Origin: Peptococcaceae bacterium UBA4068
GTDB lineage: Bacteria > Bacillota > Dehalobacteriia > UBA4068
Reading direction: 5' to 3'
NCBI GenBank assembly: GCA_002382665.1
Contig: DFZA01000006.1
Location: 66,950-130,949, forward strand
Length of the DNA stretch: 64,000 nt
Shown here: in pieces, positions 1 through 64,000 of the stretch
How positions within the stretch are numbered: position 1 is the first letter of the stretch
Layout of the letters: the number at the start of each line of letters is the position of its first letter
Notes under the pieces: generated by a model
Databases searched by the model: none
What the model saw: the letters and a program-made list of their open reading frames with translations, nothing else
What the model was told of the DNA's origin: nothing
Position numbers and translations under genes: made by a program

Positions 1-21
1 AATTATTTTACCGCAACAAGA

Positions 22-58
22 AAAACAGACCGGCCTTATATAAAGGCCGGTCTGTTTG
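22..58. terminator. Perfect inverted repeat (aaacagaccggcc / ggccggtctgttt) downstream of hisC; bidirectional terminator
   Basis: 13-bp perfect stem with A/T runs on both sides, read directly from sequence. Confidence 0.6.
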
Positions 59-141
59 TTTAAACCTATCTCCGTGAACATCATCAGTATATCGGCAAAT
101 CTAATCCAGAGGAAAAATTCTACAATAGAGAACAGTTGGTA

Positions 142-1257
142 TTATCGCCCTGAGTCTAAAATCTCCGCTACCGCTTGGACAAAACCTCTGTTATCCTGTT
201 CGCTGGCAAAACTAAACCGCAGGCTGTTATCATAACCCCAGGCAGGGTCAAAACGTACCCAGAAGCCGCGCCGCAATAATTGTTCAGCCATATATTTACC
301 GTCACGGCCAAAATCTACAAAGAGAAAATTAGACTGACTGTCCGTAACGCGGCATCCTAATTTTCGCAGCTCATCGGTAAAATATTTTCTCGCCTGCTGA
401 GCCGCCGCCAAACTGCGGACAATAAATTCTTTATCATCCAAAGCCGCCAGCGCCGCAGCCTGCGCCAAAATATTAACAGGGTAAGCTTCCATTACCCGCC
501 GCACAGCATCCAGAACTGGCTGCGGCGCCAAAGCATAGCCAACCCGCAAACCTGCCAAGCCATAAAACTTGGAGAAAGTCCGCAAAGATATGATATTTTT
601 CCCCTGTCTGATCTGCGGTAATATATCATATATCCGCTGACGGTCGGCAAAATCCACATAAGCTTCGTCAAGTAGCAGCAAACAATGTTCCGGCAGTTGA
701 TCAATAAAATCAGCCATTTGCTGTGGATCGACAACCGCGCCTGTAGGATTGTTGGGGTTAACAATAATTACCATTTTTGTTTTAGCAGTAATAGCAGCAG
801 CAATCTTCGGTAAATCGAAAGCCATCTCTTGATTAAGCGGCACTTTGATCAGCTTAGCGCGCATTGATTGCGCCTGAATCTCATAGATCACAAACGACGG
901 CGAGCCGATAATCATCTCATCGCCTTCATTGATAAACGACTTGATGATACAAGTAATAATATTATCGCCGCCGTTGGCGCAAAAAACCATATCCGGCATC
1001 AGATCCAACCGTTTGGCAATCGCCTCGCGTAATAATTGGCTACTGCCTTCCGGATAAAAGTTTACCTCTGCAATAGCTGCCGCCATTGCTCGCTTCGCCA
1101 TCGGTGACGGACCTAGCGGATTTTCATTGGCATTCATGCGCACCAGCCGTGACAAATGATACTCTTCCATATACTCGGAAGGCGTTTTACCTACGCTATA
1201 AACAGGCAAATCCATTATTCCCTCACGAACAAGTGTTTTTATATCCATTATATTCAA
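142..1257 (-). CDS. hisC: Histidinol-phosphate aminotransferase (class II PLP aminotransferase)
   Basis: 371-aa ORF. Has NPNNPTG and SKFYGLAGLRVGY (PLP-lysine region) motifs typical of HisC/class-II aminotransferases. Confidence 0.75.
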   Translation of the reverse strand: MNIMDIKTLVREGIMDLPVYSVGKTPSEYMEEYHLSRLVRMNANENPLGPSPMAKRAMAAAIAEVNFYPEGSSQLLREAIAKRLDLMPDMVFCANGGDNIITCIIKSFINEGDEMIIGSPSFVIYEIQAQSMRAKLIKVPLNQEMAFDLPKIAAAITAKTKMVIIVNPNNPTGAVVDPQQMADFIDQLPEHCLLLLDEAYVDFADRQRIYDILPQIRQGKNIISLRTFSKFYGLAGLRVGYALAPQPVLDAVRRVMEAYPVNILAQAAALAALDDKEFIVRSLAAAQQARKYFTDELRKLGCRVTDSQSNFLFVDFGRDGKYMAEQLLRRGFWVRFDPAWGYDNSLRFSFASEQDNRGFVQAVAEILDSGR

Positions 1258-1392
1258 ACTCCTTTGAGTTAAAACTAGCCGATAATATTACCAGATAATA
1301 ATAATCTATTTCTAATGCGCCGTCAACTTCCGGGTATATTTTTGGTAATTTACGGTAATACTTAAATTATCAATCTACCTGCGGAGGTCGCT

Positions 1393-2148
1393 ATGTCAGC
1401 CAAATTAAATAATAATAAAAGCCATTTTTATCAATTGCGCTGGTGGCGGGAGAACCCGGAACGCTGGCGCTGGGGCGCAACTATCGCTATCGTTTTTCTG
1501 ATGACTGCTCTCTTTAGCTACCAGAACCCGCAAATATGGCAGAATATGCAGACTGAGCAGTCAAATATCACTAGCGAACAAAGTTCCCCCTCTACTCAAA
1601 CATCACCGCAAAATAATATTAACACATCAGATGATTCGCAAACGGGTAATAACGTTACCGCCAATCAGCAGCAATCCACTTCAACCACAGATACTACTTC
1701 AACAGATACCGCAAACACTACAGATACTGATGACACTACTACTGCTGAAGCCTCTGCGCCGGAATTCTGGCAACCACCTGCTTTAGGCGAATGGTCCCGA
1801 TACTATGGCTTCGCTTATGACCAAACGTATGATGATTATCGTCTCCATGACGGCTGCGATATGGAACTTGATGTAGGCGCACTGGTTTATGCTTCGGCTG
1901 CCGGTACAGTTACCACAGCCGCCAAGGATGATTTGTGGGGTGGCATTATCATCATCAGCCACGGCGGCGGTTGGAAAAGCGTTTATAAATGCGTAACGCC
2001 GACGGTTGCCAACGGCGACAAAGTAATCGCAGGCCAGGAAATCGGCACAGTAATGTCATCGCCCAAAGCTGAATCCAGCCAACCAGCTCACCTTCATTTT
2101 CAGCTGCTGCTCAACGACGAGCCGCAAAACCCGCAATTATGGTTGTAA
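1393..2148 (+). CDS. M23/LytM-family metallopeptidase with N-terminal TM helix and S/T/Q-rich linker
   Basis: HDGCD...HLHFQLL M23 signature in C-terminal domain. Hydrophobic N-terminus. Low-complexity ST-rich spacer. Confidence 0.6.
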   Translation: MSAKLNNNKSHFYQLRWWRENPERWRWGATIAIVFLMTALFSYQNPQIWQNMQTEQSNITSEQSSPSTQTSPQNNINTSDDSQTGNNVTANQQQSTSTTDTTSTDTANTTDTDDTTTAEASAPEFWQPPALGEWSRYYGFAYDQTYDDYRLHDGCDMELDVGALVYASAAGTVTTAAKDDLWGGIIIISHGGGWKSVYKCVTPTVANGDKVIAGQEIGTVMSSPKAESSQPAHLHFQLLLNDEPQNPQLWL

Positions 2149-2313
2149 TAATTCCATTAATTTACAAATTCTATAATTTTATTAAAAAATAACAGGAAAA
2201 CCCCTGTTATTTTTCTTTTATTTCTTGAAAAAACAAAGGATTTATATTATACTTTACTAGGTTTAATTTAACAAATAAATAATAATCAGTTAAAGATAGG
2301 AGTTATCATATTA

Positions 2314-3330
2314 ATGAAACAAATAGCTACAACCGAAGCGGTCGGACAAGTTCTTTGTCACGATATCACCAGAATTGTCAAAGACGACAGCAAGGGAGTT
2401 GCCTTTAAAAAAGGCCATATCATTCAAGAAGAAGATATTCCCAAATTATTAGCATTGGGCAAAGACAACATTTATATCTGGGAACAGCAGCCAGGAATGA
2501 TGCACGAAAACGAAGCTGCAGTCATACTGCGTGATATCTCAATCAATAAAAATATGTATGCAACCGTACCCAGCGAAGGCAAAATTGAGCTGGTAGCCGC
2601 CGAAGACGGCTTACTTAAAGTAGACAGCAAGCGTCTGCAGCAAATCAACTCTATCGGCGAAATAATCATCGCTAGCCGTCATGGCAATTTCCCAGTTAAA
2701 ACCGGTGATAAAATTGCTGGCATGCGCGTCATCCCGTTGATGATAGAAGAAGAAAAATTAAACTTAGCCCAAAAGATTGCCGATAACACACCGCTTTTTT
2801 CTTTGCTGCCGTTTAAAAACAAAAAGGCGGCCATTATTACAACAGGCAATGAGGTTTTTCACAAAAGGATCCAGGACACTTTTACGCCCGTTATTATCGA
2901 TAAGCTAGCCGAATATGGCACCGAAGTGATCTATCATACCGTCTCGCCTGATAATAAAGATCTTACCGCCGCCGCTATCAATGATGCTCTTAAACATAAT
3001 GTTGAAATAATCATCTGTACCGGTGGCATGAGCGTTGACCCCGATGACTTGACCCCGGCTGCGATCCATCAAAGCGGTGCGGAAATTATTACTTACGGCG
3101 CGCCGGTACTGCCAGGAGCCATGTTGATGTTAGCTTATCATGGCAACGTACCGATAGTAGGCCTTCCTGGCTGTGTTATGTATTGTAAACGGACTGTATT
3201 TGATCTGATACTGCCACGTTTACTGGCCAATGACCGACTTAATGTCGATGATCTGACCGGTCTTGGTGAAGGAGGGTTATGCCTTGGCTGCCAAACTTGT
3301 ACATATCCAACTTGCGGTTTTGGTAAATAA
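2314..3330 (+). CDS. Molybdopterin-binding (MoCF-biosynthesis, MoeA/MogA-like) domain protein with C-terminal Cys cluster
   Basis: ITTGNEV...ICTGGMSVDPDDLT...GLPG motifs of the MogA/MoeA fold. CLGCQTCTYPTC at the C-terminus. Sits immediately upstream of modABC. Confidence 0.55.
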   Translation: MKQIATTEAVGQVLCHDITRIVKDDSKGVAFKKGHIIQEEDIPKLLALGKDNIYIWEQQPGMMHENEAAVILRDISINKNMYATVPSEGKIELVAAEDGLLKVDSKRLQQINSIGEIIIASRHGNFPVKTGDKIAGMRVIPLMIEEEKLNLAQKIADNTPLFSLLPFKNKKAAIITTGNEVFHKRIQDTFTPVIIDKLAEYGTEVIYHTVSPDNKDLTAAAINDALKHNVEIIICTGGMSVDPDDLTPAAIHQSGAEIITYGAPVLPGAMLMLAYHGNVPIVGLPGCVMYCKRTVFDLILPRLLANDRLNVDDLTGLGEGGLCLGCQTCTYPTCGFGK

Positions 3331-3389
3331 TACTGCTGACGAGCAGTTTATATATAGCAATTAATATTAATTAACAGGAGGAATACATA

Positions 3390-4187
3390 ATGAAGAAATA
3401 TTTACTTGCCGCACTACTTATTTTAACTTTAGTTTTTTGCGCTGCCTGCTCATCTTCCGAAGATCAAACAACTGACGAAGATCAAGCTCCGAAGGTAACA
3501 TTAACGGTTGCTGCAGCTGCCAGCCTCACCAACGTTACTGAAGAAATTAAAGATCTCTATGCCGAAAAAGCACCTAACGTAACTTTGAATTTTACTTACG
3601 GTTCTTCCGGCGCCCTGCAAACGCAAATTGAAGAAGGCGCTGGGGTTGATGTCTTTTTCTCCGCCGCTACCAAACAAATGGATGCTCTTGCAGATAAAGA
3701 TTTAATTGATACAGCTAGCAAAAAAGACCTGTTAGCTAACGAAGTAGTACTGATTGTTCCCAAAGACAGTACCAAAGGTATTACATCTTTTGAAGATTTG
3801 GCTACCGATAAAGTCAGCCTATTAGCCATCGGCGATCCGGCTTCCGTTCCCGCCGGACAATATGCCAAAGAAGTCTTCACGGCTTTAGGTATTTGGGATA
3901 CCGTCAGTGCCAAAGCTACTCTGGGTACTGATGTTACTGCGGTATTAACCTGGGTCGAAAACGGCGAGGTCGATTGCGGTGTAGTCTATTCAACCGACGC
4001 CGCCTCCAGCGACAAAGTAACAGTCGTCTGTGATGCCCCGGCTGACAGTCATTCGCCGATCATTTACCCGGTAGCCATTGTAAAAGCCAGCGCCAATGCC
4101 GAGGCGGCCGCCGATTTTATTGATTTTCTGTCCAGTGACGAAGCTATGCAGGTATTCGCTGATTACGGTTTTAAAGCTAATAAATAA
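3390..4187 (+). CDS. modA: Molybdate ABC transporter substrate-binding lipoprotein
   Basis: Lipobox LVFCAAC. ModA-like periplasmic-binding fold motifs (GSSGAL, AAD). Followed by permease and ATPase genes. Confidence 0.8.
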   Translation: MKKYLLAALLILTLVFCAACSSSEDQTTDEDQAPKVTLTVAAAASLTNVTEEIKDLYAEKAPNVTLNFTYGSSGALQTQIEEGAGVDVFFSAATKQMDALADKDLIDTASKKDLLANEVVLIVPKDSTKGITSFEDLATDKVSLLAIGDPASVPAGQYAKEVFTALGIWDTVSAKATLGTDVTAVLTWVENGEVDCGVVYSTDAASSDKVTVVCDAPADSHSPIIYPVAIVKASANAEAAADFIDFLSSDEAMQVFADYGFKANK

Positions 4188-4202
4188 AAGGAGTTTCACT
4201 TA

Positions 4203-4880
4203 ATGCAGCTATCCCCACTGATAATTTCGCTGCAGGTGGCTTGCGTTGCCACATTTATTACCTTCTTTTGTGGCATTGCAGCTGCCAGATTAGTATTGAA
4301 AATAAAAAAAGGCCAAAACTTACTGGACGTACTGTTCACATTACCATTGGTATTGCCGCCTACAGTAATGGGATTCTTTTTACTGCTGGTTTTCGGCACC
4401 AATAACCCTTTAGGGCAGCTATTGGCGACATTCGGTATTAAAGTGGTATTTTCCTTAGGCGGTGCTATCATTGCCGCTGCCACGGTCAGCTTCCCGTTAA
4501 TGTACCGTACCGCCAGAGGCGCTTTTGAACAGATTGACATCAATACTATCTATGCCGCTCGTACGTTGGGCGCTTCTGAACAATGGATATTCTGGAAACT
4601 GATCGTCCCACTTTCCGGGCCGGGTATTATCGCCGGCACTATCCTTGCCTTTACCCGTGCACTGGGCGAATTTGGCGCAACTATCATGCTTGCCGGCAAT
4701 ATTCCCGGTAAAACACAAACGATGTCTGTTGCCATTTACACAGCGGTACAAGCCGGAAATCGTCAGCTTGCCTATCAATGGGTAGCAATAATCTGCACTA
4801 TTTCTTTGATCACTATTTTACTGATGAATTACTGGAGTAATTATCAGAAACGTCGGCAGCAGCGGGAGGTTAAACTATGA
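4203..4880 (+). CDS. modB: Molybdate ABC transporter permease
   Basis: 225-aa polytopic membrane protein with ABC permease EAA-like loop (ARTLGAS...FWKLIVP). Translationally adjacent to modA and modC. Confidence 0.8.
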   Translation: MQLSPLIISLQVACVATFITFFCGIAAARLVLKIKKGQNLLDVLFTLPLVLPPTVMGFFLLLVFGTNNPLGQLLATFGIKVVFSLGGAIIAAATVSFPLMYRTARGAFEQIDINTIYAARTLGASEQWIFWKLIVPLSGPGIIAGTILAFTRALGEFGATIMLAGNIPGKTQTMSVAIYTAVQAGNRQLAYQWVAIICTISLITILLMNYWSNYQKRRQQREVKL

Positions 4881-5935
4881 GCCTCCAAGTTGAAATTTCA
4901 AAAAAGCTTGGCAATTTTACACTCGATGTTGCATTCTCTGCCACAGATGAGATATTAGCGATCCTTGGCGCGTCCGGTTGCGGAAAAAGCATGACGCTTA
5001 AATGCATCGCCGGGATTGAAAAACCCGATAAAGGGCGGATCGTTCTTAATGACCGTGTTTTATATGACAGCGCCGCCCATATCAACCTAACGCCGCAACA
5101 ACGACAAGCCGGATACTTGTTTCAAAATTACGCATTATTTCCTAATCTCACTGTTGATGCAAATATTGGTGTTGGCGTCAAAGCTCCTGCTGCTGCCAAA
5201 CGGCAAATAATAAATGAAAAAATCAAGGAATTCTATCTGGAAGGACAAGAAAACAAATTTCCGCATCAACTCTCAGGCGGACAGCAACAACGAGTCGCAT
5301 TAGCGCGTATGTTGGCACAGCAGCCACAACTGATAATGCTTGACGAACCGTTCGCCGCGCTTGACAACCATCTGCAATGGCAAACGGAGCAGCAAATCCG
5401 TCGGATTTTTGATAGTTTTTCCGGAACGGTGCTGTTCGTCTCTCACAATCGTGACGAGGTTTATCGGCTTTGTGACAGAGCGGCAGTACTTGATCATGGA
5501 CATATTGATTTTATATCCGATAAACATTCATTCTTTGACAGTCCGCGAACTGCGGCTTCCGCACAGCTTACCGGCTGTCAAAATATCAGCAGTGCCACCA
5601 AAATCGATGCTCATACAGTAATAGCCAATGATTGGCAGTTAAGTCTTACTACCAAAGCTATAGTTCCTGATGATATCGCTTATGTCGGATATCGCTCCCA
5701 CTATCTTTATCCGGCAACGTCCATCGGCGGCAACGTTTACCCGCTGAAAATCAAGAGAATAATTGAAGATAGCTTCTCCATGATTATTTTAATGGTCAAT
5801 CCTGATAATAGCAGCGATAACGCGCCGACAATTCGTTGGAAAGTAGATAAGAACATTTGGCAAGATAATTATCATGAGCAGCAAATAGTTAATATCGGTT
5901 TTAATCCGGAAAAAATAATGCTGCTAAACAAATAA
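4877..5935 (+). CDS. modC: Molybdate ABC transporter ATP-binding protein with C-terminal TOBE-like extension
   Basis: Walker A GASGCGKS, signature LSGGQQQRVALAR, Walker B LIMLDEPFAALD. Start overlaps the modB stop. Confidence 0.8.
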   Translation: MSLQVEISKKLGNFTLDVAFSATDEILAILGASGCGKSMTLKCIAGIEKPDKGRIVLNDRVLYDSAAHINLTPQQRQAGYLFQNYALFPNLTVDANIGVGVKAPAAAKRQIINEKIKEFYLEGQENKFPHQLSGGQQQRVALARMLAQQPQLIMLDEPFAALDNHLQWQTEQQIRRIFDSFSGTVLFVSHNRDEVYRLCDRAAVLDHGHIDFISDKHSFFDSPRTAASAQLTGCQNISSATKIDAHTVIANDWQLSLTTKAIVPDDIAYVGYRSHYLYPATSIGGNVYPLKIKRIIEDSFSMIILMVNPDNSSDNAPTIRWKVDKNIWQDNYHEQQIVNIGFNPEKIMLLNK

Positions 5936-5943
5936 ATATCAGA

Positions 5944-5975
5944 ACAAAAAGGACTGCAAAGCAGTCCTTTTTTTA
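5944..5975 (+). terminator. Rho-independent terminator after modC
   Basis: aaaaaggactgcaaagcagtccttttttt hairpin plus T-run. Confidence 0.6.
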
Positions 5976-6017
5976 TCTATATAACAAGGGAATCGGCAAA
6001 CAGTTAGCGAATATTAT

Positions 6018-6716
6018 ATGGTTATTAACTATTACATTATTAAAATGGCGGCTAATCATTTGGAGGAAATCATGTCGCTGCTATTATGGGCAAGCTATTT
6101 AACTGTCGGAGCCATATATATCTATGGTAGTTTTGACAATAAAATTAATTTCACAGATCGCTTCGGTGATTTTTGCCGGCTTTTATTGGCGCCAATACTG
6201 CTGATAATCTATATATATCTAACAAACACTATCTCATACTGGGTTATCGCATCGCTGATACTAACCGGCTTAGCATATTCGTTTTTTTGGCAACAATTAA
6301 AGCCATCATTGATTATCAAAGCGTTCTATTTGCTAGCCGCCGCCAACATTTGCTGGTCCGTTTTCTTTGCTTTAAAAATAAATATTGGTTCAGTAAATAT
6401 TAGCGCAGGTATATTATTAATTGTCTTTAGTATATTTGGATATTTACAATATTTAATCACCGGTAAGCGAAAACTTCTACGACAAAAGGCGGTAATACTC
6501 TGTGGCATTACAGGGTTGATTACCGGTTATTTAGCATCTGGGGCTTATTTTACAGTTGTCAATAAGAGTTTGCTTGTCGGTTTTTGCGGTAGTTTAGCAC
6601 TACTTTTATCCTACACTTTGCATTGGTGGCCTAAAAAAAATCAATTGCTACAAAGCTGTGGAGCTTTATCTTTGATAATTGCCTATATGTATTTAATTTT
6701 GGGCAGTTTGACATAA
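6018..6716 (+). CDS. Polytopic membrane protein of unknown function
   Basis: 232-aa ORF, about 7 hydrophobic segments, no recognisable motif. Confidence 0.4.
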   Translation: MVINYYIIKMAANHLEEIMSLLLWASYLTVGAIYIYGSFDNKINFTDRFGDFCRLLLAPILLIIYIYLTNTISYWVIASLILTGLAYSFFWQQLKPSLIIKAFYLLAAANICWSVFFALKINIGSVNISAGILLIVFSIFGYLQYLITGKRKLLRQKAVILCGITGLITGYLASGAYFTVVNKSLLVGFCGSLALLLSYTLHWWPKKNQLLQSCGALSLIIAYMYLILGSLT

Positions 6717-6729
6717 CTGGGGGTTTATT

Positions 6730-7464
6730 ATGATTAAAATACATACCCGAGATTGGTTACTGACTGTAAACGAAACAGACTTTCATAAAAATTGGCGTCC
6801 TTCGGCAATTCTCGGCGCTGCACAGGAGATGGCTTCCGAACATTCCGACTTGCTGGGCTGCGGTGTAGATGAATTTGCAAAGGTTGGTGCCACCTGGATA
6901 TTGTTCCGTCAATCTTATCAGATGGACAAGTATCCCAAAATCGGCGATACGGTAAGAATCTCAACCTGGCCGGGAAAACCGCAATTTACCGTCATGCCAC
7001 GATATTTTACTTTTGAAAGTGTTGACGGTGAGCTATATGGCAAAGCTCATACCTTATGGTTTATTGTAGACTTAAATACAAAAAAAATGCTTACAGCTTC
7101 TAAAATTGGCTATAACATACCTGATATCGACGACTTGCCGAAACTATTACCAATGCCGGGGAAAATTGAATTTCCCAGCCCGGTTTCTTACAAAACCCAG
7201 CGCATAGTCCGATTCAGCGATCTTGATTATAATAATCACATGAATAATGCCCGTTATTTAGAATGGATCTGCGATCTATTCCCAACCTCCCGCTTCGAAA
7301 ATAATTATTTTGCGAATTGGCAGATAAACTATTTGACCGCTGCAAAAGCTGATGAAGAAATTGCTATGGAATTAAATGAGACTGATCACGAATTCTCTTT
7401 AAGAGGATATCGAACAGCGGATAATCAAGACATATTTGCTGCAATTGGCGCTTGGCAATTCTAA
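6730..7464 (+). CDS. Acyl-ACP thioesterase family protein
   Basis: 244 aa, two hot-dog halves. Has the DxNxHMNNARYLEW motif characteristic of FatA/FatB-type acyl-ACP thioesterases. Confidence 0.65.
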   Translation: MIKIHTRDWLLTVNETDFHKNWRPSAILGAAQEMASEHSDLLGCGVDEFAKVGATWILFRQSYQMDKYPKIGDTVRISTWPGKPQFTVMPRYFTFESVDGELYGKAHTLWFIVDLNTKKMLTASKIGYNIPDIDDLPKLLPMPGKIEFPSPVSYKTQRIVRFSDLDYNNHMNNARYLEWICDLFPTSRFENNYFANWQINYLTAAKADEEIAMELNETDHEFSLRGYRTADNQDIFAAIGAWQF

Positions 7465-7548
7465 TTGACAAATACTTGACAAATTTTCGCCTGTATTTTA
7501 TTATTTTTTTGTATTAGCAAAACTCTCAGGCCTAATAGAAAGAGGAAT

Positions 7549-8682
7549 TTGATGAGTATATCTGGCGCTGCCAATCAGGCTGTACAACTTCATCCTTCAA
7601 CCAATATAGCAGTTGTAATACCGGTCCGTAACCCTTCCGCAGATTTGATACCATGGTTAAAACGACTGCTAGGCATGGGAATACCTCAGGTCATTATCAT
7701 TGATGATGGTTCCATAGAAGGTATTGATACTCTTAGTCAAATTCAAGAGTTTAATCAATGTCAGCTTCTTCGCAACGAAGAAACACGTGGTTCCGGCCGC
7801 TCAATAAAAAAGGCATTTTCCTACCTTATGTCTCAGGCGGATGAACGGGATGGCGTTATTACTATTAGCGGATATGCGCTTTATGCGCCGGAAGATGTTT
7901 ATAAAATGGCTTGGGAAATAACTAATCATCCCAACACCATACTACTTGGAAGGCGTCATTTTGATGAATTACAATTAACTACTAAACGCCGCGTGGGACA
8001 TTTTTTTGCGAATCTGGCTTTTAAGCTGCTATTTACCGGACATCTTCACGATACCCAATCACCGCTCAAAGCCTACCCGATCTCAATGTTGCCCTGGTTG
8101 ATTGGCATTAAAGGCGAATACTTCGATTATGATATCAATGTGCTGATTGCCGCGAAAAAACAATTGAAGCCGATTGCGGAGTTAGATATTAATGCCTCCT
8201 CGGAACTAATCAAAAATGTCGAATCCAGACCTATCCGGGTTGCCTGGACAATGTTTTTAGGCTTCAGCCGCTATCTTTATTCTTCATTATCCTCGACTGG
8301 TGTCGATTTACTGATTTTCTACATCATGCAATATCATATAATGGCGAATTTTACGCCCAGTTCCTTAAGGATTTTGATTTCCGTAGTCACTGCCAGAGTC
8401 TCATCATCGTTAATTAACTTTACCATGAACAGAACTCTTGTGTTTTCGCATCATGGTAGTCTTGGCCGCTCTGCAGCCAGGTTTTATGTTACCTGGTTTA
8501 TACAAATGATGTGTTCTTACGGTATTGTTTATTTAGCCAGCCTGATTGCCCCTAGTGTATTAGTGTTATTAAAACTGGTCGGCGATTTCTTCCTGGCAAT
8601 TGCTAATTATGAAGTACAGCTACATTGGGTTTTCAAAAAAACACCGCCAAAGCCTACTGTCTCATTGGAAAACAATAGATAA
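7549..8682 (+). CDS. GT2-family glycosyltransferase fused to a C-terminal GtrA-like 4-TM domain
   Basis: N-terminal VVIPVRN...IIIDDGS (GT-A DXD-type fold). C-terminal four hydrophobic helices typical of GtrA/polyprenyl-phosphate sugar synthases. Confidence 0.6.
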   Translation: MMSISGAANQAVQLHPSTNIAVVIPVRNPSADLIPWLKRLLGMGIPQVIIIDDGSIEGIDTLSQIQEFNQCQLLRNEETRGSGRSIKKAFSYLMSQADERDGVITISGYALYAPEDVYKMAWEITNHPNTILLGRRHFDELQLTTKRRVGHFFANLAFKLLFTGHLHDTQSPLKAYPISMLPWLIGIKGEYFDYDINVLIAAKKQLKPIAELDINASSELIKNVESRPIRVAWTMFLGFSRYLYSSLSSTGVDLLIFYIMQYHIMANFTPSSLRILISVVTARVSSSLINFTMNRTLVFSHHGSLGRSAARFYVTWFIQMMCSYGIVYLASLIAPSVLVLLKLVGDFFLAIANYEVQLHWVFKKTPPKPTVSLENNR

Positions 8683-8902
8683 TAATAACAACGGCAGGGA
8701 TACAATCCCTGCCGTCAGCGTGTCGATAAACTTCGCGATACGTCGTTACGGCCATCACCGGCTTCTCGACGTATCTTTATTAATACGCCTGCGTCGCCGG
8801 TTCCGGACGCGCCTGGTCTCGCTCGTTTCTCGGCTCGCTGATAATCTTTTTGACAGTCTCACGGTAGACATACAATTTCTGCCGTTATTTCTGTTATTCA
8901 AT

Positions 8903-9877
8903 TTAAATATATCCAAGTAATCGCAAACTATAGGTAAATATAAACAGTGTTATTACCGCCAAAGCGGTAGAGAAAAATATTATCTGGGAAGCCAGTTTAT
9001 AATCAGCCCCCATCTGATAGGCCATCGGAAAACTGCTGACAGCCGCTGGGGCACCAAAAAACACCATTAATACCACCAAATCGGTGCCGCGAATACCTAA
9101 GTAAATACTTAACATGACCATAATCAGAGGGAATACCAGTATTTTAATAGCCGTAGCAATTAAACTTAATTTGATTGTGTTATTGTCTTTTTCAAAGTCC
9201 ATGCTGGCGCCAAGCGTAATCAGTGCCAGCGGAATCGCCATATCGGACATAAAACTAATCGGTTTCATAACAATAACAGGTAGTTTTAATCCCACTAAAG
9301 ATGAAATAACACCCAACACCGTAGCAATGATTAACGGATTGGTAATGATCTTTCTAATATAATGACGGTTATGGGCGTCTCCGGTACTTTCCGATAGCAC
9401 CAAAACTGCGATTATATTATAAAAAGGAATAGCAAAAGCCATCATCATCGAGGCCTCCGCCATTCCGGCGGAACCGCTGATATTATTAATCAACGCGAAG
9501 CCTAACAATACAAAATTACCGCGAAAACTGCCTTGAATAAAAGCGCTGCGGCGAGCCGGATCACCGATTAGCTTATCAGAGCTGATACGCAAAATAATAA
9601 CCAGAATCAGCGTAGAAACAATTGCTAATATGATCGGCAAAGGCGTTATTTTGCTAACCGGGTTAGCAAGCAAGTCTTGATAAAGCATGCAGGGCAAAGC
9701 CACGGTAAATACAAACTTGGTACCGCCGGCAATAAAATTGGTATTAAGAAATTTATATCGTTTTAATAGATAACCAAGCAGCGCAATAATAAATATTGGC
9801 AAAACTGCATTGATACTAAAAATAAGCTGCGTCATAATACCACCAATAAATATTAAACTTCGTGATAATTCTACCAC
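8903..9877 (-). CDS. AEC (auxin efflux carrier/malate permease) family transporter
   Basis: 324 aa, two repeated 5-TM halves, AEC-like pattern. Confidence 0.65.
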   Translation of the reverse strand: MVELSRSLIFIGGIMTQLIFSINAVLPIFIIALLGYLLKRYKFLNTNFIAGGTKFVFTVALPCMLYQDLLANPVSKITPLPIILAIVSTLILVIILRISSDKLIGDPARRSAFIQGSFRGNFVLLGFALINNISGSAGMAEASMMMAFAIPFYNIIAVLVLSESTGDAHNRHYIRKIITNPLIIATVLGVISSLVGLKLPVIVMKPISFMSDMAIPLALITLGASMDFEKDNNTIKLSLIATAIKILVFPLIMVMLSIYLGIRGTDLVVLMVFFGAPAAVSSFPMAYQMGADYKLASQIIFFSTALAVITLFIFTYSLRLLGYI

Positions 9878-9975
9878 GCCTGCTCTGATATCGCAACATC
9901 AACAAAAAACCTTAATTGCATATATCCACAGTATTTGATAAAATAGTATAGTAATTAAATTAGAGAGGAATGTCT

Positions 9976-11892
9976 ATGCAGCTTTGTATAGGACATAATT
10001 TAAGCAAAAGCTTCGGAGTCCGCGAACTTTTCAGCGGGCTTGATTTTGTGATTGACGAAAATAAACACATCGGCTTAATCGGCGCCAATGGTTGCGGTAA
10101 AACTACGCTGATGCGGATGATTGCCGGCATCAACTCTCCGGACAGCGGCGAGATCGTTTTTTCCCGCGAAGCTGTTTTAGGCTATATGGAGCAATATATT
10201 CTAAAAAGTGATGGCACGACACTTTATCAACAGGTAGCAACAGTATTTGACCATCTGGCAGCGATCGAGCGGCAACTTGCTACCAATAATGCGCTGCTGG
10301 AAAGCCAAGCCGACGCCGATTTAATATTACGCCAGCAACAATTACGCGACGATTTTGCAGCGGCAGGCGGTTATACTTACAAGGCGCGTTTACGCTCCGC
10401 ACTGTTAGGGCTGGGTTTCAGTGAAAGCGACTTTGAGCGCCCGATCTCATCCTTCAGCGGCGGAGAGTGTTCCAAAGCGTTGCTAGCCAAAGCATTGCTG
10501 GCCGAAGCTAATCTGCTATTGCTCGACGAACCGACTAACCATTTGGATATCAAGGCTATCGAATGGCTGGAAAATTACCTTACCGGTTATCGCGGCGCCT
10601 TTATCGTCGTCTCTCATGACCGCTATTTCCTTGATAAGGTTACCGATCAAACCTGGGAAATGGCATCACAGCAACTTTATAAATTTGACGGGAATTATAG
10701 CGCTTATGTAATACATAAACAGGCGCAGCAAGAAGCGGCTCTTGGACATTACGCCAATGTCAGCGGCGAAATAAAGCGTATTGAAAGCATCATTGAACAG
10801 CAACGCCGCTTTAATCAGGCCCGTAATTATAAGACGATCGCTTCCAAAGAAAAACAAATCACCAAATTGGCCGGAGAGCTGCCGATAGTAGAACAACAAC
10901 TTTCAAGTATCAAATTCCGCTTCGCTACCGCCCTGCCCGGCGGCAACGAAGTGTTACGCATCAAAGATCTGTCGGTTAACATCGACGGTAAACCATTATT
11001 TGCCAATCTTGACCTGGAGATCAACAAAGGCGAGCGGGTATTTCTGCTTGGACCCAACGGTTGCGGCAAAACAACACTGCTTAAACTAATCACCGGCGCA
11101 GAAGATATTGATAGCATCGGTATAATACGATTGGGAACCAATATCAATATCGGCTATTATGATCAGGTACAAAGCGAGCTAAAACACAATCACAGCCTGC
11201 TGGAGGAATTAACGGAATGTTTGCCAAAAGAAACGCAGACGCGCCTGCGTACGGCACTAGGATGTTTTCTTTTTTGCGGCGATGATGTAGGAAAGCTAGT
11301 CGGTGATTTAAGCGGTGGCGAACGCTCGCGCATGGAATTATTGAAACTGATGCTCTCTCCTGCCAATCTATTACTGCTCGACGAACCGAGCAACCATCTC
11401 GATATTAACAGCCGTGAAGCGGTTGAACAAGCTTTACTGAGCTACAACGGTACTATGTTAATCGTATCCCATGACCGCTATTTGATCAATAAACTGGCAA
11501 CCAAAATATATTATCTAACGCCCCGGGGCACAATGTGTTCATTAGGAAATTATGATGATTTTTTAATTAAACATCAAAATGAAATCGATCAGCAGACGAC
11601 AATAAACAAGCCGGAGAAGACTAGCAAAAGCAGTGTCAATGATTACAGGCAACACAAAGAAGAGGAAAAAAACCGCCGCCGGGCGCAAAAAAAGGTTGAA
11701 CAAACAGAAGCGCAAATAGCAGCTTTGGAAGCTGATCTGACCGCGATTGAGGCGATGATACAACAACCGCAAATTGCCGCTGATTATCAGCAATTGAGCC
11801 AACTTTGCGACAAGCGCGAACATATGCAAAAACAACTAGTCGAATTATATGACCAGTGGGAGCAGGTAACACAAGAAATAGATCAGTTATAA
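9976..11892 (+). CDS. ABC-F family ATPase (two ABC domains, no TM domain, C-terminal coiled coil)
   Basis: Two Walker A sites (GANGCGKTT, GPNGCGKTT) and two signatures (FSGGE, LSGGERSR). Charged coiled-coil tail. Start moved to the ATG at 9976 to give the GAGAGGA SD a proper spacing. Confidence 0.8.
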   Translation: MQLCIGHNLSKSFGVRELFSGLDFVIDENKHIGLIGANGCGKTTLMRMIAGINSPDSGEIVFSREAVLGYMEQYILKSDGTTLYQQVATVFDHLAAIERQLATNNALLESQADADLILRQQQLRDDFAAAGGYTYKARLRSALLGLGFSESDFERPISSFSGGECSKALLAKALLAEANLLLLDEPTNHLDIKAIEWLENYLTGYRGAFIVVSHDRYFLDKVTDQTWEMASQQLYKFDGNYSAYVIHKQAQQEAALGHYANVSGEIKRIESIIEQQRRFNQARNYKTIASKEKQITKLAGELPIVEQQLSSIKFRFATALPGGNEVLRIKDLSVNIDGKPLFANLDLEINKGERVFLLGPNGCGKTTLLKLITGAEDIDSIGIIRLGTNINIGYYDQVQSELKHNHSLLEELTECLPKETQTRLRTALGCFLFCGDDVGKLVGDLSGGERSRMELLKLMLSPANLLLLDEPSNHLDINSREAVEQALLSYNGTMLIVSHDRYLINKLATKIYYLTPRGTMCSLGNYDDFLIKHQNEIDQQTTINKPEKTSKSSVNDYRQHKEEEKNRRRAQKKVEQTEAQIAALEADLTAIEAMIQQPQIAADYQQLSQLCDKREHMQKQLVELYDQWEQVTQEIDQL

Positions 11893-11915
11893 GATTTAAA
11901 AGATTATTAGATAAC

Positions 11916-11950
11916 ATACAAAAAGAAAACGGTTGAATTATCAACCGTTT
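11916..11950 (+). terminator. Rho-independent terminator after ABC-F gene
   Basis: gaaaacggttgaattatcaaccgtttttc hairpin plus T-run. Confidence 0.6.
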
Positions 11951-11972
11951 TTCTTTTATTGAAAACACAATA

Positions 11973-12428
11973 TTATTTAAAAATTCCGTACCAAAATAAG
12001 CTATATATAGCTATTTGCAGTGGTTTGCAAGTTAATATTATTAATAAGAATCTTTTTAAACTGATACTGCTGAGGCCGGTGATCATACACAAAATGTCAT
12101 CCGGAAAACCGGGTGACAAGATCGCTATGGTAAAAAACAGTGGGTATCTTTTACTGTTTTCTACTTTACCTATATATTTGTCGTATAATCGTCTTGTTAA
12201 TGACTTAACAAACGGAGCGCCATAATAACGCCCCAGCAAGAAGTTAATGCTGCTGCCGATTGTCACACCGATATAATTATAAACAAAACCCCATACCGGG
12301 CCAAATAATAAAACTCCCGCCAAGCAAGTAAAGCCGCTGGGGAAAAATGGCATTACCACTAAAGCAATCTGCGTAGCTAAAAATAACACCGGGGCTAATA
12401 CGCCGGCTTCATTAACATACACAGCCAT
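11973..12428 (-). CDS. DedA/TVP38/TMEM64 (SNARE-associated) family membrane protein, possibly N-terminally truncated
   Basis: Conserved GRYYG and PGFPDD-like motifs of the DedA family. Only 151 aa. Confidence 0.55.
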   Translation of the reverse strand: MAVYVNEAGVLAPVLFLATQIALVVMPFFPSGFTCLAGVLLFGPVWGFVYNYIGVTIGSSINFLLGRYYGAPFVKSLTRRLYDKYIGKVENSKRYPLFFTIAILSPGFPDDILCMITGLSSISLKRFLLIILTCKPLQIAIYSLFWYGIFK

Positions 12429-12528
12429 TGCTTGCGAGTCGAATAATATACCCGCCTTTATGCCGATAATAAATAGGACAACAAGGAATGATAATCCGGC
12501 AATCGCAAATATATTTATTAAATTTTTA

Positions 12529-12607
12529 GCTGTTGTATTGCTTATTTTTGCTGTTGTATTGCTTATTTTTGCTGTTGTATTGCTTATTTTTGCTGTTGTA
12601 TTGCTTA
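12529..12607. repeat. 21-bp tandem repeat (gctgttgtattgcttattttt) x about 3.8 in divergent intergenic region
   Basis: Three perfect copies at 12529-12591 plus a 16-bp partial copy, read directly. Confidence 0.9.
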
Positions 12608-12699
12608 CAACAGGAGAAGCGTCGGTTTTAATAGTAATACCGCCTTTATACCTTTTTGTTTATTATGATAGAATGAAACGGCATTTATAGAGGAAAGTA

Positions 12700-13650
12700 A
12701 TGGAAAATCAAAAACTAAAAGCTCATATATTTGCGCTGATAACCATATTTATTTGGGGTTCGACATTTATTTCTACTAAGCTGTTATTAACAGATTTTAC
12801 TGCCCTGGAAATACTGCTCTACCGCTTTATAATCGGGTATTTAGTGTTGATTTTTATTTACCCGCAATCATATCGGCCCCAAAGTCTGCGTCAGGAACTA
12901 TATTTAGCCGCCGCAGGATTGACCGGAATAACTATTTATTATTTATTGGAAAATATTGCGCTTGAATACACTTATGCATCTAATGTCGGTACCCTAGTAT
13001 CTATAGCTCCGTTATTTACCGCTGTATTTGCTTACTATTTTCTCAAGAATGAGCGGCCCAGTAAGTTCTTTTATATCGGTTTTGCTCTTGCCATATATGG
13101 CGTAATCATCATTAGTTTCCAGAGTACAAATATTACCATTAACCCCAAAGGCGATATACTTTGTATTATTGCCGCCGTCTCATGGGGCGCTTACTCTATC
13201 TTTTGTAAAAAGATCAGCAACTTTGGTAATATCAATGCCACCTTAATGACTAAAAGAATTTTCTTTTACGGCATATTATTTATTTTGCCAATCGCCCTTT
13301 TCGAAAATTGGAATTGGCGAGGGCAACATTTTGCCGACCCGCTCAATCTGCTTAACATGCTTTATCTGGGAGTTGGCGCTTCCGCAATTTGTTTTACTAC
13401 CTGGAATTGGGCCATTGCCGAGTTGGGCGCCGTTAAAACCAGCGTTTATTTATATTTGACGCCGATAATAACCGTGATTGCTTCCGCACTGGTATTAAAT
13501 GAACCAATTACCAAAGCTTTAGTTATCGGCATAACTCTGATATTGGTAGGATTGATTGTTTCCGAATTAAAAAAGGAGTCGCATCGCGACGCCTTGATAA
13601 AAATAAATTTTGATAAAGAAAGATATTTACGCAGTAAAGAACACCGATAA
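12700..13650 (+). CDS. EamA/DMT-superfamily transporter
   Basis: 316 aa, 10 TM helices in two EamA-like halves. Confidence 0.7.
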   Translation: MENQKLKAHIFALITIFIWGSTFISTKLLLTDFTALEILLYRFIIGYLVLIFIYPQSYRPQSLRQELYLAAAGLTGITIYYLLENIALEYTYASNVGTLVSIAPLFTAVFAYYFLKNERPSKFFYIGFALAIYGVIIISFQSTNITINPKGDILCIIAAVSWGAYSIFCKKISNFGNINATLMTKRIFFYGILFILPIALFENWNWRGQHFADPLNLLNMLYLGVGASAICFTTWNWAIAELGAVKTSVYLYLTPIITVIASALVLNEPITKALVIGITLILVGLIVSELKKESHRDALIKINFDKERYLRSKEHR

Positions 13651-13758
13651 TATTTATATCAAGTTGTCACAGCGTCCTTTCTTCTCCCGAAGTTAACATG
13701 CCAAATGCTAATAATCATACCATAAAACATTGGCTGAAATTCCGATGTTTATTTTTAT

Positions 13759-14625
13759 TTATCTTTGCTTACCTAAAAAGAAAAGCGCCACCGTACCAGG
13801 ACCGCAGTGAGCGCCAACTACCGGATCGATTTGGTGGATCAATATTTCTTTGGCCTGGTAAAAATCCATAACCTTGGATTTAAGATACTCAGCACTTTCT
13901 AAACAATCGCCGTGGGTAATACATATATTTTGATTCAATCCCAAATAAGATTCTTTCATTTTATTCGCCAGAGTATCAAGCGACCTAGTCCTGCCGCGTA
14001 CCGTTTCAACCGGCACAAGCCGACCGTTATCATCAACATGCATGATCGGTTTAACTTGGAGCATGCCGCCAATCAATGCCTTGGCAGCTGAAATTCTGCC
14101 GCCGCGATATAAGTATTTTAAATCATCAACAGTAAACCAATGACATAAATTGCCGATATTTTTTTCTACCCAGTCGCTGACTTGAAAAATATTTTTTCCT
14201 TCTGCTCTCATTTGGCACGCATATTTGACAAGCAATCCTTGACCAAGTGAAGCCGATAAAGTATCTAAAGTAATAATAGTCTGCTGCGGATACTGTGTTT
14301 TTAATTTACTAAACACTTTGCATACTACGTCGTATGTGCTGCTAAGACGAGAAGAAAATCCCAGGTATAGAATGTTTTTCCCTGCTATCAGTAAAGGCTC
14401 TATCTGCTCTCTGACAGTTTCGGAATTGACGCAGGATGTAGTAATTTCTGCACCCTCCCGCATCATAATATAAAATTTAGTTAGATCATTATCCTGACCT
14501 TTTATATAACTTTTGTATTCCTGGCCATCAACAATAAAACTCAGAGATAAAACATGAATTGTTTGCTCATCTATAAAATTATCGGGCAAATTGGCGCATG
14601 TATCTGTAACAATCTCAAAGCTCAT
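13759..14625 (-). CDS. DegV-family fatty-acid-binding protein
   Basis: N-terminal IVTDTCANLP and overall DegV pattern. Start set to the internal ATG (MSFEIV) preceded by a GGAGGG SD. Confidence 0.8.
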   Translation of the reverse strand: MSFEIVTDTCANLPDNFIDEQTIHVLSLSFIVDGQEYKSYIKGQDNDLTKFYIMMREGAEITTSCVNSETVREQIEPLLIAGKNILYLGFSSRLSSTYDVVCKVFSKLKTQYPQQTIITLDTLSASLGQGLLVKYACQMRAEGKNIFQVSDWVEKNIGNLCHWFTVDDLKYLYRGGRISAAKALIGGMLQVKPIMHVDDNGRLVPVETVRGRTRSLDTLANKMKESYLGLNQNICITHGDCLESAEYLKSKVMDFYQAKEILIHQIDPVVGAHCGPGTVALFFLGKQR

Positions 14626-14809
14626 TATATGCCCTCCAAACAATACAACAACGACCAACAATTTATTTAGTATTTATTACTAAGTATAACATTATTAACA
14701 TTACGTGTCAACAAAATAGTTCGCTTGATCTTGCCTAATTTCAATATTTACTAAAGACAATTACTATGTTATAATAACGAGTAATTATTATTCTTTGCGA
14801 GGTGGATTT

Positions 14810-15307
14810 ATGAATATTATTGAAAAGAGTATTAATTTTCATTGTCCACGATGGCAGGAACTGCCGGACATAGGTTTATATATGGACCAGGTAGTCTGCA
14901 TCACTGAAGATCATTTAGGGTTCTTTGCTTTAGGTGGCGAAAATAAAATAGTCACATCAACAATGATCAATAACTATGTTAAACAAAAAATGATTGCGCC
15001 ACCTTATAAAAAGAAATATCAAAAATCTCATTTGGCTAGATTATTTATTATTTGTATTCTCAAACGTTGCTTCAGCATCTCGGAGACCGCCACCATTATC
15101 AACCTCTTGCTGCAAAAATATGATGAGCAAGAAGCTTATGATCTGTTTTGCAGCGAATTAGAAAATTCGCTGCAAATAGTATTTCAACCAGAAAAGATCC
15201 CGAGCAGCAATACTTCAACCGAACCAACAATGTTGCAAGCTGTTATGCGCGCCTTCGCCAACAAGACATATGCCCAATTAACAATCGACTATCTGCAAAA
15301 CAAATAA
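14810..15307 (+). CDS. DUF1836-like protein (commonly found adjacent to DegV)
   Basis: Small soluble protein divergent from DegV. Start placed at the ATG after a GAGGTGGA SD. Confidence 0.45.
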   Translation: MNIIEKSINFHCPRWQELPDIGLYMDQVVCITEDHLGFFALGGENKIVTSTMINNYVKQKMIAPPYKKKYQKSHLARLFIICILKRCFSISETATIINLLLQKYDEQEAYDLFCSELENSLQIVFQPEKIPSSNTSTEPTMLQAVMRAFANKTYAQLTIDYLQNK

Positions 15308-15317
15308 AATAAAACCA

Positions 15318-15346
15318 AGAGACGCCGAACTAATCGGCGTCTTATT
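15318..15346. terminator. Bidirectional terminator (agacgccgaactaatcggcgtct)
   Basis: Perfect 9-bp stem between convergent genes. Confidence 0.55.
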
Positions 15347-15397
15347 TATAATTAATCTTTAATTTTTTGCACTTCAGCCAATAATAACATGCGATGA

Positions 15398-16333
15398 TTA
15401 TCCACTGTTTGTGACAATAAACATTGGATAAAATAACTGATCTCGCAGCGGTTGATAATTATTGGTTAAATTAATAAAACCCTGCAAACTAAAAGGAGGC
15501 AAATAAATATGCTGCACCGTCGGTAATATAGTTGTAGTCAGGCTATAACCGCTGTCAATTTTAGACCTGGATATTATCCGCCCGGCAAACCGGTAAAATC
15601 CGCCGCTGCTGTGATAAACGGCATATGAAACACCATTTGTGGAATGATAGACGATTACCTCTCGATCCGCCAGCAATTGCAGGTACTCTTCCAAACAAAG
15701 GCCGTTTTTATAAATTAATTCGGCATGAGGCTGACCAACATAACGGATATGCCACGGCTCGTAAACATAGCCTGTAACCGCGGTTTTATCCTCAGGATAG
15801 CGAATAATAAAACCATATTTATAACAATTGGTGGTAATCCAATTCCCTGCCGCCGTGGTAGCAAACCGATTGTCCAAGGCATTATTAAGACTGGCGGTTG
15901 ACAAATCAACAGCCAATCCTGTCTGATGTTCGCTGAAGCCCGGTGGCGCGACAATGCCAGAAGCCAGCTTATGCGCCTCTGCATAATCATAACCCAGCAA
16001 ACGATAATATTTAATTTTGTTTTGATACAGGTGGGTTTGCCACGTATAATCGCGGTAGCCGTTAGTCGCGCGAATATCGCTGATACCCGCGGCCTGCATT
16101 GCTTTAACCATTTCACCTAACGCCTGGGCTGCGTCAACACGCAGGCGAACATCTGATGTTTTAGTCCGGATATAGGAATTCAGATAGACTAATTGCTGTG
16201 GAGTGTAGCCGCTGTTTAAAGCATGCTGACGGTTTACTAACATCAAACTATCAGTCGAGAGCGCCTCTGCTGTTGGCGAAAACAACATAATCAATATTAA
16301 TAACGAAATTATGATCATTAGCTTATCGCGCAT
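15398..16333 (-). CDS. VanY/M15-family D-alanyl-D-alanine carboxypeptidase with N-terminal signal/anchor
   Basis: SEHQTGLAVDL (SxHxxGxAxD) and EPWHIRY zinc-ligand motifs of VanY-type peptidases. Confidence 0.7.
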   Translation of the reverse strand: MRDKLMIIISLLILIMLFSPTAEALSTDSLMLVNRQHALNSGYTPQQLVYLNSYIRTKTSDVRLRVDAAQALGEMVKAMQAAGISDIRATNGYRDYTWQTHLYQNKIKYYRLLGYDYAEAHKLASGIVAPPGFSEHQTGLAVDLSTASLNNALDNRFATTAAGNWITTNCYKYGFIIRYPEDKTAVTGYVYEPWHIRYVGQPHAELIYKNGLCLEEYLQLLADREVIVYHSTNGVSYAVYHSSGGFYRFAGRIISRSKIDSGYSLTTTILPTVQHIYLPPFSLQGFINLTNNYQPLRDQLFYPMFIVTNSG

Positions 16334-16655
16334 TCTCCGCCTCCGTCTCGCAAATTGGACACTATTAAATAATTATATCATAATCCGATACAATACAAAA
16401 TAATTAGTTATCACTATATATCCTAGCCATCTTTACGGCAAACTGTCCGAAAACCCCTTATGCTATCAGGCTGTTGAGAAACAAGCCAGACTAGGCGGCG
16501 AGGATGGCCAGTTAGGGAGCGTACTAAAAGGTACGTGACCGACGCTGACCATCCTGACAACGACGTATGACGCAGTTTATGGACAGCCTGACGCAGTTGT
16601 TTATTGCATTAATTCTCTGTTTGGTGTAATATTTATGGGTAAAGGAGACTGGATA

Positions 16656-18248
16656 ATGAATCTAATTAGAAATTTTTCTGCTGAATATGAAGACTATCTG
16701 CACGACGAATCAAGAATAATCGGTACTGCCGATACCATAGCATTCCCTAAAACAGAAGACGAAATCAGAGAAATTGTCAGATATTGTGTCAATAATAATA
16801 TACCTATGACAGTGCAAGGCGGACGTACCGGCCTGACTGCCGCCGCCGTTCCTGAAGGCGGCCAGATTATCAATTTCAGCCGTATGAATAAAATAACTGC
16901 GGCCCGTTATGATGCTGAACAAAATGCCTTCTTTCTCAGCGTACAACCGGGGCTGCTTTTAGCGGAACTGCGAAAAGTTATTGATAATAAATCCTTCGAT
17001 ATCAGCAAATGGGATGAGCAATCCCGTGATGCGCTTACTTACTTTAGCGCCGGCAAGTGGACGTTTTCTCCCGACCCGACCGAAACTTCGGCAGCTATCG
17101 GCGGAATAATCGGCTGTAACGCTTCTGGCGCGCGCAGCTTTTATTTCGGGGCAGTTCGCCCTTATGTGGAAGCGCTGCGTATCGTACTGGCCGACGGTGA
17201 CCTTTTGGAGATCCGCCGTGGCGAAAATTTTGCAAATGGTCGTAGTTTTAGCCTCACTACAGTCAGCGGACACACCATCAGCGGTCAATTACCTACCTAC
17301 CAAATGCCTGTTACCAAAAATGCCGCCGGCTACTATATTGCCGACGATATGGATTTGATTGATTTATTTATCGGCAGCGAAGGTACACTGGGTATTATCA
17401 GTGCAGCCGAATTACGGTTAATACCGACCGCGCCGGTTGTCTGGGGTATCAGCTCATTCTTCAATGACGAAAAAACCGCGTTGCGTTTCGTACGGGCGCT
17501 GCGTCAGGAACAGCTCCCAGGTATCGCTGATATATTTAAACAACGTCCGGTCGCTATCGAATTTTTTAACCATAGTGCTCTGGCGCTTTTAAAAGAACAA
17601 AAACAGCATAATCCGGCTTTCTCACAAATCCAGGAGATTAAAGAAGGCAGCAATTGCGCCGTCTTTACCGAATTTCACAGCGAAAATGAAGAATATATGT
17701 GGCAATTACTGCGTGACCTGCTGCGCCTGCGCGAGCAACTGGGTGAAAAAGAGGACAACACCTGGGTAGCCACCAACAGCCGCGATATGGAAAAATTATT
17801 ATTTTTCCGTCATGCGGTACCGGAATGCGTTAATATGCTGATCGATCTGCGCCGCCAAAGCGACGCCAGCATCCGTAAACTTGGTACTGACATGGCAGTA
17901 CCCGATGATTATTTAGATGCAGCAATGGAAATGTATAACAGCGATCTACTTGCCAATCAACTTGACTTTGCAATTTGGGGCCATATCGGCAATAATCATC
18001 TGCATGTCAATATACTGCCGCGCAACGCTGAGGATTTTCGCCGCGGCAAAGAACTTTACGGTCAATGGGCCGGTAAAGTTACCTTCTGGGGCGGCACCGT
18101 TTCCGCTGAACACGGCATCGGTAAATTTAAAAAAGCTTTTTTATTGATTATGTACGGCGAAAAAAATATCGCGCAAATGCGCGATCTGAAAAAGCTATTT
18201 GATCCTTTGATGTTAATCAACCGCGGTAATATTTTTTCCGAACAATAG
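16656..18248 (+). CDS. FAD-linked oxidase (GlcD/D-lactate dehydrogenase-like)
   Basis: FAD-binding PCMH-type N-terminal domain (MTVQGGRTGLTAAAVP) plus C-terminal FAD-oxidase domain. Start set to the ATG with an AAGGAG SD. Confidence 0.7.
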   Translation: MNLIRNFSAEYEDYLHDESRIIGTADTIAFPKTEDEIREIVRYCVNNNIPMTVQGGRTGLTAAAVPEGGQIINFSRMNKITAARYDAEQNAFFLSVQPGLLLAELRKVIDNKSFDISKWDEQSRDALTYFSAGKWTFSPDPTETSAAIGGIIGCNASGARSFYFGAVRPYVEALRIVLADGDLLEIRRGENFANGRSFSLTTVSGHTISGQLPTYQMPVTKNAAGYYIADDMDLIDLFIGSEGTLGIISAAELRLIPTAPVVWGISSFFNDEKTALRFVRALRQEQLPGIADIFKQRPVAIEFFNHSALALLKEQKQHNPAFSQIQEIKEGSNCAVFTEFHSENEEYMWQLLRDLLRLREQLGEKEDNTWVATNSRDMEKLLFFRHAVPECVNMLIDLRRQSDASIRKLGTDMAVPDDYLDAAMEMYNSDLLANQLDFAIWGHIGNNHLHVNILPRNAEDFRRGKELYGQWAGKVTFWGGTVSAEHGIGKFKKAFLLIMYGEKNIAQMRDLKKLFDPLMLINRGNIFSEQ

Positions 18249-18269
18249 AACTGTCGAGGAGGAAATTTT

Positions 18270-19967
18270 TTGAAAGATTCTCAAGCTAGTACCATTATCG
18301 GTAATATCAAAAATACGCTGCGGCAAGCAATAACAGCAGCTTTTGAACAGGTGCGCGCTAACGACCAATTGACATACGAAGCTATGGCTGATTTTTTGGT
18401 TGAAGTGCCGCGTGAAGCAGCTCACGGCGATTTTTCCACCAACGCGGCAATGATGATGGCCAAAGCCTGCCATAAACCACCGCGTGTCATTGCCGAAATA
18501 ATAACCGCTGCTATTGATCAAAAATCAGCCGGTGTAAGCTCGATTGAAATTGCCGGTCCCGGTTTCATCAATTTCCGTATGCAAACTGATTGGCTCAATA
18601 AATGTCTGACCGAAATTATAGCCGCAGGAGAAAACTTCGGCCGCTCCCAAATCGGTAAAGGCCACAAGATACAGGTGGAATTCGTCAGCGCTAATCCTAC
18701 CGGCGAGCTGCATATGGGGAACGCGCGCGGCGCAGCCATCGGTGACAGCTTGGCCACGCTTCTGGATATGGCCGGGTTCAGCGTAGAACGCGAATTTTAT
18801 ATCAATGACGCCGGTAATCAAATCGAAAAATTCGCTTTGTCGTTGGAGGCGCGTTACCTGCAGTTACTGGGCAAAAATGTTGATTTTCCTGAAGACGGCT
18901 ATCATAGCAACGACATTATCAGGGTCATGGAACAATTCATTAGCGAAAACGGCGATAAATATCTCAGCTATGAACCGGAAATCAGGAAACCTATCTTTGC
19001 CGAATACGCTTTGGCAAGAAAAATCGCCGATATCAAGCAGGCTTTGGCTGATTTCGGCGTTAAATACGATGTATGGTTCAGTGAACGCACGCTGCACGAA
19101 AGCGGCGCAGTTGCCAATATCGTCAAATATCTGCAGGATCAAGGCTGGGTTTACAGCAAAGATGGTGCATTATGGCTTGATTGCCAACGTTTCGGCGAAG
19201 AAAAAGACGAAGTACTGGTCAGGGCCAATGGCATCCCCACCTATTTCGCCGCTGATATTGCCTACCACCAGAATAAATTCCAGCGTGGCTTTGAAACAGT
19301 AATAGATATTTGGGGCGCCGATCATCACGGCCATGTAGCGCGCATGAAAGGCGCGATGGAAGCAATTGGCTACCAAAGCAAGCAATTGGAAGTGCTGCTG
19401 ATGCAATTTGTCCGCCTCTATCAAAATGGCGAGATATTGAAAATGAGCAAGCGCACCGGCACCTATGTGACATTAAATGAGCTGGTCGAAGATGTTGGCC
19501 GCGATGCCGCCCGTTTCTTCTTTGTCATGCGCAGCGCCGACAGCCTGATCGATTTTGACCTCGACTTGGCCAAATCGCAAACGGCGGATAATCCTGTCTA
19601 TTATGTCCAATACGCTCATGCGCGCATCTGCTCTATCCTTGCCAATGCCGCTACTGCCGATTTGAGCCCGCAGGCAGACACAACTAAATTATCGCTGATT
19701 ACCGAGCCCTCCGAGCTATCTTTAATCCGCAAGCTGGCTGATTATCCCGACGAGGTGATTTTTGCAGCTGTCAACCGGGAACCCCAGCGCATTGCCACCT
19801 ATCTTCAGGAGGTCGCCGCAGCCTTTCATAATTTTTATGCCCATTGCCGGGTAGTCGGCGAAGAACATGATTTAAGTTTGGCACGTCTTTCGTTAATACA
19901 AGCGACTGCGCAAATAATCAAATCTGGATTAAAGGCAATAGGCGTTTCCGCTCCGGAGAAAATGTAA
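18270..19967 (+). CDS. argS: Arginine--tRNA ligase
   Basis: 565 aa. HIGH-type motif (ANPTGELHMGNARG), KMSKR-like MSKRTG motif, and DALR anticodon-binding C-terminus. Confidence 0.9.
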   Translation: MKDSQASTIIGNIKNTLRQAITAAFEQVRANDQLTYEAMADFLVEVPREAAHGDFSTNAAMMMAKACHKPPRVIAEIITAAIDQKSAGVSSIEIAGPGFINFRMQTDWLNKCLTEIIAAGENFGRSQIGKGHKIQVEFVSANPTGELHMGNARGAAIGDSLATLLDMAGFSVEREFYINDAGNQIEKFALSLEARYLQLLGKNVDFPEDGYHSNDIIRVMEQFISENGDKYLSYEPEIRKPIFAEYALARKIADIKQALADFGVKYDVWFSERTLHESGAVANIVKYLQDQGWVYSKDGALWLDCQRFGEEKDEVLVRANGIPTYFAADIAYHQNKFQRGFETVIDIWGADHHGHVARMKGAMEAIGYQSKQLEVLLMQFVRLYQNGEILKMSKRTGTYVTLNELVEDVGRDAARFFFVMRSADSLIDFDLDLAKSQTADNPVYYVQYAHARICSILANAATADLSPQADTTKLSLITEPSELSLIRKLADYPDEVIFAAVNREPQRIATYLQEVAAAFHNFYAHCRVVGEEHDLSLARLSLIQATAQIIKSGLKAIGVSAPEKM

Positions 19968-19975
19968 AATAAATA

Positions 19976-20017
19976 TAAAAAAATACCGGCTGGTTGAAAC
20001 CAGCCGGTATTTTTTTA
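19976..20017. terminator. Bidirectional Rho-independent terminator (ataccggctggtt / aaccagccggtat)
   Basis: 13-bp perfect stem flanked by A-run and T-run, between convergent argS and a lipoprotein gene. Confidence 0.7.
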
Positions 20018-20031
20018 TATTTTACTGATCT

Positions 20032-20547
20032 TTATTTTCCACTGACAATTTGCATCAAAGCCAGCAAATCGGCCTTTGTAGCATTAGTAACTATCATCAC
20101 AAAATAACTAGTATCGCTGTCCTTATCATAGGCCTCGGCAACACCATAGGTATTCGCGGTTGTTTCATCATTTTTGGAATAACGAAGGCGACAGGACATG
20201 CCGTTAATATCAACCTTTTTATCGTAATCAAATTTATCGTCTATTTTGGAGAGCGTAACGTTACCGGCGGATTGCATTACTACTACCTGACTACCGTTAT
20301 CAAGCTTAAAACTGACCTGTGAAACACTGTTTTCCAGAGCTGTTGTATCGACTTCAGTAACTTGCGTGGGTATCCGTACCGATACAGCGTTTTCACCCTC
20401 GCCAACCGTAACATCCTGCGACTTGGCAACATCAATTTTACTGGTTTGATCCTCAGTATCTTTTGTATTTTGTTTATCCGAACTGCTGCAAGCAACTAAA
20501 GTAAATGCTAAACAACATATCAATAACAAGAGCCATATTTTTTTCAT
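20032..20547 (-). CDS. Lipoprotein of unknown function
   Basis: Signal peptide with lipobox LVAC, 171 aa. Confidence 0.5.
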   Translation of the reverse strand: MKKIWLLLLICCLAFTLVACSSSDKQNTKDTEDQTSKIDVAKSQDVTVGEGENAVSVRIPTQVTEVDTTALENSVSQVSFKLDNGSQVVVMQSAGNVTLSKIDDKFDYDKKVDINGMSCRLRYSKNDETTANTYGVAEAYDKDSDTSYFVMIVTNATKADLLALMQIVSGK

Positions 20548-20567
20548 TAATACTTACCTCCTAAAAA

Positions 20568-21596
20568 TTAGTAACCCTGATAGTATACAAGTAATCCCTG
20601 CGGCTGTGCCAAGCTCAGATATGCTTCCAATGTCGCAATATCCTTGTCTTTAATTAATGAAAACATATTCGAAATCCAGCCGGTAGGTGGCGTATAGCTA
20701 AAATCGGCCACCTCGGCATTTTTAAAACCGCAGTCTTCAACAAATTGATTATAGGCTTGCTCATAAGTTGCTATACCATCAGCCAGCCCGTTATCAACCG
20801 CTTGCCGGGCGCTATAAATTCTGCCGTCAGCCAACGGTTTCAATGTTTGCATATCCATATCCCTTCCCTTTGATACGATATTCAAAAATTGCTGGTACGT
20901 CTCGTTAATCAATGATTGATAAATAGCTATTTGCTGGTCTGTTAATCCTTCGTACATATTGCCCATGCCTTTATTTTTACCGGAAGTTATGGTATTACTT
21001 TTAATCCCCAAATTATCTAAGAACGCTGATACGTCCAAAAAAGTACCATAGGTAACGCCGATCGATCCGGTAACACAATTCCGGTTCAGCAGTATTTTAT
21101 CGGACGACGCCGCAATATAATAACCGCCGGACGCCATCATCGAAGCTCCGTAACTATATACCGGACGGGCGGTTTTTTCTTTATACTCCTGTAACTCATA
21201 ATATAGTTCATCAGCAGCATACACAGTACCGCCGGGGCTGTCGATATAAAGCATCAATCCTAAATTATTATCATCATCAATCAAATAATCTATTGTATCA
21301 AGTAAATACTGCTGGTTGTAACTGCTGTTGGAGCTTAACAGCGAAGAACTGTCATTACTGGAAGTCATTTCTCCTTCCATATGAAGTATAGCAACATATG
21401 GTTGACTAGGACCGCTGATTGAATAATCATTACCAGCAAATCTTACAGCATTGTTGGTAACATTTCCCCAAACCGCAACACAAATGACAATCAGTACGAT
21501 AATTAAAGCGACCAACCCTACTACCCACGGCCAAAACGGCCTGCTTTTTCGCGGGGCAGGCGGTGTATAACTTTGTTGATAATTATTATATTCCAT
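20568..21596 (-). CDS. sppA: Signal peptide peptidase SppA (S49 family), membrane-anchored
   Basis: N-terminal TM helix, S49 ClpP-like fold with catalytic Ser region (GASMMASGGYYIA), about 340 aa. Confidence 0.75.
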   Translation of the reverse strand: MEYNNYQQSYTPPAPRKSRPFWPWVVGLVALIIVLIVICVAVWGNVTNNAVRFAGNDYSISGPSQPYVAILHMEGEMTSSNDSSSLLSSNSSYNQQYLLDTIDYLIDDDNNLGLMLYIDSPGGTVYAADELYYELQEYKEKTARPVYSYGASMMASGGYYIAASSDKILLNRNCVTGSIGVTYGTFLDVSAFLDNLGIKSNTITSGKNKGMGNMYEGLTDQQIAIYQSLINETYQQFLNIVSKGRDMDMQTLKPLADGRIYSARQAVDNGLADGIATYEQAYNQFVEDCGFKNAEVADFSYTPPTGWISNMFSLIKDKDIATLEAYLSLAQPQGLLVYYQGY

Positions 21597-21668
21597 CTTC
21601 GTACCACCTTTATATTATCATTTTATCCTATTTTCGGACTTTTCTTACCTGAATGTCAAGATATTCTA

Positions 21669-22313
21669 TTATTTGGCAAAAAATTCCTTGCTGATAGTTC
21701 TTAATTGATCAATATTCTCTACCGTATAATCAGCACCGGCCTCTTCAAGTTCGCGCCTGCTGGCGGCCCCCCATAAAACGCCGCAAGCCGCTAACCCGGC
21801 GTTTTTAGCACAAGCCATATCATGTATGCTATCGCCAACAAAAAAAGCGTCGGTAGGCAATGCCGCCAATTGATCCAAGGCAGCCAACGCCGGACCGGCC
21901 TGCGGCTTGGCACCAGCACCACTGTCGGCGGTAATCAGGTAATCAAAATAATCAATTAAACCTCCGTCGGTCAAAGTCTCAATAGTTGACGGCCGCCTTT
22001 TTGCAGTTACAATGGCTGTTTTTATTCCATCATTTTTCAACTCGGCCAAATATTCACGCATACCAACAAACGGTTCGACTTTGATTTGCGATGAGCAGTA
22101 ATGAAAATGATATGTTTCAACAAACTCTTGGTAGCCTTGTTCACCCAGCAGCTCCTTGCCGATTTGCACCAAAGGTATACCGACAAAGGCTCTGATTTGA
22201 TTATCGTCAATCCCGTCTATTGCCAAATCATCTAAAGTCAGCCGCATAATATGAATTATAGACGATAAAGAATCCATAATCGTTCCGTCAAGGTCAAACA
22301 AGATCGCGCTCAT
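21669..22313 (-). CDS. HAD-superfamily hydrolase (phosphoglycolate phosphatase-like)
   Basis: DLDGT motif I and GDSIHD motif IV. Start placed at the internal Met (MSAILFDLDG) to limit overlap with the upstream gene. Confidence 0.7.
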   Translation of the reverse strand: MSAILFDLDGTIMDSLSSIIHIMRLTLDDLAIDGIDDNQIRAFVGIPLVQIGKELLGEQGYQEFVETYHFHYCSSQIKVEPFVGMREYLAELKNDGIKTAIVTAKRRPSTIETLTDGGLIDYFDYLITADSGAGAKPQAGPALAALDQLAALPTDAFFVGDSIHDMACAKNAGLAACGVLWGAASRRELEEAGADYTVENIDQLRTISKEFFAK

Positions 22314-23457
22314 GCTCCACCTCCATAGCCGCCAGCGCCGCAGCATGAACCTGCTTAAAACTTACATTCTTGCACTTAGCAGCAGCCAGGCAATCCTCAT
22401 ATTCGGGAGCAATGGTGTTGCCGCTGACGATAACGCCAATCTCTCCGTAGACAGTCTTAACTACAACCTTTTGCCGCGGGGCAACTATCCGCTGTTCACG
22501 GCTGACCCGCAGACCTAAAGTCGTTGTTTGCTCAAAAATCATCCGCGCAAACCGTCCAGCCTCGCCGGTTGGTACTATTAATTGCAGCTCCCAGGCAGGA
22601 CGACCTTTTTTCATTAATAACGGCGAATAACTAAGATCCAGCGCTCCCAAGGCAAAAGCTTTTTCCCAAAGCTGTCCCAACAACTCGCCGGAGGCATCAT
22701 CAATATTAGTACGCAACACATCAACACTGTCAGTCTCACTAGCAAAAATCTCGCCAATCATCAACCGTAAGATATTGGCTACCGCCAAATCTTTGGCGCC
22801 GGCGCCTGAGCCAACCGCCAGCAAACGGAAATTAGGGATTTGCTGCTCGGTAGCGGCAGCTTTTAGCAATGCTGCTCCGGTCGGCGTAATTAATTCGCCT
22901 TTCAGTTGTGATGGGACAAGTATCATTCCCATCAATAACTGCATCACTGCCGGAGCCGGCACGGCAATACGGCCATGCTGACATTCAACGCTTCCCTCAC
23001 TCAAAGGCAGCGAAGAACAATAAACTTTTTCTATACCTAAATAATCCAAAGCCAACGCGACGCCGCAGATATCCAGTATTGAATCAATCGCTCCTACCTC
23101 ATGGAAATGCACTTGATCGACAGGACAACCATGAGCCTTCGCTTCCACCTCAGCCAGTAATTCAAAAGCCGATGACGCTAATTTCGTAACCTTGGGCGGG
23201 AAACCGGCGCTCGTAATTAATGCTAGTATATCCACAAGATTACGATGATGATGCTGACGTTCGAATGAAAATGTCAAATGCTGAGCCGCTAACCCCTGCC
23301 GGGATACGGTATGCTGTTCAATCTGCCAACCTTCAAGATCAAGTTTTTTTAGTTGCTCACAGATCCGGTCAAGCGGTGCTCCCGCGTCAACTAATGCCGC
23401 CAACAGCATATCGCCGCTGATGCCGGTCGGACAATCCAAATAAACAATTTTTTTCAC
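22294..23457 (-). CDS. LarC-family (DUF111) nickel-insertion protein homologue
   Basis: N-terminal YLDCPTGISGDM motif characteristic of DUF111/LarC, 387 aa. Confidence 0.7.
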   Translation of the reverse strand: MKKIVYLDCPTGISGDMLLAALVDAGAPLDRICEQLKKLDLEGWQIEQHTVSRQGLAAQHLTFSFERQHHHRNLVDILALITSAGFPPKVTKLASSAFELLAEVEAKAHGCPVDQVHFHEVGAIDSILDICGVALALDYLGIEKVYCSSLPLSEGSVECQHGRIAVPAPAVMQLLMGMILVPSQLKGELITPTGAALLKAAATEQQIPNFRLLAVGSGAGAKDLAVANILRLMIGEIFASETDSVDVLRTNIDDASGELLGQLWEKAFALGALDLSYSPLLMKKGRPAWELQLIVPTGEAGRFARMIFEQTTTLGLRVSREQRIVAPRQKVVVKTVYGEIGVIVSGNTIAPEYEDCLAAAKCKNVSFKQVHAAALAAMEVEHERDLV

Positions 23458-23576
23458 TGATCAGATACTCCTTAATAATATATCCCTTCTATATGTAAAA
23501 AAAGAGCCGCCTAGCGGCTCTTAAAATATTTGATTTACTAATCAATAATTTTACGATCCCCTCAAAAATTAAGCAG

Positions 23577-24578
23577 TTACTCAACAAAGTTTACAGGCGT
23601 ATTGATTTTGAGCGGCTGGCTGATATCATAACCGCCCGGCAGCGTTTCAATTTTCTCTCCTTCAACCAAAATCTGTACTGAATCTACCGTATCAATAGAA
23701 GTACCAGTATAATAAATACAATTTACCAGCATTACTTCATTGGCTGAGCCGCTGTTATAGTTAAGTAAATCATCTGAGAAATTTAGTATTGCCACACCGT
23801 CATTTACAGTTACTCCTAACAGCTTGGTTGACGCAGGCAGCGGAGAATGGAGGATACCGCTCGACGATTGATCGGCAATTAACGCTTCGATAGCTTTCTT
23901 AACCAATATAACCGGAGTATTTTCTTTTTCGGTCAATTCGCTGTTGGCAACCATGATAGTCTGCGGTACCAGATACATTGCTTGACTATCGCTCAAATAA
24001 TATACTAACGGCATGCTATTCTCCTGGTTACCGGAAGTTACAACATTAACCAATGGTAATCCCAAGGGCTGTGATATATCAACATCGCCGATATTATCAC
24101 AAATAGAACCGTTAACCAGTATATGCAGTGTATAGCCATCAGTCAGAGGCAATACCGTTAAGAGTATAGAGTCAATAGCCAGTTGCGCCCGGTCCGCCGG
24201 TATATCTGTAATTTCATCAGTCAGATCAACATAAACAACTGAACCGCTGCTGTATAAATCAAGCAATTTAGTGCCTTCGGGAATCGAATCGGCAGCAAAA
24301 CTATCGGGCGATCCGGTTATCAGCTTTTCCATGGCTACTTTAGCGACTTCCTTGGTAGCATTGATCGGCAGATTTAGCGGCAGCAAAAATTTGCCATCCA
24401 ATGTAGTATAATATACGGTTGCTGTTGTTGCCTCTTTTTCTTCGGTCAGCGGAACCCTTTGGTCAGAAACCTGCTCACTGTTCTGCTCATCAGCACAAGC
24501 CATGGGGATTAAAGCAATCACCAACAATAATATTAAAAGGTAAATAACCGGTAAATTCTTCTTGTAAACCTTCTTCAT
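23577..24578 (-). CDS. GerM-like lipoprotein with two GerMN domains
   Basis: Signal peptide plus Cys, two repeated about 130-aa GerMN-like modules. Confidence 0.55.
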   Translation of the reverse strand: MKKVYKKNLPVIYLLILLLVIALIPMACADEQNSEQVSDQRVPLTEEKEATTATVYYTTLDGKFLLPLNLPINATKEVAKVAMEKLITGSPDSFAADSIPEGTKLLDLYSSGSVVYVDLTDEITDIPADRAQLAIDSILLTVLPLTDGYTLHILVNGSICDNIGDVDISQPLGLPLVNVVTSGNQENSMPLVYYLSDSQAMYLVPQTIMVANSELTEKENTPVILVKKAIEALIADQSSSGILHSPLPASTKLLGVTVNDGVAILNFSDDLLNYNSGSANEVMLVNCIYYTGTSIDTVDSVQILVEGEKIETLPGGYDISQPLKINTPVNFVE

Positions 24579-24804
24579 TTAAAATCCTTACTGCTTCCAA
24601 ACCAATGGAGCAAAATACACGTTTGTTTTTACAATTCTTAATATAGTAAGAAAAATCCTTCTTTTTTTAGTATATACTAATTTTTTGATATATTTGTCAA
24701 TATAAAAGGAAAAAAAATATCTGAAATAGAATGTTAATCGTTGGGTTAAAATAAATTTTTATGATATAATATTTAAGCTATAATTTTTGAAAAGAGATGC
24801 TTGA

Positions 24805-26229
24805 ATGAGCAATATAAACGAATCTTATGACCAGCCACAAATAGAAGCGATCATACGTGACAAATATCCGTTATTGGAACAAAGTTTATTAGAATTGTTA
24901 GCAATCCCTTCCGTCCAAGGAACTGCGACTGATGGCGCCCCTTTCGGAGCAGATGTTAAAGAAGCTATTGATTATTGCTTAAATCTGGCAGATAAGTTTG
25001 GCTTTACTACTACTGACGGCGAAGGCTATATCGGATTTGCCGATTGGCCAGGTAACAATGACGGTCAGATTGGTATTTTAAGCCATCTAGACGTAGTCCC
25101 CGCCGAAGATAAAGATTGGCAGTATCGGCCTTTTACTCCGCAAATAGTTGATGGACGCATTTATGGCCGCGGCGCAATTGATGACAAGGGGCCACTGTTG
25201 GCTTGTCTATTTGCCTGCGCCGTGCTAAAAGAAGCGGGTTTTAGACCAAGCAAAACCATCCGCCAAATATTCGGCGGTAACGAAGAAAGCGGCTTTGGCG
25301 ATATCGAATACTTTAAAAAACATTTCCAGGAGCCGGATTGCGGCTTTTCACCGGACGCTAGTTTTCCGGTAATTATCGGTGAAAAGGGTATTATCCACTG
25401 GGAACTGTCGCAAAAGTGGCAAATGCAAGATCAGGGAGATTTGCTATTAGTATCAATAGAAGCCGGTACGGCTGCAAATATTGTTCCAGCTTCTGCCCAG
25501 GCAGTATTTAAAGCTACCCTGGATGGTAAAAAACAAATAAAAGATCTACTGCGGCAATATCCGGAAAAAGCCCGTATTCGTATCAGTGAACGCGATCAAC
25601 AGCTGATAATTGACGTCAAAGGCCGCGCTACCCATGCTTCCACTCCTGAAGAAGGACTCAATGCTTTAAGTATTATTTTGCGGCTATTATCATTTATTAA
25701 TTTCGCACCGCAAGGGGCTAAAACCTATATTAATATAATTACCCAATTGATCGGCAATGACGATTACGGCTGTGGTATGTGGATGGGAGCGGCCGATGAA
25801 CTGAGCTTTCTGACTGCCGTACCGGTTCTGTTAAAAGTTAACCAAACATCAGGTACCGTTGCTATTGACTTAAGATTCCCAGTCACTCATACTCTTGATT
25901 ATTATCAAAAGCTGACCCACGCAGTAGCACAAAAGTTTGATCTTACCATCAGCACGTTCGAAGGCAAAGAACCGTTGCTGGTAAAAGCGGATTCCACTCC
26001 AACCAGGGAACTTCTTGACGTCTATCACGCTCATACTGGTAAAGAAAAAACTCCTTTAGTAATCGGCGGCGGCACTTACGCGCGCGCGTTTAAGAATTTT
26101 GTGGCCTTTGGTCCATATCTACCTAACGAAAAAGGCATGGCACATATGGCTGATGAATATATTACCCAGGAAAAATTACTTGATCTGACGAGAATTTATG
26201 CCAGAGCAATTTATGCTTTGGCAAAGTAG
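24805..26229 (+). CDS. M20-family dipeptidase (PepV/Sapep-like)
   Basis: HLDVVP, GAIDDKGP and EESG metal-ligand motifs of M20 peptidases, 474 aa. Confidence 0.75.
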   Translation: MSNINESYDQPQIEAIIRDKYPLLEQSLLELLAIPSVQGTATDGAPFGADVKEAIDYCLNLADKFGFTTTDGEGYIGFADWPGNNDGQIGILSHLDVVPAEDKDWQYRPFTPQIVDGRIYGRGAIDDKGPLLACLFACAVLKEAGFRPSKTIRQIFGGNEESGFGDIEYFKKHFQEPDCGFSPDASFPVIIGEKGIIHWELSQKWQMQDQGDLLLVSIEAGTAANIVPASAQAVFKATLDGKKQIKDLLRQYPEKARIRISERDQQLIIDVKGRATHASTPEEGLNALSIILRLLSFINFAPQGAKTYINIITQLIGNDDYGCGMWMGAADELSFLTAVPVLLKVNQTSGTVAIDLRFPVTHTLDYYQKLTHAVAQKFDLTISTFEGKEPLLVKADSTPTRELLDVYHAHTGKEKTPLVIGGGTYARAFKNFVAFGPYLPNEKGMAHMADEYITQEKLLDLTRIYARAIYALAK

Positions 26230-26237
26230 AAGGAGTT

Positions 26238-27071
26238 TTGGTAATGATACAGACTGCTATTTATGTTGGCATTGGTGTAGTAATACTCTTACTATTGCTG
26301 CTGTTTTACAAAAAATTCAGTAAAGCGGAGGTAGCAACCATCGGTACTGGGGTGGTAGCTGTCTTGGATCAATCACCACCGGATATTGATGCAGATAACG
26401 ATATTTCCCTGCCTCCCAGCGAAGAAACATCCAAGATTGCCAACGAACCGCAAACACATACGCAAACAACAACCGATGTTCAACCGGAAACAATAGATGA
26501 TCAACCACAGTCGGAAGTAACCACAGATCAGCAACAAGAAACAGACGAACCGCAAATTCCACTACCTATTCTTGACGCCATTGACGCTGATGCGGACATA
26601 CAAGCAAATATCGAAAATCTAACAAAAACAACCGTGTTTGAATTTAAAAATAACGATGCTACCCTACTTAAACCGATTAGAGCATTAGATCAACCCGAAA
26701 CAACGGAAAGTACAATTCCCGATATTAACAGTAACCTGCCCCGTAACGAAGAAGAACTGGCAATGATTATTGCCAGCAAGGACGAAACACTACTTAATCT
26801 CTACTGTCGCGCCCAGACTATCAAGGAACGTAACGATATTGTCCGTTTTGCCCGCCAAGCACAATTAGCAGACAAAATATGCGCCATGACAGCCGATGAT
26901 CAGGAAGCAGCAAATGCTGTGGATAGCAATATGGTTTTAGCAATCTTAAAAAAAGCCCGCAGCATTGAGCAAGAATTACTTAAATACGATACAACAGAAC
27001 AAAAAAATGATCGGGACAGTTTAAGTTTACCATCAATACCATTCGAAAAAGAAAAATTAAATAATCAATAA
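26238..27071 (+). CDS. Hypothetical protein with N-terminal TM helix and acidic T/Q/E-rich region
   Basis: ORF with coding-like composition but no recognisable motif. Confidence 0.4.
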   Translation: MVMIQTAIYVGIGVVILLLLLLFYKKFSKAEVATIGTGVVAVLDQSPPDIDADNDISLPPSEETSKIANEPQTHTQTTTDVQPETIDDQPQSEVTTDQQQETDEPQIPLPILDAIDADADIQANIENLTKTTVFEFKNNDATLLKPIRALDQPETTESTIPDINSNLPRNEEELAMIIASKDETLLNLYCRAQTIKERNDIVRFARQAQLADKICAMTADDQEAANAVDSNMVLAILKKARSIEQELLKYDTTEQKNDRDSLSLPSIPFEKEKLNNQ

Positions 27072-27092
27072 TCTTAGGGAGATGATAATGTT

Positions 27093-27494
27093 ATGCAAGT
27101 TGTCTTTTTCCTTTTACCAAAAGGAGAAACAATTTATCTGTCCTTGAATCAAACACTGCGACAGGGATTGGAAAAAATGCAGCATCATCGTTATTCCGCC
27201 GTACCGCTACTGGATGATGACGGACATTACATCGGCTCATTTACTGTCGCAGACTTTCTTTGGTATATAAAAGACGCTTTAAATATGGACATTGATAAAG
27301 CCTCCAAGATTTTATTAAAAGAAATTCCCCGTCAACATGATAACCCGCCTGTTTCCGTTAACGCTGATGTCGATGATTTGCTGCAAATGGCTTTGGATGA
27401 AAACTTTATACCCGTAGTTGACGACCTAGGCATTTTTATCGGCATTGTCACACGCAGAGAAATAATGGAATACTATCGCAACCGTCAAAGTTAA
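27093..27494 (+). CDS. CBS-domain pair protein
   Basis: Two CBS-like segments (HHRYSAVPLLDDDGHYIG, ENFIPVVDDLGIFIGIVTRREI). Confidence 0.6.
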   Translation: MQVVFFLLPKGETIYLSLNQTLRQGLEKMQHHRYSAVPLLDDDGHYIGSFTVADFLWYIKDALNMDIDKASKILLKEIPRQHDNPPVSVNADVDDLLQMALDENFIPVVDDLGIFIGIVTRREIMEYYRNRQS

Positions 27495-27516
27495 CTAAAT
27501 TATGCCGGAGGACAAT

Positions 27517-29331
27517 ATGAGCGAAAGCAAAAAAATTCCCGAAAGAGCACAAATTGATGAGCAATATAAATGGCGGATTGAAGAAATTTACGCCAATAAT
27601 GATGACTGGCAAAAAGATCTGCAATTATTAAAATCGTTAATCCCCGAGGTTGAAAAGTTTACCGGACGACTCGGGGATGGCAAAGAAATATTTATAAAAT
27701 GCATGGAATTGCAGGATGAAATCAGCCAGCTATTAGACAGAGTATATCTCTACGCCGCTATGCGTCAGGACGAAGACAATACTTTGCCGATTTACCAAGC
27801 AATGCGAGACAATGCTGAAAGGATCGCCATTGAGCTTTCGGCTGTCTGGTCGTTTTTTTCACCGGAAATATTAGCGTTGCCACCAGAGACAATAGAGCAA
27901 TATCTGGCCGATCCGCAAATAGAGCTATATAAGAAAATGATCACCGACATTACCCGCAAACGCCCTTATACACTGCCGCCGTCCGAAGAAAAGCTGCTGG
28001 CCGCCAGCGGCGATATGGCCGCTTCGTTTGATAACATTTTTACCATGCTCAATAACGCCGACATGGTTTTCCCCGACATCACCAACTCCAACGGCGAACA
28101 AGAACAACTGACGCATGGTAATTATATCAGTTTTCTGCAATGCCATGACCGCAGTGTCCGTAAAGGCGCTTTTGACGCGTTATATGCTACCTATGCCAAA
28201 AGCACCAACACGATTGCCGCGGTATACTCATCATCAGTCAAAAAAGATATTTATTATGCCCGCACCCGCGGTTACGAAAACCCGCTGGCCGCGTCATTAT
28301 TTGACGACAATATCCCAACTACCGTTTATGATAATCTGATCGAATCGGTACGCAACCATTTACCGCTGTTTTACAAATACCTTGACTTGCGCCGACGCCT
28401 CTTAAACCTAGACGAGCTGCATATGTACGATCTTTATGTACCAGTTATCAACGCAAAAGATAAAAGCTTCAAATATGATGAGGCTAAAAGGCTGGTAATT
28501 GCCGCTTGCGAACCGTTAGGACAGGAATATACCTCAACTCTGTCGATGGGATTGAACAGCGGCTGGGTCGACGTTTACGAAAACAAAGGTAAAACATCCG
28601 GTGCATATTCAAGCGGTGTTTATGGGACATCCCCATATATGCTGCTGAATTATCAGGATAACTTAAACGGCGTATTTACACTGGGCCACGAAGCGGGACA
28701 CTCGATGCACAGCTATTATAGCTGGCAAACGCAACCGTATGTCTACTCTTCCTATCGCATTTTTGTCGCGGAAGTTGCCAGCACCGTCAATGAAAACCTA
28801 CTAATTGATTATATGCTTCATAATTCTGATAACAAAGAAGAAGCAGCAATCATTGTTAATCATTATCTGGAAGAATTCCGCGGCACCGTCTTCCGCCAAA
28901 CCATGTTCGCCGAATTTGAAAAAATCGTTCATGAAGCAGTGCAAAACGGCGAAGCGCTGACCGCCTCACATTTGAATGAAATATACTACCAACTTAACAA
29001 AGATTATTTCGGCGAGGGTGTGGTCATTGATAAAGCAATCGCCGGTGAATGGGCGCGTATTCCTCATTTCTACCGTCCTTTCTATGTCTATAAATACGCC
29101 ACCGGTTTTTGCGCAGCCTCTGTGCTGGCATTATCGGTTTTGGATAATGCCGAGGCACGGGCCGAAGCTGCTCAAAAACGTTATATCGAATTTCTCTCCA
29201 GCGGCAGTAGCGCCGATCCTCTCGATTTACTCAAAAAAGCCGGTGTCGATATGAGCACCTCTTATCCTATCAGCACAGCGATGAGTATCTTTGAAAATAT
29301 GGTTAAACGTCTGGAATACCTAACAGATTAG
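27517..29331 (+). CDS. pepF: Oligoendopeptidase F (M3B family)
   Basis: HEAGH zinc-binding motif and M3B architecture, about 600 aa. Start at the ATG after a GGAGG SD. Confidence 0.85.
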   Translation: MSESKKIPERAQIDEQYKWRIEEIYANNDDWQKDLQLLKSLIPEVEKFTGRLGDGKEIFIKCMELQDEISQLLDRVYLYAAMRQDEDNTLPIYQAMRDNAERIAIELSAVWSFFSPEILALPPETIEQYLADPQIELYKKMITDITRKRPYTLPPSEEKLLAASGDMAASFDNIFTMLNNADMVFPDITNSNGEQEQLTHGNYISFLQCHDRSVRKGAFDALYATYAKSTNTIAAVYSSSVKKDIYYARTRGYENPLAASLFDDNIPTTVYDNLIESVRNHLPLFYKYLDLRRRLLNLDELHMYDLYVPVINAKDKSFKYDEAKRLVIAACEPLGQEYTSTLSMGLNSGWVDVYENKGKTSGAYSSGVYGTSPYMLLNYQDNLNGVFTLGHEAGHSMHSYYSWQTQPYVYSSYRIFVAEVASTVNENLLIDYMLHNSDNKEEAAIIVNHYLEEFRGTVFRQTMFAEFEKIVHEAVQNGEALTASHLNEIYYQLNKDYFGEGVVIDKAIAGEWARIPHFYRPFYVYKYATGFCAASVLALSVLDNAEARAEAAQKRYIEFLSSGSSADPLDLLKKAGVDMSTSYPISTAMSIFENMVKRLEYLTD

Positions 29332-29355
29332 ATTATAAAAGGAGTTGTCTTTAAA

Positions 29356-30192
29356 GTGAGTGGAAAATCAGCCTGCGTTGCCCGTTTACAAAGCAAAAAA
29401 GAAACAGGAGAAAAAATTGTTGTTGTAACAGCCTACGATTATCCTTTTGCCAAATTAGCCGATGACTGCGGCGTAGATATGGTTTTGGTCGGGGATTCCC
29501 TGGGTAACGTGGTACTCGGTTACGACCGAACAATACCCGTAACAATGGACGATATGCTCCATCATACCCGTCCGGTAGCCAGAGCGGCCTCTCATGCTAT
29601 GGTTGTTACAGATATGCCCTTTGGTTCGTGTCATATCTCATTCGAACAATCCATAACCAACGCTATCGCCATCATCAAAGACGGCGGCGCCGATGCGGTT
29701 AAAATCGAGGGTGGTTCCGAAATGGCGCCGTTAGTTGCCGAAATGACCAAATTCGGCATACCCGTAGTTGCGCATATCGGGTTGCTGCCGCAAACAGCTT
29801 CTCTCTGGGAAGGCTATAATACTTTGGGTAAAGACGAGGCTTCCGCCCGTCAATTGGTCGAAGCTGCGCAAGATCTTGAAGAAGCGGGCGCTGTTGCTAT
29901 CGTATTGGAATGCATTACAGCTGATGTGGCTAAACTGATTACGGAAAAAATCTCAATTCCTACAATCGGTATCGGCGCTGGAGTAGGCTGTGACGGCCAA
30001 GTATTGGTAATCTATGATTTGCTGGGCTTGACTACCGGCAAGGTGCCCAAATTTGTCCGTCAATACGCTAACTTGAACCAAATCATCAGCGACGCTATCG
30101 CTCAATACTCCGCCGACGTCAGAGACTGTGTGTTCCCAGCCGAAGAAAACTCGGTTGCTATGGACGAAGAAGAAGCAAAGAAGTTATACTAA
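29356..30192 (+). CDS. panB: 3-methyl-2-oxobutanoate hydroxymethyltransferase
   Basis: KIVVVTAYDYPFAKLADDCGVDMVLVGDSLG and downstream motifs are canonical PanB. A GTG start is inferred. Confidence 0.85.
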   Translation: MSGKSACVARLQSKKETGEKIVVVTAYDYPFAKLADDCGVDMVLVGDSLGNVVLGYDRTIPVTMDDMLHHTRPVARAASHAMVVTDMPFGSCHISFEQSITNAIAIIKDGGADAVKIEGGSEMAPLVAEMTKFGIPVVAHIGLLPQTASLWEGYNTLGKDEASARQLVEAAQDLEEAGAVAIVLECITADVAKLITEKISIPTIGIGAGVGCDGQVLVIYDLLGLTTGKVPKFVRQYANLNQIISDAIAQYSADVRDCVFPAEENSVAMDEEEAKKLY

Positions 30193-30206
30193 ATTTGAGG
30201 TAAACT

Positions 30207-31136
30207 ATGAAAATATTGATTGTTGGTGCCGGCGCCATGGGTTGCTTTTTCGCATCTATGATCAAAAGGGCAAACGGTGAAGTCACCATATATGATATTA
30301 ATCAGGATAAAGTCGACATTATCAATAACTCCGGTATTACTATCCATGAAAAAAACGGCGAAACCGTAGTCGTTCACGTCTCCGCTTTCGCCAACGTCGA
30401 GGAAGTGCCAGAAGTTGATTTGATAATATTGCTGGTCAAATCTTATAAAACAGAAAGAGCCGCCCGCGATTTGGCGCTTGTCGATAACGGCTTATTCAAA
30501 GTACTTACTTTACAAAACGGTCTTGGCAACACTGATGAATTGGTTAAACATTTTGATGAGAAACGAATTTATTCCGGTATCACATATCAGGGAGCTTATC
30601 AAATAGCTTATGCCGAAATTAATCATACCGGCAATGGCTTAACCACTATCGCGCCGTTGGCTGACAATATGCTACAAACAGCTATGGATCAGGCGCGTTT
30701 TCTCAGCAATTGTAACATACCCACCGGGGCTACCACCGATTTGGATTCGATAAGCTGGAAAAAGTTGATCGTCAACAGCGCTATCAATCCGTTATCTGCT
30801 ATTCACGGTTTAAAAAATGGAGAACTACCTAAAAATTCTGAGGCAGTACGCGATATGGTCGCCCTGGTAGTGGAGGGCGTCACGGTTGCCCAAAAAATTG
30901 GTATCCCCTTAAGTTACGGAGAGACTTGGGCCGAGGTTTTAGACACTTGTAGAGATACTGCAGAAAACCGTTCTTCAATGCTGACGGATATAGATAACGG
31001 CCGTTCTACCGAAATCGAGGCCATCAACGGCAGTATTGTCCGCTTTGGCGAAGCCAATGGTATAGATACTCCCACTAATGTGCGAATGATCCGCAAAGTA
31101 ACTGCATTACATCGTAATTTTATCATTAACGTTTAA
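30207..31136 (+). CDS. panE: 2-dehydropantoate 2-reductase (ApbA/PanE family)
   Basis: N-terminal Rossmann fold KILIVGAGAMG, ApbA C-terminal domain, immediately follows panB. Confidence 0.7.
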   Translation: MKILIVGAGAMGCFFASMIKRANGEVTIYDINQDKVDIINNSGITIHEKNGETVVVHVSAFANVEEVPEVDLIILLVKSYKTERAARDLALVDNGLFKVLTLQNGLGNTDELVKHFDEKRIYSGITYQGAYQIAYAEINHTGNGLTTIAPLADNMLQTAMDQARFLSNCNIPTGATTDLDSISWKKLIVNSAINPLSAIHGLKNGELPKNSEAVRDMVALVVEGVTVAQKIGIPLSYGETWAEVLDTCRDTAENRSSMLTDIDNGRSTEIEAINGSIVRFGEANGIDTPTNVRMIRKVTALHRNFIINV

Positions 31137-31240
31137 AAATAATACTTATTAGAAAAAAACATGCGCTAAATACACTATTTTTACTCATATTGCAAAACAA
31201 AAACACCTGATGCATTCATATGTAGCAGGTGTTTTATTTT

Positions 31241-31264
31241 GTTGCGAGGGCAGGATTTGAACCT
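31241..31264 (-). other. Fragment copy (23 nt) of the 3' end of tRNA-fMet (acceptor/T-arm), lacking the rest of the tRNA
   Basis: gttgcgagggcaggatttgaacct matches ttgcgggggcaggatttgaacct at 32169-32191 with one or two mismatches. Confidence 0.7.
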
Positions 31265-31742
31265 AAAATACTACTATAACGAAATATATAATCATAAGAA
31301 TTTCTGCGGCAATTTTAAAGAGCATTCCGCCAAGGATGCCAACTAGCGCACCAAAACCGCTTCTAATAGCCTGTTTAAATTCTGTCCCCTGCAAAAATTC
31401 AACAACAATCACACCGAGAAATGGGCCTATAACAATACCTAACGGCCCTAAAAAAATAAGCGCTAAGATTGTGCCAATAATAGCTCCGTAGGCAGTGTAT
31501 TTATTGCCTCCAAATTTTTGTGTACCGATAGCAGCCGAAAAATAGTCTGATAAAAATATTATTATCAATACTATCGCTTCTATGATATAAAAAAATACGC
31601 CCAGTGATGCAAAACCAGTCATAATCCCATAAAGGAGCACTCCAAAATAAATGAAGATAGGACCGGGTAGTGCGGGTAAGATAGTGCCAATTATACCTAT
31701 GATGAATAGAATCACTGAAAAAACTAATGCCAATATATCCAC
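31263..31742 (-). CDS. DUF456-family small membrane protein
   Basis: 159 aa, 4-5 TM helices, G-rich helices typical of DUF456. Confidence 0.5.
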   Translation of the reverse strand: MDILALVFSVILFIIGIIGTILPALPGPIFIYFGVLLYGIMTGFASLGVFFYIIEAIVLIIIFLSDYFSAAIGTQKFGGNKYTAYGAIIGTILALIFLGPLGIVIGPFLGVIVVEFLQGTEFKQAIRSGFGALVGILGGMLFKIAAEILMIIYFVIVVF

Positions 31743-32164
31743 TTCAAGCCCTCCAATAAATATATTTTGGGTCTTTTGAGATAATTAAATACCTGATATT
31801 TTCTATGGTCTATGATTATAAAAGGCAAGCGTTGTTTTTATCCTCTATACTTGTTCTCCTTGAAAGTTCGTAGAAGAAAAATCACAATAATATCGTGGTC
31901 ATTTTTGCGCCTGGTACATTCCAGATAAAGCGATGTGATTCATTTGAAGGAAGCAGTATGCAATCCTTGGTTTTTGTATGTAATATATATTAGTCGTTAT
32001 AAATATCCACTTATTATAGTATAACAGCCATATAACTAAAAAAATAGTGCAAATAATGTCGTTTCTAAATTAATTATTCGCTCAATTATTTTATGAGTTG
32101 AACATTTACTGCATTCCAGCGATTTTATGCAAATAATAAAACCCCTGATAGCAGGGGTTTTATT

Positions 32165-32240
32165 TGGTTGCGGGGGCAGGATTTGAACCTACGACCTCCG
32201 GGTTATGAGCCCGACGAGCTGCCAGCTGCTCTACCCCGCG
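32165..32240 (-). tRNA. tRNA-fMet (anticodon CAT), initiator type
   Basis: Cloverleaf reconstructed by hand. C1:A72 mismatch and three G-C pairs closing the anticodon stem. Anticodon loop CTCATAA. Confidence 0.85.
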
Positions 32241-32245
32241 GTAGA

Positions 32246-32330
<85 letters not shown>

Positions 32331-32369
32331 AAGAATATTCGTTGATTGCCGAAACCGCTAATTCATGGT

Positions 32370-32445
32370 TGGAGCCGACGATGGGACTCGAACCCGCAAC
32401 CTGCTGATTACAAATCAGCTGCTCTGCCAATTGAGCTACGTCGGC
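32370..32445 (-). tRNA. tRNA-Thr (anticodon TGT)
   Basis: Acceptor GCCGACG/CGTCGGC+U+CCA, anticodon loop TTTGTAA, 76 nt. Confidence 0.8.
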
Positions 32446-32550
32446 AAGGCTGACAAAGCTCATTATAACAACATTTGTAATTGTTGTCAATGGTAAAAAA
32501 AATTGATTTAAATTAAAATTTTAGCTGCTAAACGATAACTTATCTTATAA

Positions 32551-33414
32551 TCAGTAATTAATTTGTTCCAGAATTTTGGCTACCATTGGATTAATAATTT
32601 TTAGATCCGCAGATTCTATTTTACCGGAATCAAATAAAGATGCAATCTGCGGATCAATAGGCATTAATCCTAAAATAGGCAGATCTAATTCGGCCGCAGC
32701 TTCCACGGTATTGCTTTTACCGAAGGGGTAAATGGTCTCACCGCATTTGGGGCAGCTGATAAAGCTATAATTTTCTATCATACCAAGTACGGGAATTGCC
32801 AGCTTTTCAGCCATGTGAACGGCCTTTGCCACAACCATTGCCACCAGTTGTTGAGGCGACGTTACTATAACAACTCCGTCCAATGGCAAAGATTGAAACA
32901 CGGTCAGGGGTACGTCACCGGTACCGGGCGGCAGGTCGACAAGCATAACATCAATATCGCCCCAAAGCACATCAGTCCAAAACTGTTTGACAACACCTGC
33001 GATCATCGGACCGCGCCAAATAACAGGTTCATTCTGGTCGTCGAGCAGTAGGTTAATCGACATCACCTTAATGCCGGTTTTACTTTGGCAGGGAACGATG
33101 GCATTATCTTCACTTTTAGCATGCTCAGTTAAGCCAAAACCTTTGGGAATGGAAGGACCGGTAATATCGGCGTCGAGTATAGCAACGTTTAAGCCTTGCT
33201 GACGCAAGGCAACAGCCATTAGCGAAGTAATGGTGCTTTTACCGACGCCGCCTTTGCCGCTGGCGATACCGATTACTTTTTTGATGGTTGACCCTTGATG
33301 CGGCGGTACGCGTAGATTAAGCGGAGTTTTACGTTCGCTGCAACTGGCAGCACAAGATCCGCAATCATGGCTACAACCTTCCGGTTTAGTCGATTCTTTA
33401 TCCGTATTATTCAT
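32551..33414 (-). CDS. mrp: Mrp/ApbC/NBP35-family Fe-S cluster carrier ATPase with N-terminal Cys-rich extension
   Basis: Deviant Walker A GKGGVGKST. CPxC-like motifs. N-terminal CSHDCGSCAASC. Confidence 0.8.
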   Translation of the reverse strand: MNNTDKESTKPEGCSHDCGSCAASCSERKTPLNLRVPPHQGSTIKKVIGIASGKGGVGKSTITSLMAVALRQQGLNVAILDADITGPSIPKGFGLTEHAKSEDNAIVPCQSKTGIKVMSINLLLDDQNEPVIWRGPMIAGVVKQFWTDVLWGDIDVMLVDLPPGTGDVPLTVFQSLPLDGVVIVTSPQQLVAMVVAKAVHMAEKLAIPVLGMIENYSFISCPKCGETIYPFGKSNTVEAAAELDLPILGLMPIDPQIASLFDSGKIESADLKIINPMVAKILEQINY

Positions 33415-33425
33415 AATTTTCTCCC

Positions 33426-33776
33426 TTATGCTATATCATTGTTGAAATATTTGTCAAAAACATTTTTGGCCGCATTATAAGCAGCCTCTTCAATTTCTTT
33501 GAAGTGAGCAAGAAACTGATGGCCTTCTTCGGTTAGCGTTGAGCCACGTGCACCGTCACGGTTGACTAGGTTGATGCCAAATTCCTTTTCTGTCATGTGC
33601 AGTATGCGCCAGGCTTTGCTGTAAGCCATACCCAGTTCATTGGTGGTGCTGTAAAGAGATCCGTTTCTATCTATACCTTCCAATAATAATACGATCCCTC
33701 TGCCAAAACCATGGCCTTCAAAAAAACCGTCGCGTCTTAAGGTAACACGAATTTTTAATAAAATTTTATCGGTCAT
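33426..33776 (-). CDS. ModE-N-terminal-like winged-HTH DNA-binding protein (stand-alone)
   Basis: LKIRVTLRRDG...GSLYSTTNELGMAYSKAWRIL resembles the ModE N-terminal HTH. No TOBE domains. Confidence 0.5.
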   Translation of the reverse strand: MTDKILLKIRVTLRRDGFFEGHGFGRGIVLLLEGIDRNGSLYSTTNELGMAYSKAWRILHMTEKEFGINLVNRDGARGSTLTEEGHQFLAHFKEIEEAAYNAAKNVFDKYFNNDIA

Positions 33777-33923
33777 ATATTTAAGACCTCCATATATAGT
33801 TTACCTCTTTAAGAATAAAATAAATATAATTATTTGTCAAATACAGAATTATTGACAAAAAAATATTATTGGTGTAGATTATAGATGCTTCGAGTTATAT
33901 TTTAATAGAAAGGTTGAAATAAA

Positions 33924-34280
33924 ATGGAAATAACGATGCTGAAGTCCAAAATCCATCGCGCTACAATCAGCGATGCAAAACTTGAATATATCGGTAGCAT
34001 AACAATTGACGAGGATCTTTTGGCTGCAGCGGGTATATTGGAATATGAAAAGGTTCACGTCTTAAATTGTAATAACGGTGCGCGCCTGGAAACATATGCT
34101 ATCAAAGGCACCGCCGGTAGCGGTACTATCTGTTTGAATGGCGCTGCGGCTCGTTGCGCTTTGCCGGGAGACGTGGTGATTATACTTGCCTATGCTCAGA
34201 TAACTGCCGAGGAAGCAGCCACATATCGACCTAAAATAGTTGTTGTTGATAGCGATAATAAAATTGCGTCAAAAAATTGA
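33924..34280 (+). CDS. panD: Aspartate 1-decarboxylase
   Basis: [25 protein letters not shown], pyruvoyl-processing G-S site, about 115 aa. The true start may be the ATG at 33936. Confidence 0.85.
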
Positions 34281-34300
34281 AATTAAAATCACTAACTTTA

Positions 34301-34327
34301 ACAAAGCCACCCTATATCAGGGTGGCT
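34301..34327 (+). terminator. Rho-independent terminator after panD
   Basis: aaagccaccctatatcagggtggcttt. Confidence 0.6.
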
Positions 34328-34512
34328 TTGTTAATTAAAAGAAATATTTATAGATTAACATTGGATATACGACAAAATCTACTTGCTAATATTAGTTTGG
34401 CTGAACATTTGACAAGGAATAAGCTAATTGGCGTCGAAGTAAATAAAATTAATTAGAATAGTACTATATATTGGTAAATATATAGTTTTGATTGGAGAGA
34501 CCATACGTTACG

Positions 34513-35193
34513 ATGCTTATTAAGACTATTAATGTTTGTAAAGTATATAAAAACGGCTTAGAAGCTCTTAAAAATATTAATTTGGAAATTGACGGCGGGG
34601 AATTCGTCTTCCTGACTGGAGCCAGCGGCGCGGGCAAAAGTACGCTGATTCGCCTTTTATTTCGTGAAGAATTAGCTACAACCGGTCAAGTACTTATTTC
34701 CGGGCGCAACATTGCGCGGCTCTCTCAGCGGGAAACGGTCAGACTGCGACGCAATACCGGCGTAGTATTTCAGGATTTCCGCCTGATGGAACGCAATACT
34801 GTATTTGATAATGTGGCGTTTGCCTTAAAAGCTGTTGAAAGATCATGGGAAGAGATTAGAATACGGGTGCCGCAAGTATTGGAAAAGGTTGGCCTGGGTG
34901 GCCGGGAAAGCGAAAATGTTATGCATCTTTCCGGCGGCGAGCAGCAACGTGTTGCCGTAGCGCGGGCTATTATTAACCATCCGCTGATCCTTTTTGCCGA
35001 CGAACCGACAGGTGATCTTGATCCGAATACCTCATTAGAATTGATGAAGCTGTTTGAACAAATCAACAATGACGGTACAACATTGTTGATTGCTACCCAT
35101 GACAAAGAAATGGTCAACAGGATGCACCGCCGCGTGCTGACGCTCAACGGAGGCAAGTTGGTTGGCGATACCGTTGGGGGGTGGCAGCTATGA
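34513..35193 (+). CDS. ftsE: Cell-division ABC ATPase FtsE
   Basis: Walker A GASGAGKST, LSGGEQQRVAVARA, about 225 aa, followed by ftsX. Start ambiguous (TTG at 34492 or ATG at 34513). Confidence 0.8.
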   Translation: MLIKTINVCKVYKNGLEALKNINLEIDGGEFVFLTGASGAGKSTLIRLLFREELATTGQVLISGRNIARLSQRETVRLRRNTGVVFQDFRLMERNTVFDNVAFALKAVERSWEEIRIRVPQVLEKVGLGGRESENVMHLSGGEQQRVAVARAIINHPLILFADEPTGDLDPNTSLELMKLFEQINNDGTTLLIATHDKEMVNRMHRRVLTLNGGKLVGDTVGGWQL

Positions 35194-36074
35194 GATTGTA
35201 TAGCTTTCGTTACATAATACCGCAAGCGTTTAAATCTTTAAAGCTTAACGGTTGGATGACTTTTGCTTCGATAATGACTATCTCCATTACGCTTTTCCTT
35301 TGCGCCATCAGTTGGCTGCTGGTGGTTAATATTGATGCCAATGCTCAGCAGATGGAATCAGATGTGCGGGTGTCGGCTTATATTAGCCAATCAATTTCCA
35401 GCGAAGATTATTCGGCGCTGAAAAAGGAAATAGAAGCGATTGACGGTGTTGATCAAGTGGAGTTCGTTAGTAAAGCACAAGGTTTAAGTGATCTTGAAAA
35501 GCGTTTTGGCGGCGTCAACCTTGAAGATACATTGGGCGGTAATAATCCGTTGCCGGATAGATTTTCTATATCGGCTGTCAACAAAGATTCAGTAAACAGT
35601 GTTGCCAAAGCTGTTAAAAAATTGACTGGCATCGATACGGTGCGCTATGGCGAGGGTTCGGTCGAAAAACTCTTTGCCTTAACCGATACGGTACGCAAAG
35701 TTGGCATTACATTGATTATATTACTTGGTATAGCAGCTATAACTCTTGTAGCAATGACGATTCGGCTGACGGTTTTTGCCCGCCGTAAAGAAATCATGGT
35801 CATGAAGTGGGTTGGCGCGACCAATGCTTTTATTCGCTTGCCGTTTCTTTTGGAGGGCGTTATATTAGGCGTGATCGGCGCTTTGATAGCTGTTGTTCTG
35901 GTATTTATTTGTTATAATTATGCCGGCGCTTATGTAGCCGGTACAATATCCTTTGTATATTTATTGAAATTGGGCGACATCTGGTTAAATATTTTGGGTT
36001 TTGCCGTTTTGGCAGGTCTGCTGATGGGAGCATTCGGAAGCTTTATTTCGTTGATAAAAGGCCTTGATGTATAA
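35190..36074 (+). CDS. ftsX: Cell-division permease-like protein FtsX
   Basis: 4-TM FtsX topology with large extracellular loop. Overlaps the ftsE stop. Confidence 0.8.
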   Translation: MRLYSFRYIIPQAFKSLKLNGWMTFASIMTISITLFLCAISWLLVVNIDANAQQMESDVRVSAYISQSISSEDYSALKKEIEAIDGVDQVEFVSKAQGLSDLEKRFGGVNLEDTLGGNNPLPDRFSISAVNKDSVNSVAKAVKKLTGIDTVRYGEGSVEKLFALTDTVRKVGITLIILLGIAAITLVAMTIRLTVFARRKEIMVMKWVGATNAFIRLPFLLEGVILGVIGALIAVVLVFICYNYAGAYVAGTISFVYLLKLGDIWLNILGFAVLAGLLMGAFGSFISLIKGLDV

Positions 36075-36092
36075 CCCGTTTGGAGGTTAATT

Positions 36093-37247
36093 ATGAAACG
36101 TTTACACCGATATTTATTATTGGCAACAGCAATAGCGATATTTCTGGTAATGATTGTTCCGCTTAATACACCGGCGGCGAATAGTTCGCCGTTGGATGAT
36201 TACCGCAATCAGCAGCAGCAGATCAATTCCGAGATGAAGGATACTCTTGATAAGATTGATGCGGCTAAAGACCAAAAGGATTCGTATCAATCACAGATAG
36301 AGTCTTTAAGCGCTAAAATCCAATCATATCAAAAAGAAGCTGATGCGGCACAAGATCAAATTAATACAGCCAATGCTGATATTGCTGAATCAGATGTTAA
36401 AATAGCGGACGCTACTAAGCGTCTCAACGAGCGTCAGGCGGCGCTGGAAAGCCGTTTAACTGATATCTACGTTTATGGCGATATTACTATGGTCGACGTA
36501 GTTCTTGAATCATCAAGTTTTGACGATTTCGTGGTAATGTATGATATGGTACAGCGGATCATGGGCCAGGATAAAGAGTTACTGGATCAAATTTCTGCCG
36601 AAAAGACCACTATTGAGCAGCAAAAAGCCTTACAGGAACAGCGCCGTGACGAATTAGTGGAGCTCAAATCCGAAAAAGAATCCGCAGCAAACCAGCTGGA
36701 GTCGCTACAAGGCAAGAAAGAGGATTTGCTTGATGAGACAAAAATGACAATCAAGCAGTTGGAATCATATTATGATGCGATGGATAAGGCTGCTGATGAA
36801 GTTGCAGCCAAAATCCGTTCTTTAACCAAGGGCAGCGATACGCTTTATCTCGGAGGCGAATTTGTTTGGCCGTTGCCTTCTTCTTGTACTACTGTTACTT
36901 CTCCGTTCGGCAATCGCATGCATCCGACATTACATGTCTACAAGATGCATACCGGTATTGATATTTCGGCTACCAAGGGTACATCTATTTACGCCGCCGG
37001 GGCTGGTACGGTAATTTATGCCGGCTGGTTAACCGCTTACGGAAATGCGGTAATAATCGATCATGGCGGCGGTGTAACAACACTTTATGGCCACATGTCA
37101 AGGCTCGGTACTTCTGTGGGTACGGTTGTATCGGCAGGCGATACCATCGGTTATGTCGGTTCTACCGGTTACAGCACCGGAAATCATCTTCATTTCGAAG
37201 TTGACGAAAACGGTACGCCTGTAAATCCCTGGAATTATCTGAAGTAA
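36093..37247 (+). CDS. EnvC-like M23 peptidase with N-terminal coiled coil (FtsEX-associated hydrolase/activator)
   Basis: Signal peptide, about 200-aa coiled-coil, C-terminal M23 domain with HTGID and HLHFEV motifs. Genomic linkage to ftsEX. Confidence 0.7.
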   Translation: MKRLHRYLLLATAIAIFLVMIVPLNTPAANSSPLDDYRNQQQQINSEMKDTLDKIDAAKDQKDSYQSQIESLSAKIQSYQKEADAAQDQINTANADIAESDVKIADATKRLNERQAALESRLTDIYVYGDITMVDVVLESSSFDDFVVMYDMVQRIMGQDKELLDQISAEKTTIEQQKALQEQRRDELVELKSEKESAANQLESLQGKKEDLLDETKMTIKQLESYYDAMDKAADEVAAKIRSLTKGSDTLYLGGEFVWPLPSSCTTVTSPFGNRMHPTLHVYKMHTGIDISATKGTSIYAAGAGTVIYAGWLTAYGNAVIIDHGGGVTTLYGHMSRLGTSVGTVVSAGDTIGYVGSTGYSTGNHLHFEVDENGTPVNPWNYLK

Positions 37248-37345
37248 ATAATGATATAATAATAGAAACCAATTAAACAGGCGCTGATAGCGTCTGTTTA
37301 ATTGCTGGTATGCTGTTTACAATATATATCCGAACAATTGCGATT

Positions 37346-38510
37346 TAGATTAAAAATGGGAGGATTTGTGAGAAATAAAAACAAGATTTTATCACTGATT
37401 TATATAGTGATAATTACCAGCGTTATTTGCGCCGGTTGTAATTCACGATCTATTTCTACAAAAGAAGATATCGCATTATCCTCTATTGCCAACACCGCTG
37501 CCAATGCTTCAAAAGCAGTAACTGCCAAATTGGCGGATAATTATGCCACCTATTTCACCGCCGATGAATATAAGATGCTCTATGACGATTATGTTGGCAG
37601 TTTCGGTGGCGTCGGTATATACATGGTCGAAAACGATGAAAACGAAATAGTTATCTATGAAGCAATGGAAGGATACCCGGCGGCTAAAGCCGGTATTGTC
37701 GGCGGAGATGCAATACTGGCTGTTGATGGCCAGAAGGTTAGCGGCGACCAGTTTGATAAACTACCTATGATGGTGCGCGGAGAAATCGGCACTACCGTAG
37801 ATCTGAAAATGCAGCGGGCTGCTGATAATTCTATATATAATGTATCGTTGAAAAGAGTAACAGTCGAATCGAAGTCTTTAAAAGGCGAGTTTCTCGAAGA
37901 TATGCCCGGCGTTTTATATGTTTCAATTTTTGATTTTACCACCAATACTCCTAAAGAATTTGTAGAATTATATAACAAGTTATCCGCCGAACAGCCTGTC
38001 AATGCGATTATTTTTGATTTACGCAATAACGGCGGCGGCAGTTTTCAGGCGGCTATCAGTTTGGCCGAATACTTTGTGCCGGATGGTAATGTTATTGTCA
38101 GCGAAAAAAGCAGTGACGGCGAAACAGTGACGCGTTCCAAGGGCGGCGATTTATCTGATACGCCGGTAGTAATTTTACAAAACCAATATAGCGCCAGTGC
38201 CTCCGAGGTATTGATCGGGGCGCTTAAAGATAACGATATTGCCGAAACGATCGGTTGCAAAAGTTATGGTAAAGGTATAACTCAAATATTGGAAGAATTA
38301 CCATCCGGAAGCGCCATCCGTTATACGCACAGCCGCTATCTGACTCCCGACGGTTTTGATTTGCACGGCGTTGGCTTAGAACCGGAAATCAAAATAGCTG
38401 AAAAGGATGATACAGCGGTAGCCGATTATTATAAACTGGATGTAAAGGTCAATCCATATTTGGCGGCCGCAGAAAATTACCTTAAAGATAAATTAAATAT
38501 CGCTAAGTAA
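37346..38510 (+). CDS. ctpA: Carboxy-terminal processing protease (S41 family)
   Basis: PDZ region plus S41 catalytic motifs (IFDLRNNGGG, SASASEVL, K...GKGITQ). Start uncertain. Confidence 0.75.
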
Positions 38511-38555
38511 TAATAAGTTATATCTTAGCAGTACTATATTAATATCTGTAAAATT

Positions 38556-38592
38556 AAAAAGTGCATTTCCTATAAACGGGAAATGCACTTTC
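38556..38592. terminator. Bidirectional terminator (gtgcatttcc / ggaaatgcac) between ctpA and htpG
   Basis: 10-bp perfect stem with an A-run 5' of it and a T-rich tract 3'. Confidence 0.65.
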
Positions 38593-38623
38593 TTCATATT
38601 CATCGCAACGGCGTTATTTTATG

Positions 38624-40504
38624 CTATTTCATCAAAGCGCAGATATCGTCGCTGAAAGCCGTCGGGTCTTCTATCGACAGGCCCTCCATCAACAACGATT
38701 GGTTATATAATATTCTCGTCATCAAATCAAATTTCTCTTTATTGTTTTCGTAAGCATACTTCAATGCCTGATATACATCATGTTCTTTATTGATCTCCAG
38801 TACTTTCTGCGCCGAGATTTCCTGTCCGGCGGGCATCGCTTTGAGTATCTTTTCCATCTCGATCGAAAGGCCACCTTGGCTGCTTAAACATACCGGATGG
38901 GTTTTCAGCCGTTTGGAAATACGCACGTCCTTGACTTTATTGCTTAAATAATCTTTCATTGCCGCCAGTATATCCTTATCGGTATCATCTTCCTGGGCAG
39001 TTTGATTTTGCTCGTCGCTGTCTTTGATATCCAAATCGCTTTCGGAGACGGATTTGAATTCTTTGCCCTGATAATTATAAATAACCCTGATGGCAAACTC
39101 GTCAACATCATCGGTCAGGTATAAGACCTCATACCCCTGATCAAAGAGCATTTCTGTCTGCGGCATTTTGTCAATACGTTCGATCGATTGGCCGGAAGCA
39201 AAATAGATGTATTTCTGGTCTTCCTTCATCCTTGAGACATACTCGCTCAAAGTAACCATGCCTTTTTCTTTAGACGAATAAAACATCAGCAAATCCTGCA
39301 AATCTGCGTTCTCGTTACCAAACCCCTGATAAATAGCAAATTTCATCTGCCGGCCAAACGAGCTAAAGAACTTCTCATACTGCTCCCTTTCGTTCTTCAG
39401 CATATTCTCCAGCTCTTTTTTAATATGGTTTTTGATGCTCTTGGCAATAATACTCAGTTGCCGGTTATGCTGCAGCATCTCCCGGGAAATATTCAAAGAA
39501 AGGTCGTCAGACTCCACCATGCCGCGCACAAAGCTGAAGCAGTCGGGCAAAAGATCCGCGCACTTTTTCATAATCAAAACGCCGTTAGAGTAAAGCTCCA
39601 GGCCTTTTTCGTATTCCGGCGTATAATAATCGTAGGACGCTTTCTCCGGGATATATAGAAGCACGTTATACTGGACCAATCCCTCAGCTTTGGTATGAAT
39701 GTATTTCAAAGGCTTGTCCAAGCCAAAATGCTTTTCATTATAAAACTGCTCGTAATCCTCTTCTTTCAGCTCGCTTTTATTTTTGCGCCAAAGAGGAATC
39801 ATGCTGTTAAGTATTTGCTCGTCAATAAAAGGCTCATACTCGTTGGTTTTCCCCTCCACTAAGCGCGTAGTATGCAGATCCATTTTGATCGGATAACGGA
39901 TAAAATCCGAATGTTCCTTGACCAACGCGCGCAGACGATATTCATCGAGAAATTCATCGTAATTTTCTTCCTCGGTATTATCTTTGATGGCAAGAATCAC
40001 TTCCGTACCGATGCCGTCTTTGGCGCAAGGCTCAATCGTATAACCCGCCGCGCCCTCCGACTCCCATTTATAGGCCTCGTCGCTACCTTGCGCCTTAGTG
40101 ATCACTGTCACGTTGGCAGCCACCATAAAAGCCGAATAAAAGCCCACGCCAAACTGGCCGATTATGTCATAGCCGTCCTCTATTTCATTTTCCTTCTTAA
40201 AGTTCAGCGAGCCGCTGCGGGCAATTACGCCAAGGTTATCTTCGAGTTCTTCTTTGGTCATGCCGATACCGGTGTCTATGACCTTTAAAGTCCGCGTCTG
40301 TTTGTCGGGGACGATTTTAATGCAATAATCGTCGCGGTCAAAATGAACCGATTCATCTGTCAGCGCTTTATAATACAGCTTGTCGATAGCGTCACTGGCA
40401 TTGGAAATAAGCTCTCTCAAAAATATCTCCTTATGTGTATAGATGGAATTAATCATCAGGTTTAATAATTGCTTTGATTCGGTTTTAAACTGTTTCTTTG
40501 CCAT
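38624..40504 (-). CDS. htpG: Chaperone HtpG (Hsp90)
   Basis: 626 aa. N-terminal GHKL ATPase motifs ([18 protein letters not shown]), Hsp90 middle and C-terminal domains. Confidence 0.9.
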
Positions 40505-40620
40505 TGTTCTCCCTCCGGATATTAATATTGTATTAACCCTGCAAACTAAAACACATCGGTGGGCCGACGATGTGTTCTTGTTATATTACATATATATTTA
40601 TATTAGTATATTTGGCCCGT

Positions 40621-41076
40621 CTATTCAATATCGATTTTTACGGAATTATCAGGTTTGTCTTTTTTGGGTACCGTGACCGTTAAAACACCGTTCTCAAGTT
40701 TTGCCTTGATTCCTTCGGAATCAGCATCAGCCAAAAACACAGTACGGCTCATTGAGGAATAGCGCCTTTCTTTGTGAATAAAGTTTTTGCTGTCTTCCTC
40801 AACGCTCTGTTCTTTATTAACTAAAATACTCAATCGTGCTTCTTCAAGCTTAATACTCAAATCACTTTTTTGAATGCCGGGTAATTCCGCCTCCAAGATA
40901 TACTCTTGATCATTTTCCTGAACGTCAATCTTAAATGTGTCCCAGGCCAGATTGCTGACAAAACACCTACCATCATTAAAAAAGTCGCCTAGCATGTTTT
41001 GAAAATTATCAAAACCTGTACTTATAGCATCAAGATTTTTCCTATTTATAGGATTCCGACCTGACATAATCAACAA
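40621..41076 (-). CDS. Small heat-shock protein (Hsp20/alpha-crystallin family)
   Basis: 151 aa, alpha-crystallin domain pattern (ILEAELPGIQKSDLSIKLEE...GVLTVTVPK). Confidence 0.85.
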   Translation of the reverse strand: MLIMSGRNPINRKNLDAISTGFDNFQNMLGDFFNDGRCFVSNLAWDTFKIDVQENDQEYILEAELPGIQKSDLSIKLEEARLSILVNKEQSVEEDSKNFIHKERRYSSMSRTVFLADADSEGIKAKLENGVLTVTVPKKDKPDNSVKIDIE

Positions 41077-41094
41077 CTCCTTTGCGTCACTCTG

Positions 41095-41121
41095 TTAGCA
41101 CTCTCGGCCCTTGAGTGCCAA
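41095..41121. promoter_or_regulatory. CIRCE element (HrcA operator) upstream of hsp20
   Basis: TTAGCACTC-tcggccctt-GAGTGCcAA, a near-perfect match to the CIRCE consensus TTAGCACTC-N9-GAGTGCTAA. Confidence 0.8.
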
Positions 41122-41262
41122 TTTTGATTAATTTATAGCACATTATTTTTGCTATGTCAATACGATTTTGTTATTTTCTGGTTATTTTTTTTATTACTTA
41201 GTATCTTCACAAGCTGATAATAAAATACGAAAAACTAGTAATTAAAAAGCATCAAAAAGGTA

Positions 41263-41291
41263 TTGCATTCTCAGCCGCCGTTTTGTATAAT
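41263..41291 (+). promoter_or_regulatory. Consensus sigma-A promoter (TTGCAT-17-TATAAT) upstream of tRNA-Ser
   Basis: -35 TTGCAT, 17-nt spacer, -10 TATAAT, read directly. Lies about 110 nt upstream of the tRNA. Confidence 0.45.
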
Positions 41292-41399
41292 GGATAAGCG
41301 GCAAAAAATCAGCTAAAATATCTTTTGCGCATAATTTATTATATTTTGCCGGACATTATCTTATAAATATTATTTAATACTTGAACAACAACACGACTT

Positions 41400-41492
41400 G
41401 GAGAAGTCGCCTAGTTTGGTCGAGGGCGCGCGACTGGAAATCGCGTAAACCCCAAAAGGGTTTCGAGAGTTCGAATCTCTCCTTCTCCGCCA
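41400..41492 (+). tRNA. tRNA-Ser (anticodon GGA), class II with long variable arm
   Basis: Acceptor GGAGAAG/CTTCTCC+G+CCA, anticodon loop CTGGAAA, 93 nt. Followed by a hairpin and T-run terminator at 41501-41540. Confidence 0.85.
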
Positions 41493-41603
41493 CACAACAA
41501 AACGCCTGTATCAGATAGGTACGGGCGTTTATTTTTTTGCTGTTTTGGAGATAAATTCCCAATATTAAAGCTTAAGGGGTTAGTATATTTGTCACTATAG
41601 AAA
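41433..41603 (+). repeat. Direct repeat copy A (171 bp): 3' 60 nt of tRNA-Ser, its terminator and about 65 bp of flank
   Basis: Aligns at about 88% identity with 42827-42997. Confidence 0.85.
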
Positions 41604-41822
41604 GCGAGCGTGTGCCAAAAATCGATAAATAAGACCAGCTATAGAACCAATACCATAATAATAGGCATCAATTTCTTCAAGAGGAAATCCTGTAGAGTGT
41701 CTATTGAAAAAACTGAAGGTAACTTAAAACACAGCCGATCATTATGGATATAGAATAACCCTGTTTAGATTTGAGTGTCTAAGCAGGGTTAATTTTTATA
41801 GCTTTTTAATTTTATGAGGAGT

Positions 41823-42527
41823 TCAAATTCGCTTAAACAATATGCCTGATAAAATGCCCAATATAATCAAGACGATAAAATCTATTGAAATTACTGCGAT
41901 TTCGAAAATATACTCGCGTTGGATGCCATAAACAAAAGTAATAACTCCTAAAGCGGCTATTGATAAAATAAATCCTACGACACAAGTCCACCGGAGAGTA
42001 TTTGAAAGCCAACCTTTTTGGGTAAATACAGGTGCAAAAAACAATATAGAAAACGATAATAACAAATAACCGGCTTCTTCCAAAGCAATAAAGATTCCAT
42101 GAGGATTATATTGTGTTAAAAGTGCCAAAGCCTCAGTTTCGCCGTTAAGTAGGCTTTGTTGTATCACAGTGACCTGTAAAAAGTAATCAACAAAAAGGAT
42201 ACCGGAAGCTAAAACAGCAAACATCACGCCTATGTGGCTGTATAGCTTTTTTTCAGAACAGGCGTATCTGTGAACACAAACTCCGTAGATAATAAACACC
42301 AAAACTAAAGCCATCGCTGGATACATCCAAAAATAATCCCTGGGGAAACGTGAGATTATGTCTGTATAGGGGTATGTAGTAATTGTACCTGTAGCAAAGG
42401 GGCCTGATATAGGTGGGGTACATATTGCTATTGCAAAAGTAAGAACTGTTAAAACTGACAACACTATGGAGCTGGTCATACCAATTGTCTTCAATTTAAA
42501 ATCAGCTTTGTCTTTACCATTTATCAT
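41823..42527 (-). CDS. Polytopic membrane protein of unknown function (bracketed by the tRNA-Ser direct repeats)
   Basis: 234 aa, about 7 TM helices. Confidence 0.45.
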   Translation of the reverse strand: MINGKDKADFKLKTIGMTSSIVLSVLTVLTFAIAICTPPISGPFATGTITTYPYTDIISRFPRDYFWMYPAMALVLVFIIYGVCVHRYACSEKKLYSHIGVMFAVLASGILFVDYFLQVTVIQQSLLNGETEALALLTQYNPHGIFIALEEAGYLLLSFSILFFAPVFTQKGWLSNTLRWTCVVGFILSIAALGVITFVYGIQREYIFEIAVISIDFIVLIILGILSGILFKRI

Positions 42528-42826
42528 AGAAGTCCACTCATCTCCAATCTTCTCTTACCTCATATTATACTATACAATTAAGTATACACTATCACGATTT
42601 AAATTCAAATATATTATAAACGAACAGTATAAATGAACGATCAAATCTTTTATAATGTGTATGTTATTAGGTGAGAAATGCTTAGAACATTTTTAACATT
42701 TTTTTAACGTAACCAATAATTTTAACGCATTTTAACCAATTACTAATAAAGGGCAGGCCAGGTAAAAGCTAAGCTAGATAAGCATATTTAATGGATAATC
42801 AGACTATTAAAAGTGATAAAAACATT

Positions 42827-42997
42827 ACTGGAAATCGCGTAAACCCCAAAAGGGTTTCGAGAGTTCGAATCTCTCCTTCTCCGCCACACAACAAAACACC
42901 TGTATCTGATAGGTACGGGTGTTTATTTTTTGCTCTAATTGAGATAAATTCTTAATATTTAAGTTTTAGGGGTTAGTATATTTAGCCACTATAGAAA
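42827..42997 (+). repeat. Direct repeat copy B: partial tRNA-Ser (from the anticodon loop to CCA), terminator and flank
   Basis: actggaaatcgcg...ccgcca plus aaaacacctgtatctgataggtacgggtgttt terminator plus gagataaatt...ggggttagtatattt...ctatagaaa, homologous to 41433-41603. Confidence 0.85.
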
Positions 42998-43322
42998 ATG
43001 GTCTAGTTCATGTTTTACTACGGCAGTAATCATAATATTAAAAAGATTAATTTCGCGTATTAGCAAATATTGGAGAATTTATTAATAAATTTTTAAAACG
43101 TTTTTGGGCAAAACTACTTGTAGGTAATCTAATAATAAGGTACAGGAATTAAAATTTAATATTTTTCTTGACTTTTAAACAGTTTAATAGTATATTTAAA
43201 ACGCTCGTTAAAAGTAAATGGATTTTTAAAAACCTTCTCTGTTGCCTAAGACTAAGACTCCGGGAAGTAATAAAAACTTCCTTTTTAGTGGCGGGCAATA
43301 ATAATTCGGAGGTTTTTCTATT

Positions 43323-43637
43323 ATGTATGAAGACAAAGTTTTAACCTGTAAAGACTGTGGTGCTGAATTTGTATTTACTGCTTCTGAGCAAGAATTTTAT
43401 GCTCAAAAAGGTTTTACAAATGAGCCTGGACGTTGCCCCTCATGCCGTGCAGCGAAAAAACAACAAAACCGCGGTGGTAGCAGCAGAGGCGGATACAGCA
43501 ATGACCGTCAGGAACGCCAAATGTACCCGGCAACCTGCGCAGCCTGCGGAAAAGAAACAATGGTTCCTTTCCAGCCCAGCGGTGACAAACCCGTATATTG
43601 CCGTGATTGCTTCGCTTCTCGTCGCAATCGTTACTAA
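43323..43637 (+). CDS. Small zinc-ribbon protein (four CxxC pairs)
   Basis: CKDCG...CPSCR...CAACG...CRDC in 104 aa. Followed by a terminator at 43645-43690. Confidence 0.55.
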   Translation: MYEDKVLTCKDCGAEFVFTASEQEFYAQKGFTNEPGRCPSCRAAKKQQNRGGSSRGGYSNDRQERQMYPATCAACGKETMVPFQPSGDKPVYCRDCFASRRNRY

Positions 43638-43762
43638 GTTTTAAAAAAGAGACCTTCTTGGGGTAAATCCCAGGAAGGTCTTTTTATTATACTGCTCTTG
43701 CATTTTTCCAAAGAGCATGATATTTTTAAATTAACACATACAGAGGAGGATTTTGATAATAA

Positions 43763-44284
43763 ATGGATATTAAACCTTATATTCGCGAAATTCCCGATTG
43801 GCCTATCGAAGGCGTGAGCTTTAAAGATATCACCACCCTGCTGCAAGACCCGAAACTCTTTACATATGTAGTCGATGCCATGATCGAGCCGTTTAAAAAC
43901 ACGGAAATTGATAAAATTGTGGGCATTGACGCGCGTGGTTTCCTGCTGGCGACGCCAATTGCTTATAAAATCGGCTGCGGCGTCAGTCTGGTCAGAAAAG
44001 AAGGCAAATTGCCTTATAAAACCATCAAAGAATGTTATCAAAAAGAATACGGATTAGATGTTTTGGCGATGCATGAGGATACCATCGCAAAAGGCGAAAA
44101 AGTCCTGATAATCGATGATCTGTTGGCTACCGGCGGCACTATAGAGGCCACCATCAAAATGATCGAGCGCTTAGGCGGAGAAGTGGTCGGCGGCAGTTTT
44201 ATTATTAACTTGCCGTTCTGCGGCGGCAGCGAAAAATTAACTAAATACAATATGAAATGGCTGGTGTCGTATGATGAAGAATAA
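43763..44284 (+). CDS. apt: Adenine phosphoribosyltransferase
   Basis: 173 aa. PRPP-binding motif [14 protein letters not shown]-terminal FKDITTLL typical of Apt. Confidence 0.85.
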
Positions 44285-45005
44285 GATAGGCATTATCGGC
44301 GGCAGCGGCCTCGACGACCCGAAAATTTTGATCAACCCCCAGGAAATTGATTTGGACACGCCTTACGGCAAAACCTCAGACAAATTGATCTGCGGCTCTA
44401 TCGGCAATACAGATGTAGTCATACTGGCCAGACATTCCAAGCAGCACAGCATTTCGCCGACCAAAGTGCCGTATCTGGCCAACATCTGGGCACTGAAAGA
44501 AGTAGGCTGCCAACAAATTTTCGCCACCACCGCCTGCGGTTCCCTACGGGCAGAAATGGCGCCGGGAGATTTGGTTTTTCTCGATCAGTTTATTGATCAT
44601 ACCAAATTAAGAAGATTATCTTTCTTTGAGGACGAAGTTGTCCATACGCCCATGGCCGAACCATTTGACTTTGGCCTGCGCCAAAAATTAGTAGCGGCAG
44701 CCAAAGATCTGGGTTTTAAATATCACGACAAAGGCACCATGATAACTATTGAAGGGCCGAGATTTTCCACCAAGGCGGAATCAAAAATGTTTCAATCATG
44801 GGGAGCTGATCTGATCAATATGTCGACAGTACCGGAAGTCTCCCTGGCCAACGAATTACAGATACCCTACCAGTCAATAGCCATGGTAACCGATTACGAC
44901 TGCTGGAAAGACGACGAGGAATCGGTCTCATTCGAATTAATCCTCAAGCGTATGAAAGACAACTCGGAAAAAGTAAAACAACTGCTGATAAAGATGGCAG
45001 AATAG
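44271..45005 (+). CDS. mtnP: S-methyl-5'-thioadenosine / purine nucleoside phosphorylase (PNP family 2)
   Basis: GIIGGSGL N-terminus, MSTVPEV and TDYD motifs of MTAP/PNP-II. Overlaps the apt stop. Confidence 0.7.
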
Positions 45006-45044
45006 GAGCGGCTCGAGGTTTATAATTCCTCTATGCTTCTATAT

Positions 45045-45077
45045 AAAAAGCTTGCAGGTTAATTCTGCAAGCTTTTT
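45045..45077. terminator. Bidirectional terminator (aaaaagcttgcag / ctgcaagcttttt) marking the left edge of the AT-rich island
   Basis: 12-bp perfect stem, A-run and T-run on opposite sides. Confidence 0.65.
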
Positions 45078-45115
45078 AAGTTGTGAATATTCAATGAGTT
45101 AGGTATTCTTTTTAT

Positions 45116-46900
45116 TTATTTGTCAGGCTTTAATTTATATATTGGCCAACTTCTAAATATATCTTGATCTGAAGGATCAAGCTTTTCAAAGTACATATGA
45201 TAATCAAAAACATTATCTAATAAAATACTTATTGAACATAATGCAAGAACATCTTCATCTGAGTTAAGTTTTGCTTTTTTGTCATTTAATTGTATTTTTT
45301 CTTCCTTAGATAATGGAGTTTGTCTTTTTTTAATTTGCATTGTATTTATTAGATTAATAGTACTATCTATAGAATAATTGTCTAAATAATTTTGAATTTT
45401 TTCAGCTAATATTAAGAGTTTCCCACGTGTAGTATCTTTATCATATGCTATTAATATCTGAATAAGAAATTCAGTTAATAAGCTAAATGTTTGTTCATTT
45501 AATTCCATAGAAATAATTGAATCATAAATAACGTCACATTTAATGTTCGAAAATCTTAAAATATCCTCAGATTTCAGCTGTATATATGGACTAACTATAG
45601 CTTCTTCTCCATTTGTAAATTTCGCAATTACCATTAAATCATCATTTTTTTCAAAATAATTAAGTATTTCAAAAGCACCGTTATCTTTGGGTATTACTAA
45701 TAGAGCAATACTAAGAGGCCCTATCATTATACAAGTTATACCTACTTGCAACTGTATCCCATTAGGAATTATTATCTTATTAAGGGAATTAATTAACCAT
45801 GTCAAATTATTAGAATTTGGCTTTATGAGATCATCAAAGTTTTTATCATAATTAATCCCTAAATTATTAAGTATATTTTCTGCCATAGTATAATTTGATA
45901 GTAATTCTTCTAATTCTTCTAAACCTTTATTGTCACGAAAATCTATATTAGTAACATTAGAATATAAAGGAGTTTCATCTATTTCTATTATCTTTTTACT
46001 AAAAACAGCAATTAAAAACCTAATATCTTTTATTCTTTCTTTCAAACTTCCTATTATCTTATAATCTACCTTTATTTCCTTTCCATTAATTTTAAGTAAC
46101 TCAATTGCTTGTCCAACTTGTATTTTTTCATTATCTTTATTTTTGGCAACTCTGTAACTTGAATAATACTCAATTCCTTCAACATTAACATTCCTAGAAA
46201 TTTCTTTTACTATTTCATTAATTTGTATCGTTCTATTAAAAGGAACAAATGGACTTTCTGGATTTAGTTTCCCATATAAATAATTTTCGTCATCAAAAAC
46301 ATTAATAATTGAGCCCATTTCATAAGACGTTACCCCTATTTCAATTTTATTGACTTTTTCAATATCTTTGAAGTCAATATAAATATCATTTTTTTGCATT
46401 TCCATATTTTTATATGTATCTGCACATATATATGTAAATGATGAAGATTTATTTTCTGGAACATATTTCAAGCAAATGTTTATTTGCTTTTGATTTTCGT
46501 TTAGTTTTCCTATTAGTTTTTTTATATCTACAGGTAAAAGTCTTTTATAGTATAATCTACATAAACTAATACTTTTCTCATCAATTTCTACAACAAAAAA
46601 AATAACACCAATTTTTAATGTATATTTTTTTAAATCTGTAACATTCAACGGATATGATCTAGTATTATCACTAAATTTTTTAACAAGCTTCCCTTTTACT
46701 TGAACCGGAATGCAACCAGTCAAATGATCTTTTTTCTGCTCGCCATTGTTGAATATTTCAATTTCGCCATCCCAAATAATGTCTCTTTCACTCTTTTTTA
46801 TATTGGCGTGTAATAACGAACATGAATTAATAGCAGTACAAACTGTTTGAACTGCTGCTTCTTCTATTTTAGTACTCGGTATTGACATTATAATTACCAC
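45116..46900 (-). CDS. Large AT-rich orphan protein (594 aa) with DUF4365-like N-terminal domain
   Basis: Long ORF with strongly AT-biased codons. N-terminal D-x-GEIEI...VQVKGK pattern, reminiscent of DUF4365, a PD-(D/E)xK-like domain family. No Walker or TM motifs. Confidence 0.5.
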   Translation of the reverse strand: MVIIMSIPSTKIEEAAVQTVCTAINSCSLLHANIKKSERDIIWDGEIEIFNNGEQKKDHLTGCIPVQVKGKLVKKFSDNTRSYPLNVTDLKKYTLKIGVIFFVVEIDEKSISLCRLYYKRLLPVDIKKLIGKLNENQKQINICLKYVPENKSSSFTYICADTYKNMEMQKNDIYIDFKDIEKVNKIEIGVTSYEMGSIINVFDDENYLYGKLNPESPFVPFNRTIQINEIVKEISRNVNVEGIEYYSSYRVAKNKDNEKIQVGQAIELLKINGKEIKVDYKIIGSLKERIKDIRFLIAVFSKKIIEIDETPLYSNVTNIDFRDNKGLEELEELLSNYTMAENILNNLGINYDKNFDDLIKPNSNNLTWLINSLNKIIIPNGIQLQVGITCIMIGPLSIALLVIPKDNGAFEILNYFEKNDDLMVIAKFTNGEEAIVSPYIQLKSEDILRFSNIKCDVIYDSIISMELNEQTFSLLTEFLIQILIAYDKDTTRGKLLILAEKIQNYLDNYSIDSTINLINTMQIKKRQTPLSKEEKIQLNDKKAKLNSDEDVLALCSISILLDNVFDYHMYFEKLDPSDQDIFRSWPIYKLKPDK

Positions 46901-47098
46901 CTATATGATTTTTTTATTATAGGTATAAAATACTAATCTCAAACTCTTCTTGTCTTCTTTAAACTTCAAATTACATTCGCTACCTTATTCTTATATACAG
47001 AATAATACATTTTTCTACATAATGCAATTATTGTATTAAAAATAAGACAGCCCTGACTTATTATCAGAGCTGTCTTATAAGAACATACGATTCCTATC

Positions 47099-47617
47099 CT
47101 ACATACATTCATATGGATTGATTATCACCACATCCAACCCCTGTTTCCTTGCGTAATAGATAGTTTGGGCGGTGCCGCCGCTGGATGACAGATCGTGAAC
47201 AGCAATCAGACGCGACGAACTGTCTATCATTTTTTGGTTACGCCGCTGCATACAGCCGGTCGTATAATTCATCTGCAAACAAATTACCTCATCGGCTTTA
47301 GTCAGTATATTTATGTATTCTTCGCGCCAGTCTACCAACCATCTATCCGCCTGCGTTTCGCAAGGCAGATAACAAATCAGCCGGATATCAGGAAATTTCT
47401 CTTTCAGCTTTAAAATAATCTCCGCCGCCCAGATGTCCACACCCATGGCCATACCGGTTTGAAACGTCGTAAATCCTAGAAAGATACTTTTACGTATTTC
47501 ATATTCCAATTTGTTTAAGAGCAAAGCCAAATTTAATTCCATTGGCAATTTATGCGGACGCAAGCCACTGATCGTACATACTTTATCTTTTCCTGACATT
47601 TTATCTCCTTTTATCAT
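47099..47617 (-). CDS. SLOG-superfamily YpsA/DUF1273-family protein
   Basis: GMAMGVDIWAAE (cf. YpsA GxxLGvElWAAE) and the C-terminal SGGT motif of the DprA/LOG-like Rossmann fold. Confidence 0.7.
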   Translation of the reverse strand: MIKGDKMSGKDKVCTISGLRPHKLPMELNLALLLNKLEYEIRKSIFLGFTTFQTGMAMGVDIWAAEIILKLKEKFPDIRLICYLPCETQADRWLVDWREEYINILTKADEVICLQMNYTTGCMQRRNQKMIDSSSRLIAVHDLSSSGGTAQTIYYARKQGLDVVIINPYECM

Positions 47618-47695
47618 ATAACATGTATTATGTTAGATTATTATAACATATTATATAACCAGAAGGCAATATAAAATTGTCTTGAGGTGATCGTA

Positions 47696-47893
47696 ATGAG
47701 TAACAACCGCATTCCCATATCAAAAAAGGAACATGCAAAAGGAGAAGACGGGTATAAAACTTTCTCCATTCGTATAAAAGAAGAAACAGTCGCTGCGCTG
47801 GACGCTATAGCAAATAAAAGCAACCGCTCCAGAAACGAACTAATCAATATATTTTTGGACTATGGAGTTGAACACTGCGAAATCGTAGAGTAA
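47696..47893 (+). CDS. Ribbon-helix-helix (CopG/Arc/MetJ-like) DNA-binding protein
   Basis: KTFSIRIKEETVAALDAIANKSNRSRNELI, the β-strand-helix-helix pattern of RHH regulators and antitoxins. Confidence 0.6.
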   Translation: MSNNRIPISKKEHAKGEDGYKTFSIRIKEETVAALDAIANKSNRSRNELINIFLDYGVEHCEIVE

Positions 47894-47918
47894 TAACCCC
47901 ATTTAGTCGAGGTGCGCC
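47851..47918 (+). repeat. 68-bp direct repeat, copy 1 (3' end of RHH gene plus RBS region)
   Basis: About 94% identical to 48701-48768. Both copies end exactly at an ATG start codon. Confidence 0.9.
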
Positions 47919-48701
47919 ATGAAAAACAAAGTTATTTTATTTGTTATTGTTCTTTTATTAGTAATCTGTACATCGTCATATTTTTTTATTAGTAATAACA
48001 ATCAGACTAATAAAAAAACAGAGTCTACATCTACTGCCGAAATTTCCACTGCTACCACAATACCAAGTGTATCTAAAGAAACAGAAACAAAATACGAATG
48101 GGTTATTAAACCAAAACTTGATTATTCATTAATCGTTTTTGATCCATTTGCCCAAAACTATCAAGGAATAATAAATTATAAAGATGGAGAAAGTCATTAT
48201 GTAATCAGCAGCGAAACGGGAGAAGAAACTGGTGAATCTATTTTAGGCGATTCTATTGGCATTATGCCTTTCTGTGATCCACAACAAAATATTTTAGGTA
48301 CGCGTACTTATACTACTTGGGGTCAACAATTGTATGGTGAAGGAGATATTACTCAATTAGATTCTATTGCAGATATTGAAAGTGTTATTAAAACACACCA
48401 AAAGATAGCCACTCTAATTCCGTTACAAAAGGCCGATTTTTCTTCAGCAACTTCTTTCTCTAATAAATATGCTTTAGCAAACACTAATGATATTATCACA
48501 GATTTTATCTATGATGACGTTGACGGTTATTATAATACATCCACTTTTGCTGTTTGTAAAAACAACAAATGGGGATTCATCAATGATAAAGGCGAGCAAA
48601 TAATTGATTTTGTTTTTGATGGTGCAGTGAGTATTGAAACAGGAAAAGCATTCGTTAAGCAAAATGACAAGTGGGGAATTATTAAGATAACTATTGAATA
48701 A
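47919..48701 (+). CDS. WG-repeat (KWG motif) lipoprotein
   Basis: Signal peptide plus Cys. Repeated ...NKWGFINDKGEQ.../...NDKWGII... WG-containing repeats. Confidence 0.55.
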   Translation: MKNKVILFVIVLLLVICTSSYFFISNNNQTNKKTESTSTAEISTATTIPSVSKETETKYEWVIKPKLDYSLIVFDPFAQNYQGIINYKDGESHYVISSETGEETGESILGDSIGIMPFCDPQQNILGTRTYTTWGQQLYGEGDITQLDSIADIESVIKTHQKIATLIPLQKADFSSATSFSNKYALANTNDIITDFIYDDVDGYYNTSTFAVCKNNKWGFINDKGEQIIDFVFDGAVSIETGKAFVKQNDKWGIIKITIE

Positions 48702-48768
48702 TTTTTGGACTATGGAGTTGAACACTGCGAAATCGTAGAGTAATAACCCCATTTAATCGAGGTATACC
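48701..48768 (+). repeat. 68-bp direct repeat, copy 2 (precedes nim-like gene)
   Basis: See copy 1. Confidence 0.9.
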
Positions 48769-49257
48769 ATGAGGAGAAAAGACAGAGAAGTAACCAACCT
48801 TGACGAGATAAGAGACATCATTGAAAAATGTAAAGTCTGCCACCTTGCTATGGTGGATAACGGTATGCCCTATGTTATACCGCTTAATTTTGGTTATATA
48901 ATCGCAGATAATTTGCTGACTCTCTTTTTCCACAGCGCAAAAGAAGGGCGCAAAATCAATATATTAAAAGCTAACAATCAGGTTTGCTTTGAAATGACCT
49001 GCGAAGGTAAATCGCTTAATATAGAAAACCCCTGCAATTCAGGTTATTACTTCGAAAGCGTGCATGGATTCGGTCAGGTTGAATTCATTGAAGATGTCGA
49101 TGAAAAATGCCACGCGCTCACGCTTCTGGCAAAACATCAGTTAAATCAGGATTTCGTCTTCACAGAAAATCAGGCAAACAGCGTATGTGTGTTCAAGGTA
49201 GTATCCCAAGACTTTACCGGCAAAAAAAAGCCCGCGCCGGAGCATGATACCCAATAG
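48769..49257 (+). CDS. Pyridoxamine-5'-phosphate-oxidase-like, Nim (5-nitroimidazole reductase)-family protein
   Basis: N-terminal split-barrel pattern (CHLAMVDNGMPYVIPLNFGY...FHSAKEGRKI) as in NimA-type proteins, 162 aa. Confidence 0.65.
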   Translation: MRRKDREVTNLDEIRDIIEKCKVCHLAMVDNGMPYVIPLNFGYIIADNLLTLFFHSAKEGRKINILKANNQVCFEMTCEGKSLNIENPCNSGYYFESVHGFGQVEFIEDVDEKCHALTLLAKHQLNQDFVFTENQANSVCVFKVVSQDFTGKKKPAPEHDTQ

Positions 49258-49427
49258 GGTATCAGTGCCACTCGGTCAAAGCTATTTTGAAGAGCGATAC
49301 CCCAAATATAGTACAATAGAGCATGAATTTATAATAAGAATTGTTTTAGGAGTGGTTCTTATGAAAAATTGCATTGTAATAATGGGATAGTCAGCAAATT
49401 AACATCATACAAAGGAGAGTGTTAAAC

Positions 49428-50060
49428 ATGACTATTCCCAATAAAAATAAACTATACCCAAGAAGCAACGATCACCAAACCATATATCTTAAAAACGCAA
49501 TTACCAGAGATAACATAATAGTCGGAGATTACACAATATATAACGATTTTTATAATGACCTGCGGGACTTTGAAAAAAACAATGTCTTGTATCAGTATCC
49601 GCTGAACAATGATAAATTAATAATCGGTAAGTTTTGTTCGATCGCCTGTAAAGCGAAGTTTCTCATGACAAGCGGCAATCACACGCTCAAATCACTATCT
49701 ACTTACCCATTCCCTATCTTTTATGAGCAATGGGGGTTGGACGTTGGCCAAATCACAGACGCCTGGGATAATAAAGGAGATATTATAGTCGGCAACGATG
49801 TCTGGATAGGTTATGACGCTATTATTATGCCAGGCGTGAAAATTGGTGATGGCGCAATTATCGGCGCCAGAGCAGTCGTTACCCAAAACGTCCCTCCTTA
49901 CTCTATTGTCGGAGGCGTTCCCGCAAAAGTCATAAAGAATAGGTTTAGTGATGATATAATTTCAAAGTTATTGGAGATCAAGTGGTGGGATTGGCCGGAC
50001 GAAAAAATCCGGGCCAATATTCAACACCTCCAATCAGGAAATATTGCTGAATTAGTTTGA
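49428..50060 (+). CDS. vat: Xenobiotic acetyltransferase (XAT) hexapeptide family, Vat-like streptogramin A O-acetyltransferase
   Basis: [50 protein letters not shown] and KWWDWP align closely with Vat(D)-type enzymes (more so than with CatB). Confidence 0.75.
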
Positions 50061-50110
50061 TATTTACATTAGTTTTCCCGCATTAAATACCAATCTCTGC
50101 TTGAACTTAA

Positions 50111-50145
50111 AAAAAGATGCCGGTTTTAATAACCGGCATCTTTTA
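50111..50145. terminator. Bidirectional terminator (aagatgccggtt / aaccggcatctt) between vat and GT gene
   Basis: 12-bp perfect stem with flanking A and T runs. Confidence 0.7.
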
Positions 50146-51237
50146 AACTTCGTTTTCATTGGACTCTGAATTAACACTTTTAAAATAAAATTTATTATAC
50201 AGTACAGCCGGATGGTTTGGTTTATACTCGGCTGCCTTGTTATTATGCTTAATAGCTTGTTCTATGTTACCGATCCTGTCGTAACAGAAACATAGCTGCA
50301 TGTTGGGAATGTAATCCCAAAAATCATGCAGAATAAATCCCCAGTTATCAACAGGCTTTTTCAACTGGGTAGCCAGATTATACCAAAATATAGCTTTATC
50401 AAAGTCAGCCTTTTCTAAATAGTAGCTTCCCAGTTGACAACAGATTTCCGCTCGAGGCGTATCATATTCGAAGCTTTGCAATAATATTTTCAGTTTGCTT
50501 TTATTATTATTTAGATAACCATAGCATATTGAAAGATAAAAACAGGAACTGATATTATCTTCTGCCCATCCTTTTTCAGTATCTAAAAACTTATTGAAAT
50601 ATATGATCGCGTCATCGTACTTTTGATTGTAATACAGCTCTTTCGCATAATAGCAAAGCCCCCTTACGCTCAATTCTTTTCCTTTTGACAATAACTTTTC
50701 ATAGATTGATATGTTTCTGCCGCTTGGTGTTTGATGTTCTTTTTTATGAGTTATACATATATCTGAGTTAATAATATATCCTCCGGTTTGTATATACTCA
50801 TGGATAGGTTCCAACCATTTGTAGTTATTTGCCCTCTTAACCAAACGTTCTCTGTAATATGATAAAGTAATATTGCCGTTTTCATCAAAACCGGCATTAT
50901 ATTTCATCATCACCATATCAACATTATCATTTAAATCTTGTTTTAGCTGCTTTAATTTGATTCTGTCTTCTTCCAGGATAACATCGTCCGCGTCCAACCA
51001 AAGAATATAATCCTTTGTCGCTTGGGAAAATGAGTAATTTCTCGCGGCTGAAAAATCGTCAATCCATTCGAAATCATATAGTTTATCAGTATATTCTTTA
51101 ACAATATTCTTTGTGTTATCTGTAGATCCGGTATCCACAATAATTATTTCATCAGCAATATCCTTAACACATTCCAGGCACCTTGATAAAACGTCTTCTT
51201 CATCCTTCACAATCATACAAAGACTAATTGTTATCAT
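50143..51237 (-). CDS. GT2 (GT-A fold) glycosyltransferase with C-terminal TPR-like helical domain
   Basis: IVKDEEDVL...IIIVDTGSTDNT...WLDADDV (DxD) N-terminal domain. C-terminal TPR-like repeats. Architecture shared with spore-coat/exosporium and SunS-type glycosyltransferases. Confidence 0.7.
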   Translation of the reverse strand: MITISLCMIVKDEEDVLSRCLECVKDIADEIIIVDTGSTDNTKNIVKEYTDKLYDFEWIDDFSAARNYSFSQATKDYILWLDADDVILEEDRIKLKQLKQDLNDNVDMVMMKYNAGFDENGNITLSYYRERLVKRANNYKWLEPIHEYIQTGGYIINSDICITHKKEHQTPSGRNISIYEKLLSKGKELSVRGLCYYAKELYYNQKYDDAIIYFNKFLDTEKGWAEDNISSCFYLSICYGYLNNNKSKLKILLQSFEYDTPRAEICCQLGSYYLEKADFDKAIFWYNLATQLKKPVDNWGFILHDFWDYIPNMQLCFCYDRIGNIEQAIKHNNKAAEYKPNHPAVLYNKFYFKSVNSESNENEV

Positions 51238-51356
51238 TTAACACCTCCGTTTATGCCGATCCCTTTATTAAAAGAGGGAAATATAAAATGTCCCCCTCTT
51301 TCAATAAATATTAAAGTAGATTATTTGCTATATCTTACTAATTGAGGTATTTGTTA

Positions 51357-52064
51357 TTATGTAATACGTAGTAATATCGTAGCTGCCGCGCCATTCTCTA
51401 AGGCAGCGGAAGTGGTGCTACGGGTAACTTTTACAGATAACAAATCACATCGATTAACAGTAAAATTTGCACTTGTAAATGCACAACAAGTTGGCGGATT
51501 TGGCCCTGTTACCACTGCTTTAATGCCTGTTGCTACAGGAGTAACCCCACAATTTGTGCTTCGATATATCTCACCAGTGATGGTTTCGCCTGTATCTAAA
51601 GGTTCGTCTCGAATACTAAAGACTAAACCTGTAATGGTTGAGGTTTGCGGGACGACAACAGTATTGCGCGGAAAACTTGATGACGAAATACCTAGTCCCA
51701 TAAAATCATTATTGCCAATAGATGTATCCGAACCTAAATAAATAGTACTTGCTCCAGGTCCCGTTGCGCCCGTTGCCCCAGTAGCACCTGTAGCGCCCGT
51801 TGCTCCTGTTGCGCCGGTAGGTATGGTTATACAGATACACTCGCAGCATTCACAACATTTCGGACAGCGACAAGGTTCAGTTTCACAGCATGAGTGGTCT
51901 TTATGACAATGACGATTGTTATCTTCACGACAATGGCAATCTTCATCTTCACAACAGAAAAACTCTAAACAATGTTGACAAAAACATAATTTAATATTTC
52001 GGTGTTTTTTTTCTATTTGATGATCCTGAAAATAGTCAGTCTCACCAAAGGTCCTTTTAGGCAT
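51357..52064 (-). CDS. Collagen-like (GAT)n repeat protein with Cys/His-rich N-terminal domain and BclA-C-terminal-like domain (putative spore-surface glycoprotein)
   Basis: 19 Cys in residues 27-79. (GAT)6-GPGAS triple-helix-type repeat encoded by a perfect 9-bp DNA repeat. About 125-aa β-rich C-terminal domain. Confidence 0.6.
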   Translation of the reverse strand: MPKRTFGETDYFQDHQIEKKHRNIKLCFCQHCLEFFCCEDEDCHCREDNNRHCHKDHSCCETEPCRCPKCCECCECICITIPTGATGATGATGATGATGATGPGASTIYLGSDTSIGNNDFMGLGISSSSFPRNTVVVPQTSTITGLVFSIRDEPLDTGETITGEIYRSTNCGVTPVATGIKAVVTGPNPPTCCAFTSANFTVNRCDLLSVKVTRSTTSAALENGAAATILLRIT

Positions 52065-52473
52065 TTTTCAATCCTCCCTACATAGTGTTATAGCCTGACT
52101 AACCTATAACATTATATGAGGAGTATAATAGCATAGTTCCATTACCAAGCCCTTAATTAATTGCTTATAAAGAGAGAGCCGATTATTGATTCAATAATTG
52201 GGGCGTGTTCTGTTTTATGTGTTTTAATGCCCTAGTGGTTATAATAAAAGCAAGGAATGCCCTCAAGGCTCGGATATTTCGGGTTTGAGGGCATTTTTAT
52301 TTAAGTAACTAATTGACTTTGTGTACTGTAGCGGAAGAAAATATAAAATTGCGCAGAATTACGATGTGTCCGTTCAATACTTTTTCCCACTGGTTTGTTG
52401 TCGAATTATCCCGCTTATTCTATCAGCAGCAAATGCGATTATACGGTATTCCGCACCTCCCCTTCTCAACTAT

Positions 52474-52507
52474 AAAACCCTCTGTATGGTATACAGAGGG
52501 TTTTATA
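52474..52507. terminator. Perfect palindromic terminator (aaaaccctctgtat-gg-atacagagggtttt) 3' of the GGDEF/HD-GYP gene
   Basis: 14-bp perfect stem, 2-nt loop, U-runs on both strands. Confidence 0.75.
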
Positions 52508-52559
52508 GTTGATTTTACTTCTACGTTTACTAAATACAATCTATTGTTTATGATTTACA

Positions 52560-54245
52560 TCAAACAACTTTTGAATTTTTTCCTAAATTATTTGGATTTT
52601 GTAATAGATTTATAAAAGTATCCACTATTTTAGGATCAAATTGGGAGTTACTGCAGCGTTTAAGTTCTTCAATGGCTTCTCCAAATGATCTTCCTGTCTT
52701 ATATGGTCTATCCGTTGTCATGGCATCAAAACAATCTACTACAGTTAATATTCTGGCAAGATAAGGTATATCATCTCCCGAAAGACCATCGGGATAGCCG
52801 TTACCGTCATATCTCTCGTGATGATGTTTAATAAGGGGTATAACATCACTAATAGATTCTACAGGCCCGATTATTTCAGCACCTTTTACCGGATGCTGTT
52901 TTAGTATTTCCCATTCCTCCGACTCCAGAGTAATATCTTTATTAAGTATTGTCTTAGGAATATCAATTTTGCCAATATCGTGCAGATATGCGGCATATAT
53001 AAGCTTTTTCTTTTCGTCCTCAGCCAAATTTAACTCTTCGGCCATCATTTGACAATTCATAACTACTCTTTCCGTATGAGCGTATGTATATCTGTCTTTC
53101 ACATTAATAACCATTATCAAGGTTTTTATTGATGTGATCAATTTCGTATCTTCATCTTCAACATTGCTTTTTAGTTCGTCAAAAATAGATGTATAGGTTT
53201 CTACCCGATTTCTGTTAAAGATTTTGGCTCTATATAAAGCATCGTCGGCATTCTTTACCAACTGATCTGCAGATTTTACTCTTTCAGGAAATGACGAGAC
53301 CCCGATTGATATAGTTAGGTTACCATTGGGCTGCAGTTGCTGATTTTCAAAGTAGGTTTGTTCGATCTTTTGCCGGATTCGTTCTCCGATTTTTACCGCG
53401 TAATCTTCGCCCGTTTCCGGCAGTATGATAACAAACTCCTCCCCGCCATATCGCACAGCCACATCATCTTTTCTGGTTTGCTCTTTCAAAATATCGGCTA
53501 TAGTCTTTAATACTTGATCTCCTTTTTGGTGTCCGTTAAGATCATTATAATTCTTAAAATAATCAATATCTAAAAAAATCAAGGATAGGGGTTGCTTGTT
53601 TTCTACAGCCTGTTCAGTTTTTAATTTTAACATTTTACTGAAATATCTATGATTGTATAAACCGGTAAGATTATCAGTATTGATACCGTATTCCAGTTGC
53701 TCTATATATTGATCATTTACCTTAACAAAGTATCCCAGCGTCCAGGAAACCAAGAAAAATATCCCTATCAGGACCAAATCGTCTTCAAAATAAGGATTTA
53801 TACTTTGATGGGTATAAGTCAATATGTCCAAGGATACTATAACAACAGATGAAGCTAGAGATATCAGTAATCCATTCCTCATGCCCATCTGAATGGTAGA
53901 AGATATAATAACAAGCAAAAACAGAAATTTATATATACTTTCGGCCGCTCCGGAAATATAAATTACAAAAGTGAAAAGTAAAACAAAAAATAGATTTTCC
54001 CCCAGCAAGAACCATCTGTTTTTAACAAACTTTGCACTTTTATTTTCCCATAGATCCCAGAGGAAATAAGTGCAAAGCAGAACAATACACCCAACAGCCC
54101 CTGTAATTAATAGAGTGGTTTGGTAGGGATCATTTTCGGTGTTAATAATTTTATACTTATAAATAATAAAACCAGCAAAGAGTAAAAAACATAATTTTAT
54201 AATAGAAAGTATATTGTTTATCTCTTTTTTATTATCATTATCCAT
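52560..54245 (-). CDS. Membrane-anchored bifunctional c-di-GMP protein: N-terminal about 6-TM sensor-like domain, then GGDEF, then HD-GYP
   Basis: RYGGEEF (intact GGEEF). HD...HHERYDGNGYP (intact HD-GYP). About 175-aa N-terminal polytopic region. Confidence 0.8.
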   Translation of the reverse strand: MDNDNKKEINNILSIIKLCFLLFAGFIIYKYKIINTENDPYQTTLLITGAVGCIVLLCTYFLWDLWENKSAKFVKNRWFLLGENLFFVLLFTFVIYISGAAESIYKFLFLLVIISSTIQMGMRNGLLISLASSVVIVSLDILTYTHQSINPYFEDDLVLIGIFFLVSWTLGYFVKVNDQYIEQLEYGINTDNLTGLYNHRYFSKMLKLKTEQAVENKQPLSLIFLDIDYFKNYNDLNGHQKGDQVLKTIADILKEQTRKDDVAVRYGGEEFVIILPETGEDYAVKIGERIRQKIEQTYFENQQLQPNGNLTISIGVSSFPERVKSADQLVKNADDALYRAKIFNRNRVETYTSIFDELKSNVEDEDTKLITSIKTLIMVINVKDRYTYAHTERVVMNCQMMAEELNLAEDEKKKLIYAAYLHDIGKIDIPKTILNKDITLESEEWEILKQHPVKGAEIIGPVESISDVIPLIKHHHERYDGNGYPDGLSGDDIPYLARILTVVDCFDAMTTDRPYKTGRSFGEAIEELKRCSNSQFDPKIVDTFINLLQNPNNLGKNSKVV

Positions 54246-54326
54246 ATAGTTTATTAAACTCCGTAACCTGCCTACTATATAAGACCGGCCAATTTGGTCG
54301 GTCTTATATAGTATTTTTTTGTTATT

Positions 54327-54449
54327 TTAGTCTCTAAGGCATTTGGGTTCTTCCGGTTGATAGGCTGCAAACAGGCATGCTGAACTAGCAAATACGGAAG
54401 CGAGCAGTGTTGCTAAAACAGAAGTGAGTACCAACAGTTTGAATTTCAT
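54327..54449 (-). CDS. agrD: AgrD-like autoinducing-peptide precursor (40 aa; not in supplied ORF track)
   Basis: Hand translation gives MKFKLLVLTSVLATLLASVFASSACLFAAYQPEEPKCLRD. AGGAGG SD 8 nt upstream. Sits 26 nt downstream of agrB. Amphipathic leader, central Cys, and a charged tail with P-x-x-P-K, as in S. aureus AgrD ...CDFIMDEVEVPKEL. Confidence 0.6.
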   Translation of the reverse strand: MKFKLLVLTSVLATLLASVFASSACLFAAYQPEEPKCLRD

Positions 54450-54475
54450 TTGATTCACCTCCTTCTAACTTAAAT

Positions 54476-55108
54476 TTAATTATGGAGATCCATCATTGCG
54501 AATAAGCGACCTCCTGAGTGCGTTAAAGTTAGGGTCTGCCAGACCGTGCCAAAGAGTATACAAGCGGCATAGCGGATCAAATGTCCGTTATCTCCGGCAA
54601 AACTATGCAAAGATAGCAAGACGACTATGACCAATAGATATATTCCTAAAATTACCAAAGAGCCGTTCCGCAACCGTTTTCTTTTTCGTGCATTTGTGAT
54701 CGGTTTTTTAATACTGTCCACCGGGGCTTTGGTCAGTACTTCGTAAAACGCCCAGGCGAATGCTGCAATCCCCAAAATGATAACCCATATAACGTTTACG
54801 GGAATATGAGTGATAACAATAGCCGGAACAACAGAGATCACGGTACCTATAACAAGACACTTTCCGGGGGTAGCGGCATGAGCCCCGCCGGAATACTTCC
54901 GCAAAATAGCGATAGTAAAACAGATAACCAATGCTTGTCCAAGCACATGGAATAATAAACTAAAAAGGATAACCAGCAGTATAGATGCTAATATCTGGGA
55001 AAAACAAAAGATACCGTAGGCCATTACTGCTTTTTTATCCTCATCCATATGTAGCGAATAGGCAATATTGGCAGCAATCTTTTCCGCAATCGTCTCCAAA
55101 CTAAACAT
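54476..55108 (-). CDS. agrB: Accessory gene regulator protein B (AgrD-processing membrane peptidase)
   Basis: LRKYSGGAHAAT (AgrB R-x-x-SGG-HA catalytic region). Polytopic. K/R-rich cytoplasmic loop. 210 aa. Confidence 0.8.
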   Translation of the reverse strand: MFSLETIAEKIAANIAYSLHMDEDKKAVMAYGIFCFSQILASILLVILFSLLFHVLGQALVICFTIAILRKYSGGAHAATPGKCLVIGTVISVVPAIVITHIPVNVIWVIILGIAAFAWAFYEVLTKAPVDSIKKPITNARKRKRLRNGSLVILGIYLLVIVVLLSLHSFAGDNGHLIRYAACILFGTVWQTLTLTHSGGRLFAMMDLHN

Positions 55109-55571
55109 TTTTTTCTCTTTTCCTGATTACCAGCAAATAATATAAGAAAATTGTTATTATTGCTAAAGAGATCAAAGAGGGCAAGCTATATAGAGTTTTG
55201 ACATAAACATCCGTATACATCTTTGTTAAATCTAGATGAAGTATGTACTGTATAAATAACATGTTAATCAATTCACAAACGTATAACAATATTAAAGTAA
55301 TAATGCTGGAGCGGATACTGACCGTCAAATTGATCTTATTGATAAAATAAGAAATCCCAATAAGAACAATAACATTAATGATGGTGTGGATACCGTAACT
55401 GATTGGCAGCTCTCTTATAGCAAAAACTAAAACCGCATATAATAGGCTTGATAATATATATCTTTTTACGTCTACTTTTTGTTTGGAAAGAGCATATACC
55501 AAAAGTAAAGTAAAAAATTCTTCCGGTATTACACGAGCGAAAAATTCAAACCAAGTAAGATGAAGCAACAA
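55101..55571 (-). CDS. Small polytopic membrane protein, translationally coupled to agrB
   Basis: 156 aa, 4-5 TM. Its stop overlaps the agrB start by 8 nt. Confidence 0.4.
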   Translation of the reverse strand: MLLHLTWFEFFARVIPEEFFTLLLVYALSKQKVDVKRYILSSLLYAVLVFAIRELPISYGIHTIINVIVLIGISYFINKINLTVSIRSSIITLILLYVCELINMLFIQYILHLDLTKMYTDVYVKTLYSLPSLISLAIITIFLYYLLVIRKREKNV

Positions 55572-55581
55572 AATTCCTCCT

Positions 55582-56130
55582 TTATGCCATTTTTTGATCC
55601 TGATTTAGGTATTTTACGGTATTATAAATTATAATAATCACAAATAACCTGATAAAGATATCGCCGATACTAAGAACCGAATAACCAATATCAAAAATAT
55701 CTGTCAAAAAAGGCAGATGAGTCGATGCATTGCCCCAAATATGTAATGTATCATTGGCGGGAAATGGTTGATTAAGCACATAACCGGTCATTAATGTATT
55801 AGACGGAAACACAGGCATTTTGCCTCCGTTTGCCCAAATTGCGATTTGATTACAAATACTGCCAACAACGATGCAGGCTACTGCAAATAACGAGCTTTTA
55901 TAAAGCTTGCACTTAATAATTAATAAAAGATAGGAAGATAAATATACAGCCTTTAAGATTTGCACATATTTTATCAGGCTATAATCATGCATAAAAAAGT
56001 TAATTTGAAATACCAGATAAATAATTTCAAAACCAAGTATTACATAAAATTGCCATATGGTAAAAATTTTTTTTATTTGATAACCTTTTAATTTAGCAAT
56101 AATCAATGCTAAAACAATCGATTCAGGCAT
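55582..56130 (-). CDS. Conserved polytopic membrane protein (ANGGKMPV / SIGDI motifs), first gene of the agr-like operon
   Basis: 182 aa, 5-6 TM. Motifs IWANGGKMPVFP and DIGYSVLSIGDIF. Function unknown. Confidence 0.4.
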   Translation of the reverse strand: MPESIVLALIIAKLKGYQIKKIFTIWQFYVILGFEIIYLVFQINFFMHDYSLIKYVQILKAVYLSSYLLLIIKCKLYKSSLFAVACIVVGSICNQIAIWANGGKMPVFPSNTLMTGYVLNQPFPANDTLHIWGNASTHLPFLTDIFDIGYSVLSIGDIFIRLFVIIIIYNTVKYLNQDQKMA

Positions 56131-56142
56131 ACATTTTATTTT

Positions 56143-56174
56143 CCTATTTTCCTATTTTCCTATTTTCCTATTTT
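56143..56174. repeat. Tandem octamer (CCTATTTT) x4 with degenerate copies on both sides (56135-56190)
   Basis: Four perfect copies read directly. On the coding (-) strand they read AGGAAAAT x4-5, ending 12 nt before the ATG of the 55582..56130 gene. Confidence 0.9.
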
Positions 56175-56486
56175 CCATAATTTTCCATTTAAATACATTA
56201 TATCATGTTTATAGTTGAAATAAATACTTTCAGGGATAAAAATTGTAGAAATCTAATAAATTATAAATTTAAATTTCTAAATAAGTCTTAATATTACAAT
56301 TCATTCTTATCAGCAGTATGTTTAAGTTAATAATTAATTAGAGAATACGCCAACATTTGCCCTCAATGGCCGGAAATTCAGGCTTCGAGTGCTGCTTGAC
56401 ATTATGTGCCGTGATATGAGATACAAAATAAAATGATATAGACAAAATTATTAGTTTTAACTGCCGCATATATTGTTAGTGGGTAG

Positions 56487-57908
56487 GTGGTTTTTATGTT
56501 TACTCATGTTGTCAAAGCGGGCGAAACGCTAACGCAAATAGCAACCTTTTATCATGTACCGATGACGCCGATCATCACTGCCAACGGGCTGGTTGACCCC
56601 GATGTGCTGGTCGTCGGAGAAGCGCTGGTCATCCCCACCGAAGACGTCATCTATATCGTCAAGCCTGGCGATACATTGACCAAAATCGCGCAAAATTACG
56701 GCGTGTCCGTCCAGTACATATTGCAAAACAACAGCATTGCCAATCCTAACAACATTTATCCCGGCCAGGCAATCTATATCCCAGCGAAACAACATCGCGT
56801 AGTACGGGGAGATACGCTGTGGGCGATTTCGCGGCGCTACAGGGTTACACTTCAGAGCCTGATACAAGTAAATAACATTACCAATCCGAACATTATCAGC
56901 CCGGGCACAGTGCTTGTTATCCCGCATAAAAACAGACCGGAAAAAAGCGTCAATGGGTATATTTATTTTCTCGGACAGTCTGCCGTGCCGATCGTCAGCG
57001 AGAATGGCGGATATCTGACCTATCTCAGTCCGTTTGCCTACATGATCAAGGAGGATGCGAGCCTGCAGCCAATCGACGACGTACCCGCTATTCAAACCGC
57101 CCAGGCCGAAGGAGCCATCCCGATGATGTCCATTACTAATTTTACCGTGGGCTTCAGAGGCGAGAATCTGGCTTCGGTCGTATTAAACAGTCCTGCGCTG
57201 ATCGATCAGCTTCTGACGAACATTATTAGCATCATGCAGCAAAAAGGATATAGGGGTTTAAATGTTGACTTTGAGAATGTGCTGCCAAAAGATCGCGAGG
57301 CTTATAACAGTTTTTTGCACCAAGCCGCCACACGGATGCACGCCAACGGCTATTTTTTGTCCACCGCCCTTGCACCAAAGACCGGTCCGACGCAGGCTGG
57401 ACTCTTGTACGAAGCGCATGATTATCCGGCACACGGCAGGATTGCCGATTTTGTGATTTTGATGACCTATGAATGGGGTTTCCGCAAAGGCCCGCCGCAG
57501 GCAATTTCACCGCTCGACAAAATTCGGGAAGTACTTGATTACGCCGTTACGGTCATCCCGAGAAATAAAATCTATTTTGGTTTTCAGATTTATGCGCGTG
57601 ACTGGACCATCCCCTTTTATCAAGGAGAGGAAGCCACGACGATTAGCCCTCAGGAGGCTGTGACGCGGGCTGCTAGGTTTGGCGCGGTGATTCAGTACGA
57701 CTACATCGCAGAGGCTCCCTTTTTTGTGTACACAGATGATACAGGACAGGCGCACGAAGTGTGGTTTGAAGATGCGCGCAGCGCACAGGCCAAGTTAAAC
57801 ACCATTAGGGATTATAATTTGGGTGGCATCAGTTACTGGGCGCTGGGTTATCCTTTCCCGCAAAACTGGGTTCTCCTCGAAGATAATTTCATGGTAAGGA
57901 AATTATAA
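56487..57908 (+). CDS. Spore cortex-fragment-lytic enzyme-like protein: 3 LysM domains + GH18 (YaaH/SleL-like)
   Basis: Three LysM repeats (VKAGETLTQIA.., VKPGDTLTKIA.., VRGDTLWAIS..) followed by a GH18 TIM-barrel with the DFE catalytic-type motif. An alternative ATG start exists at 56496. Confidence 0.75.
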   Translation: MVFMFTHVVKAGETLTQIATFYHVPMTPIITANGLVDPDVLVVGEALVIPTEDVIYIVKPGDTLTKIAQNYGVSVQYILQNNSIANPNNIYPGQAIYIPAKQHRVVRGDTLWAISRRYRVTLQSLIQVNNITNPNIISPGTVLVIPHKNRPEKSVNGYIYFLGQSAVPIVSENGGYLTYLSPFAYMIKEDASLQPIDDVPAIQTAQAEGAIPMMSITNFTVGFRGENLASVVLNSPALIDQLLTNIISIMQQKGYRGLNVDFENVLPKDREAYNSFLHQAATRMHANGYFLSTALAPKTGPTQAGLLYEAHDYPAHGRIADFVILMTYEWGFRKGPPQAISPLDKIREVLDYAVTVIPRNKIYFGFQIYARDWTIPFYQGEEATTISPQEAVTRAARFGAVIQYDYIAEAPFFVYTDDTGQAHEVWFEDARSAQAKLNTIRDYNLGGISYWALGYPFPQNWVLLEDNFMVRKL

Positions 57909-58068
57909 TAACCGCCATATTTTTAGAGCCGGGATCATTAGATTCCGGCTCTTTTTATAACTATACAATATTTCCTCCGTCGTAAAATTAATTTAACTTT
58001 GTGAAATTAGGCTATAATGATATAATCATCTTGTAAACAATCCTTCGATATACGAAAGGAATGCAATT

Positions 58069-59481
58069 ATGAGGAAAACAAAGATTGTCTGCACAATCGG
58101 CCCTGCCAGCAAAAGCGAGGAAATGCTGGAGAAACTATGTCTTGCAGGTATGAATGTTGCCAGACTAAACTTCTCACATGGCACCCATGAAGAACATAAA
58201 GCGGTAATCAACTCTATAAAAAGTGTTCGCCAAAAGCTTGGTCTACCCATTGCGATACTGCTCGATACCAAAGGCCCGGAATACAGAATAAAAACCTTTA
58301 AAAACGGCAAAATCACACTTGGCGAAGGCGATACCTTTACTTTTACCTCGGATGATATCGAAGGCAATGAAAATAAGGTTTCTGTCAACTATCAGACGCT
58401 GGCACAGGAACTTTCGGCTGGCGATACGATTTTACTTAATAACGGGCTGATGGCTTTTCACGTCGATGCCATAAAAGGCAATGACATTAGCTGTTTAGTA
58501 ACTGTCGGCGGTGAACTTTCCGATCATAAAAGCATGAGTTTTCCCGACAAAGTACTAAATCAAACTTACTTAAGCGAACAAGACAAGCAAGATTTGCTTT
58601 TCGGCATAGAAAACGAAGTTGACTATATCGCCTGCTCATTTGTATCTACGAAACAAGACCTGGTGGACGTAAGGGAATTTATTAAAGCCAACGGCGGTGA
58701 GGATATAGATATTATTGCCAAAATCGAAAACCGTGCAGGCATTAATAATATTCGTGAAATATTATCGGAATGCGACGGCATAATGATCGGTCGCGGCGAC
58801 ATGGGCGTCGAAATACCCTTTGAGGAACTGCCGCCTATTCAGAAAATGCTGATAACTGAATGCCATCTCTTGGGCAAGCGCGTTATTACGGCAACCGAGA
58901 TGCTTGAATCGATGATAACAAATGTGCGTCCTACCAGAGCTGAAATATCTGATGTAGCAAACGCAGTATACGACGGCACAAGCGCTGTAATGCTTTCCGG
59001 CGAAACAGCCGTAGGCAAATACCCCGTGCTGGCAGTCTCCACAATGTCAAAGATAGCCGAGTATACCGAGAGTGTAATTCATTACGAACATCGTTTCAAA
59101 AAATTCGAGTTCCATATTAAAAACACAGCGGACGCCATATCGCATGCTACTTGCGGAATGGCAATAGATATCGGCGCTAAAGCGATCGTTGTCTGCACAA
59201 TCTCCGGAATGACGGCGAGAATGATTTCACGCTTCCGCCCCCCTGTGAATATCGTGGGCATGACCACCAGCGAGAAATCCTGGCGCAAACTGGCGCTTTC
59301 ATGGGGAGTTATCCCGGCCATAAGCGAACCTTTCCCCTCAACCGAAGTCATGTTCTATTACGCGCAAAAAGTCGCTAAAGAGAAGCTGGGGCTCTGTCAA
59401 GGTGACAAAATCGTTATAACGGGAGGCATAATTAACGGTCAAAGCGGTAATACCAACTTAGTCAAAGTAGAAACTATCTGA
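58069..59481 (+). CDS. pyk: Pyruvate kinase
   Basis: 470 aa. MRKTKIVCTIGPAS N-terminus, and the MIARGDLG-equivalent motif MIGRGDMGVEIP. Confidence 0.9.
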   Translation: MRKTKIVCTIGPASKSEEMLEKLCLAGMNVARLNFSHGTHEEHKAVINSIKSVRQKLGLPIAILLDTKGPEYRIKTFKNGKITLGEGDTFTFTSDDIEGNENKVSVNYQTLAQELSAGDTILLNNGLMAFHVDAIKGNDISCLVTVGGELSDHKSMSFPDKVLNQTYLSEQDKQDLLFGIENEVDYIACSFVSTKQDLVDVREFIKANGGEDIDIIAKIENRAGINNIREILSECDGIMIGRGDMGVEIPFEELPPIQKMLITECHLLGKRVITATEMLESMITNVRPTRAEISDVANAVYDGTSAVMLSGETAVGKYPVLAVSTMSKIAEYTESVIHYEHRFKKFEFHIKNTADAISHATCGMAIDIGAKAIVVCTISGMTARMISRFRPPVNIVGMTTSEKSWRKLALSWGVIPAISEPFPSTEVMFYYAQKVAKEKLGLCQGDKIVITGGIINGQSGNTNLVKVETI

Positions 59482-59612
59482 AACTATATTAAACCAAGAT
59501 GCTGACAAAGCTCCGGTTAAAAAAAACCGGAGCCTTATTTTAATTTAATAACGAACAAAATTATTTGCAATGAATATTATATTATAAATGTTTTTTTAGG
59601 GGAGGCTGGGAT

Positions 59613-60530
59613 ATGCTTTCAAGTATGGATTTTGTTCGTCAATCTTTAGAATTACATCTGTTTTTTGCAAGGATTATGAAAGAACACTCATTTTTTTTAG
59701 AGGTTAGTTTTACTCCCAGAGATATGAGTTTCTCTAAAACAGCCGATGAATACCGCATTAAATTTGATAATCTTTTAAGGGATGTTGTCTCTCTTTCCAA
59801 CGGCGCTGTCAGCCAGAGCGTGCTCCATTCTGGCGAAGTAATTACTCCTTACACCATGAAAGCCGAATCTGTTACATCTTTTTATACAGGAGTAAAAATC
59901 CCGACCGACTTAACAAAAGCGGAAGCAGGATTATCGGGCGGTATCCATCCGGAAAATGTAAAGTTTGAGCAACGGGTATTCGCAATTAATCAGAGGGCAA
60001 TCGAATTACTTAACGGGTTAATCCAATTTAAATCATTAATATTATCCAATGTTTTAGCATGTAAAATGTTTACCGTTAATTACCCGCTATTGATTGACCA
60101 TATAATGCGCGAAGCTAAACTTTATTTAAGGATGGTGCAACGGCTGCAAAACAGAGAGATAGTAAATATCGAAAAAGAAGCAATGGAGCAAGAATCGTTC
60201 TGGAATAGGATTATGGCAGAACATGCAAAGTTTATTCGAGGATTACTGGACCCCACGGAAGAACAGTTATTTTTAACCGCAGATAAATTTGGTAAAGAGT
60301 TTGATGCGTTAACAGCCGAATCAAAGGCGGCAATGGATATGACTATACCGTTGGCAAAAGTTACAGAAGACAGTCTTGAGGCAACAAAATCTATCCGCGA
60401 TTTTAAAGCGCAAGGAACACAGGGATTGATTGAGTGTAAGATTAGATCAATAATAATCCCGTTATTAGGCGATCATACTCTGCGGGAAGCTAACCATTTC
60501 ATAAGACTGTTAGAAATGTTTAAAATGTAG
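59613..60530 (+). CDS. DUF2935-like helical protein with internal duplication
   Basis: Repeated RIMKEHSFFL / RIMAEHAKFIRGLL motifs. 305 aa. Confidence 0.4.
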   Translation: MLSSMDFVRQSLELHLFFARIMKEHSFFLEVSFTPRDMSFSKTADEYRIKFDNLLRDVVSLSNGAVSQSVLHSGEVITPYTMKAESVTSFYTGVKIPTDLTKAEAGLSGGIHPENVKFEQRVFAINQRAIELLNGLIQFKSLILSNVLACKMFTVNYPLLIDHIMREAKLYLRMVQRLQNREIVNIEKEAMEQESFWNRIMAEHAKFIRGLLDPTEEQLFLTADKFGKEFDALTAESKAAMDMTIPLAKVTEDSLEATKSIRDFKAQGTQGLIECKIRSIIIPLLGDHTLREANHFIRLLEMFKM

Positions 60531-60693
60531 ATATTACTCCCCTAATTATTTACTGATAGCAGAATCAAAAACTCCTGGATATTAACAGGAGTTTTTAATT
60601 TGACAATTTTTTTAATAAAGTTTGCGCACCATTATTTATTTATGTATAATTTAATAAAAGAATTAATTTCCATTTATTTTGGAGGTGGGCAAT

Positions 60694-62973
60694 ATGGAAA
60701 TAAATGAAATGACCAAAGAACAATTGATTAATCATATTGACACTCTTAATACGCAAATATCATTATTGGGAAATACCAAATTGACAGATAGAAAAACAGA
60801 TATGAGTTTTTTGGCTGATGATAAGTCCGGATTGTTGTTTAACAACTTATCGGTTGGTCTTATCATTACCGATCCCGACGGTTCTATTATTAATTTTAAT
60901 AGAACCATACAGGATTTATTAGGTTATTCACTAGAAGATTGTAAAAACAAGAATGTCACCGATTTATATTTCGATCCGCGCGAACGTCAACAGCTTTTGG
61001 ACACGCTTGCCAATTCAAAAGTAGCCCATGACTATGAGATGGTACTAAAACATAAAGATGGAACGCTAAGGACCGTATTGGCAAATATCGACTACATTGA
61101 AATGAATGATAAACCTATGCTGCTGGCCTCAGTATTCGATATTACCCAATATGAGTTAATACAGGAGAATATCAGAGAGTCGGAAAGAAATTTCCGAACT
61201 CTTTTTAGTCATGCGCCGATTGGCATTACCGTATCAGATTTTCAGGGTAATTTAATTGCCAGCAATCATGCTCTGCAGGAATTATTAGGCTACAACGCAG
61301 ATGAACTAAAAAACAAAAATATGTTGGACTTTTATTATGACAAAATGGGCAGACAAAAACTGTTAAGCTTATCAAGGGAACTCGGTATTGTACGCGACTT
61401 AGAGACCAGATACAAACATAAAGACGGCAGCCCTATTCCGGTATTAATCAACACCGATTTGATAGATTTTAAAGATAAAAAAGATGTATTGCTTACATCA
61501 ATACGTGATATTTCTAATCTTAAAAAGATTGAAGATGAATTAGCAAGAGAACGCGATTTTTCTAACGCCATACTTGATATTACAGCATCTCTGATTTTGG
61601 TTATTGATCGCAAAGGAATAATAACTAAGTTTAATCGGACTTGTGAAAAGACCTCAGGCTATAAGGCTGAAGAGATGTGCGGTAAATATTTTGTAGATGC
61701 AAAAATAATCGACCCTACTATTAACGAAGAAATGGTAGAGATATTGCTCAGGGGCGAATATCCCATAGAACATGATAATGTTTGGATTTCCAAAAACGGC
61801 ATCAAACACCTTATTTCTTGGACGGATACAGCGCTTTTTGATGACAATGGACAAATAGATTATATCATAGCAACCGGCATTGATATAACCAAACGGCAAA
61901 AGGCGGAAAATGAGCTGCAAAAAGCAAATCAAGAATTAGCTTCCTGGGTTAAAGAACTCGAAGAAAGAAACGAAGAAATGAATAAACTAAATGAAATGGG
62001 CGAGCATCTTCATAATTGCCGGACAATTACTGAGGCCTGCGCTATCAGCGCCCAATTTATTCAACAGATTTGTTCTGGTAGCCATGGAGCGCTATATCTG
62101 ATAAATTCATCAAAAAATTACGCCGAAGCTGTTGAAACGTGGGGTGAGCCCACCAATACTATGGAGATTTTTAATCCCTTGGGCTGCTGGTCGATACGCC
62201 GTGGTCGTCAGCATATGGTTGATAGCAGTCACCCGGGACTGCGTTGCGAACATATTACCGGACCAACATCCGGTCACTACCTTTGTGTGCCTTTACTGGT
62301 AAACGGCGAAGCCATCGGCATACTTCATATAAATCACACTAATGAGACACAACAAGATCCCCAACAAAAATCTATGTGTATACCGGATAACGAACACAAA
62401 ATACAGTTTATTAAAACAATAGCGGAACAAATTTCTCTGGCATTATCAAACCTAAAATTACAGGAAACACTTCGCCAACAATCTATCCGTGATGCTCTTA
62501 CCGGCTTATATAACAGACGTTTTATGGAGGAGACATTGGAAAGGGAATTAAAACGGGCAGAACGGGAGAAAAAATCCGTCGGAGTAATTATGCTTGATAT
62601 TGACCACTTTAAAGAATTTAATGATCTCACAGGTCATGACGGCGGCGATGCGTTGTTACGTGAGTTAGGAGTATTTCTAAAAAGTAAAAACCGCGCAGGG
62701 GATATTGCCTGCCGGTATGGCGGTGAGGAGTTTATTATCGTATTACCGGGCATTACTAAAGAAGATGCTCAAAACAGAGCCGATGAACTGCGCCAGGGAG
62801 TAAAAGAACTACTGGTATACCACCTCGGAAAACCACTAGGCAAATGCACTATCTCGCTTGGCGTCGCAGTTTTCCCCGAAAATGGACATACAATCGATTC
62901 GTTGCTCAAAGCTGTCGATAATGCCCTTTATCAGGCAAAGAATCAAGGAAGAGACAGGGTAGTGATAGCCTAA
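60694..62973 (+). CDS. Cytoplasmic PAS-PAS-PAS-GAF-GGDEF diguanylate cyclase
   Basis: Three PAS-like segments, coiled-coil, GAF-like region, and C-terminal RYGGEEF with the inhibitory-site RxxD (RAGD). Start at the ATG after a GGAGGTG SD. Confidence 0.8.
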   Translation: MEINEMTKEQLINHIDTLNTQISLLGNTKLTDRKTDMSFLADDKSGLLFNNLSVGLIITDPDGSIINFNRTIQDLLGYSLEDCKNKNVTDLYFDPRERQQLLDTLANSKVAHDYEMVLKHKDGTLRTVLANIDYIEMNDKPMLLASVFDITQYELIQENIRESERNFRTLFSHAPIGITVSDFQGNLIASNHALQELLGYNADELKNKNMLDFYYDKMGRQKLLSLSRELGIVRDLETRYKHKDGSPIPVLINTDLIDFKDKKDVLLTSIRDISNLKKIEDELARERDFSNAILDITASLILVIDRKGIITKFNRTCEKTSGYKAEEMCGKYFVDAKIIDPTINEEMVEILLRGEYPIEHDNVWISKNGIKHLISWTDTALFDDNGQIDYIIATGIDITKRQKAENELQKANQELASWVKELEERNEEMNKLNEMGEHLHNCRTITEACAISAQFIQQICSGSHGALYLINSSKNYAEAVETWGEPTNTMEIFNPLGCWSIRRGRQHMVDSSHPGLRCEHITGPTSGHYLCVPLLVNGEAIGILHINHTNETQQDPQQKSMCIPDNEHKIQFIKTIAEQISLALSNLKLQETLRQQSIRDALTGLYNRRFMEETLERELKRAEREKKSVGVIMLDIDHFKEFNDLTGHDGGDALLRELGVFLKSKNRAGDIACRYGGEEFIIVLPGITKEDAQNRADELRQGVKELLVYHLGKPLGKCTISLGVAVFPENGHTIDSLLKAVDNALYQAKNQGRDRVVIA

Positions 62974-63103
62974 AAAAGTTGGTTAAATGAAAAGGAATAG
63001 CTTATACCCCAGTTAATACAAAGCAAAAGGTTTTAACCCTTTTGCTTTTTTATTTTATCTGATATACTAAAAATAACTGTTTATATATATCAAGGAGTAT
63101 ATT

Positions 63104-63991
63104 ATGAAAAACACATTAGATAAAATCGGGATTTTAAATATTTCTGTCTTTTTAATAATATTAGTTCTTTGGATTTTAGTGTTTTTTGTCCATGGCTTAG
63201 CCGGAGCGGTTTCTTGGGGATTGCTCAAAATGTTCTTACCGTTTGCCGGTATAGTGGCGATTTTAAGTAACCTGGTACTTTTACTTATAAATATTAAAAA
63301 GGAAAAGCCCGTCATCCGCAGGGTATTTGCTTTGTTACTATGTGTTATCATCACATTTCCGCTTTTGTTTACAATGAATATCATACCGTTTGCATATCCA
63401 ATAAATGCTCAAAACGCAGCGCCGGCCGTGACCGCCATTTGGCCGCTAAAAGAAGAAACGGTGGTCGGTTGGGGTGGAGATACTACCGCAACCAATTTGC
63501 CCCATGTTTCCTGGGCGTCGGAAAGATGGGCTTATGATCTGGTAATGGAACCTTATGATACAGGAAACACAGATCTTGCAAGCTACGGTATTTGGGATGA
63601 AGAAGTTGTCGCCCCTGTTTCGGGTACCGTTGTTGAAGCATATGGTGATGAAGATGACATATTGCCAAATACCGAGGATTTCAAGTCACAAGAAGGCAAT
63701 CATGTTTACATAAAAATTAATCAAACCGGAACATATCTTCTATTAAACCATTTTAAAAAAGGAAGTATAACAGTCAAGACTGGCGACCATGTAAACCAGG
63801 GAGATGTAATCGGGCGCGTAGGTAATAGTGGGTCGACGTCAGAACCGCATCTGCATATTCATCATCAACGACAAGACCCGACAAAAACTTTAATCCTGAT
63901 ATTTGCAGAGGGTCTGCCCCTATTATTTGAAAGTACTGATGCAAACCCGATGCCCATAAAAGATTCAGTGGTAATCCCTAATAGCCAATAA
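63104..63991 (+). CDS. Membrane-anchored M23-family peptidase
   Basis: Three N-terminal TM helices. C-terminal M23 motifs (HxxxD-like, GSTSEPHLHIH). Confidence 0.6.
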   Translation: MKNTLDKIGILNISVFLIILVLWILVFFVHGLAGAVSWGLLKMFLPFAGIVAILSNLVLLLINIKKEKPVIRRVFALLLCVIITFPLLFTMNIIPFAYPINAQNAAPAVTAIWPLKEETVVGWGGDTTATNLPHVSWASERWAYDLVMEPYDTGNTDLASYGIWDEEVVAPVSGTVVEAYGDEDDILPNTEDFKSQEGNHVYIKINQTGTYLLLNHFKKGSITVKTGDHVNQGDVIGRVGNSGSTSEPHLHIHHQRQDPTKTLILIFAEGLPLLFESTDANPMPIKDSVVIPNSQ

Positions 63992-64000
63992 TACCAAATA

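What the first reader, a model, noticed from the sequence alone, without database searches (positions are those of the whole stretch)
54327..54449. Unannotated 40-aa AgrD-like peptide precursor downstream of agrB
The supplied ORF track has a 60-aa floor and misses this gene. On the minus strand an AGGAGG SD is followed 8 nt later by an ATG opening a 40-codon ORF: MKFKLLVLTSVLATLLASVFASSACLFAAYQPEEPKCLRD. Its architecture is that of AgrD. It has an amphipathic N-terminal leader. It has a central Cys positioned to form a 5-residue thiolactone ring (CLFAA) with a short SSA tail. It has a C-terminal charged recognition tail Y-Q-P-E-E-P-K, which aligns with the S. aureus AgrD D-E-V-E-V-P-K. It lies 26 nt after agrB (54476..55108), which carries the diagnostic R-x-x-SGG-HA motif. 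The predicted autoinducer (about SSA-c[CLFAA]) would be a new AIP sequence.
Basis: partly seen in the sequence, partly recalled or inferred. Interest (0 to 1): 0.75.

Follow-up and report, generated by a model that had tools for sequence, protein, structure and literature searches.

The report
Real agrD gene in c-di-GMP-linked cassette
The 40-codon gene is a genuine but ordinary member of the known AgrD family of quorum-sensing peptide precursors; the more interesting point is that in this lineage it is almost always followed by a membrane enzyme that makes and breaks cyclic-di-GMP, and that enzyme may be the peptide's receptor.

Summary
A 40-codon ORF at 54327..54449 (minus strand) has a GGAGG 8 nt before its ATG and starts 26 nt after agrB. 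It matches NCBIfam TIGR04223 (AgrD) at 44.2 bits against a cutoff of 19. The upstream gene matches Pfam AgrB (E 1.5e-38) and keeps His77 and Cys84.

It is not new as a gene. The exact peptide is already a called gene in NCBI, JGI, ENA and Logan data, and more than 1,100 relatives exist, many named "cyclic lactone autoinducer peptide". It belongs to the clostridial clade with invariant ASSAC-xxxx-YQPEEP and a hypervariable ring. The predicted ring is c[CLFAA]. The SSA tail is a guess, since the C. perfringens relative is tailless.

There is no AgrC/AgrA in any kinase- or regulator-sized ORF scanned in the window. Instead the gene sits in a conserved five-gene cassette: DUF5317, a 155-aa membrane protein, AgrB, AgrD, then a 6-TM GGDEF + HD-GYP protein. 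That last gene follows agrD in 53 of 54 assessable metagenome loci.

In close relatives with different rings, its membrane domain diverges while its catalytic domains stay 89-98% identical. This resembles the S. aureus agr specificity groups. The protein is therefore a candidate AIP receptor; this is inferred, not shown.

The parts
54327..54449 (-). agrD: 40-aa precursor of a cyclic (thio)lactone autoinducing peptide. Leader is residues 1-24, predicted ring C25-L-F-A-A29, and C-terminal recognition tail Y30-QPEEPKCLRD.
   Evidence: TIGR04223 44.2 bits against cutoff 19. The exact product is in public gene calls. Family alignment is invariant at ASSAC/YQPEEP. Synonymous changes outnumber non-synonymous ones.
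54458..54463 (-). Shine-Dalgarno AGGAGG, 8 nt upstream of the agrD ATG.
   Evidence: Read directly from the sequence.
54476..55108 (-). agrB: membrane cysteine endopeptidase/cyclase that processes AgrD. Carries His77 and Cys84.
   Evidence: Pfam PF04647 E 1.5e-38, full length. The H77/C84 motif RKYSGGAHAATPGKC is conserved in relatives.
55101..55571 (-). 155/156-aa membrane protein of an unnamed family with five predicted TM helices. Its stop overlaps the agrB start by 8 nt. It is the most divergent gene of the cassette between strains with different rings.
55582..56130 (-). DUF5317 membrane protein, first gene of the cassette.
   Evidence: Pfam PF17248 E 5.2e-21. Present upstream in 33 of 34 assessable loci.
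56131..56215 (-). Probable promoter (TGATATAAT) and 5' leader of the cassette, containing a (GGAAAATA) x6.6 tandem repeat at 56137..56190.
   Evidence: Sequence; TRF score 83. The repeat is absent from all related loci except the identical contig. Promoter function is inferred from the consensus only.
54273..54313 (.). Strong hairpin between agrD and the next gene. A U-tract follows it only on the + strand.
   Evidence: Terminator scan. RNA fold -25.7 kcal/mol, z = -6.07. C. estertheticum has a canonical bidirectional terminator at the same place.
52560..54245 (-). 561-aa membrane protein: about 6 TM helices (residues 1-180), a GGDEF domain (GGEEF at 267, RKDD I-site at 258) and an HD-GYP domain (HD at 422, GYP at 483). 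Candidate AIP receptor and c-di-GMP output.
   Evidence: Pfam GGDEF E 7e-48 and HD_5 E 5.5e-41. Motifs. Synteny 53/54. Its TM domain diversifies together with the ring. The sensor domain is shared with histidine kinases.
52466..52512 (.). 20-bp-stem hairpin just downstream of the GGDEF/HD-GYP gene; likely end of the locus.
   Evidence: Terminator scan. It coincides with a sub-threshold Rfam His_leader hit that I regard as spurious.

Best explanation
The ORF is a real agrD gene of the clostridial (C. perfringens-like) clade. It lies in a tightly packed operon: DUF5317, a 155-aa membrane protein, agrB, then agrD.

Expected mechanism, by homology:
1. The hydrophobic leader (residues 1-24) anchors AgrD at the membrane.
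2. AgrB (His77/Cys84) removes the C-terminal YQPEEPKCLRD and joins the Ala29 carbonyl to the Cys25 thiol. This gives a five-residue thiolactone, c[CLFAA].
3. A second, unidentified protease removes the leader. This leaves either no tail, as in C. perfringens, or a short tail taken from the invariant ASSA.
4. The peptide is released and acts as a density signal.

No AgrC/AgrA or VirS/VirR pair is encoded in any kinase- or regulator-sized ORF scanned in the window. The most likely sensor (my estimate about 0.5) is the protein encoded immediately downstream. It has a 6-TM domain fused to GGDEF and HD-GYP domains that both look catalytically intact, so the peptide signal would be converted directly into a change in c-di-GMP.

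Shown here: gene reality, family membership of AgrD and AgrB, the catalytic motifs, conservation of the cassette, and co-diversification of the ring with AgrB, the small protein and the sensor TM domain.

Inferred: peptide chemistry, tail length, the roles of DUF5317 and the small protein, and the receptor assignment.

The confidence given (0.88) refers to the AgrD/AgrB identification and the cassette description, not to the receptor assignment.
For: AgrD and AgrB identity:
- TIGR04223 scores 44.2 bits against a cutoff of 19.
- AgrB Pfam E 1.5e-38, with H77/C84 in the same positions as the S. aureus AgrB catalytic pair (S. aureus sequence and residue roles from memory).
- The family alignment is invariant at ASSAC and YQPEEP, with a hypervariable four-residue ring segment.
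- The C. perfringens signal is [CLWFT], and the precursor continues with H (PMC12312760, PMC7300355).

Operon:
- There is an 8-nt overlap between the small gene and agrB, and gaps of 10-26 nt elsewhere.
- The same four-gene order is co-transcribed in C. perfringens (PMC2706048).

Absence of a two-component system:
- No histidine kinase or response regulator was found in any suitably sized ORF of the 64-kb window, nor among the genes called in the flank.

Cassette conservation:
- The cassette is present in 11 fetched genomic contexts.
- Among 65 distinct metagenome peptides, 53 of 54 have the GGDEF/HD-GYP gene downstream, and 23 of 24 have all five genes.

Receptor inference:
- In 17 disjoint close pairs, same-ring pairs (n=7) have TM-domain identity equal to catalytic-domain identity (difference -2 to +2 points).
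- Different-ring pairs (n=10) lose on average 17 points, range 0-30 (Mann-Whitney p = 0.0006).
- L019 and L045 have about 100% identical flanks over 3 kb on each side. A 52-88% identity island runs from the 3' end of DUF5317 into the first ~290 nt of the sensor gene.
- Variation peaks in residues 30-97. Residues 1-29, which lie nearest agrD, stay conserved, so this is not simple linkage decay.
- GGEEF, HD and HHExxDGxGYP are 94-100% conserved in 55 proteins.
- The same TM domain occurs fused to HisKA+HATPase_c kinases, so it is a modular input domain.
- Such paralogous kinase-type genes (TM+PAS; the kinase core is confirmed only in L012, the other three are truncated by the contig end) sit next to the cassette in L012, L044, L061 and L073.
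Against: - Nothing here shows transcription, translation or the chemical structure of the peptide.
- A strong hairpin separates agrD from the GGDEF/HD-GYP gene. A canonical terminator does so in C. estertheticum. The putative receptor is therefore probably a separate transcription unit.
- The GGDEF/HD-GYP gene is cleanly deleted in one C. estertheticum strain (L018). It is also absent in a Cellulosilyticaceae genome (L010) and in L031, so it is dispensable for keeping agrBD.
- One different-ring pair (L091/L009) shows no extra TM divergence.
- The TM domain has no detectable similarity to the AgrC sensor.
- In C. perfringens the proposed receptor is the VirS/VirR system, encoded elsewhere (PMC7300355).
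- Same-ring pairs are on average more closely related than different-ring pairs, so the contrast is not perfectly controlled. The window/L004 pair (89% against 88%) is the only distant same-ring control.
Confidence: 0.88

Rival explanations
1. The gene is a true agrD, but the peptide is sensed by a histidine kinase encoded elsewhere in the genome. This could be a VirS/VirR-like system as proposed for C. perfringens, or one of the kinases carrying the paralogous 6-TM domain. On this view the adjacent GGDEF/HD-GYP protein is only a co-located gene, perhaps co-regulated, and its 5' end is dragged along with the hypervariable agr block by recombination.
For: - C. perfringens is a precedent: orphan agrBD with VirS/VirR proposed as the sensor (PMC7300355).
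- There is a hairpin or terminator between agrD and the GGDEF gene.
- The GGDEF gene is lost in L018, L010 and L031 while agrBD is kept.
- The L091/L009 pair has different rings but an unchanged TM domain.
- Kinases with the same sensor domain exist.
Against: - Synteny of 53/54 across very different flanking contexts is hard to explain without a functional tie.
- Divergence inside the sensor gene skips the first 29 codons and peaks at residues 30-97. It stops at or before the TM/catalytic boundary in independent pairs.
- No kinase or regulator was found in the ORFs scanned across the 64 kb.
Confidence: 0.35
2. The TM-GGDEF-HD-GYP protein does interact with the agr machinery, but not as a receptor of the mature extracellular peptide. 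It might sense the membrane-embedded AgrD leader or the AgrB/small-protein complex inside the membrane, much as PilS senses pilin. It would then report signal production rather than cell density.
For: - The TM domain has weak but repeated similarity to the PilS-like 6-TM domain (5 of 9 members, best E 3.9e-6).
- It co-diversifies with AgrB and the small protein as well as with the ring.
- Much of the variable segment lies in predicted TM2, TM3 and a cytoplasmic loop, not only in outside loops.
Against: - The PilS-like matches are below or near Pfam's cutoff.
- The topology comes from a simple hydropathy scan only.
- The most variable block is the predicted first outside loop.
Confidence: 0.12
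3. The small ORF is a chance ORF or a non-signalling leader-like peptide, and the AgrD resemblance is superficial.
For: It is only 40 codons long. No Pfam family matched above threshold. There are no expression data.
Against: - TIGR04223 scores more than twice its cutoff.
- It has a perfect SD and spacing.
- It is adjacent to a full-length AgrB.
- More than 1,100 homologues show invariant processing motifs.
- Codon differences show an excess of synonymous change.
- Four independent pipelines call the gene.
Confidence: 0.01

Closest known systems
Clostridium perfringens Agr-like system (CPE1563-CPE1562-agrB-agrD; signal c[CLWFT])
   Same: - Two membrane-protein genes lie upstream of agrB and agrD in one operon (PMC2706048).
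- There is no AgrC/AgrA in the locus.
- The precursor has the same architecture: ...SAC + 4 residues + (H/Y)QPEEP.
- A five-residue thiolactone ring is predicted at the same register (PMC12312760, PMC7300355).
   Different: - The ring sequence differs (CLFAA, not CLWFT), and the residue after the ring is Y rather than H.
- The host is an uncultured Peptococcaceae-like Clostridia member. The closest genome is UBA5752, with AgrB 87% identical.
- I could not check whether CPE1563 and CPE1562 are DUF5317 and the small-protein family, or whether the C. perfringens downstream gene CPE1560 is the GGDEF/HD-GYP orthologue.
- The published receptor candidate there is VirS/VirR, not a c-di-GMP enzyme.
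Staphylococcus aureus agrBDCA
   Same: - AgrB has the His77/Cys84 pair at identical positions.
- AgrD has a leader, a five-residue ring and an acidic proline-containing tail, with the conserved Pro six residues after the ring.
- There is an allelic hypervariable block spanning the processing enzyme, the peptide and the N-terminal membrane domain of the next gene. This is the pattern that defines the S. aureus agr specificity groups (PMC12312760).
   Different: - AgrC (HPK10 kinase), AgrA (LytTR) and RNAIII are absent.
- The gene in the AgrC position encodes a 6-TM GGDEF + HD-GYP protein with no detectable similarity to the AgrC sensor.
- Two extra membrane proteins are encoded upstream.
- The Pfam staphylococcal-type AgrD model does not match.
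Orphan agrBD loci of other clostridia (C. difficile agr1, C. botulinum agrB1D1/agrB2D2)
   Same: These are agrB + agrD without a cognate two-component system in the locus, and the receptor is unknown or debated (PMC12312760 table; PMC10602386).
   Different: Their precursor tails and rings differ (for example ANST[CPWII]). I found no evidence that they share the five-gene cassette described here; this was not tested.
Rpf/DSF quorum sensing of Xanthomonas (RpfC kinase to RpfG HD-GYP)
   Same: A diffusible density signal is converted into c-di-GMP turnover through an HD-GYP domain (from my own knowledge, not tested here).
   Different: - The signal there is a fatty acid.
- It is sensed by a hybrid kinase that phosphorylates a separate REC-HD-GYP protein.
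- Here the predicted sensor and both c-di-GMP domains are in one polypeptide, and the signal is a cyclic peptide.

Membership tests
AgrD (NCBIfam TIGR04223, cyclic lactone autoinducer peptide) | Score above the curated family cutoff. | tested here: met
   44.2 bits against cutoff 19, E 1.5e-11, model positions 2-37 of 38.
AgrD (NCBIfam TIGR04223, cyclic lactone autoinducer peptide) | 40-50 aa precursor with a hydrophobic or amphipathic N-terminal leader, a central Cys/Ser opening a five-residue ring, and a charged proline-containing C-terminal tail. | tested here: met
   40 aa. Hydrophobic segment at residues 3-21. C25 plus LFAA, then YQPEEPKCLRD. The register is fixed by invariant flanks in 19 and 65 homologues.
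AgrD (NCBIfam TIGR04223, cyclic lactone autoinducer peptide) | Encoded next to an agrB gene. | tested here: met
   26 nt downstream of a full-length AgrB.
AgrD (NCBIfam TIGR04223, cyclic lactone autoinducer peptide) | Processed to a secreted cyclic thiolactone with signalling activity. | not testable with these tools
   Needs LC-MS and bioassay. Predicted [M+H]+ is 506.2432 (tailless) to 751.3443 (SSA tail).
AgrB (Pfam PF04647) | Full-length profile match and the catalytic His/Cys pair. | tested here: met
   E 1.5e-38, profile positions 1-185 of 185. His77 and Cys84 are present. The NCBIfam staphylococcal equivalog NF002210 is not reached (57.7 bits against 282), so it is an AgrB-family protein, not the staphylococcal orthologue.
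Canonical agrBDCA quorum-sensing locus | AgrC-type histidine kinase and AgrA LytTR regulator encoded with agrBD. | tested here: not met
   No HATPase, HisKA, response-regulator or LytTR domain was found in any suitably sized ORF of the window or in the called genes of the flank. A few ORFs under 350 aa were not scanned.
C. perfringens-type Agr-like operon | Two membrane-protein genes co-transcribed upstream of agrB-agrD, with no two-component system in the locus. | tested here: inconclusive
   The gene order and tight spacing match. Co-transcription is not testable here.
GGDEF diguanylate cyclase / HD-GYP phosphodiesterase (downstream protein) | Profile matches and intact catalytic motifs (GG[DE]EF; HD...HHExxDGxGYP). 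| tested here: met
   PF00990 E 7e-48 and PF13487 E 5.5e-41. GGEEF at 267, HD at 422, GYP at 483. These motifs are 94-100% conserved in 55 orthologues. Enzyme activity is not testable here.
AgrC-like AIP sensor domain (downstream protein, residues 1-180) | Sequence similarity to the AgrC membrane sensor. | tested here: not met
The only weak similarity is to the PilS-like 6-TM domain. This lowers the claim 'it is an AgrC', not the claim 'it may work like one'.

The most novel reading that the evidence does not exclude
In this large clade of clostridial agr systems (AgrD with ASSAC-xxxx-YQPEEP), the missing receptor may be the 6-TM GGDEF + HD-GYP protein encoded directly after agrD. The cyclic peptide would then be read out directly as a change in c-di-GMP, without a two-component system.

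Paralogous copies of the same sensor domain on orphan HisKA kinases could carry the same signal to phosphorelays such as sporulation. The small 5-TM protein, which is the most allele-specific gene, would be a new specificity-determining component of peptide maturation or export.

I found no description of this in the paper library searched. That library is incomplete, so prior description cannot be excluded.
Probability: 0.4. Interest if true: 0.75.

Novelty: new member of a known kind. Interest (0 to 1): 0.4.

Why it matters
As a gene, this is one more AgrD with one more ring sequence. It is useful for annotation and for showing that a 60-aa ORF floor hides signalling genes, but it is not surprising.

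The context matters more. Many clostridia carry agrBD without a cognate AgrC/AgrA, and how their peptide is sensed remains open or debated. Here the same membrane c-di-GMP enzyme follows agrD in almost every locus of the clade. Its sensor domain changes together with the peptide ring, while its catalytic domains do not.

This gives a concrete, cheaply testable receptor candidate. It also suggests a direct route from peptide quorum sensing to c-di-GMP-controlled behaviour such as motility, biofilm and pili.

Tried and rejected
- Pfam scan of the 40-aa peptide gave only sub-threshold DUF hits and no AgrD model match. NCBIfam was needed.
- A GTG start at 54458 (43 aa) was rejected. It overlaps the SD, is not in any public call and is not supported by homologues.
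- The first test of a hypervariable sensor domain, on distant relatives, was uninformative because TM domains always diverge faster. It became informative only with close pairs.
- DUF5317 had no PDB sequence hit. The single-sequence AF2 model was unusable at pLDDT 51. My idea that its conserved SIGD and D-x-x-D motifs mark an intramembrane aspartyl protease therefore remains untested.
- The sensor TM domain had no PDB hit and no similarity to AgrC.
- The AlphaFold-database fold library was unavailable.
- Rfam found no riboswitch or known RNA in 51-58 kb, only two sub-threshold chance-like hits.
- Ohtani et al. 2009 was not held in the library.
- Literature searches for an agrBD-GGDEF/HD-GYP link or for DUF5317 returned nothing relevant.

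Full report
**1. The observation**

On the minus strand, AGGAGG (54463..54458) is followed after 8 nt by an ATG at 54449. This opens a 40-codon ORF that ends with TAA at 54327.

The ORF starts 26 nt after the stop of a 210-aa ORF (54476..55108). An alternative GTG start three codons upstream lies inside the SD. No public gene call uses it, and the homologue alignment does not support it.

**2. Is it AgrD?**

Yes. The peptide scores 44.2 bits (E 1.5e-11) against NCBIfam TIGR04223 "AgrD family cyclic lactone autoinducer peptide". The curated cutoff is 19, and the match covers model positions 2-37 of 38. Pfam gave no AgrD match.

The upstream protein matches Pfam AgrB end to end (E 1.5e-38). It carries RKYSGGAHAATPGKC, with His77 and Cys84 at the positions of the S. 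aureus AgrB catalytic pair. The S. aureus sequence and the roles of those residues are from my memory.

The ORF is conserved as a coding sequence. Against three relatives, 14-18 codons differ synonymously and 6-9 non-synonymously, and the latter are enriched in the ring. It is the only AgrD-like small ORF in the window.

**3. It is not new as a gene**

The exact 40-aa sequence is already a called gene on contigs in NCBI, JGI/IMG, ENA and Logan. A single-sequence search found 19 relatives. A profile search found more than 1,148, capped by the candidate limit. Many of these are named "cyclic lactone autoinducer peptide" by NCBI or "AgrD protein" by JGI.

The closest genome is the MAG "Peptococcaceae bacterium UBA5752" in class Clostridia. 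Its AgrB is 87% identical, and its AgrD differs only by K36E, with the same ring.

**4. Which AgrD, and what peptide?**

In the clade alignment, A-S-S-A-C and Y-Q-P-E-E-P are invariant, and the four residues after the Cys are hypervariable. Among 65 distinct peptides from metagenomes there are 60 different rings.

The best-studied relative is C. perfringens. Its signal is reported as a tailless five-residue thiolactone [CLWFT], and a six-residue analogue CLWFTH shows that H follows the ring in the precursor (PMC12312760; PMC7300355).

By register, the ring here is C25-L-F-A-A29. AgrB is expected to release YQPEEPKCLRD. Predicted masses are given.

**5. The surroundings**

The four genes DUF5317 (55582..56130), a 155-aa membrane protein (55101..55571), agrB and agrD are packed tightly. 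The gaps are 10-26 nt, and the small gene overlaps agrB by 8 nt.

This is the same order as the co-transcribed C. perfringens operon CPE1563-CPE1562-agrB-agrD (PMC2706048).

A strong hairpin follows agrD (-25.7 kcal/mol, z = -6.07). Next comes a 561-aa protein (52560..54245) with:
- about six TM helices;
- a GGDEF domain (GGEEF at 267, RKDD I-site);
- an HD-GYP domain (HD at 422, GYP at 483).

No histidine kinase or response regulator was found in any suitably sized ORF of the window or in the called genes of the flank.

**6. The cassette is conserved**

The five-gene arrangement recurs in unrelated flanking contexts. Examples are C. lacusfryxellense, two C. estertheticum strains and several MAGs.

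A metagenome scan with the AgrD profile returned 80 loci. After collapsing to 65 distinct peptides:
- 53 of 54 loci with enough downstream sequence carry the TM-GGDEF-HD-GYP gene directly after agrD;
- 33 of 34 with enough upstream sequence carry AgrB, the small protein and DUF5317;
- 23 of 24 with both sides assessable carry all five genes.

The exceptions lack the GGDEF/HD-GYP gene:
- L031;
- a Cellulosilyticaceae genome;
- one C. estertheticum strain, where the gene is cleanly deleted between the agrD terminator and the downstream intergenic sequence.

**7. Allelic specificity-group pattern**

In C. estertheticum strains the flanking proteins are 95-100% identical. Inside the cassette the identities are:

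| Gene or domain | Identity |
|---|---|
| DUF5317 | 86-89% |
| Small protein | 68-77% |
| AgrB segments | 73-94% |
| Sensor TM domain | 89% |
| Cytoplasmic domains | 97% |

Much clearer cases came from the metagenome loci. L019 (ring CIWSH) and L045 (ring CFWAH) are about 100% identical in DNA for roughly 3 kb on each side. Between those flanks lies an island of 52-88% identity. It runs from the 3' end of the DUF5317 gene through the small gene, agrB and agrD, and into the first ~290 nt of the sensor gene. At protein level the identities are catalytic region 98%, TM 77%, AgrB 66% and small protein 58%.

I then took 17 disjoint pairs whose catalytic regions are at least 80% identical:
- The seven same-ring pairs have TM identity equal to catalytic identity (difference -2 to +2 points). 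This includes the window against UBA5752, at 89% and 88%.
- The ten different-ring pairs lose 17 points on average (range 0 to 30). The one-sided Mann-Whitney p is 0.0006.

Within the TM domain the differences concentrate in residues 30-97. By hydropathy these are the first outside loop, TM2, an inside loop and TM3. Residues 1-29, physically nearest to agrD, are conserved. This argues against simple decay of a recombination tract.

The pattern resembles the S. aureus agr hypervariable region (AgrB, AgrD, AgrC sensor). Here, however, a c-di-GMP enzyme stands in the position of AgrC.

**8. The sensor domain is a modular input domain**

An exhaustive search of 1.84 billion representatives with residues 1-185 found only 126 clusters. 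Full-length hits fall into three architectures:
- about 555-575 aa: TM + GGDEF + HD-GYP;
- 415-493 aa: TM + HisKA + HATPase_c;
- about 616 aa: TM + PAS + HisKA + HATPase_c.

In L012 a complete TM + PAS + HisKA + HATPase_c kinase sits directly upstream of the cassette, with a TM domain 41% identical. In L044, L061 and L073 a paralogous TM + PAS gene lies just downstream (45-47% identical), but it is cut by the contig end before any kinase domains could be seen.

GGEEF, HD and HHExxDGxGYP are 94-100% conserved in 55 cassette proteins, so both enzymatic domains are under selection.

The domain shows only weak similarity to the PilS-like 6-TM domain and none to the AgrC sensor.

**9. What stays unknown**

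The small protein has five predicted TM helices (AF2 pLDDT 90). It has 509 stand-alone "hypothetical" homologues. It occurs in two copies in UBA5752 and three in L016. It is the most allele-specific gene, which suggests contact with the variable part of AgrD. Possibilities are leader removal, export or co-reception. No homology or fold match supports any of these.

DUF5317 is equally uncharacterised.

**10. Verdict**

The part worth following up is the cassette. Genomic linkage and ring-linked diversification nominate the TM-GGDEF-HD-GYP protein as the cognate sensor. I put this at about 0.5. The main rival is a kinase encoded elsewhere, as proposed for C. perfringens.

I found no report of this link in the searchable library. 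That library is incomplete.

Noticed in passing
window 56137..56190: An 8-nt tandem repeat (GGAAAATA, about 6.6 copies, TRF score 83) fills the 5' leader immediately upstream of the ATG of the DUF5317 gene, after a TGATATAAT -10-like box. It is present in the identical ENA contig but in none of the related cassette loci, including the 87-90% identical UBA5752. The GGA-rich repeat could affect translation or bind a CsrA-like regulator.
   Followed up: partly
L019 vs L045 (also L058/L082, L023/L088, L086/L091): Within what look like single species (flanks about 100% identical), the agr cassette exists as sharply different alleles with different rings. This is a natural set of specificity groups comparable to S. 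aureus agr groups I-IV.
   Followed up: yes
L018 6135..6260 (C. estertheticum GCA_019537135.1): The TM-GGDEF-HD-GYP gene is cleanly absent between the agrD terminator and the conserved downstream intergenic sequence, while agrBD and both upstream genes are intact. This is a natural knockout of the candidate receptor.
   Followed up: partly
L004 4937..6005; L016 5737..7339: The small 5-TM protein gene is duplicated in tandem (two copies in UBA5752, three in L016), while agrB and agrD stay single-copy.
   Followed up: no
L007 2263..4029: An extra MASE9-like + HD-GYP protein followed by a second DUF5317 gene sits just upstream of the cassette. This suggests that DUF5317 may be functionally tied to HD-GYP proteins rather than to AgrB.
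   Followed up: no
L012 2144..4000; L044 8028..; L061 8058..; L073 3774..: Genes with a paralogous copy (41-47% identical) of the cassette's 6-TM sensor domain, followed by a PAS domain, lie next to the cassette. In L012 the protein is a complete TM-PAS-HisKA-HATPase_c histidine kinase; the other three are truncated by the contig end. This architecture resembles orphan sporulation kinases of clostridia (the resemblance is from memory and was not tested).
   Followed up: partly
window 51357..52064 (-): A 235-aa ORF with a Cys/His/Glu-rich N-terminal part (CCECCECIC...) and a (GAT)x7 collagen-like run. It has no family match above threshold, and it is conserved next to the cassette in three contigs of the same organism.
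   Followed up: no
window 40000..56500: A stretch of about 16 kb with lower G+C (31-38%) than the rest of the window (about 42% and up to 50% in the adjacent LysM/GH18 gene). The agr cassette lies at its edge, so it may have been acquired horizontally.
   Followed up: no
window 60679..62973 (+): A second c-di-GMP protein (three PAS domains, GAF, GGDEF; 764 aa) lies 4.5 kb from the cassette.
   Followed up: no
window 52466..52512: A perfect 20-bp-stem hairpin lies downstream of the GGDEF/HD-GYP gene, with a T-run on the + strand only. It overlaps a sub-threshold Rfam His_leader hit (37.1 bits against 49) that is probably spurious.
   Followed up: no
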